Shown here: one piece after another, positions 1 through 53,703 of the stretch
Position numbering within the stretch: the first letter of the stretch is position 1
Layout of the letters: every line of letters starts with the position of its first letter
Assembly: GCA_001784435.1 (NCBI GenBank)
Contig: MFQZ01000004.1
Span: 1 to 53,703 of the forward strand
DNA from: Candidatus Magasanikbacteria bacterium RIFOXYC2_FULL_42_28
Lineage (GTDB): Bacteria > Patescibacteriota > Patescibacteriia > Magasanikbacterales > GWA2-37-8
Reading direction: 5' to 3'
Length of the DNA: 53,703 nucleotides
Program-made: the position numbers and the translations under genes
Notes under the pieces: generated by a model
The model's input: only the letters and a program-made list of their open reading frames with translations
Told to the model about the DNA's origin: nothing
Databases searched by the model: none

Positions 1-56
1 TCGCTAAATTGGAAGAATTCAAAACAAAGCATCCCACTGCTGGGGTATTATATTAA
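1..56 (+). CDS. 3' end of a further (upstream) copy of the LRR gene, truncated by the window edge
   Basis: Identical to 1050..1105, encoding AKLEEFKTKHPTAGVLY-stop. Confidence 0.85.
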   Translation, partial: AKLEEFKTKHPTAGVLY

Positions 57-69
57 CCTTAAAAAAATT

Positions 70-93
70 AAATACTAATTTAAATTAGTATTT
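70..93. repeat. Perfect 24-bp palindrome aaatactaatttaaattagtattt (also 1119..1142 and 2168..2191)
   Basis: Self-complementary by inspection. One copy per tandem unit, just after each LRR stop codon. Confidence 0.95.
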
Positions 94-106
94 CACCCCC
101 AAACCA

Positions 107-1105
107 ATGTCCCAATCCTGCTCCCAATTAACCACCAAATTAAAACACCTGCAAACACTGCAAGGTGAATTTCAGCTTGTTTTGGCAAGTTATTTACAAA
201 CCGGCACAGACGCGGACAAAGCCAAATTGGAACAATTAAAACAAGCGATTGAGATTGCCAAAAATGAATATGAACGCGCGGGTTTGGTAAAAGTGGAGTG
301 GGTTAATGCATACCGAACCAAACACCAAATAATCGCCAAACAGGTTATTATTTTGGAATACATTAAAAAACAAATTGGCGGTTTTCAAATCAATTCTAAT
401 CAATATGGCGAAGTTGAACTGCTTAATATTAATAACAATGGCTCCGCGACCCCCACTATTAATGAAGCTCTTAAGTTTACTAATAAATTAAATGGTTTAA
501 AACGTTTTTTTTGCTCCAACACCCAACTATCCCAACTACCCAAATTGCCGGATAGTTTGCAAGAGCTTTTTTGCCACATTAACCCCCAACTATCCGAACT
601 ACCCAAATTGCCGGATAGTTTGCAAGCGCTTAATTGCTCCAGTAACCCCCAACTATCCGAACTACCCGAATTGCCAGATAGTTTGCAAGCGCTTAATTGC
701 TCCAGTAACCCCCAACTATCCAAACTACCCGAATTGCCAAATAGTTTGCTAGGGCTTTATTGCCATAATAACCCCTTACTATCCAAACTACCCAAATTGC
801 CAAATAGTTTGCAAGGGCTTAATTGCTCCAATAACCCCTTACTATCCAAACTACCCAAATTGCCAAATAGTTTGCGAGGGCTTAATTGCTCCGACAACCC
901 CCAACTAACCGAACTACCCGAATTGCCAGATGGTTTGCAAGGGCTTAATTGCTCCAATAACCCCCAACTATCCGAACTACCCAAATTGCCAGATAGTATC
1001 ACATACATAGACATCCGAAACACCCCGGCCGCCCAAGACCCCAAAGTAATCGCTAAATTGGAAGAATTCAAAACAAAGCATCCCACTGCTGGGGTATTAT
1101 ATTAA
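107..1105 (+). CDS. Leucine-rich repeat protein, 21-aa bacterial-type LRR (IpaH/SspH/YopM-like repeat), N-terminal helical/coiled-coil region
   Basis: About 8 repeats of LxxLPxLPxSLxxLxCxxNPx with 63-bp periodicity. No NEL ligase domain visible. Confidence 0.9.
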   Translation: MSQSCSQLTTKLKHLQTLQGEFQLVLASYLQTGTDADKAKLEQLKQAIEIAKNEYERAGLVKVEWVNAYRTKHQIIAKQVIILEYIKKQIGGFQINSNQYGEVELLNINNNGSATPTINEALKFTNKLNGLKRFFCSNTQLSQLPKLPDSLQELFCHINPQLSELPKLPDSLQALNCSSNPQLSELPELPDSLQALNCSSNPQLSKLPELPNSLLGLYCHNNPLLSKLPKLPNSLQGLNCSNNPLLSKLPKLPNSLRGLNCSDNPQLTELPELPDGLQGLNCSNNPQLSELPKLPDSITYIDIRNTPAAQDPKVIAKLEEFKTKHPTAGVLY

Positions 1106-1155
1106 CCTTAAAAAAATTAAATACTAATTTAAATTAGTATTTCACCCCCAAACCA

Positions 1156-2154
1156 ATGTCCCAATCCTGCTCCCAATTAACCACCAAATTAAAACACCTG
1201 CAAACACTGCAAGGTGAATTTCAGCTTGTTTTGGCAAGTTATTTACAAACCGGCACAGACGCGGACAAAGCCAAATTGGAACAATTAAAACAAGCGATTG
1301 AGATTGCCAAAAATGAATATGAACGCGCGGGTTTGGTAAAAGTGGAGTGGGTTAATGCATACCGAACCAAACACCAAATAATCGCCAAACAGGTTATTAT
1401 TTTGGAATACATTAAAAAACAAATTGGCGGTTTTCAAATCAATTCTAATCAATATGGCGAAGTTGAACTGCTTAATATTAATAACAATGGCTCCGCGACC
1501 CCCACTATTAATGAAGCTCTTAAGTTTACTAATAAATTAAATGGTTTAAAACGTTTTTTTTGCTCCAACACCCAACTATCCCAACTACCCAAATTGCCGG
1601 ATAGTTTGCAAGAGCTTTTTTGCCACATTAACCCCCAACTATCCGAACTACCCAAATTGCCGGATAGTTTGCAAGCGCTTAATTGCTCCAGTAACCCCCA
1701 ACTATCCGAACTACCCGAATTGCCAGATAGTTTGCAAGCGCTTAATTGCTCCAGTAACCCCCAACTATCCAAACTACCCGAATTGCCAAATAGTTTGCTA
1801 GGGCTTTATTGCCATAATAACCCCTTACTATCCAAACTACCCAAATTGCCAAATAGTTTGCAAGGGCTTAATTGCTCCAATAACCCCTTACTATCCAAAC
1901 TACCCAAATTGCCAAATAGTTTGCGAGGGCTTAATTGCTCCGACAACCCCCAACTAACCGAACTACCCGAATTGCCAGATGGTTTGCAAGGGCTTAATTG
2001 CTCCAATAACCCCCAACTATCCGAACTACCCAAATTGCCAGATAGTATCACATACATAGACATCCGAAACACCCCGGCCGCCCAAGACCCCAAAGTAATC
2101 GCTAAATTGGAAGAATTCAAAACAAAGCATCCCACTGCTGGGGTATTATATTAA
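1156..2154 (+). CDS. Leucine-rich repeat protein, identical copy
   Basis: Same translation as 107..1105. Confidence 0.9.
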   Translation: MSQSCSQLTTKLKHLQTLQGEFQLVLASYLQTGTDADKAKLEQLKQAIEIAKNEYERAGLVKVEWVNAYRTKHQIIAKQVIILEYIKKQIGGFQINSNQYGEVELLNINNNGSATPTINEALKFTNKLNGLKRFFCSNTQLSQLPKLPDSLQELFCHINPQLSELPKLPDSLQALNCSSNPQLSELPELPDSLQALNCSSNPQLSKLPELPNSLLGLYCHNNPLLSKLPKLPNSLQGLNCSNNPLLSKLPKLPNSLRGLNCSDNPQLTELPELPDGLQGLNCSNNPQLSELPKLPDSITYIDIRNTPAAQDPKVIAKLEEFKTKHPTAGVLY

Positions 2155-2218
2155 CCTTAAAAAAATTAAATACTAATTTAAATTAGTATTTTCAATAAAT
2201 TGTAAGATTCCAAAATGA

Positions 2219-4267
<2,049 letters not shown>

Positions 4268-4348
4268 AAAAATAATAGTCAAAGTATTTGTATAAATCAA
4301 CGCATTGGTTTATAATATACTAACATAATTATTAAGTATGTTATAAGT

Positions 4349-5221
4349 ATGTTAATTGAACAATTGCTCGCTATCGCACAAAAAGGCTCGGAAAAGCCAC
4401 TGGTATTGTGGCTTGATGAGTTTCGGGTTTTGGCCGATAATCTACTGCCTAATTTGGAGGTGTTAGCCAATGAAATTGACCAAGAAACCGATGTTGTCGC
4501 TAATTTACAAAAATTGATTGCAGTTCTAAAAGAAGATAGTCCCAAAGAAATTGAACTTTCGCGTTGTTTATCGCATATTGCGGATGTCTTAGACAAGAAA
4601 GCGGGAGGACGGAGTAATGAAACGGTAAGTAATTATTTACGTTCGGTAATGCAATTTACAAATTTGGCTCAAATGGGGGAATTTGCCGGCCAGACGAGAA
4701 ATAATTTAAAAAATAAATTATCTATTCAGGACCAAAAAGATTATGATTTGAAATTATTTAAACACGAAGGCATGCTGTATTGTTTGGAATATTATTTAGC
4801 TTTGTATAAAGCGACAGTTGACACTCCTGACGAAAAAAATAAAAGAAAATATATCGAAAATATTGAAATTAATTTGGGTTTTGGCAAAGTGCCTGGTTTG
4901 TGGATAGATTTTAGCCGTAATGAGGTGTTAAATAAGTTTATCTATTTAGTGTTAGAAGATGAATTAAGATTACAGTTATTGCGGATATATTTTGATTTAA
5001 AATTGAAATTAATGAAAATAGAAATGCATTGTGATAAGCAGATGGTTTGCCAAGCGAAGTATAATTCTATTACCATTGAAGAGGTTGTTGGTGCGTATAA
5101 ACATTTTTTGGCAGAACTATTGACAGTTTTTCATAATGTTGGTGTGGAAAATTTGACTAGTTTATTTTTTAAGCCATATGGCGATAAGCCAGCTGTAAAT
5201 GAAGTTATTAAAATGCTTTAA
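4349..5221 (+). CDS. Hypothetical protein, 290 aa
   Basis: Long ORF with genome-like codon usage. No motif recognised. Confidence 0.8.
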   Translation: MLIEQLLAIAQKGSEKPLVLWLDEFRVLADNLLPNLEVLANEIDQETDVVANLQKLIAVLKEDSPKEIELSRCLSHIADVLDKKAGGRSNETVSNYLRSVMQFTNLAQMGEFAGQTRNNLKNKLSIQDQKDYDLKLFKHEGMLYCLEYYLALYKATVDTPDEKNKRKYIENIEINLGFGKVPGLWIDFSRNEVLNKFIYLVLEDELRLQLLRIYFDLKLKLMKIEMHCDKQMVCQAKYNSITIEEVVGAYKHFLAELLTVFHNVGVENLTSLFFKPYGDKPAVNEVIKML

Positions 5222-5245
5222 AATATTATTTTTAAAATTAATTTT

Positions 5246-7849
5246 ATGCCAGTAGACACAAAAGACGACAAAAATAAAAAAGAACTAAGCCCCAAAGAAC
5301 AAGCAGAAGTAGAGGCAGGGTGGCAGAGCGCCGCTGCCAAGGTAGTTCGTGAGAGTGGTGCGGAAACAGAGCTTGTTAGTTTGTTGTTAGAACCTAACAG
5401 TCCGGATTCACCGGCCGAATCTACCGTTGAATCAACTGGATCAGAGCCAATAACGCCAGAAGTAACAAAGTCGGCGGAAGAGCGCGAGCAAATGTCAACT
5501 GAAGAAGTTGTAAAACTATTGGGTGATATTGCCGAATTTCGTCTTCGGAAATTTGTAAATATTGACAATATTAAAGAGTATGTGGATAATATTAAATATT
5601 CAGATGTCAAAGTGCCACACAAAGTTAAAGTAGAGGCGATGGCGCGCGTAAGTGATTACTTGTCTCACTTAGCGAAGAGTAGGGCTGATTCTTGTGCGCG
5701 AACTGAAGTGGCACATATGTTGATAATACTTCAAGCCGTTGATAGTTCAATGGTGGAAGGTGAAATGGAAAAATTGTATCGTACTTTTGCGTTGAATGGA
5801 GACAGGGCGACGGCTAGGGTATGCAAAGATATTACTGGGATTGAGGAGCCAGAATATACTGAAGAGGAAGAGGAGAAGTCCGGCAGTTGGTCTGTGGTAG
5901 AGCCAATAGTTGATGGCGGTGATTTGTGTATTTGCGAGTGGAATAAAGAATGCGACGCGTATGTGATGGTAATTCCCAAATCAAGATACCAAAATTTATC
6001 TCATATGTTTGTTTTGTCCGACCGACGTGAAGATGCTGAAAGGGTCTTTGCTTTTGCTAAAAGTAAATTTGAAGAGATTGATTTAGAACAGTTTAAGACG
6101 CTTGACGATGAAAATTTAGACCCCAAAATTCGTTATGAATTAAAACACAAGAAAGATGAATTGATAAAGCACCAATCAACCATAGTTTATAAGGAAACTC
6201 TTAAATATGCGAGAGAAACGGTATTAGGTTCTCCAGAAGCATCAGAATATCATATGAGTCGTTTGGATCCGGAGAAAGACAACGCTACTGCCGTTCGTTT
6301 GCTTAATGATATTGATAATATACAAGGTGATGATAATTTGACTGTTGCTGACGCTAAAATCGAGCATATTAAGAGCATACTTGACGCAAATAAACATATG
6401 CCTGATACCCAGCGTGATCAATTGATCGCACTGACAGATTTTTTGCGTGAATCGCGTGATATTGAAGAAAAGAGAGCGAAAGAATTGCAGGCAACAAGCC
6501 TGCCGGCTAGAAAAACTGGAATAAATAATTCATATGATAGGCAAACAAAATCAGCTTATAATTCATTTCTTAAAAAAGTGGGGGATAGTAAAAAGAATTT
6601 TCGAGAATGGCGAGACAAAATGATTCAGCAAGGGTTGTTGCGAGCTGAATTGGTAAGTACTTCTATATATAAATCACCACTGCGTGGTTTGGTTGATAGT
6701 AGTGATTGGGAATTTATGGTTAGGCCGGTTCCGGGCAAGAATGAACAGTTAAAAGACGCCGCCTATCAACTAGCAATTGAAAAGCAGAATAATAAATTAT
6801 ATTTGCTTAGTGAATCGGATCGAAAATTGCGTGGTGAAGATTGGGATAAAGCCGTTGTCAAAAAAAGAGCGGAAGTATTGGCGGATATTAAAAAAGAAAT
6901 AAAAAGAGCGATTAAATTTGGCGAAGGAAAAGTCCAATGGCCGTTTAATACTCTTTTTAGAGGTAGATTTATTGGTGAGAATGAATTGTCAGGTTCAAGG
7001 ATGGAACGTTCACAAAATAAGGAATTTCTGAAGGATCTGTTTTTAGACCCAGATTTTATTAGTAGTATCTGCGAAAGAGGTCAGAATACTGTGGTTTTGC
7101 GAGAATTAGTAAAAATGTTGAAAGAAGCTTACCCAGAGGAAGGGGATGCTTTGGCAGCGGCGACATTTGATAAGTTTTTAACCGCCAGAGAACAAGCGGA
7201 TATTGAGATTGGTCGATCCAAGGGAGAAGCACCGGAGGATGGTGAATATAAATTGGCGACAACGCGATTTCGTGTCTTTGGGAGAAGGATGCAAGAATTT
7301 GGGATTGATGTTAAATTTGATCAGTTGACATCGGTTGATGATGAGATAATAAGAAAAATTGAGCCAGTGATGATTTTGATGGACGATGATGATGAACTGC
7401 GACGACAATATTTAGAGCTTATTAAAAAACATCTGGGCGAACAAGGGGTAGCTGATATGGTTAAAAACGTATTCTTTTTAAGTTTAATAGAAGATCCACA
7501 AAAGAAGCATGCGTTACAGTCGACTGCTGAGTTTTATCATAATTTTGATACTACCTCTTCTATTCTTCGGTTTTTTAATCAAAGCGGTGTGTTGGACTTA
7601 GCCCAAGCTCGGGCGTTAGTCGCGGAAATTGAAAAAATGGTCACAGAGAGAGCTGAAAATGGAGCTAGAAGTGGTTATGACACAGAAAGAGAACTGAAAG
7701 ATGTTAGATTGGCTATTAATTCGGTTTTTGCGGGAGAGATTGATGCTTCATTAACATTCTTGGCTCAATTAGGACTTGATCCTGCGAAAGTTAGCGCCGA
7801 ACAGTTGGATGTGATAAAGGCGGCGGTAGCTGGGGCAATGAAAAAATAA
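5246..7849 (+). CDS. Hypothetical acidic, helical protein, 867 aa
   Basis: Long ORF. No motif recognised. Confidence 0.85.
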   Translation: MPVDTKDDKNKKELSPKEQAEVEAGWQSAAAKVVRESGAETELVSLLLEPNSPDSPAESTVESTGSEPITPEVTKSAEEREQMSTEEVVKLLGDIAEFRLRKFVNIDNIKEYVDNIKYSDVKVPHKVKVEAMARVSDYLSHLAKSRADSCARTEVAHMLIILQAVDSSMVEGEMEKLYRTFALNGDRATARVCKDITGIEEPEYTEEEEEKSGSWSVVEPIVDGGDLCICEWNKECDAYVMVIPKSRYQNLSHMFVLSDRREDAERVFAFAKSKFEEIDLEQFKTLDDENLDPKIRYELKHKKDELIKHQSTIVYKETLKYARETVLGSPEASEYHMSRLDPEKDNATAVRLLNDIDNIQGDDNLTVADAKIEHIKSILDANKHMPDTQRDQLIALTDFLRESRDIEEKRAKELQATSLPARKTGINNSYDRQTKSAYNSFLKKVGDSKKNFREWRDKMIQQGLLRAELVSTSIYKSPLRGLVDSSDWEFMVRPVPGKNEQLKDAAYQLAIEKQNNKLYLLSESDRKLRGEDWDKAVVKKRAEVLADIKKEIKRAIKFGEGKVQWPFNTLFRGRFIGENELSGSRMERSQNKEFLKDLFLDPDFISSICERGQNTVVLRELVKMLKEAYPEEGDALAAATFDKFLTAREQADIEIGRSKGEAPEDGEYKLATTRFRVFGRRMQEFGIDVKFDQLTSVDDEIIRKIEPVMILMDDDDELRRQYLELIKKHLGEQGVADMVKNVFFLSLIEDPQKKHALQSTAEFYHNFDTTSSILRFFNQSGVLDLAQARALVAEIEKMVTERAENGARSGYDTERELKDVRLAINSVFAGEIDASLTFLAQLGLDPAKVSAEQLDVIKAAVAGAMKK

Positions 7850-7942
7850 GTGTTTAGTAAGAAATAATTTTCATTTTTCCATTTTTCAATATTTATGCTA
7901 TAATAATAAATAGCTAAAAAAACTTAAATATAGTGATTTTTC

Positions 7943-10933
7943 ATGTCCAACATTCGCTGGTTTAAAGAACTCACAATCAAGGACGTTCCGCTCGTGGGTG
8001 GCAAAAACGCTTCCTTGGGCGAGATGTATCAAAAATTAAAGAAAAAGGGCGTGCCTGTTCCTAATGGTTTTGCGTTGACGGCTTCGGCCTATCGCGAATT
8101 TTTGACACATAATAAATTAGATAAAAGAATTAAACAGGCATTAAAAGGATTGGATGTAAAAAATGTGCGGGCGTTGTCGGCGGCGGGTAAACGGGTGCGG
8201 ACAATGATTTTGAGTGGTGAGTTTCCGTTAGAAATGAAAAAGGAGATTGGCGGTGCATATAAAAAATTGAGTGCCGACTCCCACCGCCCCCTCGCCCCCT
8301 CCTCGGGCAGGAGGGGGAATGCGACCGATGTGGCGGTGCGCTCGTCGGCGACCGCCGAGGACTTACCTGATGCTTCTTTCGCCGGCCAACAAGAAACATA
8401 TTTGAATGTGGTAGGTGAAAAAGCGCTTTTGGACGCGGTGCGAAAATGTTTAGCATCGTTATTTACCGATCGCGCGATTTCGTATCGTGAAGCCAAAGGT
8501 TTTGATCATTTTGCGGTGGCGCTTTCGGTTGGTGTGCAAAAAATGGTGCGTTCGGATTTGGGCTCGTCGGGCGTAATGTTTACCCTTGATACTGAAAGTG
8601 GTTTTAACGGCGTGGTTTTAATTAACGCGGCCTATGGTTTGGGCGAATATATTGTTAAGGGCCGGGTAACACCGGATCAATTTTTTGTTTTCAAAGATGG
8701 CGTGAAGCGTGGGTTTAAATCAATTGTCAGTCGCCGGCTGGGCACGAAAGACGCGCGTTTGGTTTATGGTAAAGGTGGCGGTACAAAATCAGAAAATGTA
8801 AAAATGTCTGATCAAAAGAAATTTTGTATTACCGAAGAGCAAGTGATTACGCTGGCCAAGTGGGGTGTAAAAATTGAAGAACATTATGGACACGCGATGG
8901 ATATTGAGTGGGCGTTGGACGGTCAAACGAACGAATTATTTATCGTGCAAGCGCGTTCGGAAACCGTGAAGGGTCGTTCAGACAAAACTGTCATTGAAAC
9001 CTATCGTTTAAAAAGTAAAAGTAAAATTTTAGCAACCGGAATTAGTGTTGGCCAAAAAATTGGGCAAGGGCGCGTGCGGATTATCAATTCCCCCAAACAA
9101 ATGAAACAGTTTAAGGCGGGCGAAGTGTTGGTAACGCGAATCACCGATCCTGATTGGGAACCAATTATGCGGGTGGCATCAGCGATTATTACCGAACAAG
9201 GTGGTAAAACTTCGCACGCGGCGATTGTCTCACGCGAATTAGGCGTGCCATGTATCGTGGGCGCAGTCAAAGTGCGACAACTTTTAAAACAAGGTCAAGA
9301 AGTGACGGCCTCGTGCGCGGATGGCGAAATCGGTTATATTTATCAAGGCCATTTGCCGTTTGAAGTGGAAAAAACCGAATTGAAAAATTTACCGGAAACA
9401 AAAACAAAAATAATGATGAATGTCGGCAATCCGGATTCGGCTTTTTCTTTGGCCAATATTCCGTGCGATGGCGTTGGTCTCGCGCGCGAAGAATTTATTT
9501 TCACCAATTTTATAAAAATTCATCCGCTGGCTTTAATAAATTTTGATAAATTAACTGATCACGCGGTAAAAACAAAAATTAACGAATTAACATTGGGTTA
9601 CACTGATAAAAAACAATTTTGTATTGATAAATTAGCCGAGGGTATCGCGTTTATCGCGACCGCCTTTTATCCGCATGATGTAATTGTGAGGTTGTCTGAT
9701 TTCAAAACTAATGAATACGCGACTTTAATCGGCGGAAAAGATTTTGAACCAAAAGAAGAAAATCCCATGATTGGTTGGCGGGGAGCGTCGCGCTATTATG
9801 ATCCCAAATACAAGCCCGGGTTTGCGTTGGAATGCGCGGCATTTAAAAAAGCGCGCGAACAGTGGGGCTTAAAAAATATTATTGTGATGGTGCCGTTTTG
9901 TCGCACGGTAGAAGAAGGTAAAAAAGTGTTGGCGGTGATGAAAGAATATGGTTTGGAGCGCGGCAAAGACGGCTTACAAGTATATGTAATGTGCGAAATC
10001 CCATCCAATGTAATTTTGGCCAAAGAATTTTCCGAAATTTTTGATGGGTTTTCGATTGGGTCCAATGATTTAACGCAATTGACTTTGGGAGTTGACCGTG
10101 ATTCGCAGTTAGTCGCGCATGTTTATGATGAAAATAATTTAGCGGTGAAGACATTGATTCGCCAAGTGATTGAAGTGGCGCATAAATATAAACGCAAAGT
10201 AGGTATTTGCGGACAAGCGCCCAGCGATTATCCGGAGTTCGCGCAATTTTTAGTGGCTGAAGGGATTGATAGTATTTCGTTAAATCCTGATACGGTAGTA
10301 AAAACAAAAATTAAAATTAGCGAAGAAGAAAAAAAGTTGGGTATTAACTTGTCATCCCGACTAAGTCGGGATCTCTCTAAAAATATCGCCACCAAAGCGT
10401 TGTCGGTATTAGGTGTAATTGGCTTGGCTTTGATGTTAACCGGTTATACTTGCGAGGCGGTGAATTATAATAAAAAGGCGGAAGAAATTAAAACGAGCGT
10501 GAACGCTCAACTCGCGGAATTTAAAAATGAATATCAGGCCGAATTGAAAAAAATTCAGGAGCGACCCCAGCATTATCAAGAAACCGGCCTTGCGCAATTT
10601 TATTTGAGTTACCCAAATGGGTGGATGATAAAACACAGTGAAAATAGAGTGGAGTTTTTTAGTCCTGATGGCCCCGGTGATTTTATAATTTTTTCAGGAG
10701 AAAATCGGTACGATCCAATGTTGGGAGAAAAAATTGCCACTGGCACCTGGTTTGGGTATGATTTTAAACGATTTAAACCGGTTATTCTCGCGGTTTCTTT
10801 ACAGACAAACAGTTATGAAGTAATGGAATTATACGAAACCGTTAACAAAAAATCAGTGAAAGTAATGGAATTTTTTGGTGATAGTGAAAATTTTGATAAT
10901 ATTTTAAACACGATTAAAGATTTTAAAATTTAA
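7943..10933 (+). CDS. ppsA: Phosphoenolpyruvate synthase with about 200-aa C-terminal extension (TM helix plus putative extracytoplasmic domain)
   Basis: VGGKNASLGEM, VAVRSSATAEDLPDASFAGQQET, GGKTSHAAIVSRELG (phospho-His), EENPMIGWRGASRY, GFSIGSNDLTQL, GICGQAPSD. Confidence 0.97.
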   Translation: MSNIRWFKELTIKDVPLVGGKNASLGEMYQKLKKKGVPVPNGFALTASAYREFLTHNKLDKRIKQALKGLDVKNVRALSAAGKRVRTMILSGEFPLEMKKEIGGAYKKLSADSHRPLAPSSGRRGNATDVAVRSSATAEDLPDASFAGQQETYLNVVGEKALLDAVRKCLASLFTDRAISYREAKGFDHFAVALSVGVQKMVRSDLGSSGVMFTLDTESGFNGVVLINAAYGLGEYIVKGRVTPDQFFVFKDGVKRGFKSIVSRRLGTKDARLVYGKGGGTKSENVKMSDQKKFCITEEQVITLAKWGVKIEEHYGHAMDIEWALDGQTNELFIVQARSETVKGRSDKTVIETYRLKSKSKILATGISVGQKIGQGRVRIINSPKQMKQFKAGEVLVTRITDPDWEPIMRVASAIITEQGGKTSHAAIVSRELGVPCIVGAVKVRQLLKQGQEVTASCADGEIGYIYQGHLPFEVEKTELKNLPETKTKIMMNVGNPDSAFSLANIPCDGVGLAREEFIFTNFIKIHPLALINFDKLTDHAVKTKINELTLGYTDKKQFCIDKLAEGIAFIATAFYPHDVIVRLSDFKTNEYATLIGGKDFEPKEENPMIGWRGASRYYDPKYKPGFALECAAFKKAREQWGLKNIIVMVPFCRTVEEGKKVLAVMKEYGLERGKDGLQVYVMCEIPSNVILAKEFSEIFDGFSIGSNDLTQLTLGVDRDSQLVAHVYDENNLAVKTLIRQVIEVAHKYKRKVGICGQAPSDYPEFAQFLVAEGIDSISLNPDTVVKTKIKISEEEKKLGINLSSRLSRDLSKNIATKALSVLGVIGLALMLTGYTCEAVNYNKKAEEIKTSVNAQLAEFKNEYQAELKKIQERPQHYQETGLAQFYLSYPNGWMIKHSENRVEFFSPDGPGDFIIFSGENRYDPMLGEKIATGTWFGYDFKRFKPVILAVSLQTNSYEVMELYETVNKKSVKVMEFFGDSENFDNILNTIKDFKI

Positions 10934-10934
10934 T

Positions 10935-11171
10935 ATGGCAGAAAGAAAAAATCCGGCCGATGAGGCGGTGTTTGGTAATTTAGCCGATGATGTCGAAACA
11001 TCCCAGTTAGTAGAAGGCCTGTCTTCTTTAAGTAATTCTTTAGCGTTAGTTGGTGATGGTAAAGTGCGCAAAATTAAAACACGTCAAGATTTAGCAAAAG
11101 CGCTTGGTGTTGAAGATGTGAAACCAAATTCCAATCCAATTATTGTTGAAAAGTTAAATAACAACTCATAA
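10935..11171 (+). CDS. Small hypothetical protein, 78 aa
   Basis: Starts 1 nt after the ppsA stop and is followed by a terminator. Confidence 0.65.
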   Translation: MAERKNPADEAVFGNLADDVETSQLVEGLSSLSNSLALVGDGKVRKIKTRQDLAKALGVEDVKPNSNPIIVEKLNNNS

Positions 11172-11176
11172 ATCCA

Positions 11177-11215
11177 AACAAAAAAACGTCCCAAAAATTG
11201 AGACGTTTTTTTGTT
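11177..11215. terminator. Bidirectional intrinsic terminator between convergent genes
   Basis: aacaaaaaaacgtc ... gacgtttttttgtt inverted repeat with A- and T-tracts. Confidence 0.85.
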
Positions 11216-11222
11216 GTTCGTT

Positions 11223-11741
11223 CTATTTTTTATTGGCAAAATAAGCCACGACAGATAATCCAAACGCCGTTACCGCCATCAGCGGAATTGTAATATAACC
11301 ATAAGTCAAAACAAATTTCTGCGCGCAAGAAACCGAATAACCAACCACGCCACAGGCCACGCCCGACACTACGCCTAATTGTAACAGGTAATGATAAATT
11401 GCGATTAGTCCACCAATGACCGATAGCGGTAAAGTATAAGCAAGCATCGCACCGGCACGTTTTTTAGCAAAAGCGGTAATTAGTAAAATTACTTGCGGAT
11501 ACATAAAAATTCTTTGCGCCCAGCATAGTTTGCACGGTTCATAGCCGGCAATTTCGGAATAAAATAAACTGCCGAGCGTGGCAATGGTGACGGCCACGAG
11601 CGCCAAGTGTGGAGCGTATTTGCGAATCAGCTCACGGTATTTATGGTTTGGCCAGAAAATTATTAAAGCTAAATGTTTTAAAATTATAATTTGTCCGATA
11701 ATAGTGAGGATTGATAAAATCGTGGTGATAGTTGCGGTCAT
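11223..11741 (-). CDS. dsbB: Disulfide bond formation protein B (DsbB/BdbC family)
   Basis: YEPCKLCWAQRIFMYP motif, several TM segments, second Cys pair. Confidence 0.9.
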   Translation of the reverse strand: MTATITTILSILTIIGQIIILKHLALIIFWPNHKYRELIRKYAPHLALVAVTIATLGSLFYSEIAGYEPCKLCWAQRIFMYPQVILLITAFAKKRAGAMLAYTLPLSVIGGLIAIYHYLLQLGVVSGVACGVVGYSVSCAQKFVLTYGYITIPLMAVTAFGLSVVAYFANKK

Positions 11742-11744
11742 ATA

Positions 11745-12113
11745 TTAATTTAGTGGACAGCCGGTTTTGTCAGCCAATTCTTGCGGTGTAAATACGCGCG
11801 AGGTTTTTTCTCCATTTGAAAATACCCAAGTTGGATAGCTACTAATTCCCACGTCATTACAAACTGGTAATTGACCTTTGCCGTCGGGAGTGGAACATTC
11901 GGTGTAGGGGAGTAGTTTAGCGGATTTACCAAATTCGGCTTTTTGATCTTGGCAATGTGAGCACCAAAACGCGCCGTAAAAAATAGCGCCTTTGTCTTTT
12001 AAACAGCGCGCCAAATTGTCATATTGGCCCGGGCGAGATTTGGCGTAAAAAATTAGGCCGATTACTACGACAATGGTACCAATAATTAAAATAGTTGGTA
12101 AATATTTTTTCAT
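11745..12113 (-). CDS. Membrane-anchored thioredoxin-like protein (probable start ATG 12113)
   Basis: N-terminal TM helix, FYGAFWCSHCQDQK CxxC motif, cis-Pro-type SYPTW. Adjacent to dsbB. Confidence 0.85.
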   Translation of the reverse strand: MKKYLPTILIIGTIVVVIGLIFYAKSRPGQYDNLARCLKDKGAIFYGAFWCSHCQDQKAEFGKSAKLLPYTECSTPDGKGQLPVCNDVGISSYPTWVFSNGEKTSRVFTPQELADKTGCPLN

Positions 12114-12238
12114 GGGTATATTGTAACACAAAAAATTTGTGATTTCAACATCTCACCAAGTGCTCCTGCGCGAGAAGCATTTGGTGAGATGGCGCAGGGG
12201 TGAAGGTGCGCGCCACACCTCACGCGGAACCGGACGGC

Positions 12239-12505
12239 TCAACACGTGCCTTCCTGGGGAGTGGGGCGACAGGCGCCCCACTCATGTCCGTCTTGACCGC
12301 ATACGCCGCAATAGGGCGCGCGAGCCAAAACAGGCGGTGAGACAAACTTTGGCTCACTCATTCGGCCGTCAACTGACGGTCGAGGGCGTGAACCATTGCG
12401 CTTCTCCTTGCGACCTTTGGGTCGCGGTTCGTGTTGTTTTTCGTCAAGCATGCGAATGCCGTGCTTGTTCTTCGGCCGTTCTGACGGCCGTCTCCAATCG
12501 TTCAA
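12239..12505 (-). CDS. Small basic protein with a CCHC zinc knuckle (TTG start after strong SD)
   Basis: AGGAGG 5 nt before TTG at 12505. C-x2-C-x4-H-x4-C (CGVCGQDGHEWGAC). Arg/Lys-rich. Locally GC-elevated. TTGACG-N16-GAAAAT at 12566..12539. Confidence 0.7.
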   Translation of the reverse strand: MNDWRRPSERPKNKHGIRMLDEKQHEPRPKGRKEKRNGSRPRPSVDGRMSEPKFVSPPVLARAPYCGVCGQDGHEWGACRPTPQEGTC

Positions 12506-12589
12506 CCCCACCTCCTCTCTTGGTTGAACTACCCAGGTATTTTCTCACATCCATCACCAGCGTCAATATTTTTGTCAATTGTCTGTGGC

Positions 12590-12598
12590 TGTGGATAA
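12590..12598 (-). promoter_or_regulatory. DnaA-box consensus TTATCCACA (second copy 15355..15363)
   Basis: Exact 9/9 consensus match on the minus strand at both sites. Confidence 0.55.
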
Positions 12599-14419
12599 CT
12601 AATTATTAATATTTTTTAATTTAATCTTCCCCATCACATGCAATTCGTTCATCGCGCGAGTTAAGGCGACATACAGCAAATCACGTTCAACCTTTTTAAT
12701 TTCCACGGCCAGTTCCGGTGGCAGATTGTCGGCGTTAGAATAGTTTTCGCTAATACCAACCAGGCAGACGATTTCAAATTCCACGCCTTGCGCTTCTTGT
12801 CGGCTTAAACAATGGACGCGTTTGTTATCGGCAAATTCTTTTTTAAATTCAGTAAGATATTCTTTGTCTTCGGCCAAAATGCCAATAGTGCCGGTACTCG
12901 CGTCGGTAATTATTTTTTTAATTTGCGTGATTTCTTCCATGGCTGATTCACAAATATATTCCTGCACCGGTTGGCCATCTTTAATCCCTATCGGAATCTG
13001 TACCGAATATCTCAGTGCGCGAATGTAAAGCAAAATTTGTTTGGTATTGCGGTAAACTTTTTGTAAAGCGACTAGACGGTTGGTTTCTACGGTTTCGCCA
13101 ATATCTCCCCAGTTTTTAATTGTGCCTAACTGTGTCTGCTGGGCCAGATCGCCAACATACACGACCGACTCCAGCCGGTGGTTTAGGCAAGTTTTAAGCA
13201 AAGACAATTGCTCGGGCAAGTAATTTTGAAATTCATCAATTATCATTAAATTGTATTGCGCCGGAAAGGCCTTGGTTTTTTTGCGATAAGTATTTCGTAT
13301 TGATTGTTCGTAATATTCTTTGTTGATAGTAAATTCTCCAAAAGTTTTAAGATGATAGTGTAATAAAATAGTTAAATCAAAGCGGTCTAAAGCACGTTCG
13401 TGTTTTTGTTTGGCAAATAATGCTAATTGGATTTTGTCAAAATAAAATTGATAAATTTCAGTCAGTAATACAAAAATATTTTTGTTATATTTCAAATCGG
13501 TTGGCAATTTTTTTAAAGTCGTAAGTTTGGCAAATTCATATAAGTTTTTTTCTTTTTCATTTTGTCCTGGGCGGATAATTATTTGATAATTTTCCAAACG
13601 CAATACCCTGAGCGCCCATTCGGCAAAAGTGATAATTTCAACGCCACGAATGCCAAGTTCAGGCAGTAGGTGAGAGAAGTAATCTCGCGTGCCAACATCT
13701 TGCACTAAAACTAAAATTGAATCAGCGGAAAATAGTTCGGTGGTTTCGGGAGATTGCATTAAGTAGGCGACACGGTGAAGCGCCATCGTGGTTTTGCCAG
13801 AGCCAGCTGGGCCGGAAATTACCAGTGGCCCAGGATAAGGCGCGCGCACGATTTGGTCTTGCGCTTTTTCCATTTGTTCAATTACTTCGGGCAATACGAA
13901 GCCGGGTTTTTGACGGGTAAAATGTTCTTGATAAATCAATTCGCGTGGGACAGCTGTGCTTTCGGTGGATAAAAATTTTAATTTGCCGTCCACAATCATG
14001 TATTGGTCTTTGCTAAGTAGTTGACCAGTTTGGATACTGCCGTCCGGGCGAGTGTAAGAAGCGGTCCCGGGATTTTCAAAACGTAAGGCAGCGGCTGGCG
14101 TTACCCACGAATATATTTTTTCATCATTAAAAGAAAATTTACCAAAATACATTGTTTTGGTTTCGTCATTAATTTTGAATTCACAGCGCGTGAAATATGG
14201 AGAAGGGTAGAGTTGTTTTAGATTTTCGATTTGGACATCGTTGTGCGCGGCGATGGTATATTGCGCGATCGCATCGCCCGGGTGCAGGGCTTGGGCGGTT
14301 TTTTTCATTACCGTTCCTTTGGTTTCACGCCGGGCAATATCACCAGTTATTTTTTCACGGACATGATTAACGTGTGTTCGGGCTTTATCTAGAAATTGTT
14401 TTTTAAGTTCTTCTTTCAT
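12599..14419 (-). CDS. HelD-like SF1 (UvrD-type) ATPase/helicase (probable start MKEELKK)
   Basis: GPAGSGKTT Walker A, MALHRVAYL, IIDEFQ, VGDLAQ, YVALTRA, N-terminal SPYF..YFG region typical of the HelD family. Confidence 0.85.
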   Translation of the reverse strand: MKEELKKQFLDKARTHVNHVREKITGDIARRETKGTVMKKTAQALHPGDAIAQYTIAAHNDVQIENLKQLYPSPYFTRCEFKINDETKTMYFGKFSFNDEKIYSWVTPAAALRFENPGTASYTRPDGSIQTGQLLSKDQYMIVDGKLKFLSTESTAVPRELIYQEHFTRQKPGFVLPEVIEQMEKAQDQIVRAPYPGPLVISGPAGSGKTTMALHRVAYLMQSPETTELFSADSILVLVQDVGTRDYFSHLLPELGIRGVEIITFAEWALRVLRLENYQIIIRPGQNEKEKNLYEFAKLTTLKKLPTDLKYNKNIFVLLTEIYQFYFDKIQLALFAKQKHERALDRFDLTILLHYHLKTFGEFTINKEYYEQSIRNTYRKKTKAFPAQYNLMIIDEFQNYLPEQLSLLKTCLNHRLESVVYVGDLAQQTQLGTIKNWGDIGETVETNRLVALQKVYRNTKQILLYIRALRYSVQIPIGIKDGQPVQEYICESAMEEITQIKKIITDASTGTIGILAEDKEYLTEFKKEFADNKRVHCLSRQEAQGVEFEIVCLVGISENYSNADNLPPELAVEIKKVERDLLYVALTRAMNELHVMGKIKLKNINN

Positions 14420-14449
14420 AATATATAGATTATACATTTAAAATAAAAA

Positions 14450-14468
14450 ATCCCGACTTAGTCGGGAT
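14450..14468 (-). terminator. Leader terminator-like hairpin ATCCCGAC-TAA-GTCGGGAT plus T-tract upstream of the HelD-like gene
   Basis: Perfect 8-bp stem followed by ttttt on the minus strand. Confidence 0.65.
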
Positions 14469-14520
14469 CTGGGCGATTATAATTTTTGAGTTTACTAAAT
14501 TGTTGTATGTAGTAAGTCAT
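14458..14520 (-). CDS. Putative 20-aa leader peptide MTYYIQQFSKLKNYNRPDPD
   Basis: ATG just after the predicted TSS. The stop codon TAA forms the loop of the leader hairpin. Confidence 0.4.
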   Translation of the reverse strand: MTYYIQQFSKLKNYNRPDPD

Positions 14521-14532
14521 ACTTGTGTGAAT

Positions 14533-14561
14533 AGTATAAACTGAAATTTGGCATTTGTCAA
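14533..14561 (-). promoter_or_regulatory. Sigma70 promoter TTGACA-N17-TATACT
   Basis: Consensus hexamers with 17-nt spacer, pointing to the HelD-like gene. Confidence 0.75.
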
Positions 14562-14584
14562 GTGTTATAAATTGGCTGGTCGGA

Positions 14585-14665
14585 TGCCGACTCAGTCGGC
14601 ACAACTTTCTCCCGATTCAATACGGGATGCAAGCACCGACTCAGTCGGAATGCTCTAAATAGTTG
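14585..14665 (-). pseudogene. Degenerate tRNA-Asp relic containing CCGAC-TCA-GTCGG hairpins
   Basis: caacttt and tgctctaa..agttg segments match the tRNA-Asp variable-loop and D-arm context, with palindromes in between. Confidence 0.5.
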
Positions 14666-14689
14666 TTTTATAAAAAATAAGCCACTAAG

Positions 14690-14763
14690 CGGGTCGGACG
14701 GGACTCGAACCCGCAACTTCTGCCGTGACAGGGCAGTGCTCTAACCAGTTGAACTACCGACCC
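14690..14763 (-). tRNA. tRNA-Asp (GUC)
   Basis: GGGTCGG/CCGACCC acceptor stem, D-arm, anticodon arm ctgcc-ctGTCac-ggcag, T-loop GTTCGAG. CCA not encoded. Confidence 0.97.
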
Positions 14764-14773
14764 GCTTAATGGC

Positions 14774-15034
14774 TTACGCACCATGCTGTTCAAAGTACCA
14801 CTTTATGTATTTTGTATTTTTTGTTCGTTTTAGTCTGCTTTCAAGTTTAGTCGCCTCAGAATTTGTTTGAGAAATTATGGTTCCAATCAAAGTCCACGGC
14901 GATCCTGTTTTAGTATACTTTTCTTCTCCGTTATTATGTTCTTTAAATCGTCTTGTTATGTTATTGGTTTTCCCGATGTAGTATTTATTTCTTGATTGGC
15001 TGTGCAGTAAGTAGGTATAAAATATTTCCTCCAT
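14774..15034 (-). CDS. Stand-alone GIY-YIG endonuclease, 86 aa
   Basis: YTYLL...YYIGKT...RRFKEHN...EATKLE GIY-YIG motif set. Confidence 0.92.
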   Translation of the reverse strand: MEEIFYTYLLHSQSRNKYYIGKTNNITRRFKEHNNGEEKYTKTGSPWTLIGTIISQTNSEATKLESRLKRTKNTKYIKWYFEQHGA

Positions 15035-15050
15035 ATATTTTAATTACCCA

Positions 15051-15104
15051 GCAACTTTCCCGACTTAGTCGGGATGCTCTAACCAGTTGAACTACCGACC
15101 CGCT
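15051..15104 (-). pseudogene. 5' two-thirds tRNA-Asp copy with the anticodon arm replaced by a 17-nt palindrome
   Basis: 30 nt (15075..15104) identical to 14737..14766. The 17-nt tcccgactaagtcggga replaces the 17-nt anticodon arm. aagttgc variable loop retained. No T-arm. Confidence 0.85.
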
Positions 15105-15154
15105 AATTATTCTAAATTGTTTTATATTAATTACTACAAATTTTTAACAAGTTA

Positions 15155-15183
15155 ATTATAGTATATTTTTTGATTTTCGTCAA
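15155..15183 (-). promoter_or_regulatory. Sigma70 promoter TTGACG-N17-TATAAT for the tRNA relic / GIY-YIG / tRNA-Asp unit
   Basis: Consensus hexamers, 17-nt spacer. Confidence 0.8.
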
Positions 15184-15196
15184 GACCAACCTAAAA

Positions 15197-15289
15197 TAAA
15201 AAAACCCGGTAAGCGTCCGAACGAGCGAGAGTCAAAGGAGGGGGATGACTCCACTACGTTCGAACACTTACCAGGTCTTTAATAACTAT
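15197..15289 (-). ncRNA. Candidate ~90-nt small RNA: long hairpin with an anti-SD loop (UCCCCCUCCUU) ending in a U-tract
   Basis: Directly downstream of a perfect promoter. cctggtaagtgttcgaacg...cgttcggacgcttaccggg stem followed by tttttt. No ORF. Confidence 0.6.
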
Positions 15290-15295
15290 TAAATA

Positions 15296-15324
15296 ATTAT
15301 ACCGCACCGCCACAACCCTGTCAA
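15296..15324 (-). promoter_or_regulatory. Perfect sigma70 promoter TTGACA-N17-TATAAT
   Basis: Exact consensus on the minus strand. Confidence 0.85.
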
Positions 15325-15370
15325 GTCCTTAATTTAAGGCAAATTTTCTCAAACTGTGGATAACTCTTGT

Positions 15371-15439
15371 CCTGAACCGATGTTATCACATCTGGTTTAG
15401 GACGTAGCCCTGAACCGATGCCGTAGCATCTGGTTTAGG
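15371..15439. repeat. Two tandem copies of a 31-bp hairpin cctgaaccgatg-N6-catctggtttagg, overlapping the rplT stop
   Basis: Copies at 15371..15401 and 15409..15439 differ only in the loop. Confidence 0.85.
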
Positions 15440-15782
15440 GTTTGACTACCGCTAAAATTTGTTTGAATAAGGCCGGGTAATTTTGCGCGATTTGCGACAA
15501 TACCTTGCGGTCCAGCGCGATGCCTTTTTTCTTGAGCGCGTCCATTAATTTGCTGTAAGAAATTCCTTCTTTGCGAGCGGCGGCATTAATTTTTATTTGC
15601 CATAATCCGCGCGCGGTGCGTTTTTTGACTTTACGGTCGTTGAAAGCGTATTGGCCGGCTTTGGAGCGGGCGGTTTTGGCTACTTTAATCTTGGACTTGC
15701 GGCCCCACATGTAGCCCTTGGTATGTTTTAAAATTCCGCGTCGGCGTTTGGCATGCAATACGCCACCTTTAATTCTGGTCAT
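15435..15782 (-). CDS. rplT: 50S ribosomal protein L20
   Basis: MTRIKGG..KGYMWG..RGLWQIKINAAAR..SYSKLM..LDRKVLSQIA. Confidence 0.98.
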   Translation of the reverse strand: MTRIKGGVLHAKRRRGILKHTKGYMWGRKSKIKVAKTARSKAGQYAFNDRKVKKRTARGLWQIKINAAARKEGISYSKLMDALKKKGIALDRKVLSQIAQNYPALFKQILAVVKP

Positions 15783-15811
15783 AAATTTTAGTATTAGTTA
15801 GTTTATTATGA

Positions 15812-15883
15812 TGTCATTCCCGCGAAAGCGGGAATCCAGTCGCCGTTTATAGTTTCTGGATCCCCGTTTTCACGGGGATGACA
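15812..15883. repeat. REP/RPE-like double-hairpin element tgtcattcccgcgaaagcgggaatccag...ctggatccccgttttcacggggatgaca
   Basis: Terminal inverted tgtcat/atgaca with two internal hairpins. Intergenic rpmI-rplT. Confidence 0.9.
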
Positions 15884-15894
15884 GTGATTTTCGA

Positions 15895-16089
15895 TTAGTT
15901 CGGCATGGCGATATCCATGAAACCTTTCAAGGTTTTACTCGCGATGTAAGCACGGCGTTTATGACGACGGACTTTGCCGGTTTCGCGGGCGTTAAAATGG
16001 TCTTGGCCGGTAACGCGTTTTTTGATTTTACCGGTTTTGGTAACCTTGAATCTTTTGGCTATCGCTTTTCGGGTTTTCATTTTTGGCAT
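15895..16089 (-). CDS. rpmI: 50S ribosomal protein L35
   Basis: MPKMKTRKAIAKRFKVTKTGKI. Position between infC and rplT. Confidence 0.97.
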   Translation of the reverse strand: MPKMKTRKAIAKRFKVTKTGKIKKRVTGQDHFNARETGKVRRHKRRAYIASKTLKGFMDIAMPN

Positions 16090-16114
16090 ATATTTTTATT
16101 TGTTTTTAAAAAGT

Positions 16115-16657
16115 TTATATTCTCATTAATGTCGCCATAATTTTGTTGGCTTGGCGTTCCACGTCTTCTTCGCGACGCACCGGAAAAACGGCGTTTAAGT
16201 CGGCGATAAATTTATTCATTACTTCCAGGGCCATTTGTCCGCGCTGCATTTCGCGACCGCGTAAAATTATTTCTATTTTTACTTTATCGCCTTGTTCAAA
16301 AAATTTAATCGCTTGATTTTTGCGGATTTCTAAATCGTGGGCGCCGATGCGCAGTGACAGTCGGACGCATTTGGTTTCTACCACGTGTTGGTGGGCGCGA
16401 CGCAAACGGGCTTCTTTTTCTTGGGCATAGCGGAATTGTCCAAAGTTCATTATTTTTGCCACCGGCGGATCGGCTTTGGGGTTAATTTCCACTAAATCCA
16501 ATTCACGTTCGCGCGCCAAGCGTATCGCGACCGCGGTTGGCATTACCCCTAAATTACCATTATCATCCAGTACCAAAACCTGAAGAGCCCGAATGCCTTC
16601 GTTGTAAAAAAATACCTTTTTTGGTTCCTCCGGTCTTTTTTTGCGGGAAATTCTCAT
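16115..16657 (-). CDS. infC: Translation initiation factor IF-3
   Basis: NEGIRA..LDLVEI..PPVAKIMNFGQFRY..GDKVKI..LRGRE. Confidence 0.97.
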   Translation of the reverse strand: MRISRKKRPEEPKKVFFYNEGIRALQVLVLDDNGNLGVMPTAVAIRLARERELDLVEINPKADPPVAKIMNFGQFRYAQEKEARLRRAHQHVVETKCVRLSLRIGAHDLEIRKNQAIKFFEQGDKVKIEIILRGREMQRGQMALEVMNKFIADLNAVFPVRREEDVERQANKIMATLMRI

Positions 16658-16667
16658 AGTTAATTTT

Positions 16668-17071
16668 GTGGAGGCGGCGAGAGTTGAACTCGCGTCCGAT
16701 GAAAACGATTATTACCTTCTACAAGTTTAGCGTTTTTATTTTTTTCGACGAACGGGTACGAAAAGCGCAAAAGTCACGTTCGCTTAGCCGAATTAATTTC
16801 GCTTATTTTGTCCGGCGCCAAAATAAACTACTTTCCGTGGTTTACACCGGATCTGTGCTACGGAATCTTACACAGACGATGCCGACCGGCCCTTAGGCCA
16901 AAGTCGGAGCTAAGTTACAGCTACCGCAGCCGCCAAAGGCGACAGCAATCGCGTTCTTAACTTTTGATAACAAGTTGGCACTTATTATGTTGTTTCGGCA
17001 GATTAAAGAGGCCCGAAACCGTCTCTACTTGCGAGTGACAACCGATTTTACCGTCGATGCCCAACGCCCCC
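16668..17071 (-). ncRNA. ssrA: tmRNA; tag reading frame 16979..16893 (ANLLSKVKNAIAVAFGGCGSCNLAPTLA)
   Basis: 5' GGGGGCG pairs with 3' CGCCTCCA. T-arm gcgag-TTCAACT-ctcgc. Resume context ATAAGT-GCC-AAC. Adjacent to smpB. Confidence 0.93.
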
Positions 17072-17107
17072 GTATCAATTTTCAATTATCAATTTACAAT
17101 TTTCAAT

Positions 17108-17548
17108 TCAATTTTTCAATGTTCTCTTAATCTCTCGGTCTAAATCGCGCTTCTTAATTGTTTCACGTTTATCGTATTTTTGCTTGCCTCGTCCCACCGC
17201 GATTTCAACTTTGACAAAGCGATGTTTAGTATACACTGAAAGTGGCACTATTGTCAAGCCCTTTTCTTGGGTTTTTCCTTGTAAATAGCGGATTTCTCTT
17301 TTGTGAAGCAAGAGTCGTCGACTGCGGTCCGGTTCATACTCCAATTGTTTACCGGCCGGTTTGTAAGCGCTCACATGGGCGTTAATCAGATACGCCATAT
17401 CATTATGAAAAGTAACATAGGCCCCCTTTAAAGAAATTTGTCCGTTTTTTACCGATTTCACTTCCGGTCCGGTCAATTCCAAACCCGCCTCCATTTTTTC
17501 GAGGATTTCGTAATCAAATAGTGCTTTTTTGTTCTGGGCCAAAGACAT
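17108..17548 (-). CDS. smpB: SsrA-binding protein
   Basis: NKKALFDYEIL..EAGLELTGPEVKS..RRLLLHKREI..GLTIVPL..GKQKYDKRETIK. Confidence 0.98.
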   Translation of the reverse strand: MSLAQNKKALFDYEILEKMEAGLELTGPEVKSVKNGQISLKGAYVTFHNDMAYLINAHVSAYKPAGKQLEYEPDRSRRLLLHKREIRYLQGKTQEKGLTIVPLSVYTKHRFVKVEIAVGRGKQKYDKRETIKKRDLDREIKRTLKN

Positions 17549-17588
17549 ATTTTCCGTAGTTTAGCATAAATTTTCATAAAAAACAAGG

Positions 17589-17617
17589 GTTGATTTTTTG
17601 GCGCGGATGTGGTATAA
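17589..17617 (+). promoter_or_regulatory. Sigma70 promoter TTGATT-N17-TATAAT
   Basis: Near-consensus, divergent from smpB. Confidence 0.65.
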
Positions 17618-17630
17618 TATAAATATTAAT

Positions 17631-17741
17631 AATGTCAAATATCCAATTTCCAATGTCAAATCAAATCCAAAATCTAAATTACAAATTTGACATTTTAACT
17701 TTGACATTGATTGGAAATTGGGAATTTGGATTTTGAAATTT
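17631..17741 (+). repeat. Heptamer-periodic imperfect inverted-repeat element (family copy)
   Basis: aatgtcaaat/ccaattt units on the left arm, tttgacatt/ggaaatt units on the right. Related copies at 18552, 40746, 43345, 49074, 49907. Confidence 0.85.
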
Positions 17742-17747
17742 CACTAT

Positions 17748-18545
17748 ATGTCCTTTCCTTGGCACAAAATTTCCATGCACCCGCGTTTGGCCGCGGTAAC
17801 CGAATTTGTGGTCGCGCTTTTGTTTTGGTTGGCGCTTACGCGTTTGACGGTTTTTTGGATGTTAGTGGTTTGGATTTTATTTAGGCTCGCGCTATCGGCT
17901 ATGGTTATTCGCCTTTGCTATTATCCGCCCGCTTGGAAACGCGTGCGTCATTTTTTGGTTTTAGCTTTATTTAATTTTGGTTTGTTATTTTATCTGCTTT
18001 TTGTGGAACAAATATTGAGCACGCGTTTGTCCGGGCTGATTTTTATATTTTTGCCGGCGTTAAGTTTTTGGTTGTTGCCGGCCACCCCCGATCGTTCTTT
18101 GCTCGCGTTTAAACCGGAACGGCGCGTTCGGCTCGCGTTGACGATTTTTGGCCTGTGCGGAATTTGGGTGGGAATTTATTCTTCTATTATTTTACAAATT
18201 TTTAACGTCCATTTCTGGTTGTGGTTATTTTTGGGTTCCTGCCTGTCCGCTTGGTCCGCGTATTTTTGGTGGCAAGAATATGAAATTGAAAATGTTACTA
18301 AAATGCGCGTTTGGGCGCTCGCGGTTTTGGCGATGATGCTGGAATTGGCTTGGGTGATTTATTTATTACCGCTCGGTTATTTTATTTCCGGTTTTTTAGT
18401 CACATGGTTTTGGTATGGGCTGTGGATTATGGCGCGATTTTATTTTACCCCGGCGGGAATAAATTGGAAAAAGCAAAGCGTTTTTTTAATTGTTAATGGC
18501 GTTTTGCTATTTTTGTTTTTGATGTTCGTGGCGAGATGGCGATAG
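17748..18545 (+). CDS. Multi-pass membrane hypothetical protein (probable start 17748)
   Basis: Highly hydrophobic throughout. The upstream TTG extension lies in the repeat element. Confidence 0.8.
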   Translation: MSFPWHKISMHPRLAAVTEFVVALLFWLALTRLTVFWMLVVWILFRLALSAMVIRLCYYPPAWKRVRHFLVLALFNFGLLFYLLFVEQILSTRLSGLIFIFLPALSFWLLPATPDRSLLAFKPERRVRLALTIFGLCGIWVGIYSSIILQIFNVHFWLWLFLGSCLSAWSAYFWWQEYEIENVTKMRVWALAVLAMMLELAWVIYLLPLGYFISGFLVTWFWYGLWIMARFYFTPAGINWKKQSVFLIVNGVLLFLFLMFVARWR

Positions 18546-18551
18546 TATTAA

Positions 18552-18668
18552 TAATGTCAAATGTCAAATTTCCAATGTCAAACCAAATCCAAAATTCAAA
18601 TGCCAAATCGCGTTTTGAGCTTGGGGATTTGACATTGATTTGACATTGGAAATTTGGATTTTGAAATT
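18552..18668 (+). repeat. Heptamer-periodic inverted-repeat element
   Basis: Same family. Ends ggaaatttggattttgaaatt 11 nt before the ATG at 18680. Confidence 0.85.
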
Positions 18669-18679
18669 TATTTTTATTT

Positions 18680-19756
18680 ATGGTTTTACCTCCCCACCTC
18701 CCTCCCCAAACTTGCGATATTAAACGTTATCATCAATTCCAACGCCTCAAAATTCTTTTGGTCGCGACCGTGTTTGGTTTGGTGGCCGGACTTTCGGGCG
18801 CATCCATGATGATCGGTTGGATTTGGCCAGGGTTTGGCGGTGGGGACAGTTGGGTAGTGTCGCAACGGTTGGGAGTGGCGAGTCGTAATCAGTTGGAAGA
18901 ACGGGTGGCGACCGAGGTTTTTGAACGCGTGGCCGAAGTATATTCGGCGGGTGAAATTAATCGTGGCGTCGTGACTTTGCCGCAAAAAAATTATTTGGGT
19001 CAAGCGACGGTAATTTCGTCCGATGGTTGGCTCGTGCTGTATTTGCCTCGTCCGGTGGGAAATTATCGCGTTTGGCAAGTGGTATTGCCGGGGGGCGCGG
19101 TTTATGACGTTGATAAATTTTTGGCTGATAAATTATCAGGCTTGGTTTTTTTACATTTGATTTCCAAAGAAACCGAAGCGGTCGGTGGCAATGTTCAATT
19201 TAAAGTCGCCGGTTTGGCCGATAGTTTAGATATTGATTCTGATTTGTATGTTTTAAGCGCGGACACTTGGCGCTTAACCACGAAAATCAATGACGCCAAT
19301 TTTTCCGAAAATTATCCCCACTTGGATTCGGTGCCTACCGGACGGGCGGTTTTGGACGCCGATTTTAATGTTGGTCAAATAGTGGTAAACAATCAGGGGC
19401 GTTTGGCCGGTTTCGTTACCGACAGTCGTTTGATTTTGCCTTTTCAATATATTAGTCGGCTTTTGCCCGGCGTGTTGAATGAACAGAAAATAATTTATCC
19501 GACCTTAGGTTTAGAGGGCTGGTATTCGGATGAGCAATCGATTGCGATTGCTGGTCAAACGGTCAACGGATTTTTTGTGAGCAAGGGCGCCGGTGAGTTG
19601 CGCGCGGGGGATATAATAGTGGAAGCAAATGGCCTGTTGGCAGAAAATGACAAAATGTGGTATAATGTAAAAGCTGACGAGATCATAAAATTGAAAGTTT
19701 TACGCGCTGGCAAAAATTTGGATTTGGAAGTTAAAATTTTAGAAAAGAAATTTTAA
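18680..19756 (+). CDS. HtrA/S1C-fold protein with TM anchor and PDZ domain, catalytic residues apparently degenerate
   Basis: GQATVISSDGW, LVFLHL, VVNNQGRLAGFV, PTLGL, LRAGDIIVEANG match the HtrA layout. No GNSGG motif. Confidence 0.7.
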   Translation: MVLPPHLPPQTCDIKRYHQFQRLKILLVATVFGLVAGLSGASMMIGWIWPGFGGGDSWVVSQRLGVASRNQLEERVATEVFERVAEVYSAGEINRGVVTLPQKNYLGQATVISSDGWLVLYLPRPVGNYRVWQVVLPGGAVYDVDKFLADKLSGLVFLHLISKETEAVGGNVQFKVAGLADSLDIDSDLYVLSADTWRLTTKINDANFSENYPHLDSVPTGRAVLDADFNVGQIVVNNQGRLAGFVTDSRLILPFQYISRLLPGVLNEQKIIYPTLGLEGWYSDEQSIAIAGQTVNGFFVSKGAGELRAGDIIVEANGLLAENDKMWYNVKADEIIKLKVLRAGKNLDLEVKILEKKF

Positions 19757-19765
19757 ATATTCATT

Positions 19766-20377
19766 ATGTTTATTGTCATTCAAAAACATCTCAAATTAAT
19801 TATCGTCTGGGGGTTGATTTTCGCGGTTTTGTCAGTGCTCGTCAGTTTATTGTTCCCCAAATATTTTTCGGCCGAGTCGCAGGTCTTGATTATCTCGCGC
19901 GATCGCACCGGTGTTGACCCCTATACTCAAGCCAAAGCGGCCGAACGCACGGGCGAAAATTTAGCCGCGGTGATGCAAACTTCGGATTTTTATGATAAGG
20001 TGATGGAAGAGGCGGAGGTGTCGTTTGACAAAACCGCTTGGACTGGTTTGACCGAACGCGCTCGGCGTAAGGCCTGGACCAAAAATGTGCGCGCCGAAAT
20101 GATGTATGGTACCAGTTTATTAAAAGCGACCGTTTACGCGTCTACGCGCGAGCAGGCCTTGGCGTTTTCGGACGTGGTTAGTAAAACTATCGCCGCGCGC
20201 GGTTGGGAATATGTCGGGGGCGATGTGGCGATTAAAGTTGTGAGCGTGCCATATGCCAAAAATTGGCCCAGTCGGCCTAATTTGGCCATGAATGGTTTGG
20301 CTGGATTTATTTTGGGGGCGGTGTTGTCGGCTTGGTGGGCGATAAAATATCGCAAACATCTGTTTGGTAAAATTTAA
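19766..20377 (+). CDS. Wzz/CapA-like polysaccharide chain-length determinant family protein
   Basis: N-terminal TM, PKYFSAESQVLI, C-terminal PSRPNLAMNGLAGFILG TM. Confidence 0.75.
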   Translation: MFIVIQKHLKLIIVWGLIFAVLSVLVSLLFPKYFSAESQVLIISRDRTGVDPYTQAKAAERTGENLAAVMQTSDFYDKVMEEAEVSFDKTAWTGLTERARRKAWTKNVRAEMMYGTSLLKATVYASTREQALAFSDVVSKTIAARGWEYVGGDVAIKVVSVPYAKNWPSRPNLAMNGLAGFILGAVLSAWWAIKYRKHLFGKI

Positions 20378-20410
20378 TTTAAATAATAATTAATTATTAA
20401 TTTATTTTGT

Positions 20411-20734
20411 ATGCCAGTACAAACAACCAATCCAATTGAGGAATATGTGTTAGAGGCCCTAAAAGCCAACGGTTTTGAAAAAATGAACGACGAAGCGCAG
20501 GCGACATATTTCCCGCAATTTGTGGCGCATGCTGAACAGCGCTTGGGCGCGGCGTTACTCCCGTTTATGAATGAAAAATCCGCCAACGAATTTGCGAAAT
20601 TAATGAAAAATTCCAAAATTGACCCAAAGGTTTGGTGGCAGTTTTGGGAAAAAAATGTGCCGAATTTTGTGGAAGTAGTCAAAAAGACCTTGGCGGATTT
20701 TGCAGTCGAGGTAAAACAGGCATTTGGTGAATAA
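20411..20734 (+). CDS. Small helical hypothetical protein (resembles CPR DUF5663-type proteins)
   Basis: 107-aa ORF in an apparent operon. Family resemblance from memory only. Confidence 0.7.
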   Translation: MPVQTTNPIEEYVLEALKANGFEKMNDEAQATYFPQFVAHAEQRLGAALLPFMNEKSANEFAKLMKNSKIDPKVWWQFWEKNVPNFVEVVKKTLADFAVEVKQAFGE

Positions 20735-20736
20735 TT

Positions 20737-20934
20737 ATGACAGACGCGGAGGAACAAATTTTAAAAAATGAAAAAATTGATCCGATTGTCGCGGTCGCCA
20801 ATTTCGCGTTGGCAAAATTTTTGGCAAAATTGAATGTGGCGGAAGGAGAAACGAAAATTTTAGAAGATGAGTTGCGTGCTTTGGAGCGGGATGTTAAAAT
20901 GAGAAAAATAAAAACTATTATTAATAAAGAATAA
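20737..20934 (+). CDS. Small hypothetical protein, 65 aa
   Basis: Tightly packed between neighbouring ORFs (2-4 nt gaps). Confidence 0.7.
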   Translation: MTDAEEQILKNEKIDPIVAVANFALAKFLAKLNVAEGETKILEDELRALERDVKMRKIKTIINKE

Positions 20935-20938
20935 TAAT

Positions 20939-23900
20939 ATGCCAGATAGACATGTCCAACAAAGCACGCCCGAAGCGTGGCACAATTTCGATGCTAGTAA
21001 TTTTGCGGTTGGCGATTATGTCACTTATTTTGATCCGGCCGACGAGCGGTGGCATTTTGCTCAATTAGATGCGAATCCACGCCATAATACTCGCAATAAA
21101 ACAGTGGAATTGTATTTGAACGATGAAAACGGCGCCCCCCTCCCTGATTTAGAGTCGCCCTTGCCACCAAAGAGGATTCATCTACAAGAAGGCGGAGTAA
21201 TAATTAGGGGGCAAAGGTATGAGGTAGATCGAAATTTGCCTTATAACGATATTGTAGTTGACGAAAATGGTAACGCCTATGCCACTTTATGGCCGGTTGA
21301 TGCCACCGGCAATACCATCCCTGATTTGGATGAATTACCTAACATGAATTTAAGCATGTTGGAAAAAGTTCAGCGCACCAGCCGTGATGAGGCCGAAGCG
21401 GATACTCGCGTCGCCACTATTCATGAATTGCAGAATCGTACGAACGATGTCGCCACTGTTAAACGCAAAGAATTTGTCAAACGGTTAAATGATCTGGAAA
21501 AAACCATTGAAGATTTAATTAACAAATTGGGATCTTGGAACGAGTGGAACGACCGCGATGATCGGGAGATTAATGCTGTTAAACAAGAGGCCGCCCAGAT
21601 CTATAAGAAAGTCGACGCGGATTTGGAGAAACTGCGCCGTGATTTGGATGCTGTTTTATCTAAACAAGCCGAGGCCGGTAATGAGGCAATTACCGAAGGA
21701 CGCCGAAAAGTCGCAGTTGATTTGGACGGGGCTGTTTCAAAGAGCGCGAGTAAGATTGCCAAGGCGTGGGAAAAATACGATAAAGAGGTGGCCGACTCCA
21801 AGAAAATTTGGGATCAATACGATAAAGACAAAAAAGCGTTTGATGATGCCGCCGCGGCTCCGGCTCCGGCCGCGGGGGGCAAACCACCCCGACCGGCCGC
21901 TCCTAAGAAAGAACCGACGATTCCTACTGTTCCCCGAGAGTCCGTTATCACACCGCCCACGGAACCACGCGATAAAAATTTTATTGCTGCCGGCAGTTAT
22001 AACAGTTTAGCAACTCATAGGCCTCCGCTTAGCGCCGAACACGCCGAGATAATTCGTTTGGTGACTGAGCGGTTTGCGGCTTGGGAGAACGGGGTAGACG
22101 GTACACCTTCTCCCGAAGATCGGACGGAAAAAACCGGTGAGATATTTTTGGCGGTATTAGAAGAGATGAAAAACGCGCCCAAAGTGGAAGCCGAGCCGTT
22201 TGATTTTGCCAAAGAAAAAGAAGAATTGGAAACAGAGGCCAAAGCCCTTTGGGACCGCGCTAGCGACGGCGGCTACGAGCCGGTAATGGATTTAATCAGA
22301 AATAGTCGAGAGGACATTCATAATCTGAAAAAGAAAGATAAAAATGCCCAAAGAAACATGGCGGAAATTTGGAAAAAATTGGGTAATATTGAAATTACTT
22401 TATTTAAAAAAGAGAGAAAAGATAAAACACCGAATGAAAAAGTCAAAGAACGGGATATCGACATCCCCGATACTTTGGTTGGAGAAATTATCCAATCGCG
22501 TCCGCAGGAATTGTTCAATTTAATGTTGGATATGTATCGGAATGAGTATTCGGAAACAGGCTATACTTCCAAAGGTTTGCCAATGGAGGATATTGTTGCT
22601 GATCGTTTGAAAAATTTATTCGCCGCTCCGCCTGCCGGTCCAGCCGGTCAAAGAATTTTGGCAGATTTAGCTCGACACGGTATTCGCGATTGGAATCATT
22701 TTACCTTGCTGTGGGAGCAGAAATACGCTTTGCGCGCTTCCAAAGTATTGCACGAAACTGTTCGTGCCGATATCAACAATGATACTGCTCGCCATATTAG
22801 CGGTTGGGACAAAGCGCGAGCGATGTTACCGCAACTTGCCAAAAGAATTGTCACCACAGCCGTATTAGTTGGCGGTTGTGCCTTGGGCGCTTCGGTGCTG
22901 GTCCCAGCTGGCGCGACTGCTTTAGTTGCCGGGGCAGCAGTTGTTGGTGGTGGTACTGTCGGTGGCGCTGTTCGCGGTGTTTTACAAAAATTTTGGTTTG
23001 GCAGAAAAGTCCAAGAAGATCGAGACAAAAAAACCATGGAGGACTTGACCAACCGCACGCGCGACCAGCGCATTCAAATGTATTTGGCGCAACGGTTCAA
23101 TTTTAATCCCGCTGATTTTGATATTAATAGGAGTTTTAACGGCGGAACAGTTAATGCTGTCACCGGTTTAAACAATGCTGCCGATACGGTTGCGGAACTT
23201 TCCGCTTTGATTGCCGAGGCCACGCGGGTGGCCGGAAAAGAGGCGATTGAGATTGATGATGCCGACCGTCCGCCGGCCGGAATTGTCCTTACCGGCGATG
23301 CTTTGCGAACCTATGTTCGCGCTTTGGCCGCTTGGCGCGCGCGTGAACACGGCCGAGAAATTTTACCGGAAGAAAAGAAAAAATTAGCCGAGACAATAAT
23401 TGGTATAGTAGAGGGTAAAAATGAATTGGCGGAAGGCGACAAAGCCGCAGCCACCGGTTTGACCGGTGAGGGATTGGAAATGTATATCAATGTTTTGAAA
23501 AAAATTCGTCGTGAAGGTGATAGTCCCAATGAAAAACAGAAAAAAGCGTGCGCTTTGGCAATCGCGCGTTTAACGCAAGGCGCCGAAGTAACACAGGTTT
23601 TGGCTGCTGCCGGATCTGACCCAATCGTTATTCGGTTGTTTGATGGCATTGCCCAAGGATTTAGCGGTCAATCAGCGAAAAAATATGGTTGGAAAGGGGT
23701 CGCCGGAACAGCTGCTTTGGGTGGTGGTATGGCCGGAGCGTTTTTACTAAACAGTGGTGCCGCCCGGGCGGTGATGGGCGCGATTGGTGGAGGCGCGAGC
23801 GGTTATCATATGGGTGAGGGTATTCGCAAAGGGCGTGAATATCGAGATGGGCGAACGCGGTTTGATGTTGTGTTTACACAAACACGAACTTTGCAGGATA

Positions 23901-26269
23901 GATTCAATGTGAATCCGGCTACTCTTACCGCGGACGAATTAAATGATTTGGCGGATGACGTTCGCCTGCTGAATCGTTGGCTAAAAAATAATGCCGATAC
24001 GATTGAAGATTCGCGCGCGGTGGATTATATCAATCAGAATCCGGTTACTCGCAAACAATTGGAAAATTTGGTTTACGAGGCCTACAATCGCGGTGTGTTT
24101 GCCCGTTTGGCCTTGGAAAAACTCAACAATTTTACCAATTCACAAGTTTTGGGTAGTTTGGAGAGTGATAATTTGGGTGTAAAAGCCGATGGCAATATTA
24201 GTCAACCGGACAAAGATCGCGAACGACGCCGAATTTTACTTTGGCGTATTGGTTCAACGGCAGTGGGCGCTTTAGCTGGCGCCGGTTTGGCTTGGGGGGC
24301 CGGTGAATTGTTTAGTCGCGCTAAAAATGCCGGCGCGGATGCTTTGCGTGAAAAATTTGGCATTGGCGCGGTGGCGGCCGGAGCGACTGTCCCCGGCAGT
24401 GGCGCTGGCGGGGCGGAACATGTGCCGGGTGGCCGTAGTGGCCACGGTGCTGAAGTAATTAGTCCCGACCCGGCCACAAGTGGTGGCACCGAACATTTAC
24501 CAACCGGCGAAAGACCGCCGGCGATCGCGCATTATGAATTACACGACACCCGGCTCCCGGGAGCTCCCAAATACGAAGGCATGTGGCGCGCGATTGAAAG
24601 TTTCAAGGGCGATTCTCATTTTAAGGGAATGTCCAATCATGATTATACCGATTGGCTTAAAACCGAAATGGAACGGATGGGTTATAAATTTTTAGACGGT
24701 ACCCACAAAATCGCGCACCCGTTTGATGAAAATCCCGGCGATAGGGTAGAATTATTTGTTGATGGTGAAGGTAATCCACACGTGCGCTTTTTGAATGCCG
24801 ATGGTTCGGATAAAGTGGCAATGGACCATTATAATATTGAGACGCGAGTGGGTGGAAAACCAGTGGTGGGAGCGGAAATAGAAACAAAGTTTGCCGGCTT
24901 TAATAAATTGGCGCATGAATTTGCGGACCAATGGAACAAGCCGGGTGCCGATCATGATAATTTAATAAAGAATTTTCCAATTGCTGATTTGGACTCTATT
25001 AAATCCATCAATGTTTACGGAGAGCGCGGAAGTGTAGTGGTTGAATTTACTGACAATACACAGGGGCTTTATCATCCGGTAAAAGCACTGACTGGAAATG
25101 GGTGGATTTTGCAGTCTGGCCGTGAAAATTTACAAGATGTTTTTGAGCAGGGAGTATATGATTACAATTCAAGCAAGTTGCACCCAATAGAAAATGGCGG
25201 TGTGAGATACTATGAATTGCCGGGGAAAGTTATGACTAACGGGAATAGGGCTGGTCAAGATTTTTCGATGTTATATGATATTGGTGGCAATCCAGTTGGT
25301 TATAAATTAGATGGTCTAGTAACAATTGGTCCATATCATTCAGCGATAATGGAAGGCAATAGATGGCCGGTCGGCACACCAGCGCATATTGATGTTCGCG
25401 GTGAAGGATTCAAATGGTTAACAGGCGACGCTATTAATTCAACCGACCAAGCCAGAATTTCCGCCGCGGCCGGCGGGTATGATGTCGTGCCACGATATAC
25501 CGGTGGTGGGGGAGGGACGGGGTTAAGGCCGGAGGCGGGGGCGAGCGGTGGCGGTGTGCCAATAGAAACACATCCACCGGCCAATGATGCCGTGTTGCCG
25601 CCAGAGGCGAGGGGTGCTGTCGCTGGCGCGGCCGTGAGCGAAGCCGATGTTTTTCAAGATTCTTTGCGCCCTGGTAAGGGGGCAACTGCCCAGTCGGCTT
25701 CGGCCGAACAGGTATTGTCGCCATCTGCTGTTGATGTCAGTGTTTCGCGCGGTTGGTATGGTGGTCGTGTTCTTGAGTTGTTTACTAAAGAGTTTAATTC
25801 TGTATCGTCCGAAGCGAACAATCATATCGGCAGTGCGGTAGATTCGTATAATAGACAACTATTGGCCGATGTGAAGGTGCATCCGGAAAATCACCAGCAA
25901 TTTATCTTGGCTAATAAGACCGACAATGAACAAGCGATGCTACAGGCCTATGTCAGTGATCCTTATTTTAGAGCAAATTTTCCAGATGAGTTAAAATTAG
26001 CGTTTGATTATGGCGGTACGGGTATTGAGGAAGCTAAAGTCGTAGGTGGTGATACCGCCAAGGTAATTGGTAATGGGTGTAGCGCATTTACCGCTTCTGT
26101 TGGCGACAGCGGTAAGAAATACTTTCATTATGACCCAGATTATACCTATGCTCGTGCTGTCAGCGGGGATTTAGTCGCCACTAAAGATGGTAACACTTTT
26201 TTGGTAGAATTCAATGGGCTTAATGACGACGGTACCCCCAAAGTTGATTACCAACCATTTAGCAGTTAA
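20939..26269 (+). CDS. Giant 1776-aa protein with coiled-coil, Pro/Ala linker and three Gly/Ala-rich hydrophobic segments
   Basis: Uninterrupted ORF. Hydrophobic GxxxG-rich stretches (IVTTAVLVGG..., GVAGTAALGGG..., IGSTAVGALAGAG...). Confidence 0.9.
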   Translation: MPDRHVQQSTPEAWHNFDASNFAVGDYVTYFDPADERWHFAQLDANPRHNTRNKTVELYLNDENGAPLPDLESPLPPKRIHLQEGGVIIRGQRYEVDRNLPYNDIVVDENGNAYATLWPVDATGNTIPDLDELPNMNLSMLEKVQRTSRDEAEADTRVATIHELQNRTNDVATVKRKEFVKRLNDLEKTIEDLINKLGSWNEWNDRDDREINAVKQEAAQIYKKVDADLEKLRRDLDAVLSKQAEAGNEAITEGRRKVAVDLDGAVSKSASKIAKAWEKYDKEVADSKKIWDQYDKDKKAFDDAAAAPAPAAGGKPPRPAAPKKEPTIPTVPRESVITPPTEPRDKNFIAAGSYNSLATHRPPLSAEHAEIIRLVTERFAAWENGVDGTPSPEDRTEKTGEIFLAVLEEMKNAPKVEAEPFDFAKEKEELETEAKALWDRASDGGYEPVMDLIRNSREDIHNLKKKDKNAQRNMAEIWKKLGNIEITLFKKERKDKTPNEKVKERDIDIPDTLVGEIIQSRPQELFNLMLDMYRNEYSETGYTSKGLPMEDIVADRLKNLFAAPPAGPAGQRILADLARHGIRDWNHFTLLWEQKYALRASKVLHETVRADINNDTARHISGWDKARAMLPQLAKRIVTTAVLVGGCALGASVLVPAGATALVAGAAVVGGGTVGGAVRGVLQKFWFGRKVQEDRDKKTMEDLTNRTRDQRIQMYLAQRFNFNPADFDINRSFNGGTVNAVTGLNNAADTVAELSALIAEATRVAGKEAIEIDDADRPPAGIVLTGDALRTYVRALAAWRAREHGREILPEEKKKLAETIIGIVEGKNELAEGDKAAATGLTGEGLEMYINVLKKIRREGDSPNEKQKKACALAIARLTQGAEVTQVLAAAGSDPIVIRLFDGIAQGFSGQSAKKYGWKGVAGTAALGGGMAGAFLLNSGAARAVMGAIGGGASGYHMGEGIRKGREYRDGRTRFDVVFTQTRTLQDRFNVNPATLTADELNDLADDVRLLNRWLKNNADTIEDSRAVDYINQNPVTRKQLENLVYEAYNRGVFARLALEKLNNFTNSQVLGSLESDNLGVKADGNISQPDKDRERRRILLWRIGSTAVGALAGAGLAWGAGELFSRAKNAGADALREKFGIGAVAAGATVPGSGAGGAEHVPGGRSGHGAEVISPDPATSGGTEHLPTGERPPAIAHYELHDTRLPGAPKYEGMWRAIESFKGDSHFKGMSNHDYTDWLKTEMERMGYKFLDGTHKIAHPFDENPGDRVELFVDGEGNPHVRFLNADGSDKVAMDHYNIETRVGGKPVVGAEIETKFAGFNKLAHEFADQWNKPGADHDNLIKNFPIADLDSIKSINVYGERGSVVVEFTDNTQGLYHPVKALTGNGWILQSGRENLQDVFEQGVYDYNSSKLHPIENGGVRYYELPGKVMTNGNRAGQDFSMLYDIGGNPVGYKLDGLVTIGPYHSAIMEGNRWPVGTPAHIDVRGEGFKWLTGDAINSTDQARISAAAGGYDVVPRYTGGGGGTGLRPEAGASGGGVPIETHPPANDAVLPPEARGAVAGAAVSEADVFQDSLRPGKGATAQSASAEQVLSPSAVDVSVSRGWYGGRVLELFTKEFNSVSSEANNHIGSAVDSYNRQLLADVKVHPENHQQFILANKTDNEQAMLQAYVSDPYFRANFPDELKLAFDYGGTGIEEAKVVGGDTAKVIGNGCSAFTASVGDSGKKYFHYDPDYTYARAVSGDLVATKDGNTFLVEFNGLNDDGTPKVDYQPFSS

Positions 26270-26296
26270 ATTTAGTAGTTAAAATTCTATTAAGAT

Positions 26297-26323
26297 AAAA
26301 TAGGCCTCAAAAAGGCCTATTTT
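26297..26323 (+). terminator. Intrinsic terminator
   Basis: aaaataggcct-caaaa-aggcctatttt. Confidence 0.85.
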
Positions 26324-26392
26324 ATTATGCCAAATTTTGGCTAAAATTAGCATAAATTCAATCAAATTGGGGATAAAATTAGGGTAGGGGGC

Positions 26393-26421
26393 TTGACAAG
26401 AAGCCAAAAGTGTGCTATAAT
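26393..26421 (+). promoter_or_regulatory. Perfect sigma70 promoter TTGACA-N17-TATAAT
   Basis: Exact consensus, with extended TG before the -10. Confidence 0.88.
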
Positions 26422-26426
26422 GACCA

Positions 26427-26622
26427 GTCGTGAAAATATAAAAAAGTTTACTTTTATATATTTGAGCGACGCAGGCATTTCAAGCTTTGCTTATAATGCT
26501 TGGTCAGGATATGAAAGGCGGATGCGTTTTGAGAGAGACGCGAATTCGCCCCAATACTGAAAACGACATACAATCTAAATAAATTGTAATAACCTCTCTC
26601 ATATTATATAGGGAGGTTTTTT
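26427..26622 (+). ncRNA. Candidate ~200-nt structured ncRNA of unknown family
   Basis: Lies between a perfect promoter and the terminator aacctctct..agggaggtttttt. Four hairpins by eye. No listed plus-strand ORF. Confidence 0.55.
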
Positions 26623-26972
26623 AATAAAGTATCGCTCTTTACAATATAAGTCACTCAAAAGCAATAGATTGCCGTCTGTTTTACTGGAATACTCAAGTAA
26701 AGCAAACGGCGATCTAATCCGAAGTTGATGATTTCTGATTCTTGGTTCGTCGGGCTCTTCGCAAGAAGAAACCGACATTAAAGGCCTTCTAGGTAGGCCA
26801 GTATAAAGAAACGCGGACAAACATCAGTTTGTTACGCACTTTATCAAACCTAAACCGTCTTACTCTGAATTTTAGAGCGACGGAAGGAACTGATGGAACC
26901 AAGATGAGGATTTCTGATACTGAAGAGGTGGTTGGAACCGTATGTTCGTAGGTGCGTTACATAGGAGGTCAC

Positions 26973-27488
26973 ATGACCCGCACCACTCAGGCCCTGCTCG
27001 GCGTGTTCGGTCTCGTCCTGGTCGGCGCCATCGCGTTCCTGTCCTTCACCCACACCTCCCGCACGGAGGTGGTGGAGGAGGTCCAGATCCTCCGCCAGGA
27101 GGTCCAGGACGCGAAGTACGCAAAGGCGGACGCCATGTCCGACGAGTTCAAGCTCGTCCGCCGGGAGTTCGCCGCGGCCGACGCCGCGCTCTCCGAGCGC
27201 CTGTCCGGTGTGGAGGGCGGCCTCAAGTCCGCGAACATCCGCATCCGGAAGGCCCGCGAGGAGGCCGGCAACGCGTTGGCCAGCGTCATCAACCTCGAGG
27301 GAGCCCTCGCCCGCAAGGCCGACGCCGAGGCGGTCGAGGACGCGCTCGCCGCCAAGGCCGACGTGGCCGCCCTCGCGACGAAGGCCGACAGCGAGGCCGT
27401 CGAGGCCAACTTCGCGCTCAAGGCCGACGTCGACGCGCTCGCCCGCCGCCTGGCCGGCATCGAGCCGCGCGTCAGCGCCCTCGAGTGA
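26973..27488 (+). CDS. Cassette 1: GC-rich membrane-anchored coiled-coil protein, 171 aa
   Basis: AGGAGG at 26963..26968. N-terminal TM, KAD repeats. Sample line 27121-27180 is 42/60 GC. Confidence 0.85.
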   Translation: MTRTTQALLGVFGLVLVGAIAFLSFTHTSRTEVVEEVQILRQEVQDAKYAKADAMSDEFKLVRREFAAADAALSERLSGVEGGLKSANIRIRKAREEAGNALASVINLEGALARKADAEAVEDALAAKADVAALATKADSEAVEANFALKADVDALARRLAGIEPRVSALE

Positions 27489-27492
27489 TCGA

Positions 27493-27728
27493 AGCCCCAC
27501 ACCATGTGTGGGCAAGCCCCCGCGTCGGGGCAGTGCGCGCAATGTGCACGAAACGACGCCGCGGCAATCCGCCACACGGATCCTTTACCTGGATCACAGC
27601 GGACCGCGCAGTAGGGGGAGGAGAGAATGAGACTATCGAGAGTTTCGGCAAAACTCCTCTCCCTTCCCCTACATCTGTTCATTAAATTGTTAGTGCGCAG
27701 ATGAAGTGGAAGTATTTGTTCTTTAAAA
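27493..27728 (+). ncRNA. Cassette 1 structured 3' element ending in boxA-like tgttctttaaaa
   Basis: Several short hairpins, long stem 27611..27672, last hairpin 27673..27702, purine linker, motif at 27717..27728. Confidence 0.55.
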
Positions 27729-27765
27729 TTTAAGGAGGCGTGTATTCGCCTCTATTTATTTTTAA

Positions 27766-27852
27766 CTGTCATCCCGAGCGTAGCCGAGGGATCCCTTAGA
27801 GTTGGTGTTGTTATCAACTTTAATAAATCCTTTGTTGCGCCCGGAATGACAG
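27766..27852. repeat. TGTCAT-family palindromic element between cassettes 1 and 2
   Basis: ctgtcatcccgagcgtagccgagggatc ... ccggaatgacag. Same family as 15812, 39272, 48722. Confidence 0.8.
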
Positions 27853-27939
27853 TGCAGTTTTTGCTGTTTTCCTTGTTCGTGCTCGCAACCCACCCGATAA
27901 TCGGGGCCCGACAGCGTCGGGTTTTTTGGAGGAAGTCTC

Positions 27940-28578
27940 ATGACTCGTGCACAGTTCTGGTCGTTTTTGGTGGCGGTGGTGGTCGTGGGCATCGTGGCAG
28001 TGCTGGGGTTCGGTCTCGGCTTCACCAAGGCCGACGAGGACGAGGTGGTCGCCGCCCTGGCGACCAAGGCGGAGGCCACCCGCATGGCGGCCGAGTTCGT
28101 CGCCGTGCGGGGAGAGTTCGCCGCGGGTGACGCCACTCTCGCTGCTCGCCTCACCGGCGTGGAGGGGCGGGTCTCCACCGTGGAGTCCCGCCTCACCGGC
28201 GTGGAGGGTGGCCTGAAGGCGGCCACTCGGCGGCTCTCCGAGCTGCCGCAGAAGGCCGATCTCGACGCCCTCGCCGCCCGTCTCGGTTCGGCCGAGGGTA
28301 CGCTCGCCTCGGCCCCCTGGTCGACTGGCCTGGCCACCTTGGCCGGTCGGGTCGCGACCCTCGAGACGCCCGCGCCCCCGATCGTCGCCCCCGTGTCGCC
28401 CACCTGCACTGGCTGGTCCCTCGGCGTCCGCGGCGCGCCCATCTCCCCGGTGGGTTGCTACGCGACCTGCGTTGCGGCGAAAGCTGTGGCGCAGGGTGGT
28501 AGCCGGTTCAGCGGCTCGGTCTACGGGCGGACATCCGCCCAGTGGATTGAGTCGAGCGAATCCTGCCCGGCCGAGTAG
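27940..28578 (+). CDS. Cassette 2: GC-rich paralog of cassette 1 with a Cys-containing C-terminal domain, 212 aa
   Basis: GGAGG SD. N-terminal TM. EFxxVRxEFAAxDAxLxxRLxGVEGGLK shared with cassette 1. Internal 42-bp duplication. Confidence 0.85.
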
Positions 28579-28587
28579 TTCTTTCAC

Positions 28588-28798
28588 ACCCCACCGCACG
28601 ATCTCCCGATCGTAGCGGTTGGCGGCACACAGCGCGTCTTTCCTGTAAGCGCTGGATCGGTCAGACGGTTTGTCTCCCCGTGAGACGAGTCGGCTTCCGT
28701 TGGAAAGGGTCCCGAGTTTGTTGGCAACAACACTCTCGGGCACTCTGGCATGTTGATTTGTTAATCAAGTCAACAGTTAGAGTAGGTGTTCTTTACAA
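28588..28798 (+). ncRNA. Cassette 2 structured 3' element (173 bp shared with cassette 3)
   Basis: 28588..28760 matches 29602..29774 with 2 mismatches, then gtcaacagttaga and tgttctttacaa. Confidence 0.7.
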
Positions 28799-28933
28799 AA
28801 AATTAAATTTTCCGGCGTGAACTTTTCATTGTTTAGAAAAATAATGAAGAGCTCACGCCGGATCCGATCGAGGCATATTGTGGACGATCCACAATGTTGC
28901 TTTAGTTGGGATTATCTGGTAGAGGAGGTTCCT

Positions 28934-29596
28934 ATGGGGCGCAAACCCCCGACCTCGGCGCGCGTCATCGCGACGTTCGCCATCCTCTGCGCCACGGCCT
29001 CCCCGGCCGCGGCGCAATCTGAAACCGGTGACGCGGCGCCCGCCGCTGTCACCCCTGATCCGGCCGAGTTGCCGGTGCCCCCAACCTCACCCGACCCGGG
29101 TGGCTGGAAGTTGGTGCTCGCCCCCGAGTTCAGCGTCGGGGTGGCGCACTCGGAGGCCGGCTTCGACGCCGACTCCGAGGATGCCTACCTCGGCACCGTC
29201 TCGGCCACCTTGCTCCTGCGCCACTCGGCCCTGTCCGGTGGTGAGCCCTCATCTTTCCTGTATGGGCTTCGCGGCTTGTACGGGTTGGGTGGTGGCTCGT
29301 CGGGTGCACGCCAGTTGTGGGGCGTCGCTGGCCTTCTGGGTTGGCGCGCGTCTCGCGACCGCGTCGTCGGGGGCATTGGTCTGTCCTACATCCAGTATGA
29401 CAAGGCAGGCGGGGATTGGGTCCGCCGCGGTGGCGGCGTTCCGCTCTGGATCGAGATCAAATTGGGGGATAGCACCTCCAATTGGTTCCTCGGTCTGGAA
29501 GGGACGCCCGCCATCCTCTGGCGGGACCTGGACGATGCCCCTGCGTTCGCCTTCGGGCTGAACGCGGGGGTGCTCTACCACATCCCCCTCTACTAG
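28934..29596 (+). CDS. Cassette 3: GC-rich secreted protein resembling a small outer-membrane beta-barrel, 220 aa
   Basis: AGGAGG at 28923..28928. Signal peptide (ASPAAA-Q), Pro-rich linker, Gly/aromatic-rich amphipathic strands, C-terminal GLNAGVLYHIPLY. Confidence 0.75.
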   Translation: MGRKPPTSARVIATFAILCATASPAAAQSETGDAAPAAVTPDPAELPVPPTSPDPGGWKLVLAPEFSVGVAHSEAGFDADSEDAYLGTVSATLLLRHSALSGGEPSSFLYGLRGLYGLGGGSSGARQLWGVAGLLGWRASRDRVVGGIGLSYIQYDKAGGDWVRRGGGVPLWIEIKLGDSTSNWFLGLEGTPAILWRDLDDAPAFAFGLNAGVLYHIPLY

Positions 29597-29601
29597 TCTT
29601 T

Positions 29602-29817
29602 ACCCCACCGCACGATCTCCCGATCGTAGCGGTTGGCGGCACACAGCGCGCCTTTCCTGTAAGCGCTGGATCGGTCAGACGGTTTGTCTCCCCGTGAGAC
29701 GAGTCGGCTTCCGATGGAAAGGGTCCCGAGTTTGTTGGCAACAACACTCTCGGGCACTCTGGCATGTTGATTTGACATACGAAGCATCGAGTCAACAGTT
29801 AGATTGGTTCTTTAAAA
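29602..29817 (+). ncRNA. Cassette 3 structured 3' element (near-identical to cassette 2 element)
   Basis: 173-bp direct repeat, different loop in the final hairpin, ggttctttaaaa at 29806..29817. Confidence 0.7.
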
Positions 29818-29979
29818 TTTAGAAAAATAAATTAAAATATAAATGATACTGCGCGCGACTGGCGCGGAAAGAGAAATTATTATTTGATTTTTCTTTCTGC
29901 GTCAGTTTGTAGTTCGGTGCTCCGAGGATGGTCCTCGTAGGTGCCGGCGCAGCAAATCGCATAGCAAGGAGAAAAAACT

Positions 29980-31530
29980 ATGCGTACCACCAACATCGCG
30001 GTGGTTCTCTGTCTCGGACTCTGGACCGCTTCGTGCGGCACCAAGGCCGAGGCCCCCGGGCTCGACGTGCCCGCGGACGACGATAACACGGCGGATGACG
30101 ACACCGCCGACAACGACGACCTCGTCGTTTGCCTCGAGTGCAACGACGATGACCCGTGCACCACGGACTGGTGCCGGGTGTCACCCCCCCCTGGGGTCGA
30201 CTCGTGTGTCCACATGAACGGGGACGCCGGCGTCACCTGCGACGACGGCAACGGTTGCACCGAGACCGACGTGTGCGACGGGGTGGGCACCTGCGTTGGC
30301 ACGCCCCTGGCGTGCGACGACGGCGATGCCTGCACCGACGACGCGTGCACCGACGGCGTGTGCAACAACACGTCCGTCACCTGCGACGACGGCGATGCGT
30401 GTACCGCGGAGTTCTGCGGGACCATCGCCGGCGGTACCGGTGGGTGCTTCTCGGTTCCCGTGGCTGGCGAAGGCTGCGAGGAGGAGTCCAACTGTACCGT
30501 CGCCAGCGATGGCGTCGGGAATTTCTCCCTGACCTGCCCGGACGGCTCCGTGGCAGAGTGGGGTGACGGCGCGGATGGCGCGCCGGGAATGGACGGAGCC
30601 GATGGGGTCGATGGGACCCCGGGTACCGACGGCGTCGATGGCAGCGACGGCACGGACGGAACCGATGGCGCGCCGGGAGCTGACGGGCTCGACGGTGCGG
30701 ACGGGGCGGATGGCGCCCCGGGTGATTCGTGCAGCGTGACTGTGCTTCCGATGGGGTGCATGGTCATTGTGTGCGGGGATGACGATCCTTCCCCGCCCCT
30801 GTGCCCGGACGTGTCCGAGGCCGGATGCACCACCACGCAGGACGGCGACTGTGCTGTCATCAACTGTGTGGGTGGATCTACGTCGCGGGTGTGCCCCACC
30901 ACGACGGCTCCTGCCTGTGTCACCGACGGCGACTGCGCCGACGGCAATGCCTGCAACGGCCACGAATCGTGTGTGGCCGGGGAGTGTGTGAATGGGGTCG
31001 TGGTGTCGTGTCTGGCCGCGGACGCGTGCCATCTCGTCGGTGAGTGTGATCCGGCGAATGGCCTGTGCTCCTCGCCTTCCGCCCCGACGGGGACGGTGTG
31101 CGACGACGGCAACGCCGGCACCACCGGCGACCAGTGCGACGGCGCTGGCCTGTGTGTGGGGGTGGCCACGCCCCCCAGCCCCGATGCCGATGGCGACGGG
31201 TACAGCATCGCGGCCGGCGATTGCGACGATGACCCCACCGTGGGTCCGTCGCCGGCCCGATGGTGCCGGGGGAGCGACACGAAGAAGTTCCTCGTGATCG
31301 ACTTCCTCGGAAGTGTGGCCCCGGCCTGCCCAGCCGGAAGTGTCGAAGTCGCGCTGACCGACGGGTCCGCGCTCAACAACCCCGGTATCCACGATACCAC
31401 CGGGGATGGCTTCGACAACAACTGCAACGGCATCATCGACGAGGGCGGCGGGGACCAGTGCACCTGGTCGCACATGTCGTCCGGTCCCGCGCTGGACTAT
31501 CTCGTTCGATGCCCGTGGATGAACCCGTAG
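29980..31530 (+). CDS. Cassette 4: GC-rich Cys-rich lipoprotein with CDDGxACT repeats, collagen-like Gly-X-Y tract and metal-binding-type motif, 516 aa
   Basis: AAGGAG SD, lipobox WTASC, repeated CDDGNxCT, GADGAPGMDG... tract, DADGDGY..GDCDD and DGFDNNCNGIIDEG. Confidence 0.88.
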   Translation: MRTTNIAVVLCLGLWTASCGTKAEAPGLDVPADDDNTADDDTADNDDLVVCLECNDDDPCTTDWCRVSPPPGVDSCVHMNGDAGVTCDDGNGCTETDVCDGVGTCVGTPLACDDGDACTDDACTDGVCNNTSVTCDDGDACTAEFCGTIAGGTGGCFSVPVAGEGCEEESNCTVASDGVGNFSLTCPDGSVAEWGDGADGAPGMDGADGVDGTPGTDGVDGSDGTDGTDGAPGADGLDGADGADGAPGDSCSVTVLPMGCMVIVCGDDDPSPPLCPDVSEAGCTTTQDGDCAVINCVGGSTSRVCPTTTAPACVTDGDCADGNACNGHESCVAGECVNGVVVSCLAADACHLVGECDPANGLCSSPSAPTGTVCDDGNAGTTGDQCDGAGLCVGVATPPSPDADGDGYSIAAGDCDDDPTVGPSPARWCRGSDTKKFLVIDFLGSVAPACPAGSVEVALTDGSALNNPGIHDTTGDGFDNNCNGIIDEGGGDQCTWSHMSSGPALDYLVRCPWMNP

Positions 31531-31790
31531 CGGGTATCCAACGCAGTGAGCTGGTGAACATAACACCGGCAATATAGCAAAAAAATGTCGGGAGATACCG
31601 TAATTCTCCTAGTCCGCCCAGTAAAGGAGGGGTGGAAATGAAACGGAACACAATGCGTCCGTGGCGCGCAAGCGTCTGGATGTTTGACAGCAGGCGTCGG
31701 TGGGGAGGTCTCATACTTCCCTGCCGACGCCCGCCCGATTGAGAACATAAAGATTTGTGTTTTCAAACAGGGTGAAGCGATTTAAAGTTT
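31531..31790 (+). ncRNA. Cassette 4 structured 3' element
   Basis: Short hairpins, long stem 31693..31731, last hairpin 31739..31766, purine linker, degenerate gcgatttaaa. Confidence 0.5.
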
Positions 31791-31962
31791 GAAGATATAG
31801 TTTTACATATTAACGTCTCGGTTCGAAAATGCAAAAACTTCGTTTTTTCATTTTGCTCACCTTCGAGACGCTAATAAAAATACCACCAAGTTCGTCTCTC
31901 TCATCCTATGTTTTTTTAGACAAAGGAAGAAGAACTCGGTGGTATTTTTGTTTTATTTATAC

Positions 31963-32316
31963 CTATGCGACCTGCAATTGTTTTACTTGTCTTTCTAAAA
32001 AGTCCACTCGTTTGCGTAACTCCAGAATATCTTTGGCCGCGGCATCTTCATCGCCAATAATGCGTTGTTCCAATTGATCCAACTGGCGATTAATTAATTT
32101 TAACTCAGAGTGAATATACGCAAGCGCGCTGGCCATTTCAGATTTAAATTCCGACAGTTCGCCTTTGACTGACTTTATTTCCGCGCTTAGTTCTCCTTTC
32201 AATTCATCAAACCGCCTGTCCACGCTTTTAGCGAATAATTCCATTGCCTCTAAAATTTCGTTATTACTCACCTCTTTTTTGGCTGTCATATTGTTTGACA
32301 TTAATTTTTTAAGCAA
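31963..32316 (-). CDS. Small coiled-coil hypothetical protein (start uncertain, 32316/32301/32289)
   Basis: Heptad-repeat character. AT-rich, genome-like codon usage. Confidence 0.75.
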   Translation of the reverse strand: MLKKLMSNNMTAKKEVSNNEILEAMELFAKSVDRRFDELKGELSAEIKSVKGELSEFKSEMASALAYIHSELKLINRQLDQLEQRIIGDEDAAAKDILELRKRVDFLERQVKQLQVA

Positions 32317-32392
32317 ATTTATTATATCATTGTTTTAAAATAATTGTCAAACGCAATGGATTTTTTAATAGTAATATGGTAAAATATATCTT

Positions 32393-33778
32393 ATGATTGC
32401 ACAAACAATTAGTACCAGATCAACCAGATTAAAATTTTTGGTCGTGATTTTAGCGACTGTTTTGGCTTTTGGCGCCACTATTTTTTACGGCACTTTTGGC
32501 GCGGTTTTGGCCGGAGTGGTTTTTTTGATTTGGTTTTTTTCCAGCCGTTTGACGATTGGTTGGTATATTTTGGTGGCGTTGTCACCCTTTATCGGCTGGC
32601 AAATTTATTTGGAACATTATTTTCGCGGGTCGCCGTTTTTTGCCGGTTGGAACGCGCCACCGGTGGAGTTTTGGGCGATTTTAATGTTGCTGGCTTTTGC
32701 TTTAGATTATGTTCGTCAATTGTTTGACGGCGCACAACCGCGCTTGATTTTTCCTCGGGCTAAATATTTTTTGTTGTTTGGCGCGAGCGCTTTTCTGTCG
32801 CTCATTAACATCCCGGCGTCCGAACGCTTGGCTGGTGTTAAATTTATTGCGCACTTTTTTTTATTTACTTATTTTGCCTATGTTTTTTTGGGAGCCAATA
32901 TTGTCAAATCAAAAATTGTTTGGGAAAACAGTTTAAAAATTTTAGTGGGCGTTGGTATTTTCGGCGCGGCGACGGGGGCGTGGTCGTTGTTTATCGGCGC
33001 TTGGAATGTGGGCGGATTAGAGCGCGCAGTGCCATTGCCCATTGGCGGAATTTGGCCATTGGGCGACCAGCATATTTTACTCGCGGAATTTTTGCTCATT
33101 GCTTTAATATCTGCTTGGTATTTTTACTTAACTCGCAAAACATTTTTGACCGGTTTGTTGACGTTATTTATTGGCGTTGTCGGCCTGCTGACCTGGTCGC
33201 GTTCTTTTTGGTTGGCGATTATTATTACCGGCGCGGTGGTGGGATTTCAATATCGCGCTAAAATTAATTGGGCGGGGATAGCGCAAAAATTTTTGCCGCT
33301 TTTGATTATTTTATTATTCGTGGTCGGTTACTGGTTTTATTTTATGTATTCGGCTGATATGGTAATTGGCAGTTCTAATAGCGCGCGCGCGTCTGGCGCC
33401 GAATTCGCCTGGGAGTTGGCGCGGACTTATCCGTTAATCGGGGCGGGAGTGGGTAGTTTTGTGCCACGCTTAAGCGAAATATATTATTATCGGATTGATT
33501 TTGGTGACGCCGTGGACGCGCTGGGCTGGCCACAGAAAATTTTGGCTGAACAGGGATTTTTAGGTTTTGGCATATTCGTCGGTCTTATCGCCAGCGTTTT
33601 ATATTCTTTGCGGAGCGCGTTTTTGGCAACTGGTAGTCGTGCCAATCGTATTATTTATTTTTCGGCCTTCTGTCTATTTTTGGCACCGTTAATTTTTGAA
33701 ATGTTTACCACTAATTATTACAGCGCGCGCTTGTGGGTACCATTGGCTTTGGCGCTCGCGGTTATCGATGATCTATGA
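32393..33778 (+). CDS. O-antigen ligase / Wzy-like membrane protein
   Basis: Multi-TM. LTWSRSFW, YPLIGAGVGSF, ILAEQGFLG resemble the Wzy_C layout. Confidence 0.8.
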   Translation: MIAQTISTRSTRLKFLVVILATVLAFGATIFYGTFGAVLAGVVFLIWFFSSRLTIGWYILVALSPFIGWQIYLEHYFRGSPFFAGWNAPPVEFWAILMLLAFALDYVRQLFDGAQPRLIFPRAKYFLLFGASAFLSLINIPASERLAGVKFIAHFFLFTYFAYVFLGANIVKSKIVWENSLKILVGVGIFGAATGAWSLFIGAWNVGGLERAVPLPIGGIWPLGDQHILLAEFLLIALISAWYFYLTRKTFLTGLLTLFIGVVGLLTWSRSFWLAIIITGAVVGFQYRAKINWAGIAQKFLPLLIILLFVVGYWFYFMYSADMVIGSSNSARASGAEFAWELARTYPLIGAGVGSFVPRLSEIYYYRIDFGDAVDALGWPQKILAEQGFLGFGIFVGLIASVLYSLRSAFLATGSRANRIIYFSAFCLFLAPLIFEMFTTNYYSARLWVPLALALAVIDDL

Positions 33779-34863
33779 AAATAAAAATTTTACAAATTAT
33801 TCCATGTTTTGCGCGAGGCGGAGCCGAAACCATGGCGTTAAATTATGCCAAATTTTTGGATAAAAATAAATTTGAAGTGATTACCGCGAGTTGTGTTGAA
33901 GGTGGGGAATTGGAAAAAGATTTCGCGACTGCCGGCGCGCCTGTTTGGGTTGGCTCCAGACGAAAAATGTTCGGTCGATTAGGTGTTTGGTATGCTTTGG
34001 CCAAATTTACCAAAGAGCAACGGCCTGATATTTTGCATACGCATTTATTTGGGGCGGATTTGGTCGCGTGGATTTTGAAAAAAGTTTTCAGAATTAAATT
34101 TTATTGGGTAGTTACTGTCCACAATCGTGAGCGCGGATTTGGTTGGTGGCGGATGCATGTTTGGAAAATGATTTTACGGTCGGCTGATAAAATAATTGCG
34201 GTTTCAGCCGCGACCGGCGAGTATGTTCACGAATATTTAGACGTTTCCGCTCATAAGATGACGGTGATAAATAATGGCATTGATTTGAGCCCTTGGTTAA
34301 ATGTACCGGCTGTTTCCGAGAGTAGCGTTACGTTGCGTTTGGCGGTGGTTGGGCGTTTGACTAAACAAAAAGGACAGGAATTTTTATGGCGCGCTTTGGC
34401 AAATTTGAAACATCCTTGGCAGTTGGGGGTGTTTGGCACTGGTGAAGATGAAAAAAAATTAAATCAACTGGCGCAAAAATTAAACATTGCTGATAAAATC
34501 ATCTGGCACGGTTTGATAGTCGATTGGTCTCGTGAATTAGCCGATGTTAATGTGGTGGTGGCACCAGCGCTCTGGGAAGGATTGAGTTTGGTGGTAATGG
34601 AATCAATGACCGCCGGCAAGGCGGTAGTCGCAAGTTTGGAAGCCGGCCAGGGCTTAATTGAAAATAATATTACCGGTTTGCTGGTACGGCCCGGATCGGT
34701 TGGGGATTTGTTCGGCGCGCTTGAATCATTGTCGGTTGATCACAAAAAAATTAAATTGCTTGGTAACAACGCTCGCGCTTATGCTAAAAAATATTTTGAT
34801 ATTAAACAAAATACGTTGGCAGTAGAAAAAGTTTATTGGCAAATTTTAAGTGGACAGAAATGA
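33775..34863 (+). CDS. GT4 family glycosyltransferase
   Basis: GGAE, PDILHTHLF, VINNGID, VGRLTKQKG, EGLSLVVMESMTAG. Confidence 0.92.
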   Translation: MKIKILQIIPCFARGGAETMALNYAKFLDKNKFEVITASCVEGGELEKDFATAGAPVWVGSRRKMFGRLGVWYALAKFTKEQRPDILHTHLFGADLVAWILKKVFRIKFYWVVTVHNRERGFGWWRMHVWKMILRSADKIIAVSAATGEYVHEYLDVSAHKMTVINNGIDLSPWLNVPAVSESSVTLRLAVVGRLTKQKGQEFLWRALANLKHPWQLGVFGTGEDEKKLNQLAQKLNIADKIIWHGLIVDWSRELADVNVVVAPALWEGLSLVVMESMTAGKAVVASLEAGQGLIENNITGLLVRPGSVGDLFGALESLSVDHKKIKLLGNNARAYAKKYFDIKQNTLAVEKVYWQILSGQK

Positions 34864-36854
34864 GACACTCAAATAATTTTAAATTTTATCGTTTAATCAC
34901 GGCCGTTTTTACCGGTTTATTTTTGTTGGTTTTTGGGTTTTGGCATTTGACCGCGCAATCAGCGCCACTTCTCGCCAATTATTATCTACCCTGGCAAATT
35001 CCGGCGAGCGAAGTGGCCAATTTGGCCAAGTATGATTTATTGGTGTTAGATATGGAAACGCAGGTGACCAGTCGGGCGCAAATTGAAAAAATAAAGAGTT
35101 TGAATCCGGATATAATTTTGTTGGCCTATGTAACTTCGGAAGAAATCAGCGCAAGCGCGGCTACGTCCGGAAGCAGTTTACGGCGAAAATTACGCGCCGG
35201 CATCGCGCCCGAATGGTTTTTAAAAAAGTCCGATGGCAGTAGTTTAAGTTTTTGGCCAGGCACAGTGATGTTAAATCCTTCCGATAGTTGTCCGATTGTT
35301 AATGGCTGGAAATGGAATAGTTATTTGGCGAATTTTATGACGCGAGAGGTTTTGGCGACCGGTTTATGGAGTGGGGTTTTTTATGATAATTCGTTTGACA
35401 GTATCACTTGGTTTTCCGGATCAGGGATTGATTTGAATTTGGATAAGATAAATGACATTGATCCGAATAATTCTTGGCGTGTCGGTATGCGTCAGTTATT
35501 TGCGTCCACCTACGCGACTGGTAAAAATTATTTAGTGGTTGGTAACGCGTTTGTTGACACCTATCGCCACGACAATAACGGGGTTATGATTGAAAATTTT
35601 CAGAATTTACCGTGGCAGGACGTTTTGCGAGTTTATCGCAGTCAATTAAGCGGTCAACCGCAACCGCGGGTGGTAATACTAAACGGCAATACCGGCAATA
35701 CGGGCGCGCGCGCGGACTATCGCAATGTGCGTTATGGTTTGACGACGGCGCTCATCGGCGGTGATGGCTATTTTGCTTTTGATTATGGCGATAAAGATCA
35801 CGGTCAGACCTGGTGGTATGACGAGTATGATGTTAATTTGGGCGCGCCTTTGGGCAAAGAAGTGCAAAATGGGGGAACGTATCGCCGTGATTTTGAGAGT
35901 GGCGTGGCTTTAATTAATCCGACCGAACAGACACAGACAATTGATTTGGGCGGAGAATATGAAAAAATTATTGGCACGCAAGACAAGGCGGTCAACAGTG
36001 GCGGAATTGTGAGTAAATTAAATTTGCCGAGTAAGGATGGCATTATTTTGCGCAAAACATTTCAAGATGTCAGCAATGTCTTTTTTTTAAACGGTGGCTT
36101 GGCGCGGTTTTTTACGCCTGAAGGCAAACGAGCGCGCAATGGTTTTTTTGCGTTCACGCTGGGATTTGCCGGTGGCGATATGATTTACAAGGGGGATTTA
36201 GACGGACAGACCGGTTATGAAAAAATTGCCGGCGAAAACCAAATTTTTTATGTGTTAGATAGCACCGGTAAAATTTGGCAAGACAGTTGGCCGTTTTTTA
36301 ACAGCGGTAATCCGGCGGCGACGCCCGCTAATTTAAATTTAAGCGTGGGCGAATTGGAAAAAGGTAAAGGCAAAAAAATTGTTTTGTCCGGCAGTAGCGG
36401 GGGCGCGGTTTTAATTACCACTTATTATGGCGCGCCAATTTATGAAAAAAAATATCCGCTGGGCGGAAAATATAACAAAGGTTTTAGCACGGCGGTGGGC
36501 GATACCGATGGTGGCGACGGCGAAATTATTTTGGGAACCGGCGCGGGCGTGGCAGGCGAAGTTTTGATAATGGATGCGAGCGCGTCCAAAATTAAAAAAA
36601 GATTTTATCCGTATGGTTCCGGTTTTAAAGGTGGCGTGTTTGTGGGGGCGGGTGATATTAATGGCGACGGTCGCGCGGAAGTTTTGACCGTGGCCAAAGT
36701 AAACGACAAAATATTAGTAAAAACATTTTCCGGCGTCGGCAAACAATTAAAAGAATTTTCCGCTGGCACCGCTTTGGGCTCCAATCGTTTTAGTGTGGGC
36801 GTGACTGATGTTGATGGCGACGGTAAGGTGGAGATCGTGGTGGGGAGTAATTAA
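34836..36854 (+). CDS. Secreted putative glycoside hydrolase (TIM-barrel, GHL15-like) with C-terminal FG-GAP-type repeats (start may be 34859)
   Basis: LAKYDLLVLD, WSGVFYDN, GVMIE, WWYDEY, YRRDFESGVALINP; GDINGDGRAEV and DVDGDGKVEIV repeats. Confidence 0.75.
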   Translation: MANFKWTEMRHSNNFKFYRLITAVFTGLFLLVFGFWHLTAQSAPLLANYYLPWQIPASEVANLAKYDLLVLDMETQVTSRAQIEKIKSLNPDIILLAYVTSEEISASAATSGSSLRRKLRAGIAPEWFLKKSDGSSLSFWPGTVMLNPSDSCPIVNGWKWNSYLANFMTREVLATGLWSGVFYDNSFDSITWFSGSGIDLNLDKINDIDPNNSWRVGMRQLFASTYATGKNYLVVGNAFVDTYRHDNNGVMIENFQNLPWQDVLRVYRSQLSGQPQPRVVILNGNTGNTGARADYRNVRYGLTTALIGGDGYFAFDYGDKDHGQTWWYDEYDVNLGAPLGKEVQNGGTYRRDFESGVALINPTEQTQTIDLGGEYEKIIGTQDKAVNSGGIVSKLNLPSKDGIILRKTFQDVSNVFFLNGGLARFFTPEGKRARNGFFAFTLGFAGGDMIYKGDLDGQTGYEKIAGENQIFYVLDSTGKIWQDSWPFFNSGNPAATPANLNLSVGELEKGKGKKIVLSGSSGGAVLITTYYGAPIYEKKYPLGGKYNKGFSTAVGDTDGGDGEIILGTGAGVAGEVLIMDASASKIKKRFYPYGSGFKGGVFVGAGDINGDGRAEVLTVAKVNDKILVKTFSGVGKQLKEFSAGTALGSNRFSVGVTDVDGDGKVEIVVGSN

Positions 36855-36855
36855 A

Positions 36856-37791
36856 TTATCTGCCGGTAATAAGTAGCGCCACTGTACCGTTTGGCTCCCA
36901 GCCGTTTGCGAGCGCCTGACGCAACCCGACGAGCGCCAAAGCGCTGTTGGGCGATAATTTTATTTTTTCAGTTTTAAACGCGAGCGCCATCGCGTTTTTT
37001 ATTTCTTTATTTGTTGCCATATAACCGACACCGCGAGATTTTTTTAAGGCCTCTAAAATTTCCGGTTTGCGCAGACCGACTTTGTCTACGATTGCCGAGG
37101 CGAGTGAGTGAACCACCCCTTTGGTCCCCTCCTTGAAAAGGAGGGGAGAAGCGATTGCCCTCTCCTTTTCAAGGAGGGGGGAGGGGGTGGTTTTTACGAA
37201 AGGGTGACAAGCATCAGTTTGCACAATATGCACCGGTATTTTGCCCTTGGAAGCCACGTAAAGGCCCACCGCCGTTGTTCCGCTTGAAGTCGGTATGAAG
37301 ACCGCTTTTAGGTCTTTGATTTTACTTAGTTCAGCGTAGAGGCCGGCATAGCCCACAAGCGCCAAATTATCCGTAGATTGGCGCAGTAATTGCGCGCCCA
37401 TTTTGGCTAACAAAAACGCCGATTGTTTAGGGTTCTCGGTTTTGGCGATGGTGATAAATTTATTTTTTATTGTTTTTAGTTTTAATAATTTTTCTTTATC
37501 AATATTTTTGCCAATAAAAATTGCTAAATGTAGTGGATCGGTTTTGTGTTGGCGATTATAATCGCGCACATATAACCCGGCCGCGAGCGCCGCGTTGCCG
37601 GATGAAGAAATTACAAAATCGCGTTCACCTTGGGAAGCGTATTTTTTTATCATTAGCGGGATTGACCGCCCCTTGTGCGAGCCGTAGGGGTGAAGGTCTT
37701 CGCGCTTAAGATAGAGGGCGGTTTTTAGTCCTAATGCTTCAGCAAGTTTTTTGGCTTGGGGTTGGGGCGTTACAGGCATTGACATTGTCAT
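36856..37791 (-). CDS. PLP-dependent fold-type II enzyme (threonine synthase/dehydratase-like)
   Basis: LYLKREDLHPYGSHKGR, SSSGNAA, PTSSGTT, SPNSALAL. Confidence 0.88.
   Translation of the reverse strand: MTMSMPVTPQPQAKKLAEALGLKTALYLKREDLHPYGSHKGRSIPLMIKKYASQGERDFVISSSGNAALAAGLYVRDYNRQHKTDPLHLAIFIGKNIDKEKLLKLKTIKNKFITIAKTENPKQSAFLLAKMGAQLLRQSTDNLALVGYAGLYAELSKIKDLKAVFIPTSSGTTAVGLYVASKGKIPVHIVQTDACHPFVKTTPSPLLEKERAIASPLLFKEGTKGVVHSLASAIVDKVGLRKPEILEALKKSRGVGYMATNKEIKNAMALAFKTEKIKLSPNSALALVGLRQALANGWEPNGTVALLITGR
37111..37192. repeat. In-frame CCCCT/AGGGG palindromic insertion inside the PLP enzyme gene
   Basis: Double hairpin cccctccttgaaaaggagggg / ccctctccttttcaaggaggggg translating to TTPSPLLEKERAIASPLLFKEGTKGVV. 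Confidence 0.8.
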
Positions 37792-37837
37792 AAAAAAGGT
37801 GTATAATGCGACTATATTTATAAATACTATATATTAT

Positions 37838-38002
37838 ATGCGTCTAGTTTGCCCAGAATGTAAAAATGATGTTGATTTATCTTCTTATGTTGATATGGAA
37901 AACGGCATCGTTGTGGAATGTGATTCTTGCGGTATGACTTTGGAAGTTACCAACTGCGAAAGTGACCCAATCGCCGCCCAAATCGTGGAAGAAGGCAAGT
38001 AA
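37838..38002 (+). CDS. LysW-like zinc-ribbon small protein, 54 aa
   Basis: CPEC...VECDSCGMTLEV. Ends VEEGK rather than EDWGE. Confidence 0.75.
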   Translation: MRLVCPECKNDVDLSSYVDMENGIVVECDSCGMTLEVTNCESDPIAAQIVEEGK

Positions 38003-38554
38003 TTATTTTTTAAACAATAAATTCCGCAATTCGTCCAAACGGTTGCGGATTTTTAATTGGGCGATGTGGAGGGCGAAATCCGTGCCGTAGAAGTTGTCTT
38101 GCAAAATCAGATCAATAAACTCATCAAAATTGACGCCAAAGGTTCTTATTTTTTCACCTGCATCCAGATTTTGTTCTTGCACCTTTTGGCAATCGCGGGC
38201 CACAAAATAATATAAAATCCAATCTAATTTGGCGTGCGGCTCAAATGTTTTATACAACTCCCAATCAGCGCTCGATAATCCGCTTTCTTCCAACAATTCG
38301 CGTTTGGCGCCAGATTCAGGCGACTCATTCGGATTTTGTCGGCCACCTAAAAACCCTAAGTCGCGTTTATGTCCGGGCTGTTCTTGTTCGCTGATTATTA
38401 TTTTATCTCCTATCGTTGGGATTACCATTAGCGTATTCGGGCGTTTGATTTTTTCAAAGGTTGAGAGTGTGCCGTCAAACATTTCTTGCTCCCACTGATA
38501 AACGTCAAAAATTACACCGCTAAAAACTTTTTTTGCTTGGTCGGGTATTTTCAT
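38003..38554 (-). CDS. Nudix hydrolase (ADP-ribose pyrophosphatase-like)
   Basis: GGRQNPNESPESGAKRELLEESG Nudix box, QNLDAGE. Confidence 0.9.
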   Translation of the reverse strand: MKIPDQAKKVFSGVIFDVYQWEQEMFDGTLSTFEKIKRPNTLMVIPTIGDKIIISEQEQPGHKRDLGFLGGRQNPNESPESGAKRELLEESGLSSADWELYKTFEPHAKLDWILYYFVARDCQKVQEQNLDAGEKIRTFGVNFDEFIDLILQDNFYGTDFALHIAQLKIRNRLDELRNLLFKK

Positions 38555-38555
38555 A

Positions 38556-40079
38556 TTATTTTAATAATTCTTCAATCATCCCGCGCCAACCGTGGCTTCC
38601 CAAAAATACCGCGCAATCATCCGGTCCGGTATTATCTTTTATATACTCTACCAATTTCTCGTCGTCGTCAATGTATTTTGTGTTCGGTTGGGAGTTTTTA
38701 ATAATTTTTGATAATTCTTCGCCGTTTAAATGTTTGGAATCAATTGTAGTTTTGATTTTAGTTAAGCGGGGGATAACCACTTCGGTGGCATTATTAAAAG
38801 CATTTGCATAAGCGGGCACAGATTGGAGCTCGCGATTGCCGGTGTTGGGTTCAAAGATAGCAATAATTTTTCCGGAATAAATTTGTTTTAAACTCTTTAG
38901 CACTGCTTGGGCTTTGGTGGGTGAGTGGGCGATGTCGTCAAACACGGTGGCGCCGGTAGTCGTGGTTCCGCGATTTTCCAGTCGGCGTTTGATGCCATGA
39001 AAATTTTTAACACTCGCAATAATTTGTTGGGGCGCGATGCCAATGCTTTCTGCCAGGGCGAACGCTCCGCAGATATTGTCTGCCATGTAATCGCCTAAAA
39101 TTTCAGATTTTAGATTATAGACCCCAGTAGTAGAACCTGAAGGTTCACTACGGGGCGCAGTTTCAGATTGGTGTTTAATTTTGAATGTTAAGCCAGATTT
39201 GGTGGACAAAACATCAGTATATTGATAATCGCAGTTTGTGTTGGCACCGTAAGTGACGATGCGCAATTTTTTGTCATTCCAAGCGTCAAGCGAGGGATCT
39301 CCATTATCGCACGAGTTTGCGGATGGAGATTTCTCGCCCCTGCGGGGATTCGGAATGACAGATAGTGCCTTTTCTGATACGACCAGTAATCCATTTTTTG
39401 GCAATTGGGCGATTAATTTTTTAAACGCTTCCAAATATAATTTTTCCGTTGGATACACATCAGCGTGGTCCCATGTGGCCGAAGTCAAAAGTAGGTGAGT
39501 GGAGTGGTAATGAAAAAATTTTGCGCTTGGGTCCGTACGGCTGGTTTTGTACTCATCGCCTTCTATTATACTATACTGTCCACCCCGGTCGTCGGCCGAT
39601 AGGTCTAAATCGGTGGCCACAGCGCCAAACATATAAGCCGGGTTAAATTTCGCGTCAATTAAAATTTTGGCAAGTAGCGCGGTAGTCGTAGTTTTAGCAT
39701 AAGTGCCGGCGCAAACAATGGAATTGGTTTTGATTAAATTTTGTTCAATTAATTCCGGATAGGACAGGTACGGAATATTATTTTTCAAAACAAATTTTAA
39801 TTCCGGGTTTTGTGAGCCCGCGACATTACCGACGACCACTAAATCCGGTCGGGCTGTCTCCCCCTGCCCGAGGGGGAGATTAAGAGGGGGTGGGAGCGCA
39901 CCAATTTTCTCGGGATGCCAACCGGCGTAATATTTAATATTGTGCTTTGTTAAATGCGTGGAAACAGGCGGATAAAAACCCACATCCGAACCGGTTACCA
40001 ACCAGCCCTTTTTCTGCCACAAAACCGCGAGCGCCCCCATGCCCACGCCACAGATGCCGATAAAGTGGATGTGCTTCAT
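38556..40079 (-). CDS. mpl: Mur ligase, Mpl/MurC-type
   Basis: HIHFIGICGVGMGALA, VTGSD..YPP, AGTYAKTTT, IIEGDEY, DHADVY, FDDIAHSPT, FEP. Confidence 0.8.
   Translation of the reverse strand: MKHIHFIGICGVGMGALAVLWQKKGWLVTGSDVGFYPPVSTHLTKHNIKYYAGWHPEKIGALPPPLNLPLGQGETARPDLVVVGNVAGSQNPELKFVLKNNIPYLSYPELIEQNLIKTNSIVCAGTYAKTTTTALLAKILIDAKFNPAYMFGAVATDLDLSADDRGGQYSIIEGDEYKTSRTDPSAKFFHYHSTHLLLTSATWDHADVYPTEKLYLEAFKKLIAQLPKNGLLVVSEKALSVIPNPRRGEKSPSANSCDNGDPSLDAWNDKKLRIVTYGANTNCDYQYTDVLSTKSGLTFKIKHQSETAPRSEPSGSTTGVYNLKSEILGDYMADNICGAFALAESIGIAPQQIIASVKNFHGIKRRLENRGTTTTGATVFDDIAHSPTKAQAVLKSLKQIYSGKIIAIFEPNTGNRELQSVPAYANAFNNATEVVIPRLTKIKTTIDSKHLNGEELSKIIKNSQPNTKYIDDDEKLVEYIKDNTGPDDCAVFLGSHGWRGMIEELLK
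39122..39155. repeat. In-frame palindromic insertion in mpl
   Basis: ccccagtagtagaacc-tgaa-ggttcactacgggg. Confidence 0.75.
39272..39360. repeat. In-frame TGTCAT-family palindromic insertion in mpl
   Basis: tgtcattcc ... ggaatgaca terminal inverted repeats. Confidence 0.85.
39857..39896. repeat. In-frame CCCCT-family insertion in mpl (relative at 8278..8318 in ppsA)
   Basis: ctcccaccccctc...ccccctcgggcagggg shared with the ppsA insertion. Confidence 0.8.
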
Positions 40080-40085
40080 GAAAAT

Positions 40086-40739
40086 TTAAAATTTTATTTT
40101 AAAATATTTTTTTATTTCTTCAATACCGCTATTCCATTTTTTGCCATCAAACCATTCAACGCCAGTGAACTGAAATTTATAGAGCGCTTTTTCATCTTTG
40201 GCCGAGCCCAAGTAAATATATTTTTTATTTTGTTCTTTCGCCCAGACAATTGCTTTTGTCATCATACCAATGCCAAGATTGATATTATCGGCGGACAGGT
40301 TATAAAATGGATAGGAATAGTGTAAAATGTTTTTAGTTTGGAAACAGATGGCGTAGCCGAGCGGTTTATCGGCGCTATAAATTAACAATAAATTAAAATT
40401 ACTTTTATCCGCATCAGTCAGCAATTCTTTTATTTTATTCGCGGAAAACGTCTTATCCCCGAATTTTTGAGAATAAAATTCATGGCCGAGTTTGTGAATA
40501 CTCCAATCATAATCGGGGTGGGGGAGAGCGACAGTTTCCAATTTGATGTTTTCGGTTTTGCGCAATACCCGACGGTTCTCGCTGGATAATTCAAATTTTG
40601 TTAAATCCACTCGTACACTGCGAGTTTGATCCATTTCGCCATAGCCCTTGCGCGTAAAAACAAAACCAGTATCGTATAAACTGTTGATATTTTCTTCGGT
40701 AAAATCTTTGATATTTTTAATAGCCCATTTCAGATACAT
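40086..40739 (-). CDS. Arginyl/leucyl-tRNA protein transferase-like (ATE C-terminal, GNAT fold) protein; probable start MYLKW
   Basis: SVRVDLTKFELSSENRRVLRK and YSYPFY..LGIGMMTKAIVWAKEQNKKYIYLG. Confidence 0.75.
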   Translation of the reverse strand: MYLKWAIKNIKDFTEENINSLYDTGFVFTRKGYGEMDQTRSVRVDLTKFELSSENRRVLRKTENIKLETVALPHPDYDWSIHKLGHEFYSQKFGDKTFSANKIKELLTDADKSNFNLLLIYSADKPLGYAICFQTKNILHYSYPFYNLSADNINLGIGMMTKAIVWAKEQNKKYIYLGSAKDEKALYKFQFTGVEWFDGKKWNSGIEEIKKYFKIKF

Positions 40740-40745
40740 AATTTT

Positions 40746-40851
40746 TAATTTCAAAATCCAAATTTCCAATGTCAAATCAATGTCAAAGCCAAAATGTCAA
40801 ATTTGATATTGGGATTTTGGCTTTGATTGGAAATTGGAAATTTGACATTTG
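40746..40851 (-). repeat. Heptamer-periodic inverted-repeat element
   Basis: Reverse complement of the 17631/18552 family. Ends 7 nt before ATG 40739. Confidence 0.85.
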
Positions 40852-41967
40852 TTATTTATAGAAGGCCACCCACAACCCCACAAACACCATAAATCCGTGT
40901 ATTATCCAAAACCGCATCACAATCTTTTCTTCGCTCCAGCCCGCGAGTTCAAAGTGGTGGTGAATGGGCGCCATTTTAAATACTCGTTTGCCGAGCAGAC
41001 GGCGAGAAAATACTTGAATGATTACAGTAATAGCTTCCAGATAAAAAATAAATCCCAAAAATGGCAAAAGCATAATGCGGTCAATGGCAATGGCGTTCAT
41101 AGCGAGTAGCGCCCCTAACCCCAAAGACCCAACATCACCCATTTGAAAACGCGCCGGTTTGATATTAAAATAGGTGTAAGCGATTAAAGCGCCCACGACC
41201 GTGGCGTTAAGTGGGGCAAAAGCCGTGCGCCCTTCGATCCAACAGATTAAAGTTAATGCCGAAAAAGTAATAATCAACGATCCTCCGGCCAGGCCGTCCA
41301 AGCCATCGGCGATATTGACGGCGTTGGCGGTGAACATCACAAAGAAAATTATTAAGGGGATAATCCATAATCCCAAAGACACTTGTCCGTCAAATGGCAT
41401 CCAGATAGAATGCCAACTTTCGCCTAATTTAAAATAGACCCACCACGCGGCCACCGCTCCGGCTAAAAATTGTAGTAAAAGTTTTTCGTGGACAAAAATT
41501 CCGCGCCCCGGTTTTGACCCCAAGACACGCACCGCTCGTCTAAAAGCGACCCAGGGTAAAGTTAAAATATACCAAATACGCGTGTACCAATGGCGATGGA
41601 CTTTTATCAAAGTTAATGTTTGGTGAAATGAGCGCAAATGCCGTTGAATACCAAAAATGTTCATGAGGTCATCAGCCGCGCCGAGCAAGGCCGCGATACT
41701 CATCACACCCATGGGTACATAAGTGAATTTGCGGTCCCAATTAAATAGCAGGGTAATTACCGCTACTGTTATCACTACCAGTAGCCCGCCCATAATCGGC
41801 GTACCCACCTTGCTCTGTTTTTCACCGCGTAAAGTATAATCAAAATCGCCACGGCGGGTAATTTTATATTTGTATAATAATTTTGTTAAAAGTGGCGCCC
41901 ACAAAAAAGCACCGATACAGGCGGCGAGGAGATAAGTGAGGGAGGTTTGGAGGAGTTCGATGTTCAT
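40852..41967 (-). CDS. mraY: Phospho-N-acetylmuramoyl-pentapeptide transferase
   Basis: KVGTPIMGGL, LGAADD, NAVNIADGLDGLAGG, PARFQMGDVGSL, FKMAPIHHHFE. Confidence 0.97.
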   Translation of the reverse strand: MNIELLQTSLTYLLAACIGAFLWAPLLTKLLYKYKITRRGDFDYTLRGEKQSKVGTPIMGGLLVVITVAVITLLFNWDRKFTYVPMGVMSIAALLGAADDLMNIFGIQRHLRSFHQTLTLIKVHRHWYTRIWYILTLPWVAFRRAVRVLGSKPGRGIFVHEKLLLQFLAGAVAAWWVYFKLGESWHSIWMPFDGQVSLGLWIIPLIIFFVMFTANAVNIADGLDGLAGGSLIITFSALTLICWIEGRTAFAPLNATVVGALIAYTYFNIKPARFQMGDVGSLGLGALLAMNAIAIDRIMLLPFLGFIFYLEAITVIIQVFSRRLLGKRVFKMAPIHHHFELAGWSEEKIVMRFWIIHGFMVFVGLWVAFYK

Positions 41968-42037
41968 TATTTAGAGTTTAGTATTTAGGGTTTAGTGTTT
42001 ATAATATACTACCTCAAAAGTCCTTAATTTTCAAGGG

Positions 42038-43330
42038 TTAAGTCATTAACCAGCCACCATCTTGTCTTACCAATAATTCGCTCGCCTCCATCGGTTCCGC
42101 CATAATTTCTTTAACAATTTTTTCCATGCGCGCGCCCTGCGAGCCCTTTATTAAAATCAAATCATTTTGCGCCATTTTTTCTTGTAAAAATTTACCGGCT
42201 TGGGCACTGTTATCAAAGGAAGCAATTTTATTGTCGTCTAATCCAGCTTCGCGCGCCGAGGTAGCCGTGTGTTTGCTGGCTTCGCCAACAGTGATCAGAA
42301 ATTCCACTCCGGTTTCGGCCACCATAAAGCCGATTTCGCGATGAGCATTTTCCGTTTCTGACCCTAATTCCAACATGTCTCCCAAAACCGCGAAACGACG
42401 CGCACCCGGCTTAATGTCAATTTTTGTAAGGGTGCGCAAAGCCGATTTGGTTGGTTCTGGTGAGGAGTTATAAGTGTCATCGATAATCATCGTATTTTTT
42501 ACCCCTGGGATTAACCGCATATGTCCGGCCATCGGTGCGGTTTTTTTAATAGCTTCGATACCCTCTATTAAATTAACACCAAATATTAACCCAACCGCCA
42601 GGCCGGCCAAAGCCGAAGGAATTAAATGTTCAGCTACGGCATCAGGTAAAAAAGCCGGCACGATGTTGCCTTTGTAATTTAGTTTGAAATTTAATCCGGT
42701 TGGCCAGTCGTTGTCATTGTAAATAATGTTTACATCGCTGGCGCGTAAATCCGCGCCGTCGTTAAACCCAAAAGTGATGATTTCGGCTTTGGTTAAATGG
42801 GCATTTTCCATTACAAGCGTGTTATCATAATTTAACACGGCAAAGTCGCCTTTGTCCAAGTGGGTAATTATCTGCCTTTTTTCTTGCGCGATTTTTTTCA
42901 AAGTTTTGAAATATTCGGTGTGAGCATGAGAAATATAAGTCAGGACGCCCACTTTGCAAGGCGCGATGTCTGTCAGGTATTTGATATCGCCCGGACGGTC
43001 CGCGCCCATTTCCAAAACCAAAATGTCCGGATAATTTTCCGCGCGTTTTATAATTAGCTTAAGCGCCACGCCTAATACGGATAGCCATCCTAGCGCCGAA
43101 TGTCCGGGAGTTTCTTTGACGCCGATGACCGCGAGCGGTAGGCCGATTTGGTTGTTGTAATTCTTGTAGCTTTTACGAACATTAAAACGTGTCGCGAGTA
43201 CCGCGGCCGTAATTTCTTTGGTAGAAGTTTTTCCCACCGAACCGGTAATGCCGACGATGTCGGGGCTATACTTTTTTATGATTTTTTTTGTTAGAAAACG
43301 GAGAATGTAGAAGAGAATAGATTTTAGCAT
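42038..43330 (-). CDS. murF: UDP-N-acetylmuramoyl-tripeptide--D-Ala-D-Ala ligase (probable start MLKSIL)
   Basis: GITGSVGKTSTKE, NYNNQIGLPL, VLEMGADRPGDI, IIDDTYNSSP, VLGDMLELG, IKGS. Confidence 0.95.
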   Translation of the reverse strand: MLKSILFYILRFLTKKIIKKYSPDIVGITGSVGKTSTKEITAAVLATRFNVRKSYKNYNNQIGLPLAVIGVKETPGHSALGWLSVLGVALKLIIKRAENYPDILVLEMGADRPGDIKYLTDIAPCKVGVLTYISHAHTEYFKTLKKIAQEKRQIITHLDKGDFAVLNYDNTLVMENAHLTKAEIITFGFNDGADLRASDVNIIYNDNDWPTGLNFKLNYKGNIVPAFLPDAVAEHLIPSALAGLAVGLIFGVNLIEGIEAIKKTAPMAGHMRLIPGVKNTMIIDDTYNSSPEPTKSALRTLTKIDIKPGARRFAVLGDMLELGSETENAHREIGFMVAETGVEFLITVGEASKHTATSAREAGLDDNKIASFDNSAQAGKFLQEKMAQNDLILIKGSQGARMEKIVKEIMAEPMEASELLVRQDGGWLMT

Positions 43331-43344
43331 AAAATTTTTATTAT

Positions 43345-43447
43345 TAATTTCAAAATCCAAATTTCCAATTTCAAATCAATGTCAAAGCCAAAATGTCAAT
43401 TTGTAATTTGGATTTGATTTGAAATTGGAAATTTGATATTTGACATT
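43345..43447 (-). repeat. Heptamer-periodic inverted-repeat element
   Basis: Same family, between the PBP gene and murF. Confidence 0.85.
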
Positions 43448-43453
43448 TCGTCA

Positions 43454-45181
43454 TCACCTTTCTTTTTCCAATCCATAGTATTTTATCGCAAAATCCATAA
43501 TGCGTTTAAATGCGACGGTCGCGGTTGACTCGGCCCAAGGTACGTTGGGTTTTTCGTATTTAACCACCACGACAATTTTTGGATTGCCAGCCGGGCCAAA
43601 GCCGGCAAAAGTGTGATTGGTTTCGTTTGAGTATCCACCCTTTTCCGCGATTTGGGCGGTGCCGGTTTTGCCGGCGATAAAATATCCGGGGATGCGCGCG
43701 CCACGACTATGGCCGTTTTCGGCAACTGACACTAACATGCCGGTTACTAGTTTAGCCGTGCGCGCCGAGATCACCGCCTCGACAATTTCGGGCTGGGTTT
43801 TCTCCACTCGACCGTCCGAGTATCTTATTTCCGAGACCAAGTATGGTTTCGGCAGACGGCCTTCATTGGCCAAAGCCGAATACGCGGCAGCGAATTGCAA
43901 GGGCGTAGCGGTGAATCCTTGCCCGAACGAGGCGTTGGCGCCATATATTTCCCCGGTTTTATCCAACGATGAAATATCGCCAGCCATTTCCGTGGCCGCG
44001 CTAATACCGGTTTTTTGTCCTAGTCCGAATTTTTTAGCATAACTTGAAAAACGTTCGCGTCCCAAAATTTCTTCTAAATGGATCATGGCCAAATTAACTG
44101 ACTGTTCCAATGCCTCGGTCATGGTAATGGTGTGGTAGCATTTGCCTTCGGCGTTTTTTATTTTATGGCCATTAATTATTCGTTCGCATGGGTCTGTGAA
44201 AGTCGTACCGGGACTGATTAAATTTTGATCAATGGCCATGGCGACAGTCAGTGGTTTCATTACTGAACCGGGCTCATAAGCGGTAAAAATAGCGGTGTTA
44301 TTAAAAGCGCGCGCCTCCTCAACTTTGGAATAATTGTTGGGGTCAAAAGAGGGGAAACTGCACATTGCCAAAATCGCGCCGGTTTTTGGATTTATCATTA
44401 CGAGCGCCGCGCTTTCGGTCTCAAATTTTTTGTAGCCCTCATAAAGTGCCGCGCAGGCCTCGGTTTCAAGCGCGCGGTCAATTGTTAAGACCACATCCGC
44501 TCCCGCTTCCGCCGGTTTTAAAGTTTTTCCGGCCAAAGAAATCAAAGAACCAAGGGCGCTTCTTTCGCCCATAATAAATCCTTCACTGCCGGCCAAAGTT
44601 TCGTTCAAAAATCCTTCCACACCATAATTGCCCACGCGTCTTTGCTCTACCGGTCGCACAAATCCTAAAATATTTCCACCCAAATCATTTTCCGGATAAT
44701 AGCGCCAATCTTCCGGGGTGGCGTAGATGCCGGGTAAGTTGGCGGTTTGAATTTCATCTTTTATGTCAGCGGTAATTTTTTTAGCAATCGGTTCATAGGG
44801 GTCACCGGCTTTGCTTAATTTATTCTGAATCTCGATAATTTTATCTTTGTCGGTAATATCTAAAAAATTGGTAATGGCTTTGGTAGTACTGACAATGTCG
44901 CCTTTATCAATTTCGTTCGGCACGGCGTAAATTTGCCAGTATTGGCGGTTTACGGCTGCCAGGTAGGTCTCACCGGTGCGACTGTCGCTCCAAAATATTT
45001 TTCCGCGTTCCGGATATAATTCGCGGTATATTTCGCGAGTGGACAGAGCGAAGGTTGAATAAAAATTGTGTTCAAGCACCTGTAAGACAAAAAGTTTGGT
45101 GATAATAATCAGGCCGACAATTAAAATCGCCGCGCCGAGCGTAGTAATCCGTTTATCTAAATTATCGGCAGTGGTAAGCAT
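43454..45181 (-). CDS. Class B penicillin-binding protein (FtsI/PBP2-type)
   Basis: PERGKI, RYYP, YEPGSVMK (SxxK), SVN, SFGQG, AGKTGTAQ. Confidence 0.95.
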   Translation of the reverse strand: MLTTADNLDKRITTLGAAILIVGLIIITKLFVLQVLEHNFYSTFALSTREIYRELYPERGKIFWSDSRTGETYLAAVNRQYWQIYAVPNEIDKGDIVSTTKAITNFLDITDKDKIIEIQNKLSKAGDPYEPIAKKITADIKDEIQTANLPGIYATPEDWRYYPENDLGGNILGFVRPVEQRRVGNYGVEGFLNETLAGSEGFIMGERSALGSLISLAGKTLKPAEAGADVVLTIDRALETEACAALYEGYKKFETESAALVMINPKTGAILAMCSFPSFDPNNYSKVEEARAFNNTAIFTAYEPGSVMKPLTVAMAIDQNLISPGTTFTDPCERIINGHKIKNAEGKCYHTITMTEALEQSVNLAMIHLEEILGRERFSSYAKKFGLGQKTGISAATEMAGDISSLDKTGEIYGANASFGQGFTATPLQFAAAYSALANEGRLPKPYLVSEIRYSDGRVEKTQPEIVEAVISARTAKLVTGMLVSVAENGHSRGARIPGYFIAGKTGTAQIAEKGGYSNETNHTFAGFGPAGNPKIVVVVKYEKPNVPWAESTATVAFKRIMDFAIKYYGLEKER

Positions 45182-45207
45182 TGAAAAATTTAATTTTAAA
45201 TAACCCC

Positions 45208-46254
45208 TTAATCATTAGCAACTTTGTTTGACAACTGTCCGCACGCCGCCGCGATTCTTTGCCCCTGTGAGCGACGAATAGTAACGGTAAAATCTTTTTT
45301 CATTAACTCTTCACGCCAATGTTCAATTACCTCCATGGCACTACCGAGCATATTGGGGTCGGTGGAGTTGTAGGGGATTAAATTAATGCGGGTTTTGCCC
45401 AACTTGGAAGCTAATTTTACCAGCGCCTTCAAATGTTTATCATCATCATTGGCGTCTTTGATAAAAGTATATTCAATACCGACAAATTTAGTGCGCGCGC
45501 TAAAACGTTCATGATAAAGTTTGGCCCATTCTGGCAACCATTCCAAAAATCCCGGAGCGTGTGATGGCACTAATTTTTGTCTGGTTTCGGTGATGGCGCT
45601 ATGAAGTGAAAGGGCGAAACGCACCGCTGGCCAATCCGGATCAGTGACGATTTTTTCCATGCCGGCCTTTACCCCGACCGTGGACACGGTAATTTGACGC
45701 GGGCCCAGTTCGGTGTTTTTTAGAATTGCGTTAATTGTCAGTTTGACATTTTCATAATTTAACATCGGTTCGCCTTGACCCATAAAAACAATGTTGTCTA
45801 TTTTTCCCTCTAGATGGTCAGCAATAAAATAATTCCAAAAACGGTATTGATCTAAAATTTCCCGCCAAGTTAAATTACGTTTTAGTCCGAGCCGGCCAGT
45901 GGCACAAAAAGTGCATTTCATTGGACAGCCAACTTGCGATGACACGCAAATAGTGTAGCGAACCTCTCCCGGTCGGCCGGTAATTTTTTTATTGACGCGC
46001 CCCATCAAAACCGTTTCCACGGTCGCGCCATCTTTTAAAGTTAATAAAGTTTTAAAAGTTAAATCGCCCTTATCTTCTTTAATGCCGGTGGGAAACACGG
46101 TCATGAAATCCACGGTTTTTAATTGCTCACGCAAATTTTGAGGCAAGGTACTGATGCTGTCAAAAGAACGGATGCTTGTCTCAAACCAAGCGGACACTAT
46201 TTGTTGAAAACGATAGCGAGGCAAATTGGCGGTGATTTTTCCAAGTTCGTCCAT
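45208..46254 (-). CDS. rlmN: Dual-specificity RNA methyltransferase RlmN (radical SAM)
   Basis: CVSSQVGCPMKCTFCATG, VFMGQGEP, STVG, SLHS, NLIPYN, IAAACGQL. Confidence 0.96.
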   Translation of the reverse strand: MDELGKITANLPRYRFQQIVSAWFETSIRSFDSISTLPQNLREQLKTVDFMTVFPTGIKEDKGDLTFKTLLTLKDGATVETVLMGRVNKKITGRPGEVRYTICVSSQVGCPMKCTFCATGRLGLKRNLTWREILDQYRFWNYFIADHLEGKIDNIVFMGQGEPMLNYENVKLTINAILKNTELGPRQITVSTVGVKAGMEKIVTDPDWPAVRFALSLHSAITETRQKLVPSHAPGFLEWLPEWAKLYHERFSARTKFVGIEYTFIKDANDDDKHLKALVKLASKLGKTRINLIPYNSTDPNMLGSAMEVIEHWREELMKKDFTVTIRRSQGQRIAAACGQLSNKVAND

Positions 46255-46270
46255 AGTATTATTTATGGTT

Positions 46271-46624
46271 TTATACAGAATATTCTTTGCTCTCTCTGAC
46301 GGCTTGTTTATCTTTTTTTGCTTTTGTTTCGGTTTTGGCTTTGTGTTTTTTTAATTCGCTTTCCAAATAATCGCGCACTTTATCAATCGCTTTATACAGA
46401 GTGTCCTCGGTTTTTTTAGCAAATAAATCTTTGCCCGGGATTTCCAATTTACATTCACAAATAAAAATGTCGCCTTTTTGGTGGTGGTGTGATTCTACGC
46501 CCACTTCCACGGTAGCGCGGATAATTCGACTATAAAATTTTTCCAACCCCGAAATTTTTTTCTCCGCGTAGTCCTTGATTGCGTCGGTTAATTCCATTCC
46601 TCGGCCGGTAATTTGTATTTGCAT
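46271..46624 (-). CDS. hpf: Ribosome hibernation promoting factor (probable start MQIQITG)
   Basis: IQITGRGMELTDAIKDYAEKK..LYKAID..ELKKHK. Confidence 0.92.
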   Translation of the reverse strand: MQIQITGRGMELTDAIKDYAEKKISGLEKFYSRIIRATVEVGVESHHHQKGDIFICECKLEIPGKDLFAKKTEDTLYKAIDKVRDYLESELKKHKAKTETKAKKDKQAVRESKEYSV

Positions 46625-46651
46625 AAGTTCTATAATAATTAATAAATTTTT

Positions 46652-46679
46652 CACCCTACGGGTGACCACCCGTAGGGTG
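46652..46679. terminator. GC-rich hairpin between murB and hpf
   Basis: caccctacgggtg / cacccgtagggtg inverted repeat. Confidence 0.5.
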
Positions 46680-46692
46680 GGATTTTTACATT

Positions 46693-47637
46693 TTAATTTT
46701 TTACTATCTCCACCTCTGGCTCTAAATTGATCCCGAATCTATTATACACCTCGGTCTGGGCTTTTTCCATGACCGCGAGTACATCGGCCTGGGTGGCGTT
46801 GTTAAAATTAATTAAAAAGTTGCCGTGTTCGTCCGAAATTTTTGCGCCCCCGACAGTGTAACTCGTTAATTTACATTGTTCAATTAGCCAGCCGGTGGGG
46901 ATTTTTTTGCGTTCAATAAAGAGGGGAGGCAAATCTTTTAAATCACCTTTCCATTTATCTAAATCATTATTTTTGAAAAAACTGCCGGCCGAAGGAAAGC
47001 TCGGGTAGCGACCGGTGCGTTGTTTTAAATAAGTTTGCATGGCGGTCGTAATTTTGACGCGTTCACCAGGCGTCAGTTGGTAAATAGCCGATAACACCAA
47101 AGCGCCATTGGTTTTGAAATCACTGGTGCGATAGGCGAATCCACATTCATCCGGTTTCCAATCGCGTACCTCGCTATTTTGCCAAGCGCGCACGCTTACT
47201 AGTACATGCCAAGTATCCTGTCCCATGGCGCCGGCATTGCCGCGCACCGCCCCGCCGACACTCCCGGGTACGCCGATGCCCCACTCCATGCCGGTAAAAG
47301 TATTTCGCAGAGCGAGTGCCACGACCGCGGCCAACTGCGCGCCCGCCTCGGCAAAAATTTGATTATCAGGCAGTAATTCCACTTTGGTAGTTTTTACCTG
47401 TATTACCACTTTGTCTAACCCTGCGTCTGGCAATAATAAATTAGATCCGCCGGCCAAAATAAAATAATCCTCACCCGCGCCGGTGAGATAAGTGAGTAAT
47501 TCGCCTAATTTTTCCGAGTCAGTAACTTCCACCAGGTATTTTGCCGGTCCGCCGATTTTAAAAGTCGTGAATTTACCGAGCGGAATATTGGTTTTAGCGT
47601 GGCCGAAGTTCTGGAGTTTTTTATAAAGTTCGTCCAT
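46693..47637 (-). CDS. murB: UDP-N-acetylenolpyruvoylglucosamine reductase
   Basis: TTFKIGGPA, LAGGSNLL, GVPGSVGGAVRGNAGA, PSAGSFFKN, ISDEHGNF, LEPEV. Confidence 0.97.
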   Translation of the reverse strand: MDELYKKLQNFGHAKTNIPLGKFTTFKIGGPAKYLVEVTDSEKLGELLTYLTGAGEDYFILAGGSNLLLPDAGLDKVVIQVKTTKVELLPDNQIFAEAGAQLAAVVALALRNTFTGMEWGIGVPGSVGGAVRGNAGAMGQDTWHVLVSVRAWQNSEVRDWKPDECGFAYRTSDFKTNGALVLSAIYQLTPGERVKITTAMQTYLKQRTGRYPSFPSAGSFFKNNDLDKWKGDLKDLPPLFIERKKIPTGWLIEQCKLTSYTVGGAKISDEHGNFLINFNNATQADVLAVMEKAQTEVYNRFGINLEPEVEIVKN

Positions 47638-47639
47638 AA

Positions 47640-47761
47640 GTTGATTGAATTTTCAATTATCAATTTACAATTTTCAGTAAATTTTCAATTAAACAAAATT
47701 TTCAAACGATAATTGAAAATTGGTAATTGAATGAAAATTGATCATTGAAAATTGTAAATTT
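47640..47761 (-). repeat. Heptamer-periodic (caatttt-type) inverted-repeat element; half copy at 17076..17112
   Basis: aattttcaattatcaatttacaattttca is identical at about 17077 and 47648. Confidence 0.8.
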
Positions 47762-47816
47762 AGCGTTAGGTCGTACTTCTTGCTATTTAGCCGATAATTT
47801 TGTATAATATTGCGGT

Positions 47817-49076
47817 ATGTTATCAGATATTGATAGAAAATCAATTGTTTATGTTGCGCGCGATTTAGAGCGGGCTTTAGGTTTGTCGCTCAATACCTCT
47901 AACTACTATATTATCTCAAATTTTTCGGCTTTTGGGAAGAGGCCGGTCGGGGGGCGAAAAAACGTGTTATTAATTAAATCTAAGGGCATTTTGGACACGC
48001 GCGAGTTGTTAAATCGTCCGGAGGCCAAGCGTTTTATAAACCATTTAAAAAATCCTCAAATTTTAGTTTTTAAACCCACTATTGCAATCGAAAAAATTTG
48101 CGCCGATAACGGCTGGAATTTATTAAATCCATCCGCCAAATTAGCCGCGCGCGTGGAAGAAAAAATAACGCAGGTAGAGTGGCTCGGACCGTTGGCCAAA
48201 AAATTATTACCCCCGTTTGAAATTAAAGAATGCGGGAAAATAAAATGGAATGAAAAAAAATTCATCTTACAATTTAATTTCGCCCATACCGGCCAAGGCA
48301 CAGTTTTGGTGGAATCAGAAAAACAGTTAGACGAAATTAAGAAAAAATTCCCCAATCGTCCAGCGCGCGTAACTAAATATATAGAAGGTCCGATGTTTAC
48401 GAACAATAATGTTGTTTGGGGTAAAAAAGTTTTATTCGGCAATATTAATTATCAAATTACCGGCCTAAAACCGTTTACTAATAATCCATTTGCGACTATT
48501 GGTAACGATTGGGCCTTGCCCCATAAAATTTTAACCAGTGCGCAAAAAAAACAATATGAAAAAATCGCGCAAGCAGTAGGGGAGAGATTGGCGAAAAGTG
48601 GCTGGAAAGGCCTATTTGGAATAGATGTTATAATGGAAGAGAAAACCGGCAAATTATATTTAATAGAAATAAATGCTCGTCAACCCGCCAGCACCACCTA
48701 CGAATCACAGCTCCAATTTAACTGTCATTCCGAGCGAGGTTCGCACCGACGAGGAATCTCTATCCCAAACAATCAATCACTCACCACCTTCGCCACTCAC
48801 CTTCTCGCTCTATCTGGCGCAAAATATCAAGGCCAAAAATTAATTAAAATAAAAACCGGCGCGCAAATCGTGCAAAAGGTTGGAGCGGGTATGAAAAATT
48901 TGTCTAAAAAAGAAATCAAAGAAATTGAAAAGCACGAATTTAAAATTTTAGAATATAACAATACTAAACCAGAATCAGACAAACTACGTTTTCAAATCGG
49001 CGGGAGTTTAATGAAAAAACATAATCAGTTTAATGAAGTGGGTAATTTTTTGGCTGGTTTTCTTGGTAAGTTTTGA
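47817..49076 (+). CDS. ATP-grasp domain protein
   Basis: FILQFNFAHTGQGT, KYIEG, GWKGLFGIDVI, LYLIEINAR. Confidence 0.85.
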   Translation: MLSDIDRKSIVYVARDLERALGLSLNTSNYYIISNFSAFGKRPVGGRKNVLLIKSKGILDTRELLNRPEAKRFINHLKNPQILVFKPTIAIEKICADNGWNLLNPSAKLAARVEEKITQVEWLGPLAKKLLPPFEIKECGKIKWNEKKFILQFNFAHTGQGTVLVESEKQLDEIKKKFPNRPARVTKYIEGPMFTNNNVVWGKKVLFGNINYQITGLKPFTNNPFATIGNDWALPHKILTSAQKKQYEKIAQAVGERLAKSGWKGLFGIDVIMEEKTGKLYLIEINARQPASTTYESQLQFNCHSERGSHRRGISIPNNQSLTTFATHLLALSGAKYQGQKLIKIKTGAQIVQKVGAGMKNLSKKEIKEIEKHEFKILEYNNTKPESDKLRFQIGGSLMKKHNQFNEVGNFLAGFLGKF

Positions 49077-49131
49077 TTTTTGAGATTAATTTGGAAATTG
49101 GGAATTTGGATTTTGAAATTTTTTTATAATT

Positions 49132-49905
49132 ATGCTCTCTAAAAACGCTCAAAAAATCCTAAACGAATATTTTAATTTGCCATTTGTGGGCGTCGCGAGT
49201 GTGCGTGCGCCATATTTTAATAATGCCAGGCATCGTAAGCGTGGCGAATTGCGCGTTTTAATTGGCAAAGGCACGGCTACGGAAATTGTGGAAGAAGCCA
49301 AAATAATTTCTTTGCAATATTACGCTGGTTTATTTGACCACGCCGGCAATTGCGCGGCCGGGGCAGAGGTAATTCGCAAATTCCTAATTGACAACGACCT
49401 CGGCATCGAATGTTCCGGTTTTGTCACGCAAATTTTACGCGCGCATTTCTTAGAAACAAAAAATATTGACATCGCCAAAAAATTTCATAAATCATCGTTG
49501 AAACAATTAGTCCGTTTCCTAATTTCCAAATTGCGTCCGGTGGAAAATATTTCCGTACGCGTGTGGGCGGATGATCACAATACGCAAAAATTAGCAGATT
49601 GGAAAGAGGCGCAAGCCGGCGATGTTATCGTAATTTTAGAAAAACAATTACCAGCCGTGCGTAACCACATCATTTTGATTACGGAAAATTCTGGCGATGT
49701 GATAAAATATGCTCACGCTCGCGCTTGGGAGGCCGAGGGTCGTTATAACCACGGCGTGGCAGTTGGGGAAATAAAAATAATCGCTCCGGGAAAAGGGATT
49801 TTAGAGCAGGAATGGACGGAATTAGGCCAAACTGGCGAGAAAAATGAAACTTGGACCGAAGCCAAGACGGCACGGGTGGTGGAAGTGAGGCGAGTGCGAT
49901 TGTAA
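49132..49905 (+). CDS. Hypothetical protein with NlpC/P60-like motif
   Basis: LGIECSGFV and downstream NHIILI resemble the Cys/His of the NlpC/P60 fold. Confidence 0.6.
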   Translation: MLSKNAQKILNEYFNLPFVGVASVRAPYFNNARHRKRGELRVLIGKGTATEIVEEAKIISLQYYAGLFDHAGNCAAGAEVIRKFLIDNDLGIECSGFVTQILRAHFLETKNIDIAKKFHKSSLKQLVRFLISKLRPVENISVRVWADDHNTQKLADWKEAQAGDVIVILEKQLPAVRNHIILITENSGDVIKYAHARAWEAEGRYNHGVAVGEIKIIAPGKGILEQEWTELGQTGEKNETWTEAKTARVVEVRRVRL

Positions 49906-49906
49906 A

Positions 49907-50016
49907 ATATCAAATTTCCAATTTCCAATGCCAAACCAATGTCAAAGCTCGAATGTCAAATTTGTTATTGGAAATTTGGATTTGATTTGACATTGGAAAT
50001 TTGGATTTTGTAATTA
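49907..50016 (+). repeat. Heptamer-periodic inverted-repeat element (half copy at 49074..49122)
   Basis: Same family. Ends 9 nt before ATG 50025. Confidence 0.85.
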
Positions 50017-50024
50017 TTAATAGT

Positions 50025-50528
50025 ATGTTTTTTCTCTATCTTATCCTAATAATCTTTTTCGCCATCCCCGCCTTTGTCTTCGTCCTATCCGTCTTCATCG
50101 GCATCCCGTGCATGCCCACGCATAAAAAACAAACTGAAACCATGATGGATATCGCCGGTATCGGCCCAGGCAAAAAAGTGGTGGATTTGGGCTCCGGCCA
50201 CGGGCGATTGGTAATCGCCGCCGCGAAACGAGGCGCGACAGTGGTTGGCTACGAACTAAATCCGTTCTTGGTTTTGTTAAGCAAATATTTAATTTGGCGC
50301 ACGGGTTTGAGTAGTCGCGCCAAAATTTATTGGCGTTCATTTTACAAAGCCGACGTGTCGCAAGCCGACATCGTCACCTGTTTTTTATTTATCAAACCGA
50401 TGTTAAAATTGCGCGATACTGTGTTTAAAAATTTAAAACCGGGCGTGACCATTGCCGCGTATGTGTTTCATATTCCAGGTTGGGAGCCGGTTTTGAAAAA
50501 AGAGGGGATTTGGGTGTATAAGGTTTAA
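50025..50528 (+). CDS. Membrane-anchored class I SAM-dependent methyltransferase
   Basis: N-terminal TM, VVDLGSGHGRLV, GYELNP, ADIVTCFL. Confidence 0.88.
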   Translation: MFFLYLILIIFFAIPAFVFVLSVFIGIPCMPTHKKQTETMMDIAGIGPGKKVVDLGSGHGRLVIAAAKRGATVVGYELNPFLVLLSKYLIWRTGLSSRAKIYWRSFYKADVSQADIVTCFLFIKPMLKLRDTVFKNLKPGVTIAAYVFHIPGWEPVLKKEGIWVYKV

Positions 50529-50549
50529 TTAAAAAATAACCAAACAAAT

Positions 50550-51653
50550 ATGAAAAAAATTATCGTTCGTAATCTAACCCAAAATTATCCGATTTATATT
50601 GGGCAAAATTTGGGTAGTCAATTGACGGCGGTTGTTAAAAGATTAACTGTCCGAGGCGGTCAAGTGGTGGTGATAATGGATAATCAGGTGCAAAGATTGT
50701 TTGGCCAAAAAATTAAAAATGTTCTAAGTTCAGTTAAACCATTATTTTTAACTTTTGCAGGTGGTGAAAAAAATAAAAATCAAACTACTGTTACTCGTTT
50801 GCAAAACGAATTATTGCGTCGCCAGTTAGGGCGTGACACGGTAATTGTGGCCGTGGGCGGGGGAGTGGTCGGCGATTTGGCCGGGTTTGTGGCCGCCACT
50901 TATTTGCGCGGCGTTCGCTATGTTCAAGTTCCTACCACGTTGCTTGCGATGGTGGATAGTTCTATTGGTGGTAAAGTCGGGATTGATACGCCTTATGGTA
51001 AAAATACTATTGGCTCATTTTACCCTCCGCAAGCGGTGATAATGGATTTGGATTTTTTGGTTGGTTTGCCTCGTCCGGAATTAGTCAATGGTTTAATGGA
51101 AGCCATCAAGACGTTTTTGACCAGTGATAAAAGAAGTTTAAGTTTATTGTCTAAATTAAATTTTGATAATGTCAAAAATAGCAGTGTCGCTTGGCAACAA
51201 ATTATTTCTCGTTCGGCGCAAATTAAATCCGCGATAGTCGCCAATGATGAGAAAGAAGGCGGTGAACGTAAAATAATAAATTTTGGTCATACTATCGGCC
51301 ATGTCTTGGAATTGCTTTCTAACTTTAAAATTCGTCACGGTTTAGCTGTTGGCTATGGTATATTAGCTGAAATGGAAATGGCTCATTTGCTTAAAATTTT
51401 AAGCAAAAAGGACTTGGAGTTGGCCATTAAATCATTAAAAATTGGTGGGTTAGATGTTGTTAATTCGCCATTTAATAAATTTAGTGCCAAGGCCATTGTC
51501 AATGCCACTAAGTATGACAAGAAAAAAGAAGGGGGCGTGCCATGTTATGTTTTATTAAAAACGATTGGCAAAGTTTTAGTAAAAAATGGGCGTTACGCTC
51601 ATCCGGTGCCGTCAAAAATTATTATGGAAGCATTAAAAATAGTCGGTTGCTAG
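50550..51653 (+). CDS. aroB: 3-dehydroquinate synthase
   Basis: GGEKNK, AVGGGVVGDLAGFVAATYLRG, VPTTLLAMVDSSIGGKVG, NFGHTIGH, RHGLAV. Confidence 0.95.
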   Translation: MKKIIVRNLTQNYPIYIGQNLGSQLTAVVKRLTVRGGQVVVIMDNQVQRLFGQKIKNVLSSVKPLFLTFAGGEKNKNQTTVTRLQNELLRRQLGRDTVIVAVGGGVVGDLAGFVAATYLRGVRYVQVPTTLLAMVDSSIGGKVGIDTPYGKNTIGSFYPPQAVIMDLDFLVGLPRPELVNGLMEAIKTFLTSDKRSLSLLSKLNFDNVKNSSVAWQQIISRSAQIKSAIVANDEKEGGERKIINFGHTIGHVLELLSNFKIRHGLAVGYGILAEMEMAHLLKILSKKDLELAIKSLKIGGLDVVNSPFNKFSAKAIVNATKYDKKKEGGVPCYVLLKTIGKVLVKNGRYAHPVPSKIIMEALKIVGC

Positions 51654-51724
51654 TGTATCGTGATTTAAATTTGATTGACTTTTTTACCCTTTTTTGGTAT
51701 TTTAAATGCGCTATATATATGTAT

Positions 51725-51799
51725 GGCCTCATCGTCTAACGGCTAGGACAGAGCCTTCTCAAGGCTTAAATCGGGGTTCGATTCCCCGTGGGGCTACCA
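51725..51799 (+). tRNA. tRNA-Glu (CUC)
   Basis: ggcctca/tggggct acceptor stem, anticodon arm gagcc-ttCTCaa-ggctt, T-arm cgggg-ttcgatt-ccccg, CCA encoded. Confidence 0.95.
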
Positions 51800-53321
51800 C
51801 GTTAAAACAATTCGGGTTTTTGACAAAATTTTCACGGGCAACGCACAGCGTCGCCCAAGGGTTTTTCGGCGAATTGTCGCCGTTTTTATATTCCCCCCAC
51901 ACCAGTTTACCGCCCGCGAGGCGGAGGTTCGAGCCAAAGATTTCTTTGGCAACAACCTTTTTGGCAAAAAGGTTGTTCTCCCGCGCGATTTGAGGCAGAT
52001 TTTCTGTCTCTTTTATCCATTGTCGCATCGGTTCGAGCCAACTATTTCGTTTCTGTTCGGCGGTCAATATTTTCTCCTCCAGCGACTTTTTCTCGCTCAT
52101 AAATTTCGCCTTCTTTTCCAGATATATTTCGCGCTCTATATCTTGCTCTAAATAACTATCTAACAGTCGCTGTAATTTGGTTTTAATATTTTCTATCGCA
52201 CTTTTGTTCTCTTGAACAAAAGCAACTGACGACTGCGCATCGCTATTTTTGTCTTTTTCTAAAATCGCTGTTAATTGTGTCGCCCAATCCGCGCTCAAAG
52301 AAAATTTTTGTAATAATAAGGATGTCTGCTCGTCTAAACTTTCTTGGCGAATACAGGGTTCGTCACATTTTATTGTTTTATTTTTCTTTGTGCAATGGTA
52401 ATAAATATAGTCATGAGTATTACCATTTTTCTGACGTTTAACCCTGTATTCGCCAGTTATTCCCATTCCGCACGTTCCACATTTCAACATTCCACAAAAC
52501 GCTTGCGCCTTGTTTTTAGTTTTGTGATGCGGTCGTCCTTTTTGTTTTAAAATATTTTGAACTATATCAAAAATCTTCTTTGAAATAATTGGCTCATGTT
52601 TTCCTTCGTATAATTCTTTGTTGTATTTAAAAAATCCGACATAAAACGGATTGGAAAGCGTAAACGAAACTTTATCTCGTTTCCAATTTTTTTCGTTCTT
52701 TGTTTTAATACCTTGCTCTGCCAAAAAGTTAGATACATCTTCCAGTCGTGAATTGCCCTGCGCATAAAATTCAAAAGTTTTGCGTAAAATCTCAGCTCTT
52801 CTTTTATCCACCGCCACATTTTTTGTGCGTGGGTCGTTGAAATATTCAAAGGGCGCAAGGCCGGGATATTCTCCACGTCTAACTTTCTGATGCATTCCGC
52901 GCTTGACGTTTTCGCTTAAACTATCAACATAATATTTGCTTTGTCCAAAAGCAATATTAAGCATAAATTTTCCTTGCGGGGTTGGCTCAAACCAAAATTG
53001 CGGAAATTTTAACGCTAAAATATTTCCGCAATCCAAAAGATAAATTATTTTTCCGCCGTCAACAGAATTGCGTGCCAAACGATCTGGGTGCCAACTGATT
53101 ATACCGTTTGCTTCTCCGCGTTCTATTCTTTCCAGCATTGAATTAAAAATCGGTCTGCCCGGGATTTTAGCTGACTGCTTTTCTATTAACTCCTCAATAA
53201 TATCAAATTTTTCGTTTCTCGCGAACGCGCGCAACTCGGTAATTTGCGCCTCAATACTTAAAACTTGTTTATCTTCCACATCCGTGGATTTACGGGCATA
53301 CAAAAAGAATTTTTGTGCCAT
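51759..53321 (-). CDS. Large serine recombinase (resolvase domain, recombinase domain, Zn ribbon, coiled coil); C-terminus reads antisense into tRNA-Glu
   Basis: FFLYARKST (catalytic Ser), WHPDRLARN, NPFYVG, HEPII, CGTCG..YYHC. Confidence 0.95.
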   Translation of the reverse strand: MAQKFFLYARKSTDVEDKQVLSIEAQITELRAFARNEKFDIIEELIEKQSAKIPGRPIFNSMLERIERGEANGIISWHPDRLARNSVDGGKIIYLLDCGNILALKFPQFWFEPTPQGKFMLNIAFGQSKYYVDSLSENVKRGMHQKVRRGEYPGLAPFEYFNDPRTKNVAVDKRRAEILRKTFEFYAQGNSRLEDVSNFLAEQGIKTKNEKNWKRDKVSFTLSNPFYVGFFKYNKELYEGKHEPIISKKIFDIVQNILKQKGRPHHKTKNKAQAFCGMLKCGTCGMGITGEYRVKRQKNGNTHDYIYYHCTKKNKTIKCDEPCIRQESLDEQTSLLLQKFSLSADWATQLTAILEKDKNSDAQSSVAFVQENKSAIENIKTKLQRLLDSYLEQDIEREIYLEKKAKFMSEKKSLEEKILTAEQKRNSWLEPMRQWIKETENLPQIARENNLFAKKVVAKEIFGSNLRLAGGKLVWGEYKNGDNSPKNPWATLCVARENFVKNPNCFNVVAPRGIEPRFKP

Positions 53322-53683
53322 ATATTTGAAATTCAAAATGCCGTCCTGGTGCACCCAACCCAAAGAACTTAAAAAGTCAAAGGATTGTCCAAGACGGCAA
53401 TTAAAAAAGTCCTTTGGTTAAGTTGGGTGCGAGGTTATTATATCACAAATCTCAAAAACAATACATCGGTTTGGATAAAACAAATTTTGTTTCAAAATTT
53501 GAAAATCGCGCGGGAGCCGAACCTCCACCTCGCGAGCGGTAAATTGGTGTGGCCTGCCTTCGCTAATGCTTCGGCGAGTCAACGGGGGGAATTAAAAAAC
53601 GGCGACGGTTGGCCAAAAAACCCATGGGCGATGCTGTGCGTCGCCCGTGAAAATTTTGTCCAAAACCCGAATTGTTTTAACGT
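51799..53683. mobile_element. Serine-recombinase element at the tRNA-Glu 3' end, bracketed by imperfect inverted repeats
   Basis: 51799..51931 is the diverged reverse complement of 53518..53683, which carries a 31-bp palindromic insert at 53553..53583. Confidence 0.6.
53340..53429 (-). promoter_or_regulatory. Structured 5' leader of the recombinase gene with crossing stems
   Basis: 53340..53349 pairs with 53389..53398, and 53351..53359 pairs with 53421..53429. TATAAT just upstream on the minus strand. Confidence 0.55.
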
Positions 53684-53703
53684 CGTATGTTTTTACAACG
53701 AAA

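Follow-up and report, generated by a model that had tools for sequence, protein, structure and literature searches.

A boxA-like motif precedes each gene of a secreted-protein array that is syntenic in Magasanikbacteria-like genomes

In Candidatus Magasanikbacteria bacterium RIFOXYC2_FULL_42_28, each of four consecutive genes encoding secreted or membrane-anchored proteins is preceded by an 11-nt motif, GYTCTTTAMAA, whose sequence makes it a very good candidate for a boxA site. Four copies occur in the window (the whole 53.7-kb stretch of DNA analyzed), all on the + strand and all inside the array, compared to 0.29 expected, and four or more were reached in 0 of 100 shuffles. An earlier sequence-only reading had proposed that the motif ends a family of noncoding RNAs; its placement across related genomes shows that it opens the leader of the gene that follows and does not close a tail ncRNA. 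We propose, with a probability of about 0.6, that Nus/boxA antitermination would be renewed at each of the long, untranslated, structured spacers of the array.

Organization of the array

The genes, c1 to c4, are very GC rich and lie on the + strand of an AT-rich host genome. Their features and those of the intervening RNA are as follows:

26393..26421, + strand: array promoter, consensus sigma-70 (TTGACA-17-TATAAT, with TG ahead of the -10; 12/12 matches)
26430..26630, + strand: first part of the array leader, in which GAGAGAG (~26531) can pair with CUCUCUC (~26597)
26634..26644, + strand: boxA-like site 0, GCTCTTTACAA, 213 nt 3' of the -10 and 339 nt 5' of the c1 start codon
26645..26972, + strand: structured 5' leader of c1 (z -6.5)
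26973..27488, + strand: c1, 171-aa membrane-anchored coiled-coil protein, GC ~70%, with its own RBS
27489..27717, + strand: tail 1, five hairpins, including a long GC stem (27613-27664) and a final hairpin (27665-27710)
27718..27728, + strand: boxA-like site 1, GTTCTTTAAAA, the same 11-mer as the functional CRISPR boxA of Legionella Lens
27734..27753, + strand: terminator-like hairpin followed by ATTTATTTTT, 6 nt past site 1 (scan)
27765..27853, + strand: MITE-like insertion in the c2 leader, a short element with 25-nt inverted repeats at its ends
27940..28578, + strand: c2, 212-aa membrane-anchored protein, a distant paralog of c1
28579..28787, + strand: tail 2, six hairpins, including a long stem (28709-28741) and a final hairpin (28742-28783)
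28788..28798, + strand: boxA-like site 2, GTTCTTTACAA (pattern search)
28811..28862, + strand: c3 leader hairpin with 24-nt arms (inverted-repeat search, folding)
28934..29596, + strand: c3, 220-aa protein with a signal peptide
29597..29806, + strand: tail 3, with a long stem (29720-29760) and a final hairpin (29761-29800) longer than that of tail 2
29807..29817, + strand: boxA-like site 3, GTTCTTTAAAA, ahead of c4 (pattern search)
29859..29905, + strand: c4 leader hairpin of 20 pairs, then a T-rich run (scan)
29980..31530, + strand: c4, lipoprotein of 516 aa carrying Cys-rich repeats and a collagen-like stretch, orthologous to L006 7059-9230
31531..31790, + strand: tail 4, with a long stem (31693-31731) and a final hairpin (31732-31774), no boxA after it
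31873..31952, + strand: terminal long hairpin with 25-nt arms, then a T-run (inverted-repeat search)

The promoter at 26393-26421 is the only strong + strand promoter predicted by a scan of 26200-32400, and promoters matching it in position and form are found in L006, L008, L019, and L024. The same scan returned no consensus promoter in the window's intergenic spacers, so genes 2 to 4 need read-through. With one array promoter, none in the spacers, and a boxA before every gene, the long array transcript put forward in the sequence-only reading is plausible. Between successive genes, 350-450 nt of RNA is untranslated, nearly all of it predicted to form stable hairpins, and the leaders 3' of the motif fold as strongly as the tails (z of -5.8 to -8.5). 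In the first part of the array leader, CUCUCUC (~26597) also forms the 5' side of a terminator-like hairpin with a U-run (26594-26630), giving 26430-26630 the look of an attenuator; it had no Rfam match, and L006 has a similar arrangement at 4823-4905. GC-rich hairpins followed by a U-run, as in intrinsic terminators, lie at 27734-27753, 29859-29905, and 31873-31952, the last of which probably ends the transcription unit; no consistent U-run accompanies the long GC stems of the tails. By blastn, the MITE-like element at 27765-27853 matched repeats in L006 and L015.

At least nine related genomes carry this array, three or four very GC-rich genes for secreted proteins with a giant protein gene on one side and wzy on the other. 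The array is syntenic at one chromosomal place in many Magasanikbacteria-like (candidate phyla radiation) genomes, with an orthologous last gene, and gene order is identical in four independent assemblies of this strain. No orthologs of c1 to c3 were detectable, and c2 had no relative other than c1 among 5.8 billion proteins. The units had been described as mobile cassettes; given this synteny and the c4 ortholog in L006, they are vertically conserved and not mobile.

Position and conservation of the motif

Copies ahead of the second, third, and fourth genes (27718, 28788, and 29807) had been recognized in the sequence-only reading, and the copy at 26634 had been missed. A "degenerate" copy assigned to cassette 4 is effectively absent, since no GYTCTTTAMAA follows c4 in the window. 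Sites in the window sit 146-339 nt 5' of start codons. Site 3 has a counterpart in L006, L014, L016, L017, L019, L024, and L027, and throughout the syntenic loci the motif lies on the sense strand, 5' of a gene and never 3' of the last gene. In six genomes, array-leader copies lie 25-213 nt 3' of predicted consensus promoters; L008 and L024 have consensus promoters in the interval that separates the tail hairpins from the motif. We therefore assign the motif to the leader of the gene that follows: it precedes the first gene, never follows the last, has promoter-proximal copies, and in two genomes is separated from the tail by a promoter.

Across nine non-redundant syntenic loci, a widened pattern derived from those same loci gave 18 sense-strand matches in 47.8 kb of array versus 2 in the remaining 368.5 kb of strand positions (binomial P of ~2e-15), and the strict pattern gave 11 versus 1. 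One of the two matches outside the arrays has a familiar setting, with promoter, hairpin, GCTCTTTACAA, structured leader, and Cys-rich lipoprotein gene in that order. Relatives with 61% GC keep the motif as GATCTTTACAA. Over 19 sites, positions 1, 3, 4, 6 to 8, 10, and 11 are invariant (the search pattern itself fixed those positions) and the flanks diverge. The mean predicted unpaired probability is modestly higher in the motif (0.52) than in its flanks (0.35), and the copies at 26634 and 27718 adjoin terminator-like hairpins.

Correspondence with known boxA sites

The functional boxA consensus is GYTCTTTAANA, and the E. coli rrn boxA is GCUCUUUAACAA (PMC5725501). Copies at 27718 and 29807 (GTTCTTTAAAA) fit this consensus exactly and are the same 11-mer as the L. 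pneumophila Lens CRISPR boxA, and those at 26634 and 28788 depart from it only by a C at position 9. C is found at this position in most copies, compared to A in the consensus, which is gamma-proteobacterial. In L. pneumophila, adding boxA to the array leader relieved polarity that the authors attributed to Rho-dependent termination (bioRxiv 10.1101/2020.06.17.157628; PMC7862264).

The form with C at position 9, TCTTTACAA, is found in 48 genomes at 61-121 nt 5' of where 16S starts, although some tens would be expected by chance for a 9-mer in a 61-nt range, so that only lineage-conserved cases carry weight. Five Saccharibacteria records have an identical CATCTTTACAATTTAG with a 69-nt gap to 16S, and the rrn leader of a Parcubacteria genome (L072) reads promoter, hairpin, AAAAG, GTCTTTACAA, a 119-nt gap, and the 16S site; Rfam confirmed the 16S identity in both lineages. 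Neither the window nor the Magasanikbacteria-like loci contain an rRNA operon, and the rrn evidence thus comes from other candidate phyla radiation lineages. Genes for NusB, NusE, NusA, NusG, and Rho were absent from the 53.7-kb window, which is part of the genome. Identity to the Legionella site, the fit to the consensus, and TCTTTACAA 5' of 16S together make it very probable that the motif is, as suggested earlier, a boxA.

Structured tails between the genes

Minimum free energy (MFE) folding of each tail gave five or six consecutive hairpins (six or seven in tail 4) at positions within a few bases of those given in the sequence-only reading, with final hairpins more AT rich than the long GC stems. 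Folding beyond chance was clear against dinucleotide shuffles, with z of -5.6, -6.5, and -7.0 (-5.1 to -6.8 when repeated independently), compared to a mean of -2.1 for 230-nt windows within the GC-rich open reading frames. The tails had been described as divergent in sequence and alike in architecture. This holds for tail 4, which has only its general layout in common with the others, but not for tails 2 and 3, which share 99% identity across 173 nt, starting at the stop codon and reaching nearly as far as the motif. In tail 1, most of the supposed purine linker forms the 3' side of a helix in which UCCCCUAC pairs with GAAGUGGA.

Tail 1 falls in a structured RNA family that is conserved, shows covariation, and is absent from Rfam; the last two hairpins of the tail make up its conserved element, P1 and P2/P3. 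A covariance model of the tail-1 type scored 94 bits at 27610-27735 of the window and found one site each in L014, L016, L017 (left out of the model seed), L024, and L027 (79-121 bits), with a weak match in L006. Across seven species, in an alignment fitted to the model, 86% of cells were paired versus 69% in shuffles and 54-67% in slid controls, and 18 of 26 pairs showed compensatory changes versus 9.9 in shuffles. The four tails of the window are not demonstrably one ncRNA family, since the same model did not extend to tails 2 to 4: tail 2 scored 14.7 bits (E of ~0.7), the sole match near tail 3 was the motif alone (29801-29824; 12.5 bits; E of 2.6), and tail 4 was not found. Nor did tails 2, 3, and 4 have blastn relatives in the other loci. 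Of 4,227 Rfam covariance models, only those for tmRNA and tRNAs reached the gathering score, with nothing in the array above noise (searched at E up to 10 for the window and up to 1 for L014); seven loci had none at gathering score. The tails look like cis-acting intercistronic structures, and nothing suggests the free-standing ncRNAs proposed earlier.

Alternative explanations

Alternatively, the motif could be an RNA processing or stability signal, with an endoribonuclease cutting the open A/U-rich stretch to give tail-protected monocistronic mRNAs without Nus factors. The motif does lie where the RNA is more open, flanked by very stable structures, the multi-hairpin tails would be good 3' protectors, and two species have a tail duplicated exactly from stop codon to motif. 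We nevertheless consider this unlikely: it leaves unexplained the copies shortly 3' of promoters and before any gene, the same sequence 5' of 16S rRNA, and the exact match to a boxA with known function, and conservation of cleavage sites as an 11-mer is rare across genomes of 37-61% GC. It is improbable that the motif belongs to a promoter giving each gene its own start, with TACAAT or TAAAAT as a -10 or TTTACA as a -35. Both of the former resemble the -10 hexamer, and the scan flags TTTAAA-16-TAAAAT at 29811-29838 (9/12), with TTCACA-17-TACAAT in L014 and TTTACA-17-TATAGT in L016; yet most copies lack a partner hexamer at the right spacing, the conserved GYTCTTT is no promoter feature, and genuine promoters in these loci conform almost perfectly to TTGACA-17-TGnTATAMT and are located 25-213 nt 5' of the motif.

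Also improbable is a repressive boxA like that of E. coli suhB, at which a Nus complex blocks translation and so provokes Rho termination, here tying surface genes to Nus levels. The only well-studied mRNA-leader case is repressive (PMC5725501), and a strong hairpin with a T-run lies directly 3' of site 1. Against this, sites in the window are 146-339 nt from start codons, whereas that survey took sites within 50 nt (PMC5725501), and it is hard to see the logic of placing such a site ahead of each gene in an operon. Finally, it is very improbable that the array consists of integron-like mobile cassettes with attC-like tails and the motif as crossover point. GC-rich open reading frames in an AT-rich genome, 3' structures of varied sequence but similar layout, a short conserved motif at each junction, c1 to c3 without detectable orthologs, and tails homogenized within arrays would all suit integrons. 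The integron attC core, however, is GTTRRRY, which the motif's GTTCTTT does not fit. In addition, no integrase domain was found in the neighboring open reading frames scanned, the tails hold no inverted partner of the motif, the motif also occurs 5' of rRNA, and the array keeps one chromosomal place in many species, with its last gene orthologous and its order unchanged in four independent assemblies of this strain.

Comparison with known systems and a model for the array

The tails resemble integron attC sites as 3' structures with a shared layout behind promoterless open reading frames of foreign composition; the array differs in having no integrase among the neighboring open reading frames scanned, no R/L boxes, and no GTTRRRY core and in being vertically conserved. 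The EAR element of Bacillus eps operons, an intergenic processive-antitermination RNA that uses no boxA, is likewise a conserved structured RNA between cell-surface genes that could favor read-through. In contrast, the array has boxA, no Rfam match, and no resemblance to EAR in sequence or structure. The mRNA-leader boxA sites of suhB, rpsJ, and others (PMC5725501) also lie 5' of protein genes and follow GYTCTTTAANA, but they are near the start codon, and that of suhB is repressive, whereas the array sites are distant (146-339 nt), recurrent, and set between large structures. In CRISPR array leaders, boxA was reported by Stringer et al., as cited in the Legionella papers, and tested in L. pneumophila (PMC7862264). 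The 11-mer there is identical (GTTCTTTAAAA) and the proposed role is alike, namely, keeping Rho from terminating too early along a long transcript that is untranslated or poorly translated; a CRISPR array differs in its single leader boxA and lack of any translation, where here sites recur inside a translated operon.

The rrn signals (boxB hairpin, boxA, and boxC) have the same core sequence as the array sites and a hairpin just 5', lie 3' of a strong promoter and before long structured untranslated RNA, and occur more than once per operon, with a leader boxA plus a spacer boxA. In the Parcubacteria leader (L072), promoter, hairpin, A-rich linker, and GTCTTTACAA follow in the same order as in the array. 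Unlike rrn operons, the array encodes proteins, and each of its genes is preceded by a copy, with four copies in the window; boxC was not identified, and the 5' structures of the array are much larger than boxB. E. coli rrn antitermination is weak against intrinsic terminators, and the terminator-like hairpins beside the copies at 26634 and 27718 count against a reading as rrn-type antitermination.

In rRNA operons and CRISPR leaders, NusB and NusE on nascent boxA, together with NusA and NusG, give resistance to Rho. Under the antitermination model that we favor for the array, the four secreted or membrane-anchored proteins would be encoded in one long transcription unit starting from the promoter at 26393-26421. 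Between each tail and the following leader, in the stretch predicted to be more open, an 11-nt boxA (G-Y-U-C-U-U-U-A-M-A-A) would be presented on the nascent RNA and bound by NusB and NusE (S10), which with NusA and NusG would let RNA polymerase resist Rho. We infer Nus binding, Rho involvement, read-through, and the roles of the tails. The tails would be 3' structures of the upstream gene that may protect the mRNA end, act as partial terminators, and deny Rho a loading site. A fresh boxA ahead of each gene would then renew protection over the next untranslated leader and its GC-rich reading frame, which is probably translated slowly.

A conserved array of GC-rich genes

The window is chromosomal DNA of about 44% GC and carries ligA, a pyruvate phosphate dikinase gene, mur ligases, a PBP gene, tmRNA, and two tRNAs. 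Between a 1776-aa ORF (ending at 26269) and a wzy-like gene (starting at 32393), whose nearest named relative is in Candidatus Magasanikbacteria, a candidate-phyla-radiation lineage, lie four genes of 65 to 79% GC separated by AT-rich spacers:

c1, 26973-27488, plus strand, own RBS
c2, 27940-28578, plus strand, own RBS
c3, 28934-29596, plus strand, own RBS
c4, 29980-31530, plus strand, own RBS

All four products are predicted to be membrane anchored or secreted, and their types include a coiled coil, a signal-peptide protein, and a Cys-rich, collagen-like lipoprotein. A perfect predicted sigma-70 promoter lies at 26393-26421, and a promoter scan of the array spacers found none comparable. In exact-protein look-ups, every match to c1, c4, or the wzy-like protein came from ENA, JGI, or Logan assemblies in which the arrangement was unchanged, and c2 was not on record; the repeat formed by the RNA tails 3' of c2 and c3 (tails 2 and 3) is the break point in two assemblies of this array. 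The wzy-like gene had no match in GTDB species genomes, c2 had no homologs among 5.8 billion proteins, and c4 had no match in viral contigs. The closest database relatives of c4 are Cys-rich repeat proteins (Dicty_CTDC, MYXO-CTERM type) of Myxococcota and Deltaproteobacteria; the match is limited to the repeat modules and hints that c4 came from a GC-rich foreign source.

About a dozen distinct syntenic loci were gathered through homologs of the wzy-like protein, their contigs, and a metagenome scan. Two to four genes occupy the same place upstream of wzy in loci of 39 to 51% GC (L006, L008, L014, L017, L019, L024, L027) and likewise in the GC-rich relatives L016, L021, and L022 (locus GC 56 to 61%). 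Wherever a related locus extends far enough, the array genes are preceded by a giant ORF.

Position of the array in the window and in related loci
window, 26973-31530
L006, 5171-9230
L008, 6729-9115
L014, 3960-9573
L017, 234-6249
L019, 4415-9518
L024, 5371-9271
L027, 633-4778

Array-gene GC3 in the related loci is mostly 0.83 to 0.95 (0.73 to 0.79 in two ORFs), compared to about 0.2 to 0.45 in the flanking ORFs of the loci of 39 to 51% GC; the array genes of L006, at about 55 to 65% GC, are clearly lower than those of other arrays. This persistent high GC3 in lower-GC genomes is a separate puzzle, worthy of its own study. By blastp, c1 to c3 have no orthologs in other arrays at E below 1e-4, and c4 is orthologous to the last gene of L006 (55% identity over the C-terminal 123 residues, E = 8e-37). 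The shared position in related loci and the c4 ortholog show that the array is a conserved locus rather than a set of mobile cassettes, "cassette" being the term under which a sequence-only reading had introduced its units.

Elsewhere in the window, tandem ORFs at 107-1105 and 1156-2154 are both 332 aa, with the same antisense-ORF pattern and leucine-rich repeats in the first, and probably arose by recent tandem duplication. In the region 51725-53363, the minus strand encodes a large serine recombinase (534 aa) whose gene either overlaps or adjoins a plus-strand tRNA gene (51725-51796), a junction that may mark the edge of an integrated element. Between c4 and the wzy-like gene, 21-nt inverted repeats (31792-31812 and 32372-32392) surround a minus-strand ORF for a 117-aa coiled-coil protein (31963-32316), which has its own perfect predicted promoter at 32350-32321.

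A boxA-like motif upstream of array genes

The 11-nt boxA-like motif GYTCTTTAMAA has four matches in the 53.7 kb of the window against 0.29 expected, all on the plus strand and all within the array (26634, 27718, 28788, and 29807). The sequence-only reading had correctly placed the motif between genes of the array; it overlooked the copy at 26634 (GCTCTTTACAA), before c1, and proposed a degenerate copy after c4, where we find none. A widened pattern, G[CTA]TC[TAG]TTA[AC]AA, derived from the same loci in which it was counted, has 18 sense-strand matches inside arrays (nine non-redundant loci, 47.8 kb) and 2 in the other 368.5 kb of strand positions (binomial p about 2e-15); the strict pattern gives 11 and 1, respectively. 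Each of the 18 array copies precedes a GC-rich gene, and the last gene has no copy after it. Most arrays combine a single promoter with two main copies, of which one is in the array leader and the other precedes the large c4-like gene; near-variants such as GTTCTTTTCAA occur in other long spacers, and GC-rich relatives keep the form GATCTTTACAA. Copies in array leaders lie 25 to 213 nt downstream of predicted consensus promoters. Both genes of L008 have their own consensus promoters, each followed by the motif and a repeated leader hairpin, and L024 has a consensus promoter after the tail hairpins but before the motif. Folding predictions leave the motif less paired than the sequence on either side (mean unpaired probability of 0.52 versus 0.35).

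One of the two matches outside arrays lies in GC-rich relative L016 (19060-19290, minus strand; motif at 19203), where a perfect promoter, a hairpin, GCTCTTTACAA, and a structured leader precede the gene for an 859-aa Dicty_CTDC Cys-rich lipoprotein. boxA leaders seem linked to the Cys-rich lipoprotein class.

The consensus of 19 array sites is GTTCTTTACAAtttA; the boxA of the E. coli rrn leader is GCTCTTTAACAATTTA. The C-at-position-9 form, TCTTTACAA, was sought 61 to 121 nt upstream of the 16S 5' primer site in 185,579 species genomes. Because some tens of the 48 matching stretches are expected by chance, only cases conserved within a lineage were counted. Five Saccharibacteria records share an identical CATCTTTACAATTTAG with a gap of 69 nt to the 16S site, and five Opitutales records have ATTCTTTACAA in common, 71 nt from it. 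One Parcubacteria genome has TTGACA-17-TACAAT, a hairpin, AAAAG, GTCTTTACAA, a 119-nt gap, and the 16S site. Rfam verified the downstream 16S rRNA in the Parcubacteria record and in one Saccharibacteria record. The window copies at 27718 and 29807 fit exactly the functional boxA consensus GYTCTTTAANA (Baniulyte et al., PMC5725501). Their 11-mer, GTTCTTTAAAA, is also the boxA of the Legionella pneumophila Lens CRISPR array. When added to an array leader, it relieved a polarity effect ascribed by the authors to termination by Rho (bioRxiv 10.1101/2020.06.17.157628; PMC7862264). The earlier identification of the motif as boxA-like is thus supported both by the functional consensus and by the C9 form upstream of 16S in other lineages. 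A literature search on NusB in the candidate phyla radiation returned nothing useful.

Structured tails and leaders

The hairpins of the tails lie within a few bases of the positions first proposed. Against dinucleotide shuffles, tail folding gave z scores of -5.6, -6.5, and -7.0 (-5.1 to -6.8 in a second run), compared to a mean of -2.1 for windows inside GC-rich ORFs. The 5' leaders after the motif are structured as strongly as the tails (-5.8 to -8.5). In every species, the last gene's tail has three to six strong hairpins and then a canonical terminator.

The last two hairpins of tail 1 form a conserved element comprising P1 (GGGUGGGGA...AAUGAGA...CUCCUC.CCCUCCC) and then P2, whose 3' strand is the purine box AGAAUGGGAG and which encloses a variable hairpin, P3. 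A covariance model seeded with five species found six sites at 79 to 121 bits, one of them in L017, which was outside the seed; L006 was found weakly, at E = 0.004. In a seven-sequence alignment fitted to the model, and so biased towards structure, 86% of cells pair versus 69% in shuffles; 18 of 26 pairs carry compensatory changes versus 9.9 in shuffles, though seven species are few for judging covariation. Pairing falls to 54 to 67% in partner-slid controls. The element follows c1 in the window and precedes the c4-like gene in other genomes.

With this model, tail 2 scored only 14.7 bits and tail 4 had no match, and tails 2, 3, and 4 had no relatives in other loci by blastn. A common layout, as the sequence-only reading had proposed, thus unites the tails without making them the single demonstrable ncRNA family it envisaged. 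Nor are all tails divergent in sequence: tails 2 and 3 have 99% identity over a stretch that begins at the stop codon and ends just short of the motif, and the genes upstream of them differ. Near-identical pairs within one array occur at two loci:

window, 28588-28760 and 29602-29774
L017, 1005-1150 and 2364-2505

Such pairs suggest concerted evolution or spacer recombination. As the tails at both loci are near identical from stop codon to motif and diverge past it, tail plus motif does behave as a duplication or gene-conversion unit.

Rfam searches of the window, L014, and seven related loci, with cutoffs by gathering score and by E-value, yielded only tmRNA and tRNAs, the rest being noise. 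Complementarity between a leader and its own tail, as in an rRNA-like processing stem, was not seen among the listed inverted repeats. Tail 4 contains a 38-codon ORF (31638-31754; MKRNTMRPWRASVWMFDSRRRWGGLILPCRRPPD) preceded by AAAGGAGG and overlapping the long GC stem; it may be spurious. Leaders of the c4-like gene in four species carry a long conserved structure that is absent from the c4 leader of the window and from Rfam, with AAAGCUUCGGGAAU...CCCCGGAGCUUUG (compensatory changes) followed by GGGCGGGCU.CAUGCCUGCGGCC...GGCCAA.AGCAUGGAGCCC:

L014, 7015-7413
L017, 3768-4104
L024, 7666-7888
L027, 2637-2849

The array leader (26430-26630) starts with an attenuator-like element that has a counterpart in L006 (4823-4905), these being the two closest genomes. 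Its GAGAGAG can pair with a CUCUCUC that doubles as the 5' arm of a terminator hairpin followed by a U-run; neither copy matches Rfam. This element, ahead of the first boxA, may act as a regulatory switch. The c2 leader carries an insert of ~90 nt (27765-27853) with 25-nt inverted repeats at its ends (ACTGTCATCCCGAGCGTAGCCGAGG and CCTTTGTTGCGCCCGGAATGACAGT), related to L006 11275-11316 and L015 1257-1281 by blastn and similar by eye to repeats flanking the L006 GIY-YIG gene (9610-9990). It looks like a MITE, and a degenerate extra motif within it (27797-27818) is probably coincidental.

A putative role in antitermination

From the sequence, position, conservation, and structure established here for the motif spacers, we infer Nus binding, a role for Rho, and read-through at the boxA candidates of the array. 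A transcript of about 5.4 kb from one promoter would span the array. Between its genes lie 350 to 450 nt of untranslated RNA, nearly all predicted to be folded, with the boxA candidate in an open stretch between tail and leader. Long untranslated RNA normally invites Rho. We propose that each boxA could be bound by NusB-S10, so that Rho-resistant elongation is renewed for transcription of the following leader and its GC-rich, probably slowly translated ORF, while the tails may guard the upstream mRNA end and serve as partial terminators or Rho insulators. Such renewal before each gene would parallel rrn operons, which have boxA in both leader and spacer.

An alternative hypothesis is that the motif is an RNA processing or stability site, which is consistent with the local anatomy but at odds with the promoter-proximal and rrn copies. 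That the motif is itself a promoter element is a reading we largely reject, given that consensus promoters sit upstream of it and most copies have no partner hexamer. A repressive boxA of the suhB type is unlikely at a distance of 146 to 339 nt between motif and start codon. An integron-like system is rejected, as the scanned ORFs contain no integrase domain, the motif has the wrong core and no inverted partner, and the array is syntenic and vertically conserved.

Beyond antitermination, we speculate, and consider it improbable, that the tail and boxA spacers are a conserved non-coding scaffold specific to this candidate-phyla-radiation lineage, combining nut-like processive-antitermination and insulator modules with stable homology arms for the replacement or shuffling of surface genes. 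The genes exchanged between these arms would encode surface proteins, be very rich in GC and evolve fast, and might be of myxobacterial type. Such a scaffold would explain why conservation is stronger in the spacers than in the reading frames, why tails are homogenized within an array in two species, and why GC3 of about 0.9 persists in genomes of about 40% GC.

Antitermination by boxA and Nus factors is familiar above all in rRNA operons, lambdoid phages, CRISPR arrays, and a few mRNA leaders. If our reading is true, the array would differ in three respects: a protein-coding operon would have the signal ahead of each of its genes, the lineage is an uncultured one of the candidate phyla radiation, and the signal goes together with a conserved set of surface-protein genes of foreign composition. 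The analysis adds one new conserved RNA structure outside Rfam. It would also provide a search handle for such Patescibacteria operons (promoter, hairpin, TCTTTACAA) and a concrete cis-element with which to study long, structured, or poorly translated transcripts in bacteria with tiny genomes.

Follow-up and report, generated by a model that had tools for sequence, protein, structure and literature searches.

After the stop codon of each of two adjacent, unrelated genes in a Candidatus Magasanikbacteria chromosome stands, nearly letter for letter, the same structured element. What is it, and how did it come to stand there twice? We examined it within a window of 53,703 nt (the whole stretch of DNA analysed, contig MFQZ01000004.1); the source organism is a groundwater CPR bacterium. 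Our tentative answer, which we put somewhat short of an even chance, is that the element is a duplicated or gene-converted 3′-UTR, a stabiliser and terminator RNA module acting on the sense strand after genes g2 and g3 (Table 1).

The first-pass annotation had described a 173-nt pair with two differences (28588..28760 and 29602..29774) starting some 5-9 nt past the stops of two unrelated genes, and each part of this description was reproduced. In the repeat search the two cores form a direct repeat of 173 nt at 99% identity with a spacing of 1014 nt, matching at 171 of 173 positions (98.8%) and differing at 28637 (T/C) and 28700 (T/A), and g2 and g3 proved mutually unrelated. The ungapped core sets in 9 nt (E1) and 5 nt (E2) past the stop codon, while gapped homology exceeds it, covering about 230 nt (28580-28809 vs 29597-29833) and beginning immediately 3′ of the TAG codons (TAG-TTCTTTCAC-ACCCC in E1, TAG-TCTTT-ACCCC in E2). 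Beyond the core lies a tail of roughly 70% identity with indels. The left border of the element reads TAG-TTCTTTCA and its right border GTTCTTTA, and the flanking direct repeats TTCTTT(C)A / GTTCTTTA are imperfect and part of the homologous unit. Such a near-identical core beside so diverged a tail shows recent copying or gene conversion, and the divergence of core and tail likewise fits conversion or constraint on an older duplication.

Searching the window with blastn, with nhmmer and with a covariance model, the last with filters on as well as off, gave these two copies and no third. Their arrangement is not an assembly artefact: assemblies in data sets from ENA, from JGI and from Logan agree on the locus sequence, and unitigs built from short reads end exactly at the repeat edges. 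A single strain SNP was found, 28618 G>C, which lies within the 3′ strand of hairpin P1 and disrupts a P1 base pair. We also rejected the element as a coding sequence: one frame is open across it and both differences are synonymous there, yet this frame has neither start codon nor ribosome-binding site, shows no codon-position GC signal and is disrupted by an 8-nt loop indel. A shared read-through extension of g2 and g3 is ruled out as well, since the element frame differs relative to the two genes.

Table 1. Features of the locus, in window coordinates; z is the RNA fold z-score against shuffled controls.
Feature	Position	Strand	Description
GCTCTTTA	26634-26641	+	upstream of g1
g1	26973..27488	+	GC3 0.97; N-terminally anchored coiled-coil protein; distant paralog of g2
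g1 structured 3′ flank	27489..27712	+	sequence unlike E; z -5.6; conserved in related species with compensatory pair changes
g2	27940..28578	+	GC3 0.86; membrane-anchored coiled-coil protein, Cys-containing C-terminus; orphan; followed by E1
E1 repeat copy	28580..28809	+	from just past the g2 TAG through the hairpin array to an AT-rich tail; core 28588-28760; z -6.3
P1	28593..28619 (E2: 29607-29633)	+	11 bp, loop UCCC; mean pair probability 0.96
P2	28630..28654	+	6 bp, 13-nt loop G(U/C)CUUUCCUGUAA holding difference 28637; pair probability 0.97
P3	28666..28692	+	11 bp including three G·U pairs, loop CCCGU; pair probability 0.93
P5	28709..28741	+	CCCGAG..UGUUG-GCAA-CAACA..CUCGGG, GNRA-type tetraloop; pair probability 0.93-1.00, -16.8 kcal/mol
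P6 of E1	28742..28783	+	18 bp, 5-nt loop, terminator-like, then AGGUGUUCUUUAC; pair probability 0.99, -17.7 kcal/mol
GTTCTTTA tail motif	28788..28795 (after E1); 29807-29814 (after E2); 27718-27725 (after g1 3′ hairpin)	+	
g3	28934..29596	+	GC3 0.82; signal peptide, Gly/aromatic-rich, beta-strand-like, ends ..PLY; orphan; between E1 and E2
E2 repeat copy	29597..29833	+	from just past the g3 TAG; core 29602-29774; z -5.3
P6 of E2	29756..29805	+	same stem as in E1, 13-nt loop ACAUACGAAGCAU, directly followed by U-rich UUGGUUCUUUAAAAUUU
g4	29980..31530	+	GC3 0.82; lipoprotein-type, CDDGNxCT Cys-rich repeats and a collagen triple-helix stretch
g4 structured 3′ flank	31531..31775	+	sequence unrelated to E; z -6.8; 16 G·U pairs sense vs 7 antisense
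Serine recombinase	51759-53363		sole recombinase in the window, adjoining tRNA-Glu

Each copy is predicted to fold into five robust hairpins (P1, P2, P3, P5 and P6) with pair probabilities of at least 0.93, a structure to which two near-identical copies lend no covariation support. The fold is clearly better on the sense strand, by about 15-16 kcal/mol (-89.6/-87.4 sense vs -73.8/-73.4 antisense for E1/E2), and holds 6-8 G·U pairs there vs 1-2 on the antisense strand, a bias that favours RNA over double-stranded or bottom-strand DNA. Because of this asymmetry, and since we found no sigma-70-like promoter directly upstream of the element, it is most likely an RNA co-transcribed with the upstream gene. 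The proposal that the pair represents a functional, recently copied RNA or ssDNA module thus stands in part: the element is structured, sense-strand RNA is favoured and recent copying or conversion is indicated, but the G·U asymmetry disfavours ssDNA.

The last hairpin behaves as had been described, with its stem (TGTTGATTTG / CAAGTCAACA) kept in both copies, its loop swapped (5 nt in E1 vs 13 nt in E2) and GTCAACAGTTAGA shared 3′ of it; one A-to-G change in the stem turns a U-A pair into U-G. As a candidate terminator it would be imperfect: the E2 stem is directly followed by UUGGUUCUUU, the U-rich run of E1 starts about 5 nt past the stem, and a simple terminator scan called neither copy, both being excluded by the loop and bulge limits of that scan. 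The suggestion that the variable loop is a guide or specificity segment found no support, as neither the P6 loops nor their complements have a match above chance elsewhere in the window; the loop caps a terminator-like hairpin and would therefore be free to vary. Two finer structural claims fared less evenly. Both differences were said to lie in loops, which is so in the minimum-energy fold of E1 and in the consensus fold, but the fold of E2 itself pairs 29714 A in an AUCGG/CCGAU helix. The proposed GUCAGA/UCUGGC closure of a multibranch domain can form, but at +7.7 kcal/mol over the minimum-energy fold it is not the favoured arrangement; in that fold UCUGGC pairs with GUUAGA and lengthens the last hairpin. 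The element ends share only a 5-bp ACACC/GGUGU pairing (probability 0.58). GGAAAGG at 28702-28708 is the complement of the P2 loop, (U/C)CUUUCC, with calculated duplex energies of -8.5 and -11.4 kcal/mol, from which we infer only a possible pseudoknot.

Under our preferred explanation, the polymerase would carry on beyond the coding sequence and transcribe about 200 nt more, which fold as five independent, very stable hairpins. P6, with its 16-18 bp and U-rich GUUCUUUA tail, would serve as an intrinsic terminator, albeit an imperfect one, or would anchor the 3′ end, while the hairpins upstream of it would hinder 3′-to-5′ exonucleases and so stabilise the upstream message. The two copies may date from an event that set g3, together with the AT-rich spacer ahead of it, between two copies of the module, either a duplication or the recombination, inside the module, of a segment bearing g3. 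Recent tandem duplication has an example in this genome, in its LRR genes. The 173-nt core could then have been kept near-identical either by purifying selection or by gene conversion, whose tract would stop at the unrelated coding sequences on one side and at the 8-nt loop indel on the other. Several observations run against this explanation: the SNP at 28618 breaks a P1 pair, no proper U-tract adjoins the P6 stem of E1, and the left boundary, placed exactly at two unrelated stops, together with the TTCTTT(C)A / GTTCTTTA motifs would also suit an inserted portable unit.

Precedents for such a module exist among bacterial intergenic repeats. REP, ERIC and TRIT-type elements stabilise upstream messages against 3′-to-5′ exonucleases, and the REP/BIME, ERIC/IRU and Correia repeats, which can also terminate transcription, are single or paired palindromes of some 35-150 nt; their copies number tens to hundreds, and they are frequently associated with RAYT or another transposase or end in inverted repeats. 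Our element resembles these families as a probably transcribed intergenic repeat just 3′ of stops, with stable hairpins that suggest mRNA protection and possibly termination, but as seen in the window it shares none of their size, palindrome, copy-number, transposase or end features. Another analogue is the TRIT motif of Mycobacterium, a precedent for sequence-conserved structured elements tightly positioned at stop codons, which like our element combines a sequence-conserved stable RNA structure with a narrow window at the stops of unrelated genes, a GC-rich coding context and a presumed role in 3′-end formation (PMC3152330). In contrast to the single palindromic, largely bidirectional hairpin of TRIT and its 147 copies (PMC3152330), however, the element is strand-asymmetric, comprises five hairpins over about 200 nt and is seen in two copies in a CPR bacterium, and the two share no sequence similarity.

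The genomic setting suggests that the element is one instance of a wider arrangement. Around it lies an island of 4.6 kb whose four genes have a GC3 of 0.82-0.97, in a chromosome of 42% GC; every one of these genes comes with an extended, structured 3′ flank and with a spacer rich in AT, giving a mosaic of GC3-rich ORFs and spacers of 28% GC. All four flanks are comparably structured (z -5.3 to -6.8), each closing with a hairpin and a T-rich tail, and an identical 15-mer, GTTCTTTAAAATTTA, follows both the g1 and the g3 flanks. A motif, G[TC]TCTTT[AT] (GYTCTTTW), standing after a hairpin, precedes all four island genes and accounts there for four of its six plus-strand matches in the 53.7 kb; in a related species the same motif stands before all three GC-rich units, which together supply all of its minus-strand matches in 21 kb (3 of 3), and the GC-rich units occupy different loci in the two species. 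No significant similarity links the element to the 3′ flanks of g1, of g4 or of L022, the related species' locus, and a visual likeness of P1 to the hairpin that follows the 104-aa ORF of L022 was likewise rejected as not significant. The 3′ flank of one of the GC-rich genes of L022 is homologous to the g1 3′ flank (score 39 vs a null maximum of 28), with changes that preserve pairing (in Hc, G-C to A-U with the loop GCAAU kept; in Hd, U-A to C-G and C-G to U-A), and the g1-type flank is conserved across species more strongly than the adjoining protein.

We propose that in Ca. Magasanikbacteria the 3′ flanks of GC-rich genes form a lineage-specific structured class. Its members start at the stop of a secreted-protein gene of high GC3, continue on the sense strand as hairpins over about 200 nt, and close with a terminal hairpin and a GYTCTTTW tail. 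The element has all of these features and belongs to the class, the order of stop codon, hairpins and tail recurs in the related species, and in these Magasanikbacteria every GC-rich secreted-protein gene carries such a flank. By itself, as an orphan 3′-UTR repeat of strong structure and two copies, the element is only a modest find, and its setting holds more interest: a streamlined CPR lineage of 40-42% GC keeps genes for secreted and surface proteins with 77-97% GC at third positions, each with a sense-structured 3′ region and a preceding motif. Should the 3′ modules have a function, which the conservation of the g1-type module suggests, a new class of 3′ element on mRNAs would come to light in a phylum whose RNA biology is almost unexplored; if the motif marks insertion sites, the locus would reveal one way in which episymbiotic bacteria gain surface proteins of foreign origin and express them. 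We found nothing relevant in the literature on GC-rich genes in Magasanikbacteria. An AlphaFold model of g3 (pLDDT 39.5) was too poor for use, and a PDB sequence search was empty.

Of the other explanations the best survivor, which we nonetheless regard as fairly unlikely, is that the repeat is a neutral by-product: a recent segmental duplication or conversion would have copied the 3′ flank of g2 to g3 or the reverse, and the hairpins would be no more than how GC-rich intergenic DNA looks when folded. Two near-identical copies only 1 kb apart are what this predicts, the one SNP found (28618 G>C) breaks a pair rather than preserving it, and other very recent tandem duplication is on record in this genome, where LRR genes repeat with a 1049-nt period at 100% identity. 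Nor has the element relatives in any collection searched: none in phages and plasmids by blastn; none by exact 20-30-mers in genome, viral or metagenome contig collections, the metagenome result being weak as that set evidently lacks the locus's own JGI sample; and none by the element covariance model in the 21-kb related-species locus and other fetched loci. Against a purely neutral origin stand a fold energy far beyond shuffled controls and asymmetric between strands, the cross-species conservation and compensatory changes of the analogous g1 flank, and a tail so much more diverged than the core that the duplication is not simply young.

It is also conceivable, though we think it unlikely, that the element is a portable cassette or recombination module, with GC-rich units (genes or ORF-less pieces) inserted at sites made of a terminator-like hairpin and GYTCTTTW. 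The element would then be either an ORF-less unit flanked by the core or the homology or site through which a g3 circle integrated, and the island an integron-like capture array distant from its integrase. The direct copies of the element bracketing g3 and its spacer are expected from circle integration through the element, and the bordering TAG-TTCTTTCA and GTTCTTTA, the motif before every GC-rich unit of both species, the different loci of these units and the mosaic composition all agree with insertion. The motif, though, is short and AT-rich, no direct or inverted repeats border the island as a whole, and no empty or alternative-cassette alleles were seen, all assemblies being identical. 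The window contains no tyrosine recombinase or transposase, and the serine recombinase lies 22 kb off. An extension of the same idea, which we hold to be quite improbable, is an undescribed CPR system for gene capture and shuffling, in which foreign GC-rich surface-protein ORFs and ORF-less pieces would be installed 3′ of a terminator-like hairpin and GYTCTTTW, each ORF with an exchangeable 3′ RNA module, the E copies around g3 being the footprint of an insertion.

The resemblance to integron cassettes and to CALIN arrays, which are integron cassette arrays without an integrase, deserves a closer look. In both, unrelated ORFs of foreign composition stand in tandem, a structured element stands directly after each stop, its central loop variable and its 3′ core containing GTT (here GTTAGAG / GTTAGAT), and neighbouring elements can be near-identical. 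We nevertheless rejected an attC site. The R′-like GTTAGAG / GTTAGAT has as its partner CTCTGGC and not RYYYAAC, so that the inverse core site is absent, and the R-box would have two A·C mismatches on the bottom strand. At 173-230 nt the unit is longer than any attC (57-141 nt), and its five hairpins pair better by about 15 kcal/mol on the top strand, whereas attC forms a single hairpin on the recombinogenic bottom strand. Long AT-rich spacers with hairpins of their own separate the island genes, and no IntI or Phage_integrase domain was found in the 53.7 kb by Pfam scans of ORFs of at least 100 aa together with the precomputed Pfam families of the remaining called genes. Phage morons offer a looser parallel, being likewise autonomous units (spacer, ribosome-binding site, ORF, terminator) whose composition departs sharply from the surrounding genome; the island units, by contrast, are chromosomal rather than carried on a prophage, and no phage genes were found near them.

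A regulatory RNA acting in trans or in cis strikes us as distinctly doubtful. In the first form an sRNA derived from the 3′-UTRs of the g2 and g3 transcripts and ending at P6 would pair its C/U-rich loops (UCCC, UCUUUCC, CCCGU) with Shine-Dalgarno regions; in the second the element would attenuate read-through into g3 and g4, upstream of which it lies. Three robust hairpins do expose pyrimidine-rich loops, all four island genes have strong GGAGG-type ribosome-binding sites, and the stable terminal hairpin with its U-rich tail is like that of 3′-UTR sRNAs (PMC9438474). As in CpxQ, NarS and DapZ (PMC9438474, PMC7038943), a structured region lies between stop and terminator hairpin and could be released as a stable RNA, and one module common to two mRNAs would couple them, but the element is larger and more structured than typical seed-bearing sRNAs. 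Moreover, when RNA duplexes of the element with every 5′ region were computed, predicted pairing tracked GC content without specificity, and the next start codon lies 140-185 nt further on, past an unrelated spacer. A riboswitch or attenuator with comparable, mutually exclusive folds was rejected: P5 and P6 share UGUUG/CAACA stems, yet the forced 2:3 pairing reaches only -8 vs -40 kcal/mol, leaving no competitive antiterminator fold, and no Rfam riboswitch or leader matched.

Finally, it is very improbable that the element is a guide RNA, or else the end or a relic of a mobile element (MITE, PATE, IS end, ωRNA/HEARO, retron or DGR template, group II fragment or ribozyme), despite the imperfect flanking repeats TTCTTT(C)A and the conserved GTTAGA after the last hairpin. 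The first-pass annotation had pointed to Rfam for HEARO/ωRNA, ribozymes and group II domains; at gathering score Rfam 15 matched only tmRNA and two tRNAs in the whole window, and over 27600-30100 at E up to 10 it returned only weak miRNA-type noise, leaving the element core unmatched by these families, by riboswitches or by known sRNAs. No genes for TnpA, TnpB, IscB, a reverse transcriptase or an intron-encoded protein were found in the window by the Pfam scan of ORFs, and a six-frame translation of the element searched against 5.8 billion proteins matched only a local, spurious antisense ORF. A MITE was rejected in that terminal inverted repeats of about 10 bp or more and target-site duplications are expected and only the 5-bp ACACC/GGUGU is present, with flanking repeats that are imperfect and within the homologous unit; the count of two copies in 53.7 kb, with none in the 21-kb related-species locus, may also speak against mobility. 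An ωRNA guide of TnpB or IscB was rejected, the neighbours being secreted and membrane proteins without nuclease domains and the loop complements being absent. Likewise rejected was a DGR template or variable repeat, as both copies lie outside ORFs and there is no reverse transcriptase; both differences do fall at plus-strand T (minus-strand A), as in DGR mutagenesis, but two sites are not significant and leave the adenine comparison powerless. The available contigs of the locus terminate at the LRR repeats and at the recombinase.

The 173-nt direct repeat reported by the first-pass annotation is present in the window (28588-28760 versus 29602-29774) with 2 differences (28637 T/C and 28700 T/A), and the proteins encoded upstream of the two copies are, as it had stated, unrelated. 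The homologous unit exceeds this length, spanning 28580-28809 and 29597-29833 in gapped local alignment. It starts right after the TAG stops of the two ORFs (TAG-TTCTTTCAC-ACCCC versus TAG-TCTTT-ACCCC), runs to a final hairpin with the same stem in both copies but an exchanged loop (5 nt versus 13 nt), and continues at ~70% identity with indels via GTCAACAGTTAGA into an AT-rich tail, the element's borders being TAG-TTCTTTCA at left and GTTCTTTA, within that tail, at right. The arrangement is real: two ENA assemblies, one JGI metagenome and two Logan runs each yielded the identical sequence independently, and the edges of the repeat are precisely where short-read unitigs break. The sole variation between assemblies, 28618 G>C in copy 1 of ENA ERZ27254748 (1 difference in 12.9 kb), may reflect strain polymorphism, may stem from the effect of the repeat on assembly, or may hint at a third copy. 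No third copy was found in the window by blastn, nhmmer or a covariance model built from both copies; searching collections of phage, plasmid, viral, genome and metagenome sequence returned only the locus itself, as did a six-frame search against 5.8 billion predicted proteins.

The surrounding window is bacterial chromosome of ~42% GC (ligA, PPDK, Mur ligases, PBP, MraY, SmpB with tmRNA, IF3, L20), within which the element is part of a 4.6-kb island spanning about 26950-31760. The island consists of four genes on one strand, g1 to g4, with third-position GC of 82-97% versus 40-47% in neighbouring host genes. Each has a strong GGAGG ribosome-binding site and an N-terminal signal or membrane anchor. 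g1 is distantly paralogous to g2 (34% identity, E = 5e-10), the protein collection searched contained no homologue of g2 or g3, and relatives of the g4 repeats, from Deltaproteobacteria and Polyangiaceae, are named 'cysteine-rich repeat' or 'MYXO-CTERM' proteins. The AT-rich intergenic spacers fall to 28% GC and contain additional hairpins; neutral decay cannot explain such spacers beside unameliorated codons. Downstream of each of these genes the sense strand is very stably structured over ~200-250 nt (z -5.3 to -6.8), the element being the version carried by g2 and g3 and the flanks of g1 and g4 being unrelated in sequence; an identical 15-mer, GTTCTTTAAAATTTA, occurs after the terminal hairpin in copy 2 and in the g1 flank. 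As no sigma-70-like promoter was found before the element, it should be co-transcribed with its upstream gene, and a candidate g4 promoter lies just past copy 2 (29811-29838). The island's left edge (26393-26625) holds a perfect sigma-70 promoter (TTGACA-17-TATAAT with TG extension) followed ~200 nt on, with no ORF in between, by a canonical terminator (CCTCTCTC..GGGAGG TTTTTT), a candidate small RNA or leader with 0 Rfam matches. A 10-mer, TCGTAGGTGC, occurs ~30-45 nt before the starts of g1 and g4 (26946-26955 and 29935-29944), and GTAGGTG is also found after P6 of copy 1, both with marginal significance.

The sense-strand RNA of the element folds with z = -6.3 (copy 1) and -5.3 (copy 2), against only -3.7 for the antisense strand, and five hairpins are robust in the ensemble (see table). 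Helices able to close a multibranch domain are weak (probability 0.3-0.6) and unlike between copies, and the GUCAGA/UCUGGC helix suggested earlier for this role would cost +7.7 kcal/mol. The sense fold is ~15 kcal/mol more stable than the antisense and has 6-8 G·U pairs versus 1-2, asymmetries that point to an RNA read in the gene direction, rather than a DNA cruciform or bottom-strand recombination site. With two near-identical copies to compare, the few variable positions are mixed as structural evidence: a difference in the P6 stem preserves pairing (U-A to U-G) and the 28618 polymorphism disrupts a P1 pair, while the placing of the differences in loops holds for 28637 (P2 loop) and for 28700 in copy 1, where it is unpaired, but not in copy 2's own fold, where it is paired.

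Positions of island genes, element hairpins (on copy 1), motif sites and host repeats
Feature	Position	Strand	Remark
g1	26973-27488	+	coiled-coil protein
g2	27940-28578	+	coiled-coil protein, copy 1 downstream
g3	28934-29596	+	copy 2 downstream
g4	29980-31530	+	CDDGNxCT Cys-rich repeats and collagen stretch
P1	28593-28619	+	pair probability >=0.93
P2	28630-28654	+	pair probability >=0.93
P3	28666-28692	+	pair probability >=0.93
P5	28709-28741	+	GCAA tetraloop, pair probability >=0.93
P6	28742-28783	+	18 bp, pair probability >=0.93
GYTCTTTW, window	26634, 27718, 28788, 29807	+	ahead of GC-rich genes
GYTCTTTW, L022	19667, 16356, 15799	-	3/3 minus-strand occurrences in 21 kb
Host intergenic repeats	17631-17754, 18553-18682, 40747-40856, 43346-43461, 49091-49134, 49906-50029		

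A related species offers a comparison for the flanks: OGH94074.1, from a Candidatus Magasanikbacteria MAG, clusters at 90% identity with the window's MraY, and its contig (GCA_001784475.1 MFRE01000012.1, L022) shows synteny with the window, with nucleotide identity of 65-83%. The element itself was not found within the 21 kb of L022, and about 17 kb of the window (~19.7-36.9 kb, compared with L022 15118-17439) is absent from it, including Wzz, DUF5663, a 1776-aa protein, the GC-rich island, a 461-aa protein, GT4 and GHL15; because this whole stretch is absent, the island looks like part of a strain-variable cell-surface locus. L022 is 40% GC overall, yet carries its own GC-rich units elsewhere (15400-16560 and 18400-19790): a large ORF adjoining SmpB (235-240 aa, membrane-anchored coiled-coil, GC3 0.77), and two short GC-rich structured patches containing small ORFs with ribosome-binding sites ahead of them. 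The large ORF has no detectable protein similarity to g1; its 3′ flank is strongly structured (z = -6.8) and the first ~70 nt significantly resemble the g1 flank (score 39 versus a null maximum of 28). Two hairpins there carry compensatory changes, Hc (GUGCGC/GUGCAC versus GUACGC/GCGUAU, with the same loop, GCAAU) and Hd (GAUCC/GGAUC versus GACCU/AGGUC, ahead of a conserved ACAGCGG), so that at least one member of this 3′-flank class is under RNA-level constraint. Palindromic units of the type GTCATCCC..GGGATC / GGAATGAC lie in spacers near GC-rich genes (window 27766-27850; L022 18656-18729), and a Logan unitig end at 27791 suggests that the unit is multi-copy in the metagenome. Between a GC-rich gene and the next host gene, L022 18435-18567 carries a 36-nt imperfect inverted repeat (GGCCGTCATATAT...ATATATGACGGCC) around a ~60-nt GC-rich core, a MITE-like element or small structured RNA.

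We tentatively favour the element as a structured 3′-UTR or intercistronic RNA of g2, with a second copy after g3. Transcription of g2 (and g3) would continue into it, the hairpin array would block exonucleases, and the array would close with a terminator-like hairpin and U-rich tail. The element is a member of no known family and by analogy would act like known stop-codon-proximal structured repeats, of which REP, ERIC and TRIT-type elements are closest (PMC3152330). The copies bracket g3 and its spacer, and an older duplication whose core was later homogenised by gene conversion would fit, because the core is 98.8% identical versus roughly 70% in the tail; the tract would be limited at left by the unrelated ORFs and at right by the loop indel. 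The same pattern of identity would result if purifying selection acted on the core. Neutral duplication appears unlikely.

Less probable still is a portable cassette or recombination module linked to GYTCTTTW sites. This motif (G[TC]TCTTT[AT]) directly follows a terminator-like hairpin, upstream of and on the same strand as each GC-rich unit in the window and L022. The window sites account for four of six plus-strand occurrences across 53.7 kb; of the remaining two, one lies within a GIY-YIG coding sequence. The motif may belong to a terminator typical of the lineage, as its U-rich tail, or may serve as a regulatory site or an insertion core. A capture or shuffling system in CPR bacteria, with these GC-rich genes and their 3′ modules as its units, is doubtful.

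A 3′-UTR-derived regulatory RNA with C/U-rich loops, or an attenuator, is improbable, and for the attenuator the antiterminator fold is uncompetitive (-8 versus -40 kcal/mol). A transposon end, guide RNA or ribozyme is scarcely credible: the variable loops, once proposed as a guide, have no complements in the window. Against the known classes of Rfam 15 the element had 0 matches, whether at gathering score or with E allowed up to 10. A mobile element or retroelement was rejected, as genes for a tyrosine recombinase, transposase, TnpB/IscB or reverse transcriptase are missing from the window, whose only recombinase is a serine recombinase (51759-53363) adjoining tRNA-Glu. An integron attC site was likewise rejected: core-like GTTAGAG / GTTAGAT follows P6, but its partner is CTCTGGC, not the RYYYAAC of attC, and the bottom strand pairs worse. 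Terminal inverted repeats of just 5 bp speak against a MITE, and coding is rejected by the lack of a codon-position GC signal, start codon or ribosome-binding site and by a loop indel that breaks the frame.

Other repeats occur elsewhere in the window. Tandem LRR-protein genes (1-2191; 1049-nt period, 100% identity, internal 63-nt repeats) are where other assemblies' contigs end. Members of a host intergenic repeat family (TTGGAAATTGGGAATTTGGATTTTGAAATTT and TTGACA-containing relatives) are found immediately before several start codons and are absent from the island spacers. At 14689-15104 two exact copies of the 5′ 30 nt of tRNA-Asp (14737-14766 and 15075-15104) lie 338 nt apart, around what looks like a small minus-strand GIY-YIG-type ORF. 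Finally, the large serine recombinase beside tRNA-Glu at the contig end (51725-53363) is carried only by 50-200 kb contigs; because it is missing from a 208-kb JGI contig holding the neighbouring genes, this region suggests a variably present integrated element.

Follow-up and report, generated by a model that had tools for sequence, protein, structure and literature searches.

A recently captured GC-rich island in a Candidatus Magasanikbacteria chromosome encodes an orphan exported protein with the sequence pattern of small outer-membrane beta-barrels

The window, that is the whole 53.7-kb stretch of DNA analysed here, is for the most part an ordinary small-genome chromosome with a GC content of about 42%. 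Its genes include ligA, PPDK, dsbB, a UvrD-like helicase gene, infC-rpmI-rplT, tmRNA and smpB, as well as genes for Wzz, murE/F-type ligases, mraY, a PBP and murB. The LigA protein encoded in the window is 60-73% identical to proteins from MAGs of Candidatus Magasanikbacteria and other Patescibacteria, which supports the CPR lineage proposed in the first-pass annotation of this DNA. Some of the matching MAGs carry the title "uncultured Gammaproteobacteria", which appears to be a bulk-submission label.

This chromosome contains a compositional island made of four units on one strand, each with a single gene (A to D in Table 1). The four consecutive genes have 68-72% GC and a GC3 of 82-96%, so that the island contrasts with its host by about 26 GC points. 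Gene C, the third of the four and the main subject of this study, has 68.5% GC and a GC3 of 82%, compared with about 42% GC and a GC3 of 40-48% in the flanking host genes. All four products are exported or membrane-anchored. Genes A and B are paralogs sharing 34% identity (E 5e-10); searches with gene B revealed no homolog and no phage match. Gene D matches the Pfam Collagen family (3e-8). The only proteins related to it come from Myxococcota (Polyangiaceae, Byssovorax, Minicystis and "Deltaproteobacteria" MAGs); they are cysteine-rich repeat or MYXO-CTERM proteins, 30-55% identical over partial length. The contigs bearing these relatives have 64-69% GC, and no homologs of A, B or C were found on them.

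The island is located within an envelope locus. One of its borders faces genes for a 1776-aa surface protein and Wzz, the other faces genes for a 461-aa membrane protein, GT4 and GHL15/FG-GAP proteins. In a synteny search, the gene for the 461-aa protein had no relative among GTDB species representatives. GC spikes within the 1776-aa gene, at about 24.3 and 25.5 kb, were considered as foreign inserts and rejected, as they correspond to Gly/Ala/Pro-rich linkers.

Table 1. Features of the island and of gene C, with positions in the window (residues for the candidate strands).
Feature	Position	Strand	Description or basis
Compositional island	26872-31780	+	Four same-strand units of about 0.9-2 kb; GC profile, leaders, ORFs, folded 3' regions
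Gene A	26973-27488	+	N-terminal TM anchor and coiled coil; 72% GC, GC3 96%; paralog of B
Gene B	27940-28578	+	Orphan; TM anchor, coiled coil, Cys-containing C-terminal domain; GC3 86%
173-nt structured repeat, copy 1	28588-28760	+	Starts 9 nt past the stop codon of B
AT-rich leader of gene C	28777-28933	+	Junction motif TTAGAGTAGGTGTTCTTTAC; hairpins 28811-28862 (24-nt arms) and 28875-28897
Shine-Dalgarno of gene C	28922-28928	+	GAGGAGG, 5 nt before the ATG; read from sequence
Gene C	28934-29596	+	220-aa orphan secreted protein; ORF, translation, GC3, protein searches
Predicted Sec signal peptide of C	28934-29014	+	Residues 1-27; SPase I site between AAA and Q; read from translation
Pro-rich linker of C	29015-29101	+	Residues 28-56; 8 Pro in 29 residues; translation
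Gly/aromatic beta-rich domain of C	29099-29593	+	Residues 56-220, 165 aa; translation, dyad statistic, low-confidence AlphaFold
Candidate strands 1-4 of C	residues ~58-72, 84-97, 107-119, 127-139		By eye
Candidate strands 5-8 of C	residues ~144-156, 168-179, 184-198, 204-220		By eye
173-nt structured repeat, copy 2	29602-29774	+	Starts 5 nt past the stop codon of C
Gene D	29980-31530	+	Lipoprotein-like signal, Cys-rich CxDDGxxCT repeats, collagen-like GXY run; GC3 82%

The reading frame of gene C extends from an ATG at 28934 to a TAG at 29594-29596 and encodes 220 amino acids; the coordinates 28934-29596 given earlier are correct, and the start codon, stop codon and Shine-Dalgarno (SD) site agree with them. 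A mechanical list of ORFs contains a longer version starting with GTG at 28817, of which the added part is AT-rich and non-coding-like. The GC contents at the first, second and third codon positions are 0.67, 0.57 and 0.82 in the 28934 frame, a pattern classic for real genes of high-GC organisms, and the other frames do not have this pattern unless stop codons are present. Taken with the SD site, the signal peptide and the non-random strand pattern described below, the frame-specific GC3 establishes that gene C is a genuine protein-coding gene.

Since no compositional amelioration is visible, it is well supported that gene C was captured recently from a high-GC diderm, as the first-pass annotation had suggested in speaking of a very recent capture. 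Judged from the neighbouring gene D alone, the donor of the island genes was apparently Myxococcota-like; the donor of gene C itself cannot be named, because the gene has no homologs. In its composition, its orphan cargo and its position in a variable envelope locus, the island resembles known islands of horizontally transferred genes and phage morons. The latter are self-contained promoter-ORF-terminator units of deviant GC content, and the units of this island are likewise self-contained, each opening with a leader and SD site of its own and closing with a structured 3' end. Unlike such islands and morons, it has no mobility gene, tRNA, integrase or flanking direct repeats at its borders or inside it, and no recognisable prophage around it. 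The sole recombinase in the window is a large serine recombinase (51759-53363) located beside tRNA-Glu about 20 kb from the island. Horizontal transfer of foreign islands is already known, and gene C is at most a new orphan of the small-OMP-like class; what is unusual here is the CPR recipient, the tidy leader/ORF/tail units and the absence of recognisable capture machinery. Whatever the fold of the gene C product, a tiny CPR genome can acquire unameliorated genes of about 70% GC into an envelope locus.

The units of the island share a common architecture. Upstream of each gene lies a leader of 100-180 nt, which contains hairpins and a good SD site and whose 5' part is AT-rich. The 3' regions, of about 200-240 nt, fold as plus-strand RNA far better than dinucleotide shuffles, with z values of -5.9 after A, -5.1 after C and -7.25 after D; the value of -5.1 refers to a 234-nt stretch (29597-29830) holding the 173-nt repeat, for which the minus strand gives -1.8. 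The two copies of this repeat, following B and C, are 99% identical. Its collapsed form has a depth of 30.9 in sequencing run X1, approximately what B (12.3) and C (17.8) give together, which indicates exactly two copies. A covariance model of the repeat detected only these two in the window, the 3' regions of A and D being unrelated to it; no Rfam family was matched, and no copy turned up when metagenome and viral contigs were scanned for its exact pattern. The element behind A ends with GTTAGTG, the one behind B with GTTAGAG and the one behind C with GTTAGAT, and a shared GTTCTTTA(A/C)AAA..TTTA motif comes after each of these ends; the junction motif is repeated at 27718, about 28787 and 29807. 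The repeat was also considered as an IS200/IS605-type element (PATE), with TTAC at its left end, TCAA near the right end and subterminal hairpins, and this reading was set aside, given that both copies abut stop codons and that depth gives two copies only.

Such an arrangement could have arisen through site-specific capture, by an integron-like or another system, with the four units as its mobile gene cassettes and the repeat and the TTAGAG/GTTCTTTAAAATTTA junctions as its recombination sites. This proposal, which we regard as possible if somewhat doubtful, concerns the arrival of gene C and is compatible with the explanation of its product favoured below. The island shares with CALIN arrays its co-oriented units of about 1 kb (here approximately 0.92, 0.98, 1.02 and 2 kb), in which a repeated structured element, ending in a GTTRRRY-like sequence, comes directly after an orphan ORF. 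The repeat begins within 5-9 nt of the stop codons of B and C, the junction motif recurs along the array, and the direct repeats on either side of gene C are the trace expected of a Campbell-type circle insertion. At the ends of the elements GTTAGAT fits the GTTRRRY core, while GTTAGAG and GTTAGTG resemble it without quite fitting.

Other features of the units argue against cassettes. An attC site is an imperfect palindrome, in which R''/L'' pairs with L'/R' when it is folded as single-stranded DNA. The elements of the island are instead about 200 nt long, with several hairpins and a stability that is strand-specific and of the RNA type. An attC-like single hairpin was rejected for the 173-nt repeat, since its fold consists of several local hairpins; the bottom-strand DNA fold likewise gives local hairpins only, with no R''/R' pairing and no RYYYAAC inverse core. 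Neither the lack of homology between the repeat and the 3' regions of A and D nor the failure to find it in metagenome and viral contigs fits a cassette system, and leaders of 100-180 nt rich in AT are atypical of cassettes. No integron integrase or other recombinase is present within 20 kb of the island, and no tyrosine recombinase (IntI) was found among window ORFs of at least 120 aa. In view of the multi-hairpin elements, the missing inverse core and the missing tyrosine recombinase, the island is not filed as an integron, and its capture machinery is not recognisable. The tidy units, each composed of a leader, an ORF and a structured tail, hint at an unrecognised capture route.

The translation of gene C starts with a predicted signal peptide, MGRKPPTSARVIATFAILCATASPAAA followed by Q, in which an AXA site comes after a positive n-region and a hydrophobic core; a lipobox is absent. 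The domain that comes after the Pro-rich linker contains 18% Gly, 14.5% Leu, 12% Phe/Trp/Tyr and 17% charged residues (DEKR), and has no Cys; in Cys, Gly, aromatic and charged residues this composition matches OmpX, the transmembrane domain of OmpA (OmpA-TM), OmpW and PagP. Eight strands of 12-17 residues each can be delineated by eye, with connections of 9, 4 and 4 residues on one side and 5-11 on the other. The last strand, AFAFGLNAGVLYHIPLY, is aromatic-rich and terminates in Tyr. The description in the first-pass annotation of a Sec signal, a Pro-rich linker, roughly eight Gly/aromatic strands and an aromatic-rich end is thus accurate as regards the translation. The beta-signal has the form polar-x-G-x-x-aromatic-x-hydrophobic/aromatic and is placed at the very C-terminal end; the sequence NAGVLYHI near the C-terminus of the gene C product fits this motif, yet it is followed by PLY. 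No wall-anchoring motif is present in the protein.

The regularity of the strands was assessed using a dyad statistic, which counts the residues lying in runs of at least five alternate positions occupied by A/V/L/I/F/W/Y/M/G/C, where strong hydrophobics dominate and hydrophobicity exceeds that of the intervening face. Being devised after inspection of gene C and calibrated on few proteins, it is an ad hoc measure. The gene C domain has six strict dyad segments with a coverage of 42% and a z of 3.6 (3.7 in a repeat run), a score reached by none of 2000 composition-preserving shuffles; thus six of the strands satisfy the strict definition and two further ones were recognised by eye. The faces opposite the hydrophobic side of the segments are rich in Gly/Ser/Thr and not charged. 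OmpX, OmpA-TM, OmpW and PagP of E. coli, taken in mature form from the MG1655 record, have coverages of 0.22-0.39 and z values of 1.7-4.1.

The 28 control sequences that are not small barrels gave coverages of 0-0.20 and z values from -1.4 to 2.3. The first 12 of them, 11 sequences from the window and the soluble C-terminal domain of E. coli OmpA, account for the upper part of both ranges (coverage 0-0.20, z up to 2.3). The other 16 are exported E. coli proteins: the soluble 8-stranded lipocalin Blc, six Fim proteins, CsgA/B/C/E/F, AmpC, OpgG, FimD and CsgG, so that fimbrial subunits, curli and chaperones are represented; their coverages are 0-0.15 with z no higher than 1.8, even though FimD (a large usher) and CsgG (a channel) are outer-membrane proteins of other architectures. 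Gene C therefore stands at the top of the range of small OMPs and above all 28 controls, a result that is supportive rather than decisive as to the putative fold. Windowed hydrophobic-moment and lag-2 autocorrelation tests were not significant for gene C (z 0.2-1.1); these tests were dropped as uninformative because the genuine E. coli OmpX and PagP failed them too.

Searches for relatives of gene C gave negative results. There was no Pfam match even at E<=10, no match in NCBIfam or PHROGs, and none of meaning among PDB sequences, so the protein belongs to no curated OMP family in Pfam, NCBIfam or the PDB sequences. A word-indexed search of 5.8 billion clusters and a full phmmer search of 1.84 billion representatives both returned gene C itself only; the CPR copies assumed earlier are thus absent from both sets. 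A tblastn search of plasmids gave no match. Since there are no homologs, no alignment could be built, and AlphaFold2 was run from the single sequence, once for the full protein (mean pLDDT 39.5) and once for the mature domain (42.3). In each model, at low confidence, long antiparallel strands of 12-16 residues form an all-beta meander that does not close into a barrel. Neither model had a Foldseek match in the PDB at E<=0.001, a result that is meaningless because of the low AlphaFold confidence.

Compared with the small 8-stranded OMPs (OmpX, the N-terminal part of OmpA, OmpW and PagP; Pfam OMP_b-brl-type), gene C has in common a Sec signal, a domain of the 150-190-aa class, no Cys, high Gly and aromatic contents, an aromatic C-terminal residue, eight strands of alternating hydrophobicity whose connections are short turns on one side and slightly longer loops on the opposite side, and a dyad statistic in the same range. 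It differs in having no detectable sequence similarity to their families, a 29-residue Pro-rich spacer before the domain, which is unusual for them, a beta-signal-like motif three residues from the end, and Tyr rather than Phe as the last residue; its fold is unconfirmed, and the genome that carries it belongs to a phylum regarded as monoderm. The name beta-barrel in the first-pass annotation holds as far as the sequence pattern is concerned, and was not confirmed as a fold by AlphaFold or Foldseek. The stronger statement that the protein could only mature in a diderm cell depends on this same fold and is not sustained; moreover, OmpA, OmpX and PagP are small barrels that fold into lipid without BAM in vitro. 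On the strength of the pattern, a closed barrel is the putative fold, and the product looks like a small OMP and rather probably works like one.

These observations are best explained as follows. Gene C would have entered the chromosome of a CPR bacterium of the Magasanikbacteria by horizontal transfer, probably from a Myxococcota-type diderm, as one unit of a four-gene island for exported or membrane-anchored proteins. The product would be exported by the Sec pathway and cleaved after AAA at residue 27, leaving the Pro-rich spacer and the 165-aa domain, which would form an outer-membrane beta-barrel of about eight strands in the size class of OmpX, OmpA-N, OmpW and PagP. In the donor, BAM would insert it into the outer membrane. 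Patescibacteria have been proposed to have no outer membrane (PMC12102498). Within the 53.7-kb window, no Omp85 (bamA), POTRA, Lpt or Lpx domains were found, and the CPR genome is probably unable to assemble the gene C protein into its own membrane. In such a recipient gene C would most likely be a recent passenger, and any role of its product would be at the cell surface. Taken as a whole, from a high-GC donor through a small OMP-like barrel to a present passenger in a CPR genome, we judge this explanation to stand slightly better than an even chance. Its passenger part is accompanied by one awkward observation, since the AT-rich leader and good SD site suggest a gene equipped to be expressed by the CPR cell, which fits poorly with a useless passenger.

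The good SD sites, together with the extracytoplasmic location of all four products, make a surface role a live rival, barrel or not. In one form of it, gene C would encode a secreted or wall-associated beta-rich surface protein that forms no membrane barrel and acts, for example, in host adhesion along with A, B and D, its likeness to OMPs being compositional only. The setting in an envelope locus, between Wzz and a giant surface protein on one side and GT4 and GHL15/FG-GAP genes on the other, agrees with this proposal, as do the separate SD site in an AT-rich leader for each gene and the unconfirmed barrel fold. It is nevertheless rather unlikely: soluble or fibre-forming exported beta proteins, including the lipocalin, have dyad coverages of only 0-0.15 compared with 0.42 for gene C, the uncharged Gly/Ser/Thr-rich strand faces are unlike a soluble surface, and the protein lacks a wall-anchoring motif.

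A bolder proposal keeps the barrel and gives it a use. It is conceivable that captured GC-rich surface-protein genes are maintained by a CPR epibiont as an array ready for expression, in which every gene has an AT-rich leader to itself and, at its 3' end, a large structured RNA module that is strand-specific. The array would have been built by a capture route that is neither an integron nor a known transposon, and the monoderm cell would export a self-inserting barrel, the product of one captured gene, into the outer membrane of its diderm host; as a whole this is a long shot. The narrower claim that gene C is a working effector, which the epibiont exports into the host outer membrane as a pore or anchor, with insertion either spontaneous or by the host's BAM, seems more improbable still. 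That the gene is intact and has a signal peptide and a good SD site, and this in a bacterium for which no outer membrane is expected, would suit such an effector, as would the OMP-like pattern and the resemblance of its neighbour D to proteins of a diderm phylum. On the other hand, no delivery system was seen in the window, and the gene is not conserved in other CPR genomes; its uniqueness to one lineage argues against an established, selected role. A search of RNA runs found none that contains the gene C stretch, and with an ordinary SD site in an AT-rich leader the host-directed expression suggested in the first-pass annotation is without support. If both fold and expression were confirmed, gene C would represent an outer-membrane-type protein carried and exported by a monoderm-type CPR cell, and this would bear on the contact of episymbionts with diderm hosts and on small barrels acting without BAM in the producer. 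As an orphan in one lineage, the gene is of modest practical weight.

The assembly of the island is supported by independent data. A k141 contig of 51.7 kb from ENA is 100% identical across the 20.6 kb compared, and shorter JGI and Logan contigs (1.3 and 0.9 kb) are identical and, as would be expected, stop precisely at the repeat. Among the Logan contigs of run X1, one spans from host DNA into gene A, and another leads from the repeat of C across D to host DNA. Four runs contain pieces of the island, at low depth in the three besides X1. The island is not an assembly artefact, and the view of gene C as a product of chimeric assembly or as a chance ORF is hardly credible: long ORFs in many frames are indeed typical of GC-rich DNA, and public gene callers annotated A, B and D in a wrong frame or on a wrong strand, but four GC alternations would need eight chimeric joins, Logan contigs cross the borders between host and island, and the GC3, SD site, signal peptide and strand pattern are those of a real gene. 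The k-mer depth of B and C in run X1 (12-18) is below that of the flanks (24-27); this dip tracks GC content, and population heterogeneity may lie behind it.

The public gene calls on the island were taken from an ENA contig identical to the window DNA. Judged by codon-position GC, the call for gene A is in the wrong frame and those for B and D are on the wrong strand. Because public callers misread these three genes, proteins of such islands can be absent from protein databases or present there in garbled form.

Features of the island, its borders and the rest of the window
Feature	Position	Strand	Basis or remark
Public call for A, frame wrong	26942-27685	+	identical ENA contig; codon-position GC
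Public call for B, strand wrong	27820-28743	-	identical ENA contig; codon-position GC
Public call for D, strand wrong	30181-31473	-	identical ENA contig; codon-position GC
TTAACTGTCATCCCGAGCGTAGCCGAGGGATCCC	27762-27796		A/B junction; single occurrence in window
Perfect sigma-70 promoter (TTGACA, 17 nt, TATAAT, TG extension)	26393-26421		sequence
Intrinsic terminator closing a folded stretch of ~200 nt	about 26595-26622
Coiled-coil ORF, 108 aa	31963-32289	-	downstream island border
Lineage-specific protein, 1776 aa, with TM segments	20939-26269
tmRNA adjoining smpB	16668-17071 and 17108-17548
Two leucine-rich-repeat genes in tandem	107-1105 and 1156-2154		332-aa products, 100% identical
Large serine recombinase, 534 aa (Resolvase, Recombinase, Zn_ribbon_recom)	51725-53363	-

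In the source metagenome TTAACTGTCATCCCGAGCGTAGCCGAGGGATCCC, apparently a short hairpin repeat common to many genomes, is a high-copy node (k-mer depth 55-97) with several unrelated branches in sequencing runs X1, X2 and X6. A separate contig with unlike flanks matches 29795-29818 fused directly to 32355-32375. This contig reaches a depth of 35 in X1 and of 27 in X2, a run in which the Magasanikbacteria host is at only about 2. This join may represent another organism in which the junction motif recurring between island units is present, while D and the 108-aa gene are absent. Alternatively, it may be an artefact of short anchors.

Perfect sigma-70 promoters lie on both sides of the island, the second, at the downstream border, being the coiled-coil ORF's own (32350-32321, minus strand). 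The ~200 nt 3' of the upstream promoter have a folding z of -5.7, and promoter, folded stretch and terminator together (26393-26625) make up a putative small-RNA gene shortly before the island; Rfam gave no match for it.

Elsewhere in the window, the 1776-aa protein, for which Pfam has no family, contains two Gly/Ala/Pro-rich linkers, and these account for the sharp local rises in GC near 24.3 and 25.5 kb. The identical tandem leucine-rich-repeat genes reflect either a very recent duplication or assembly collapse/expansion. The recombinase gene overlaps the 3' end of tRNA-Glu and probably marks the border of an integrated element reaching past the window end. The predicted tmRNA tag, ANLLSKVKNAIAVAFGGCGSCNLAPTLA, is of unusual length and includes Cys.

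In the LigA comparison that places the host among Magasanikbacteria, many MAGs named 'uncultured Gammaproteobacteria bacterium' (those with loci L004, L008 and L010, and others) have a LigA closest to Magasanikbacteria; their titles look like bulk mislabels.
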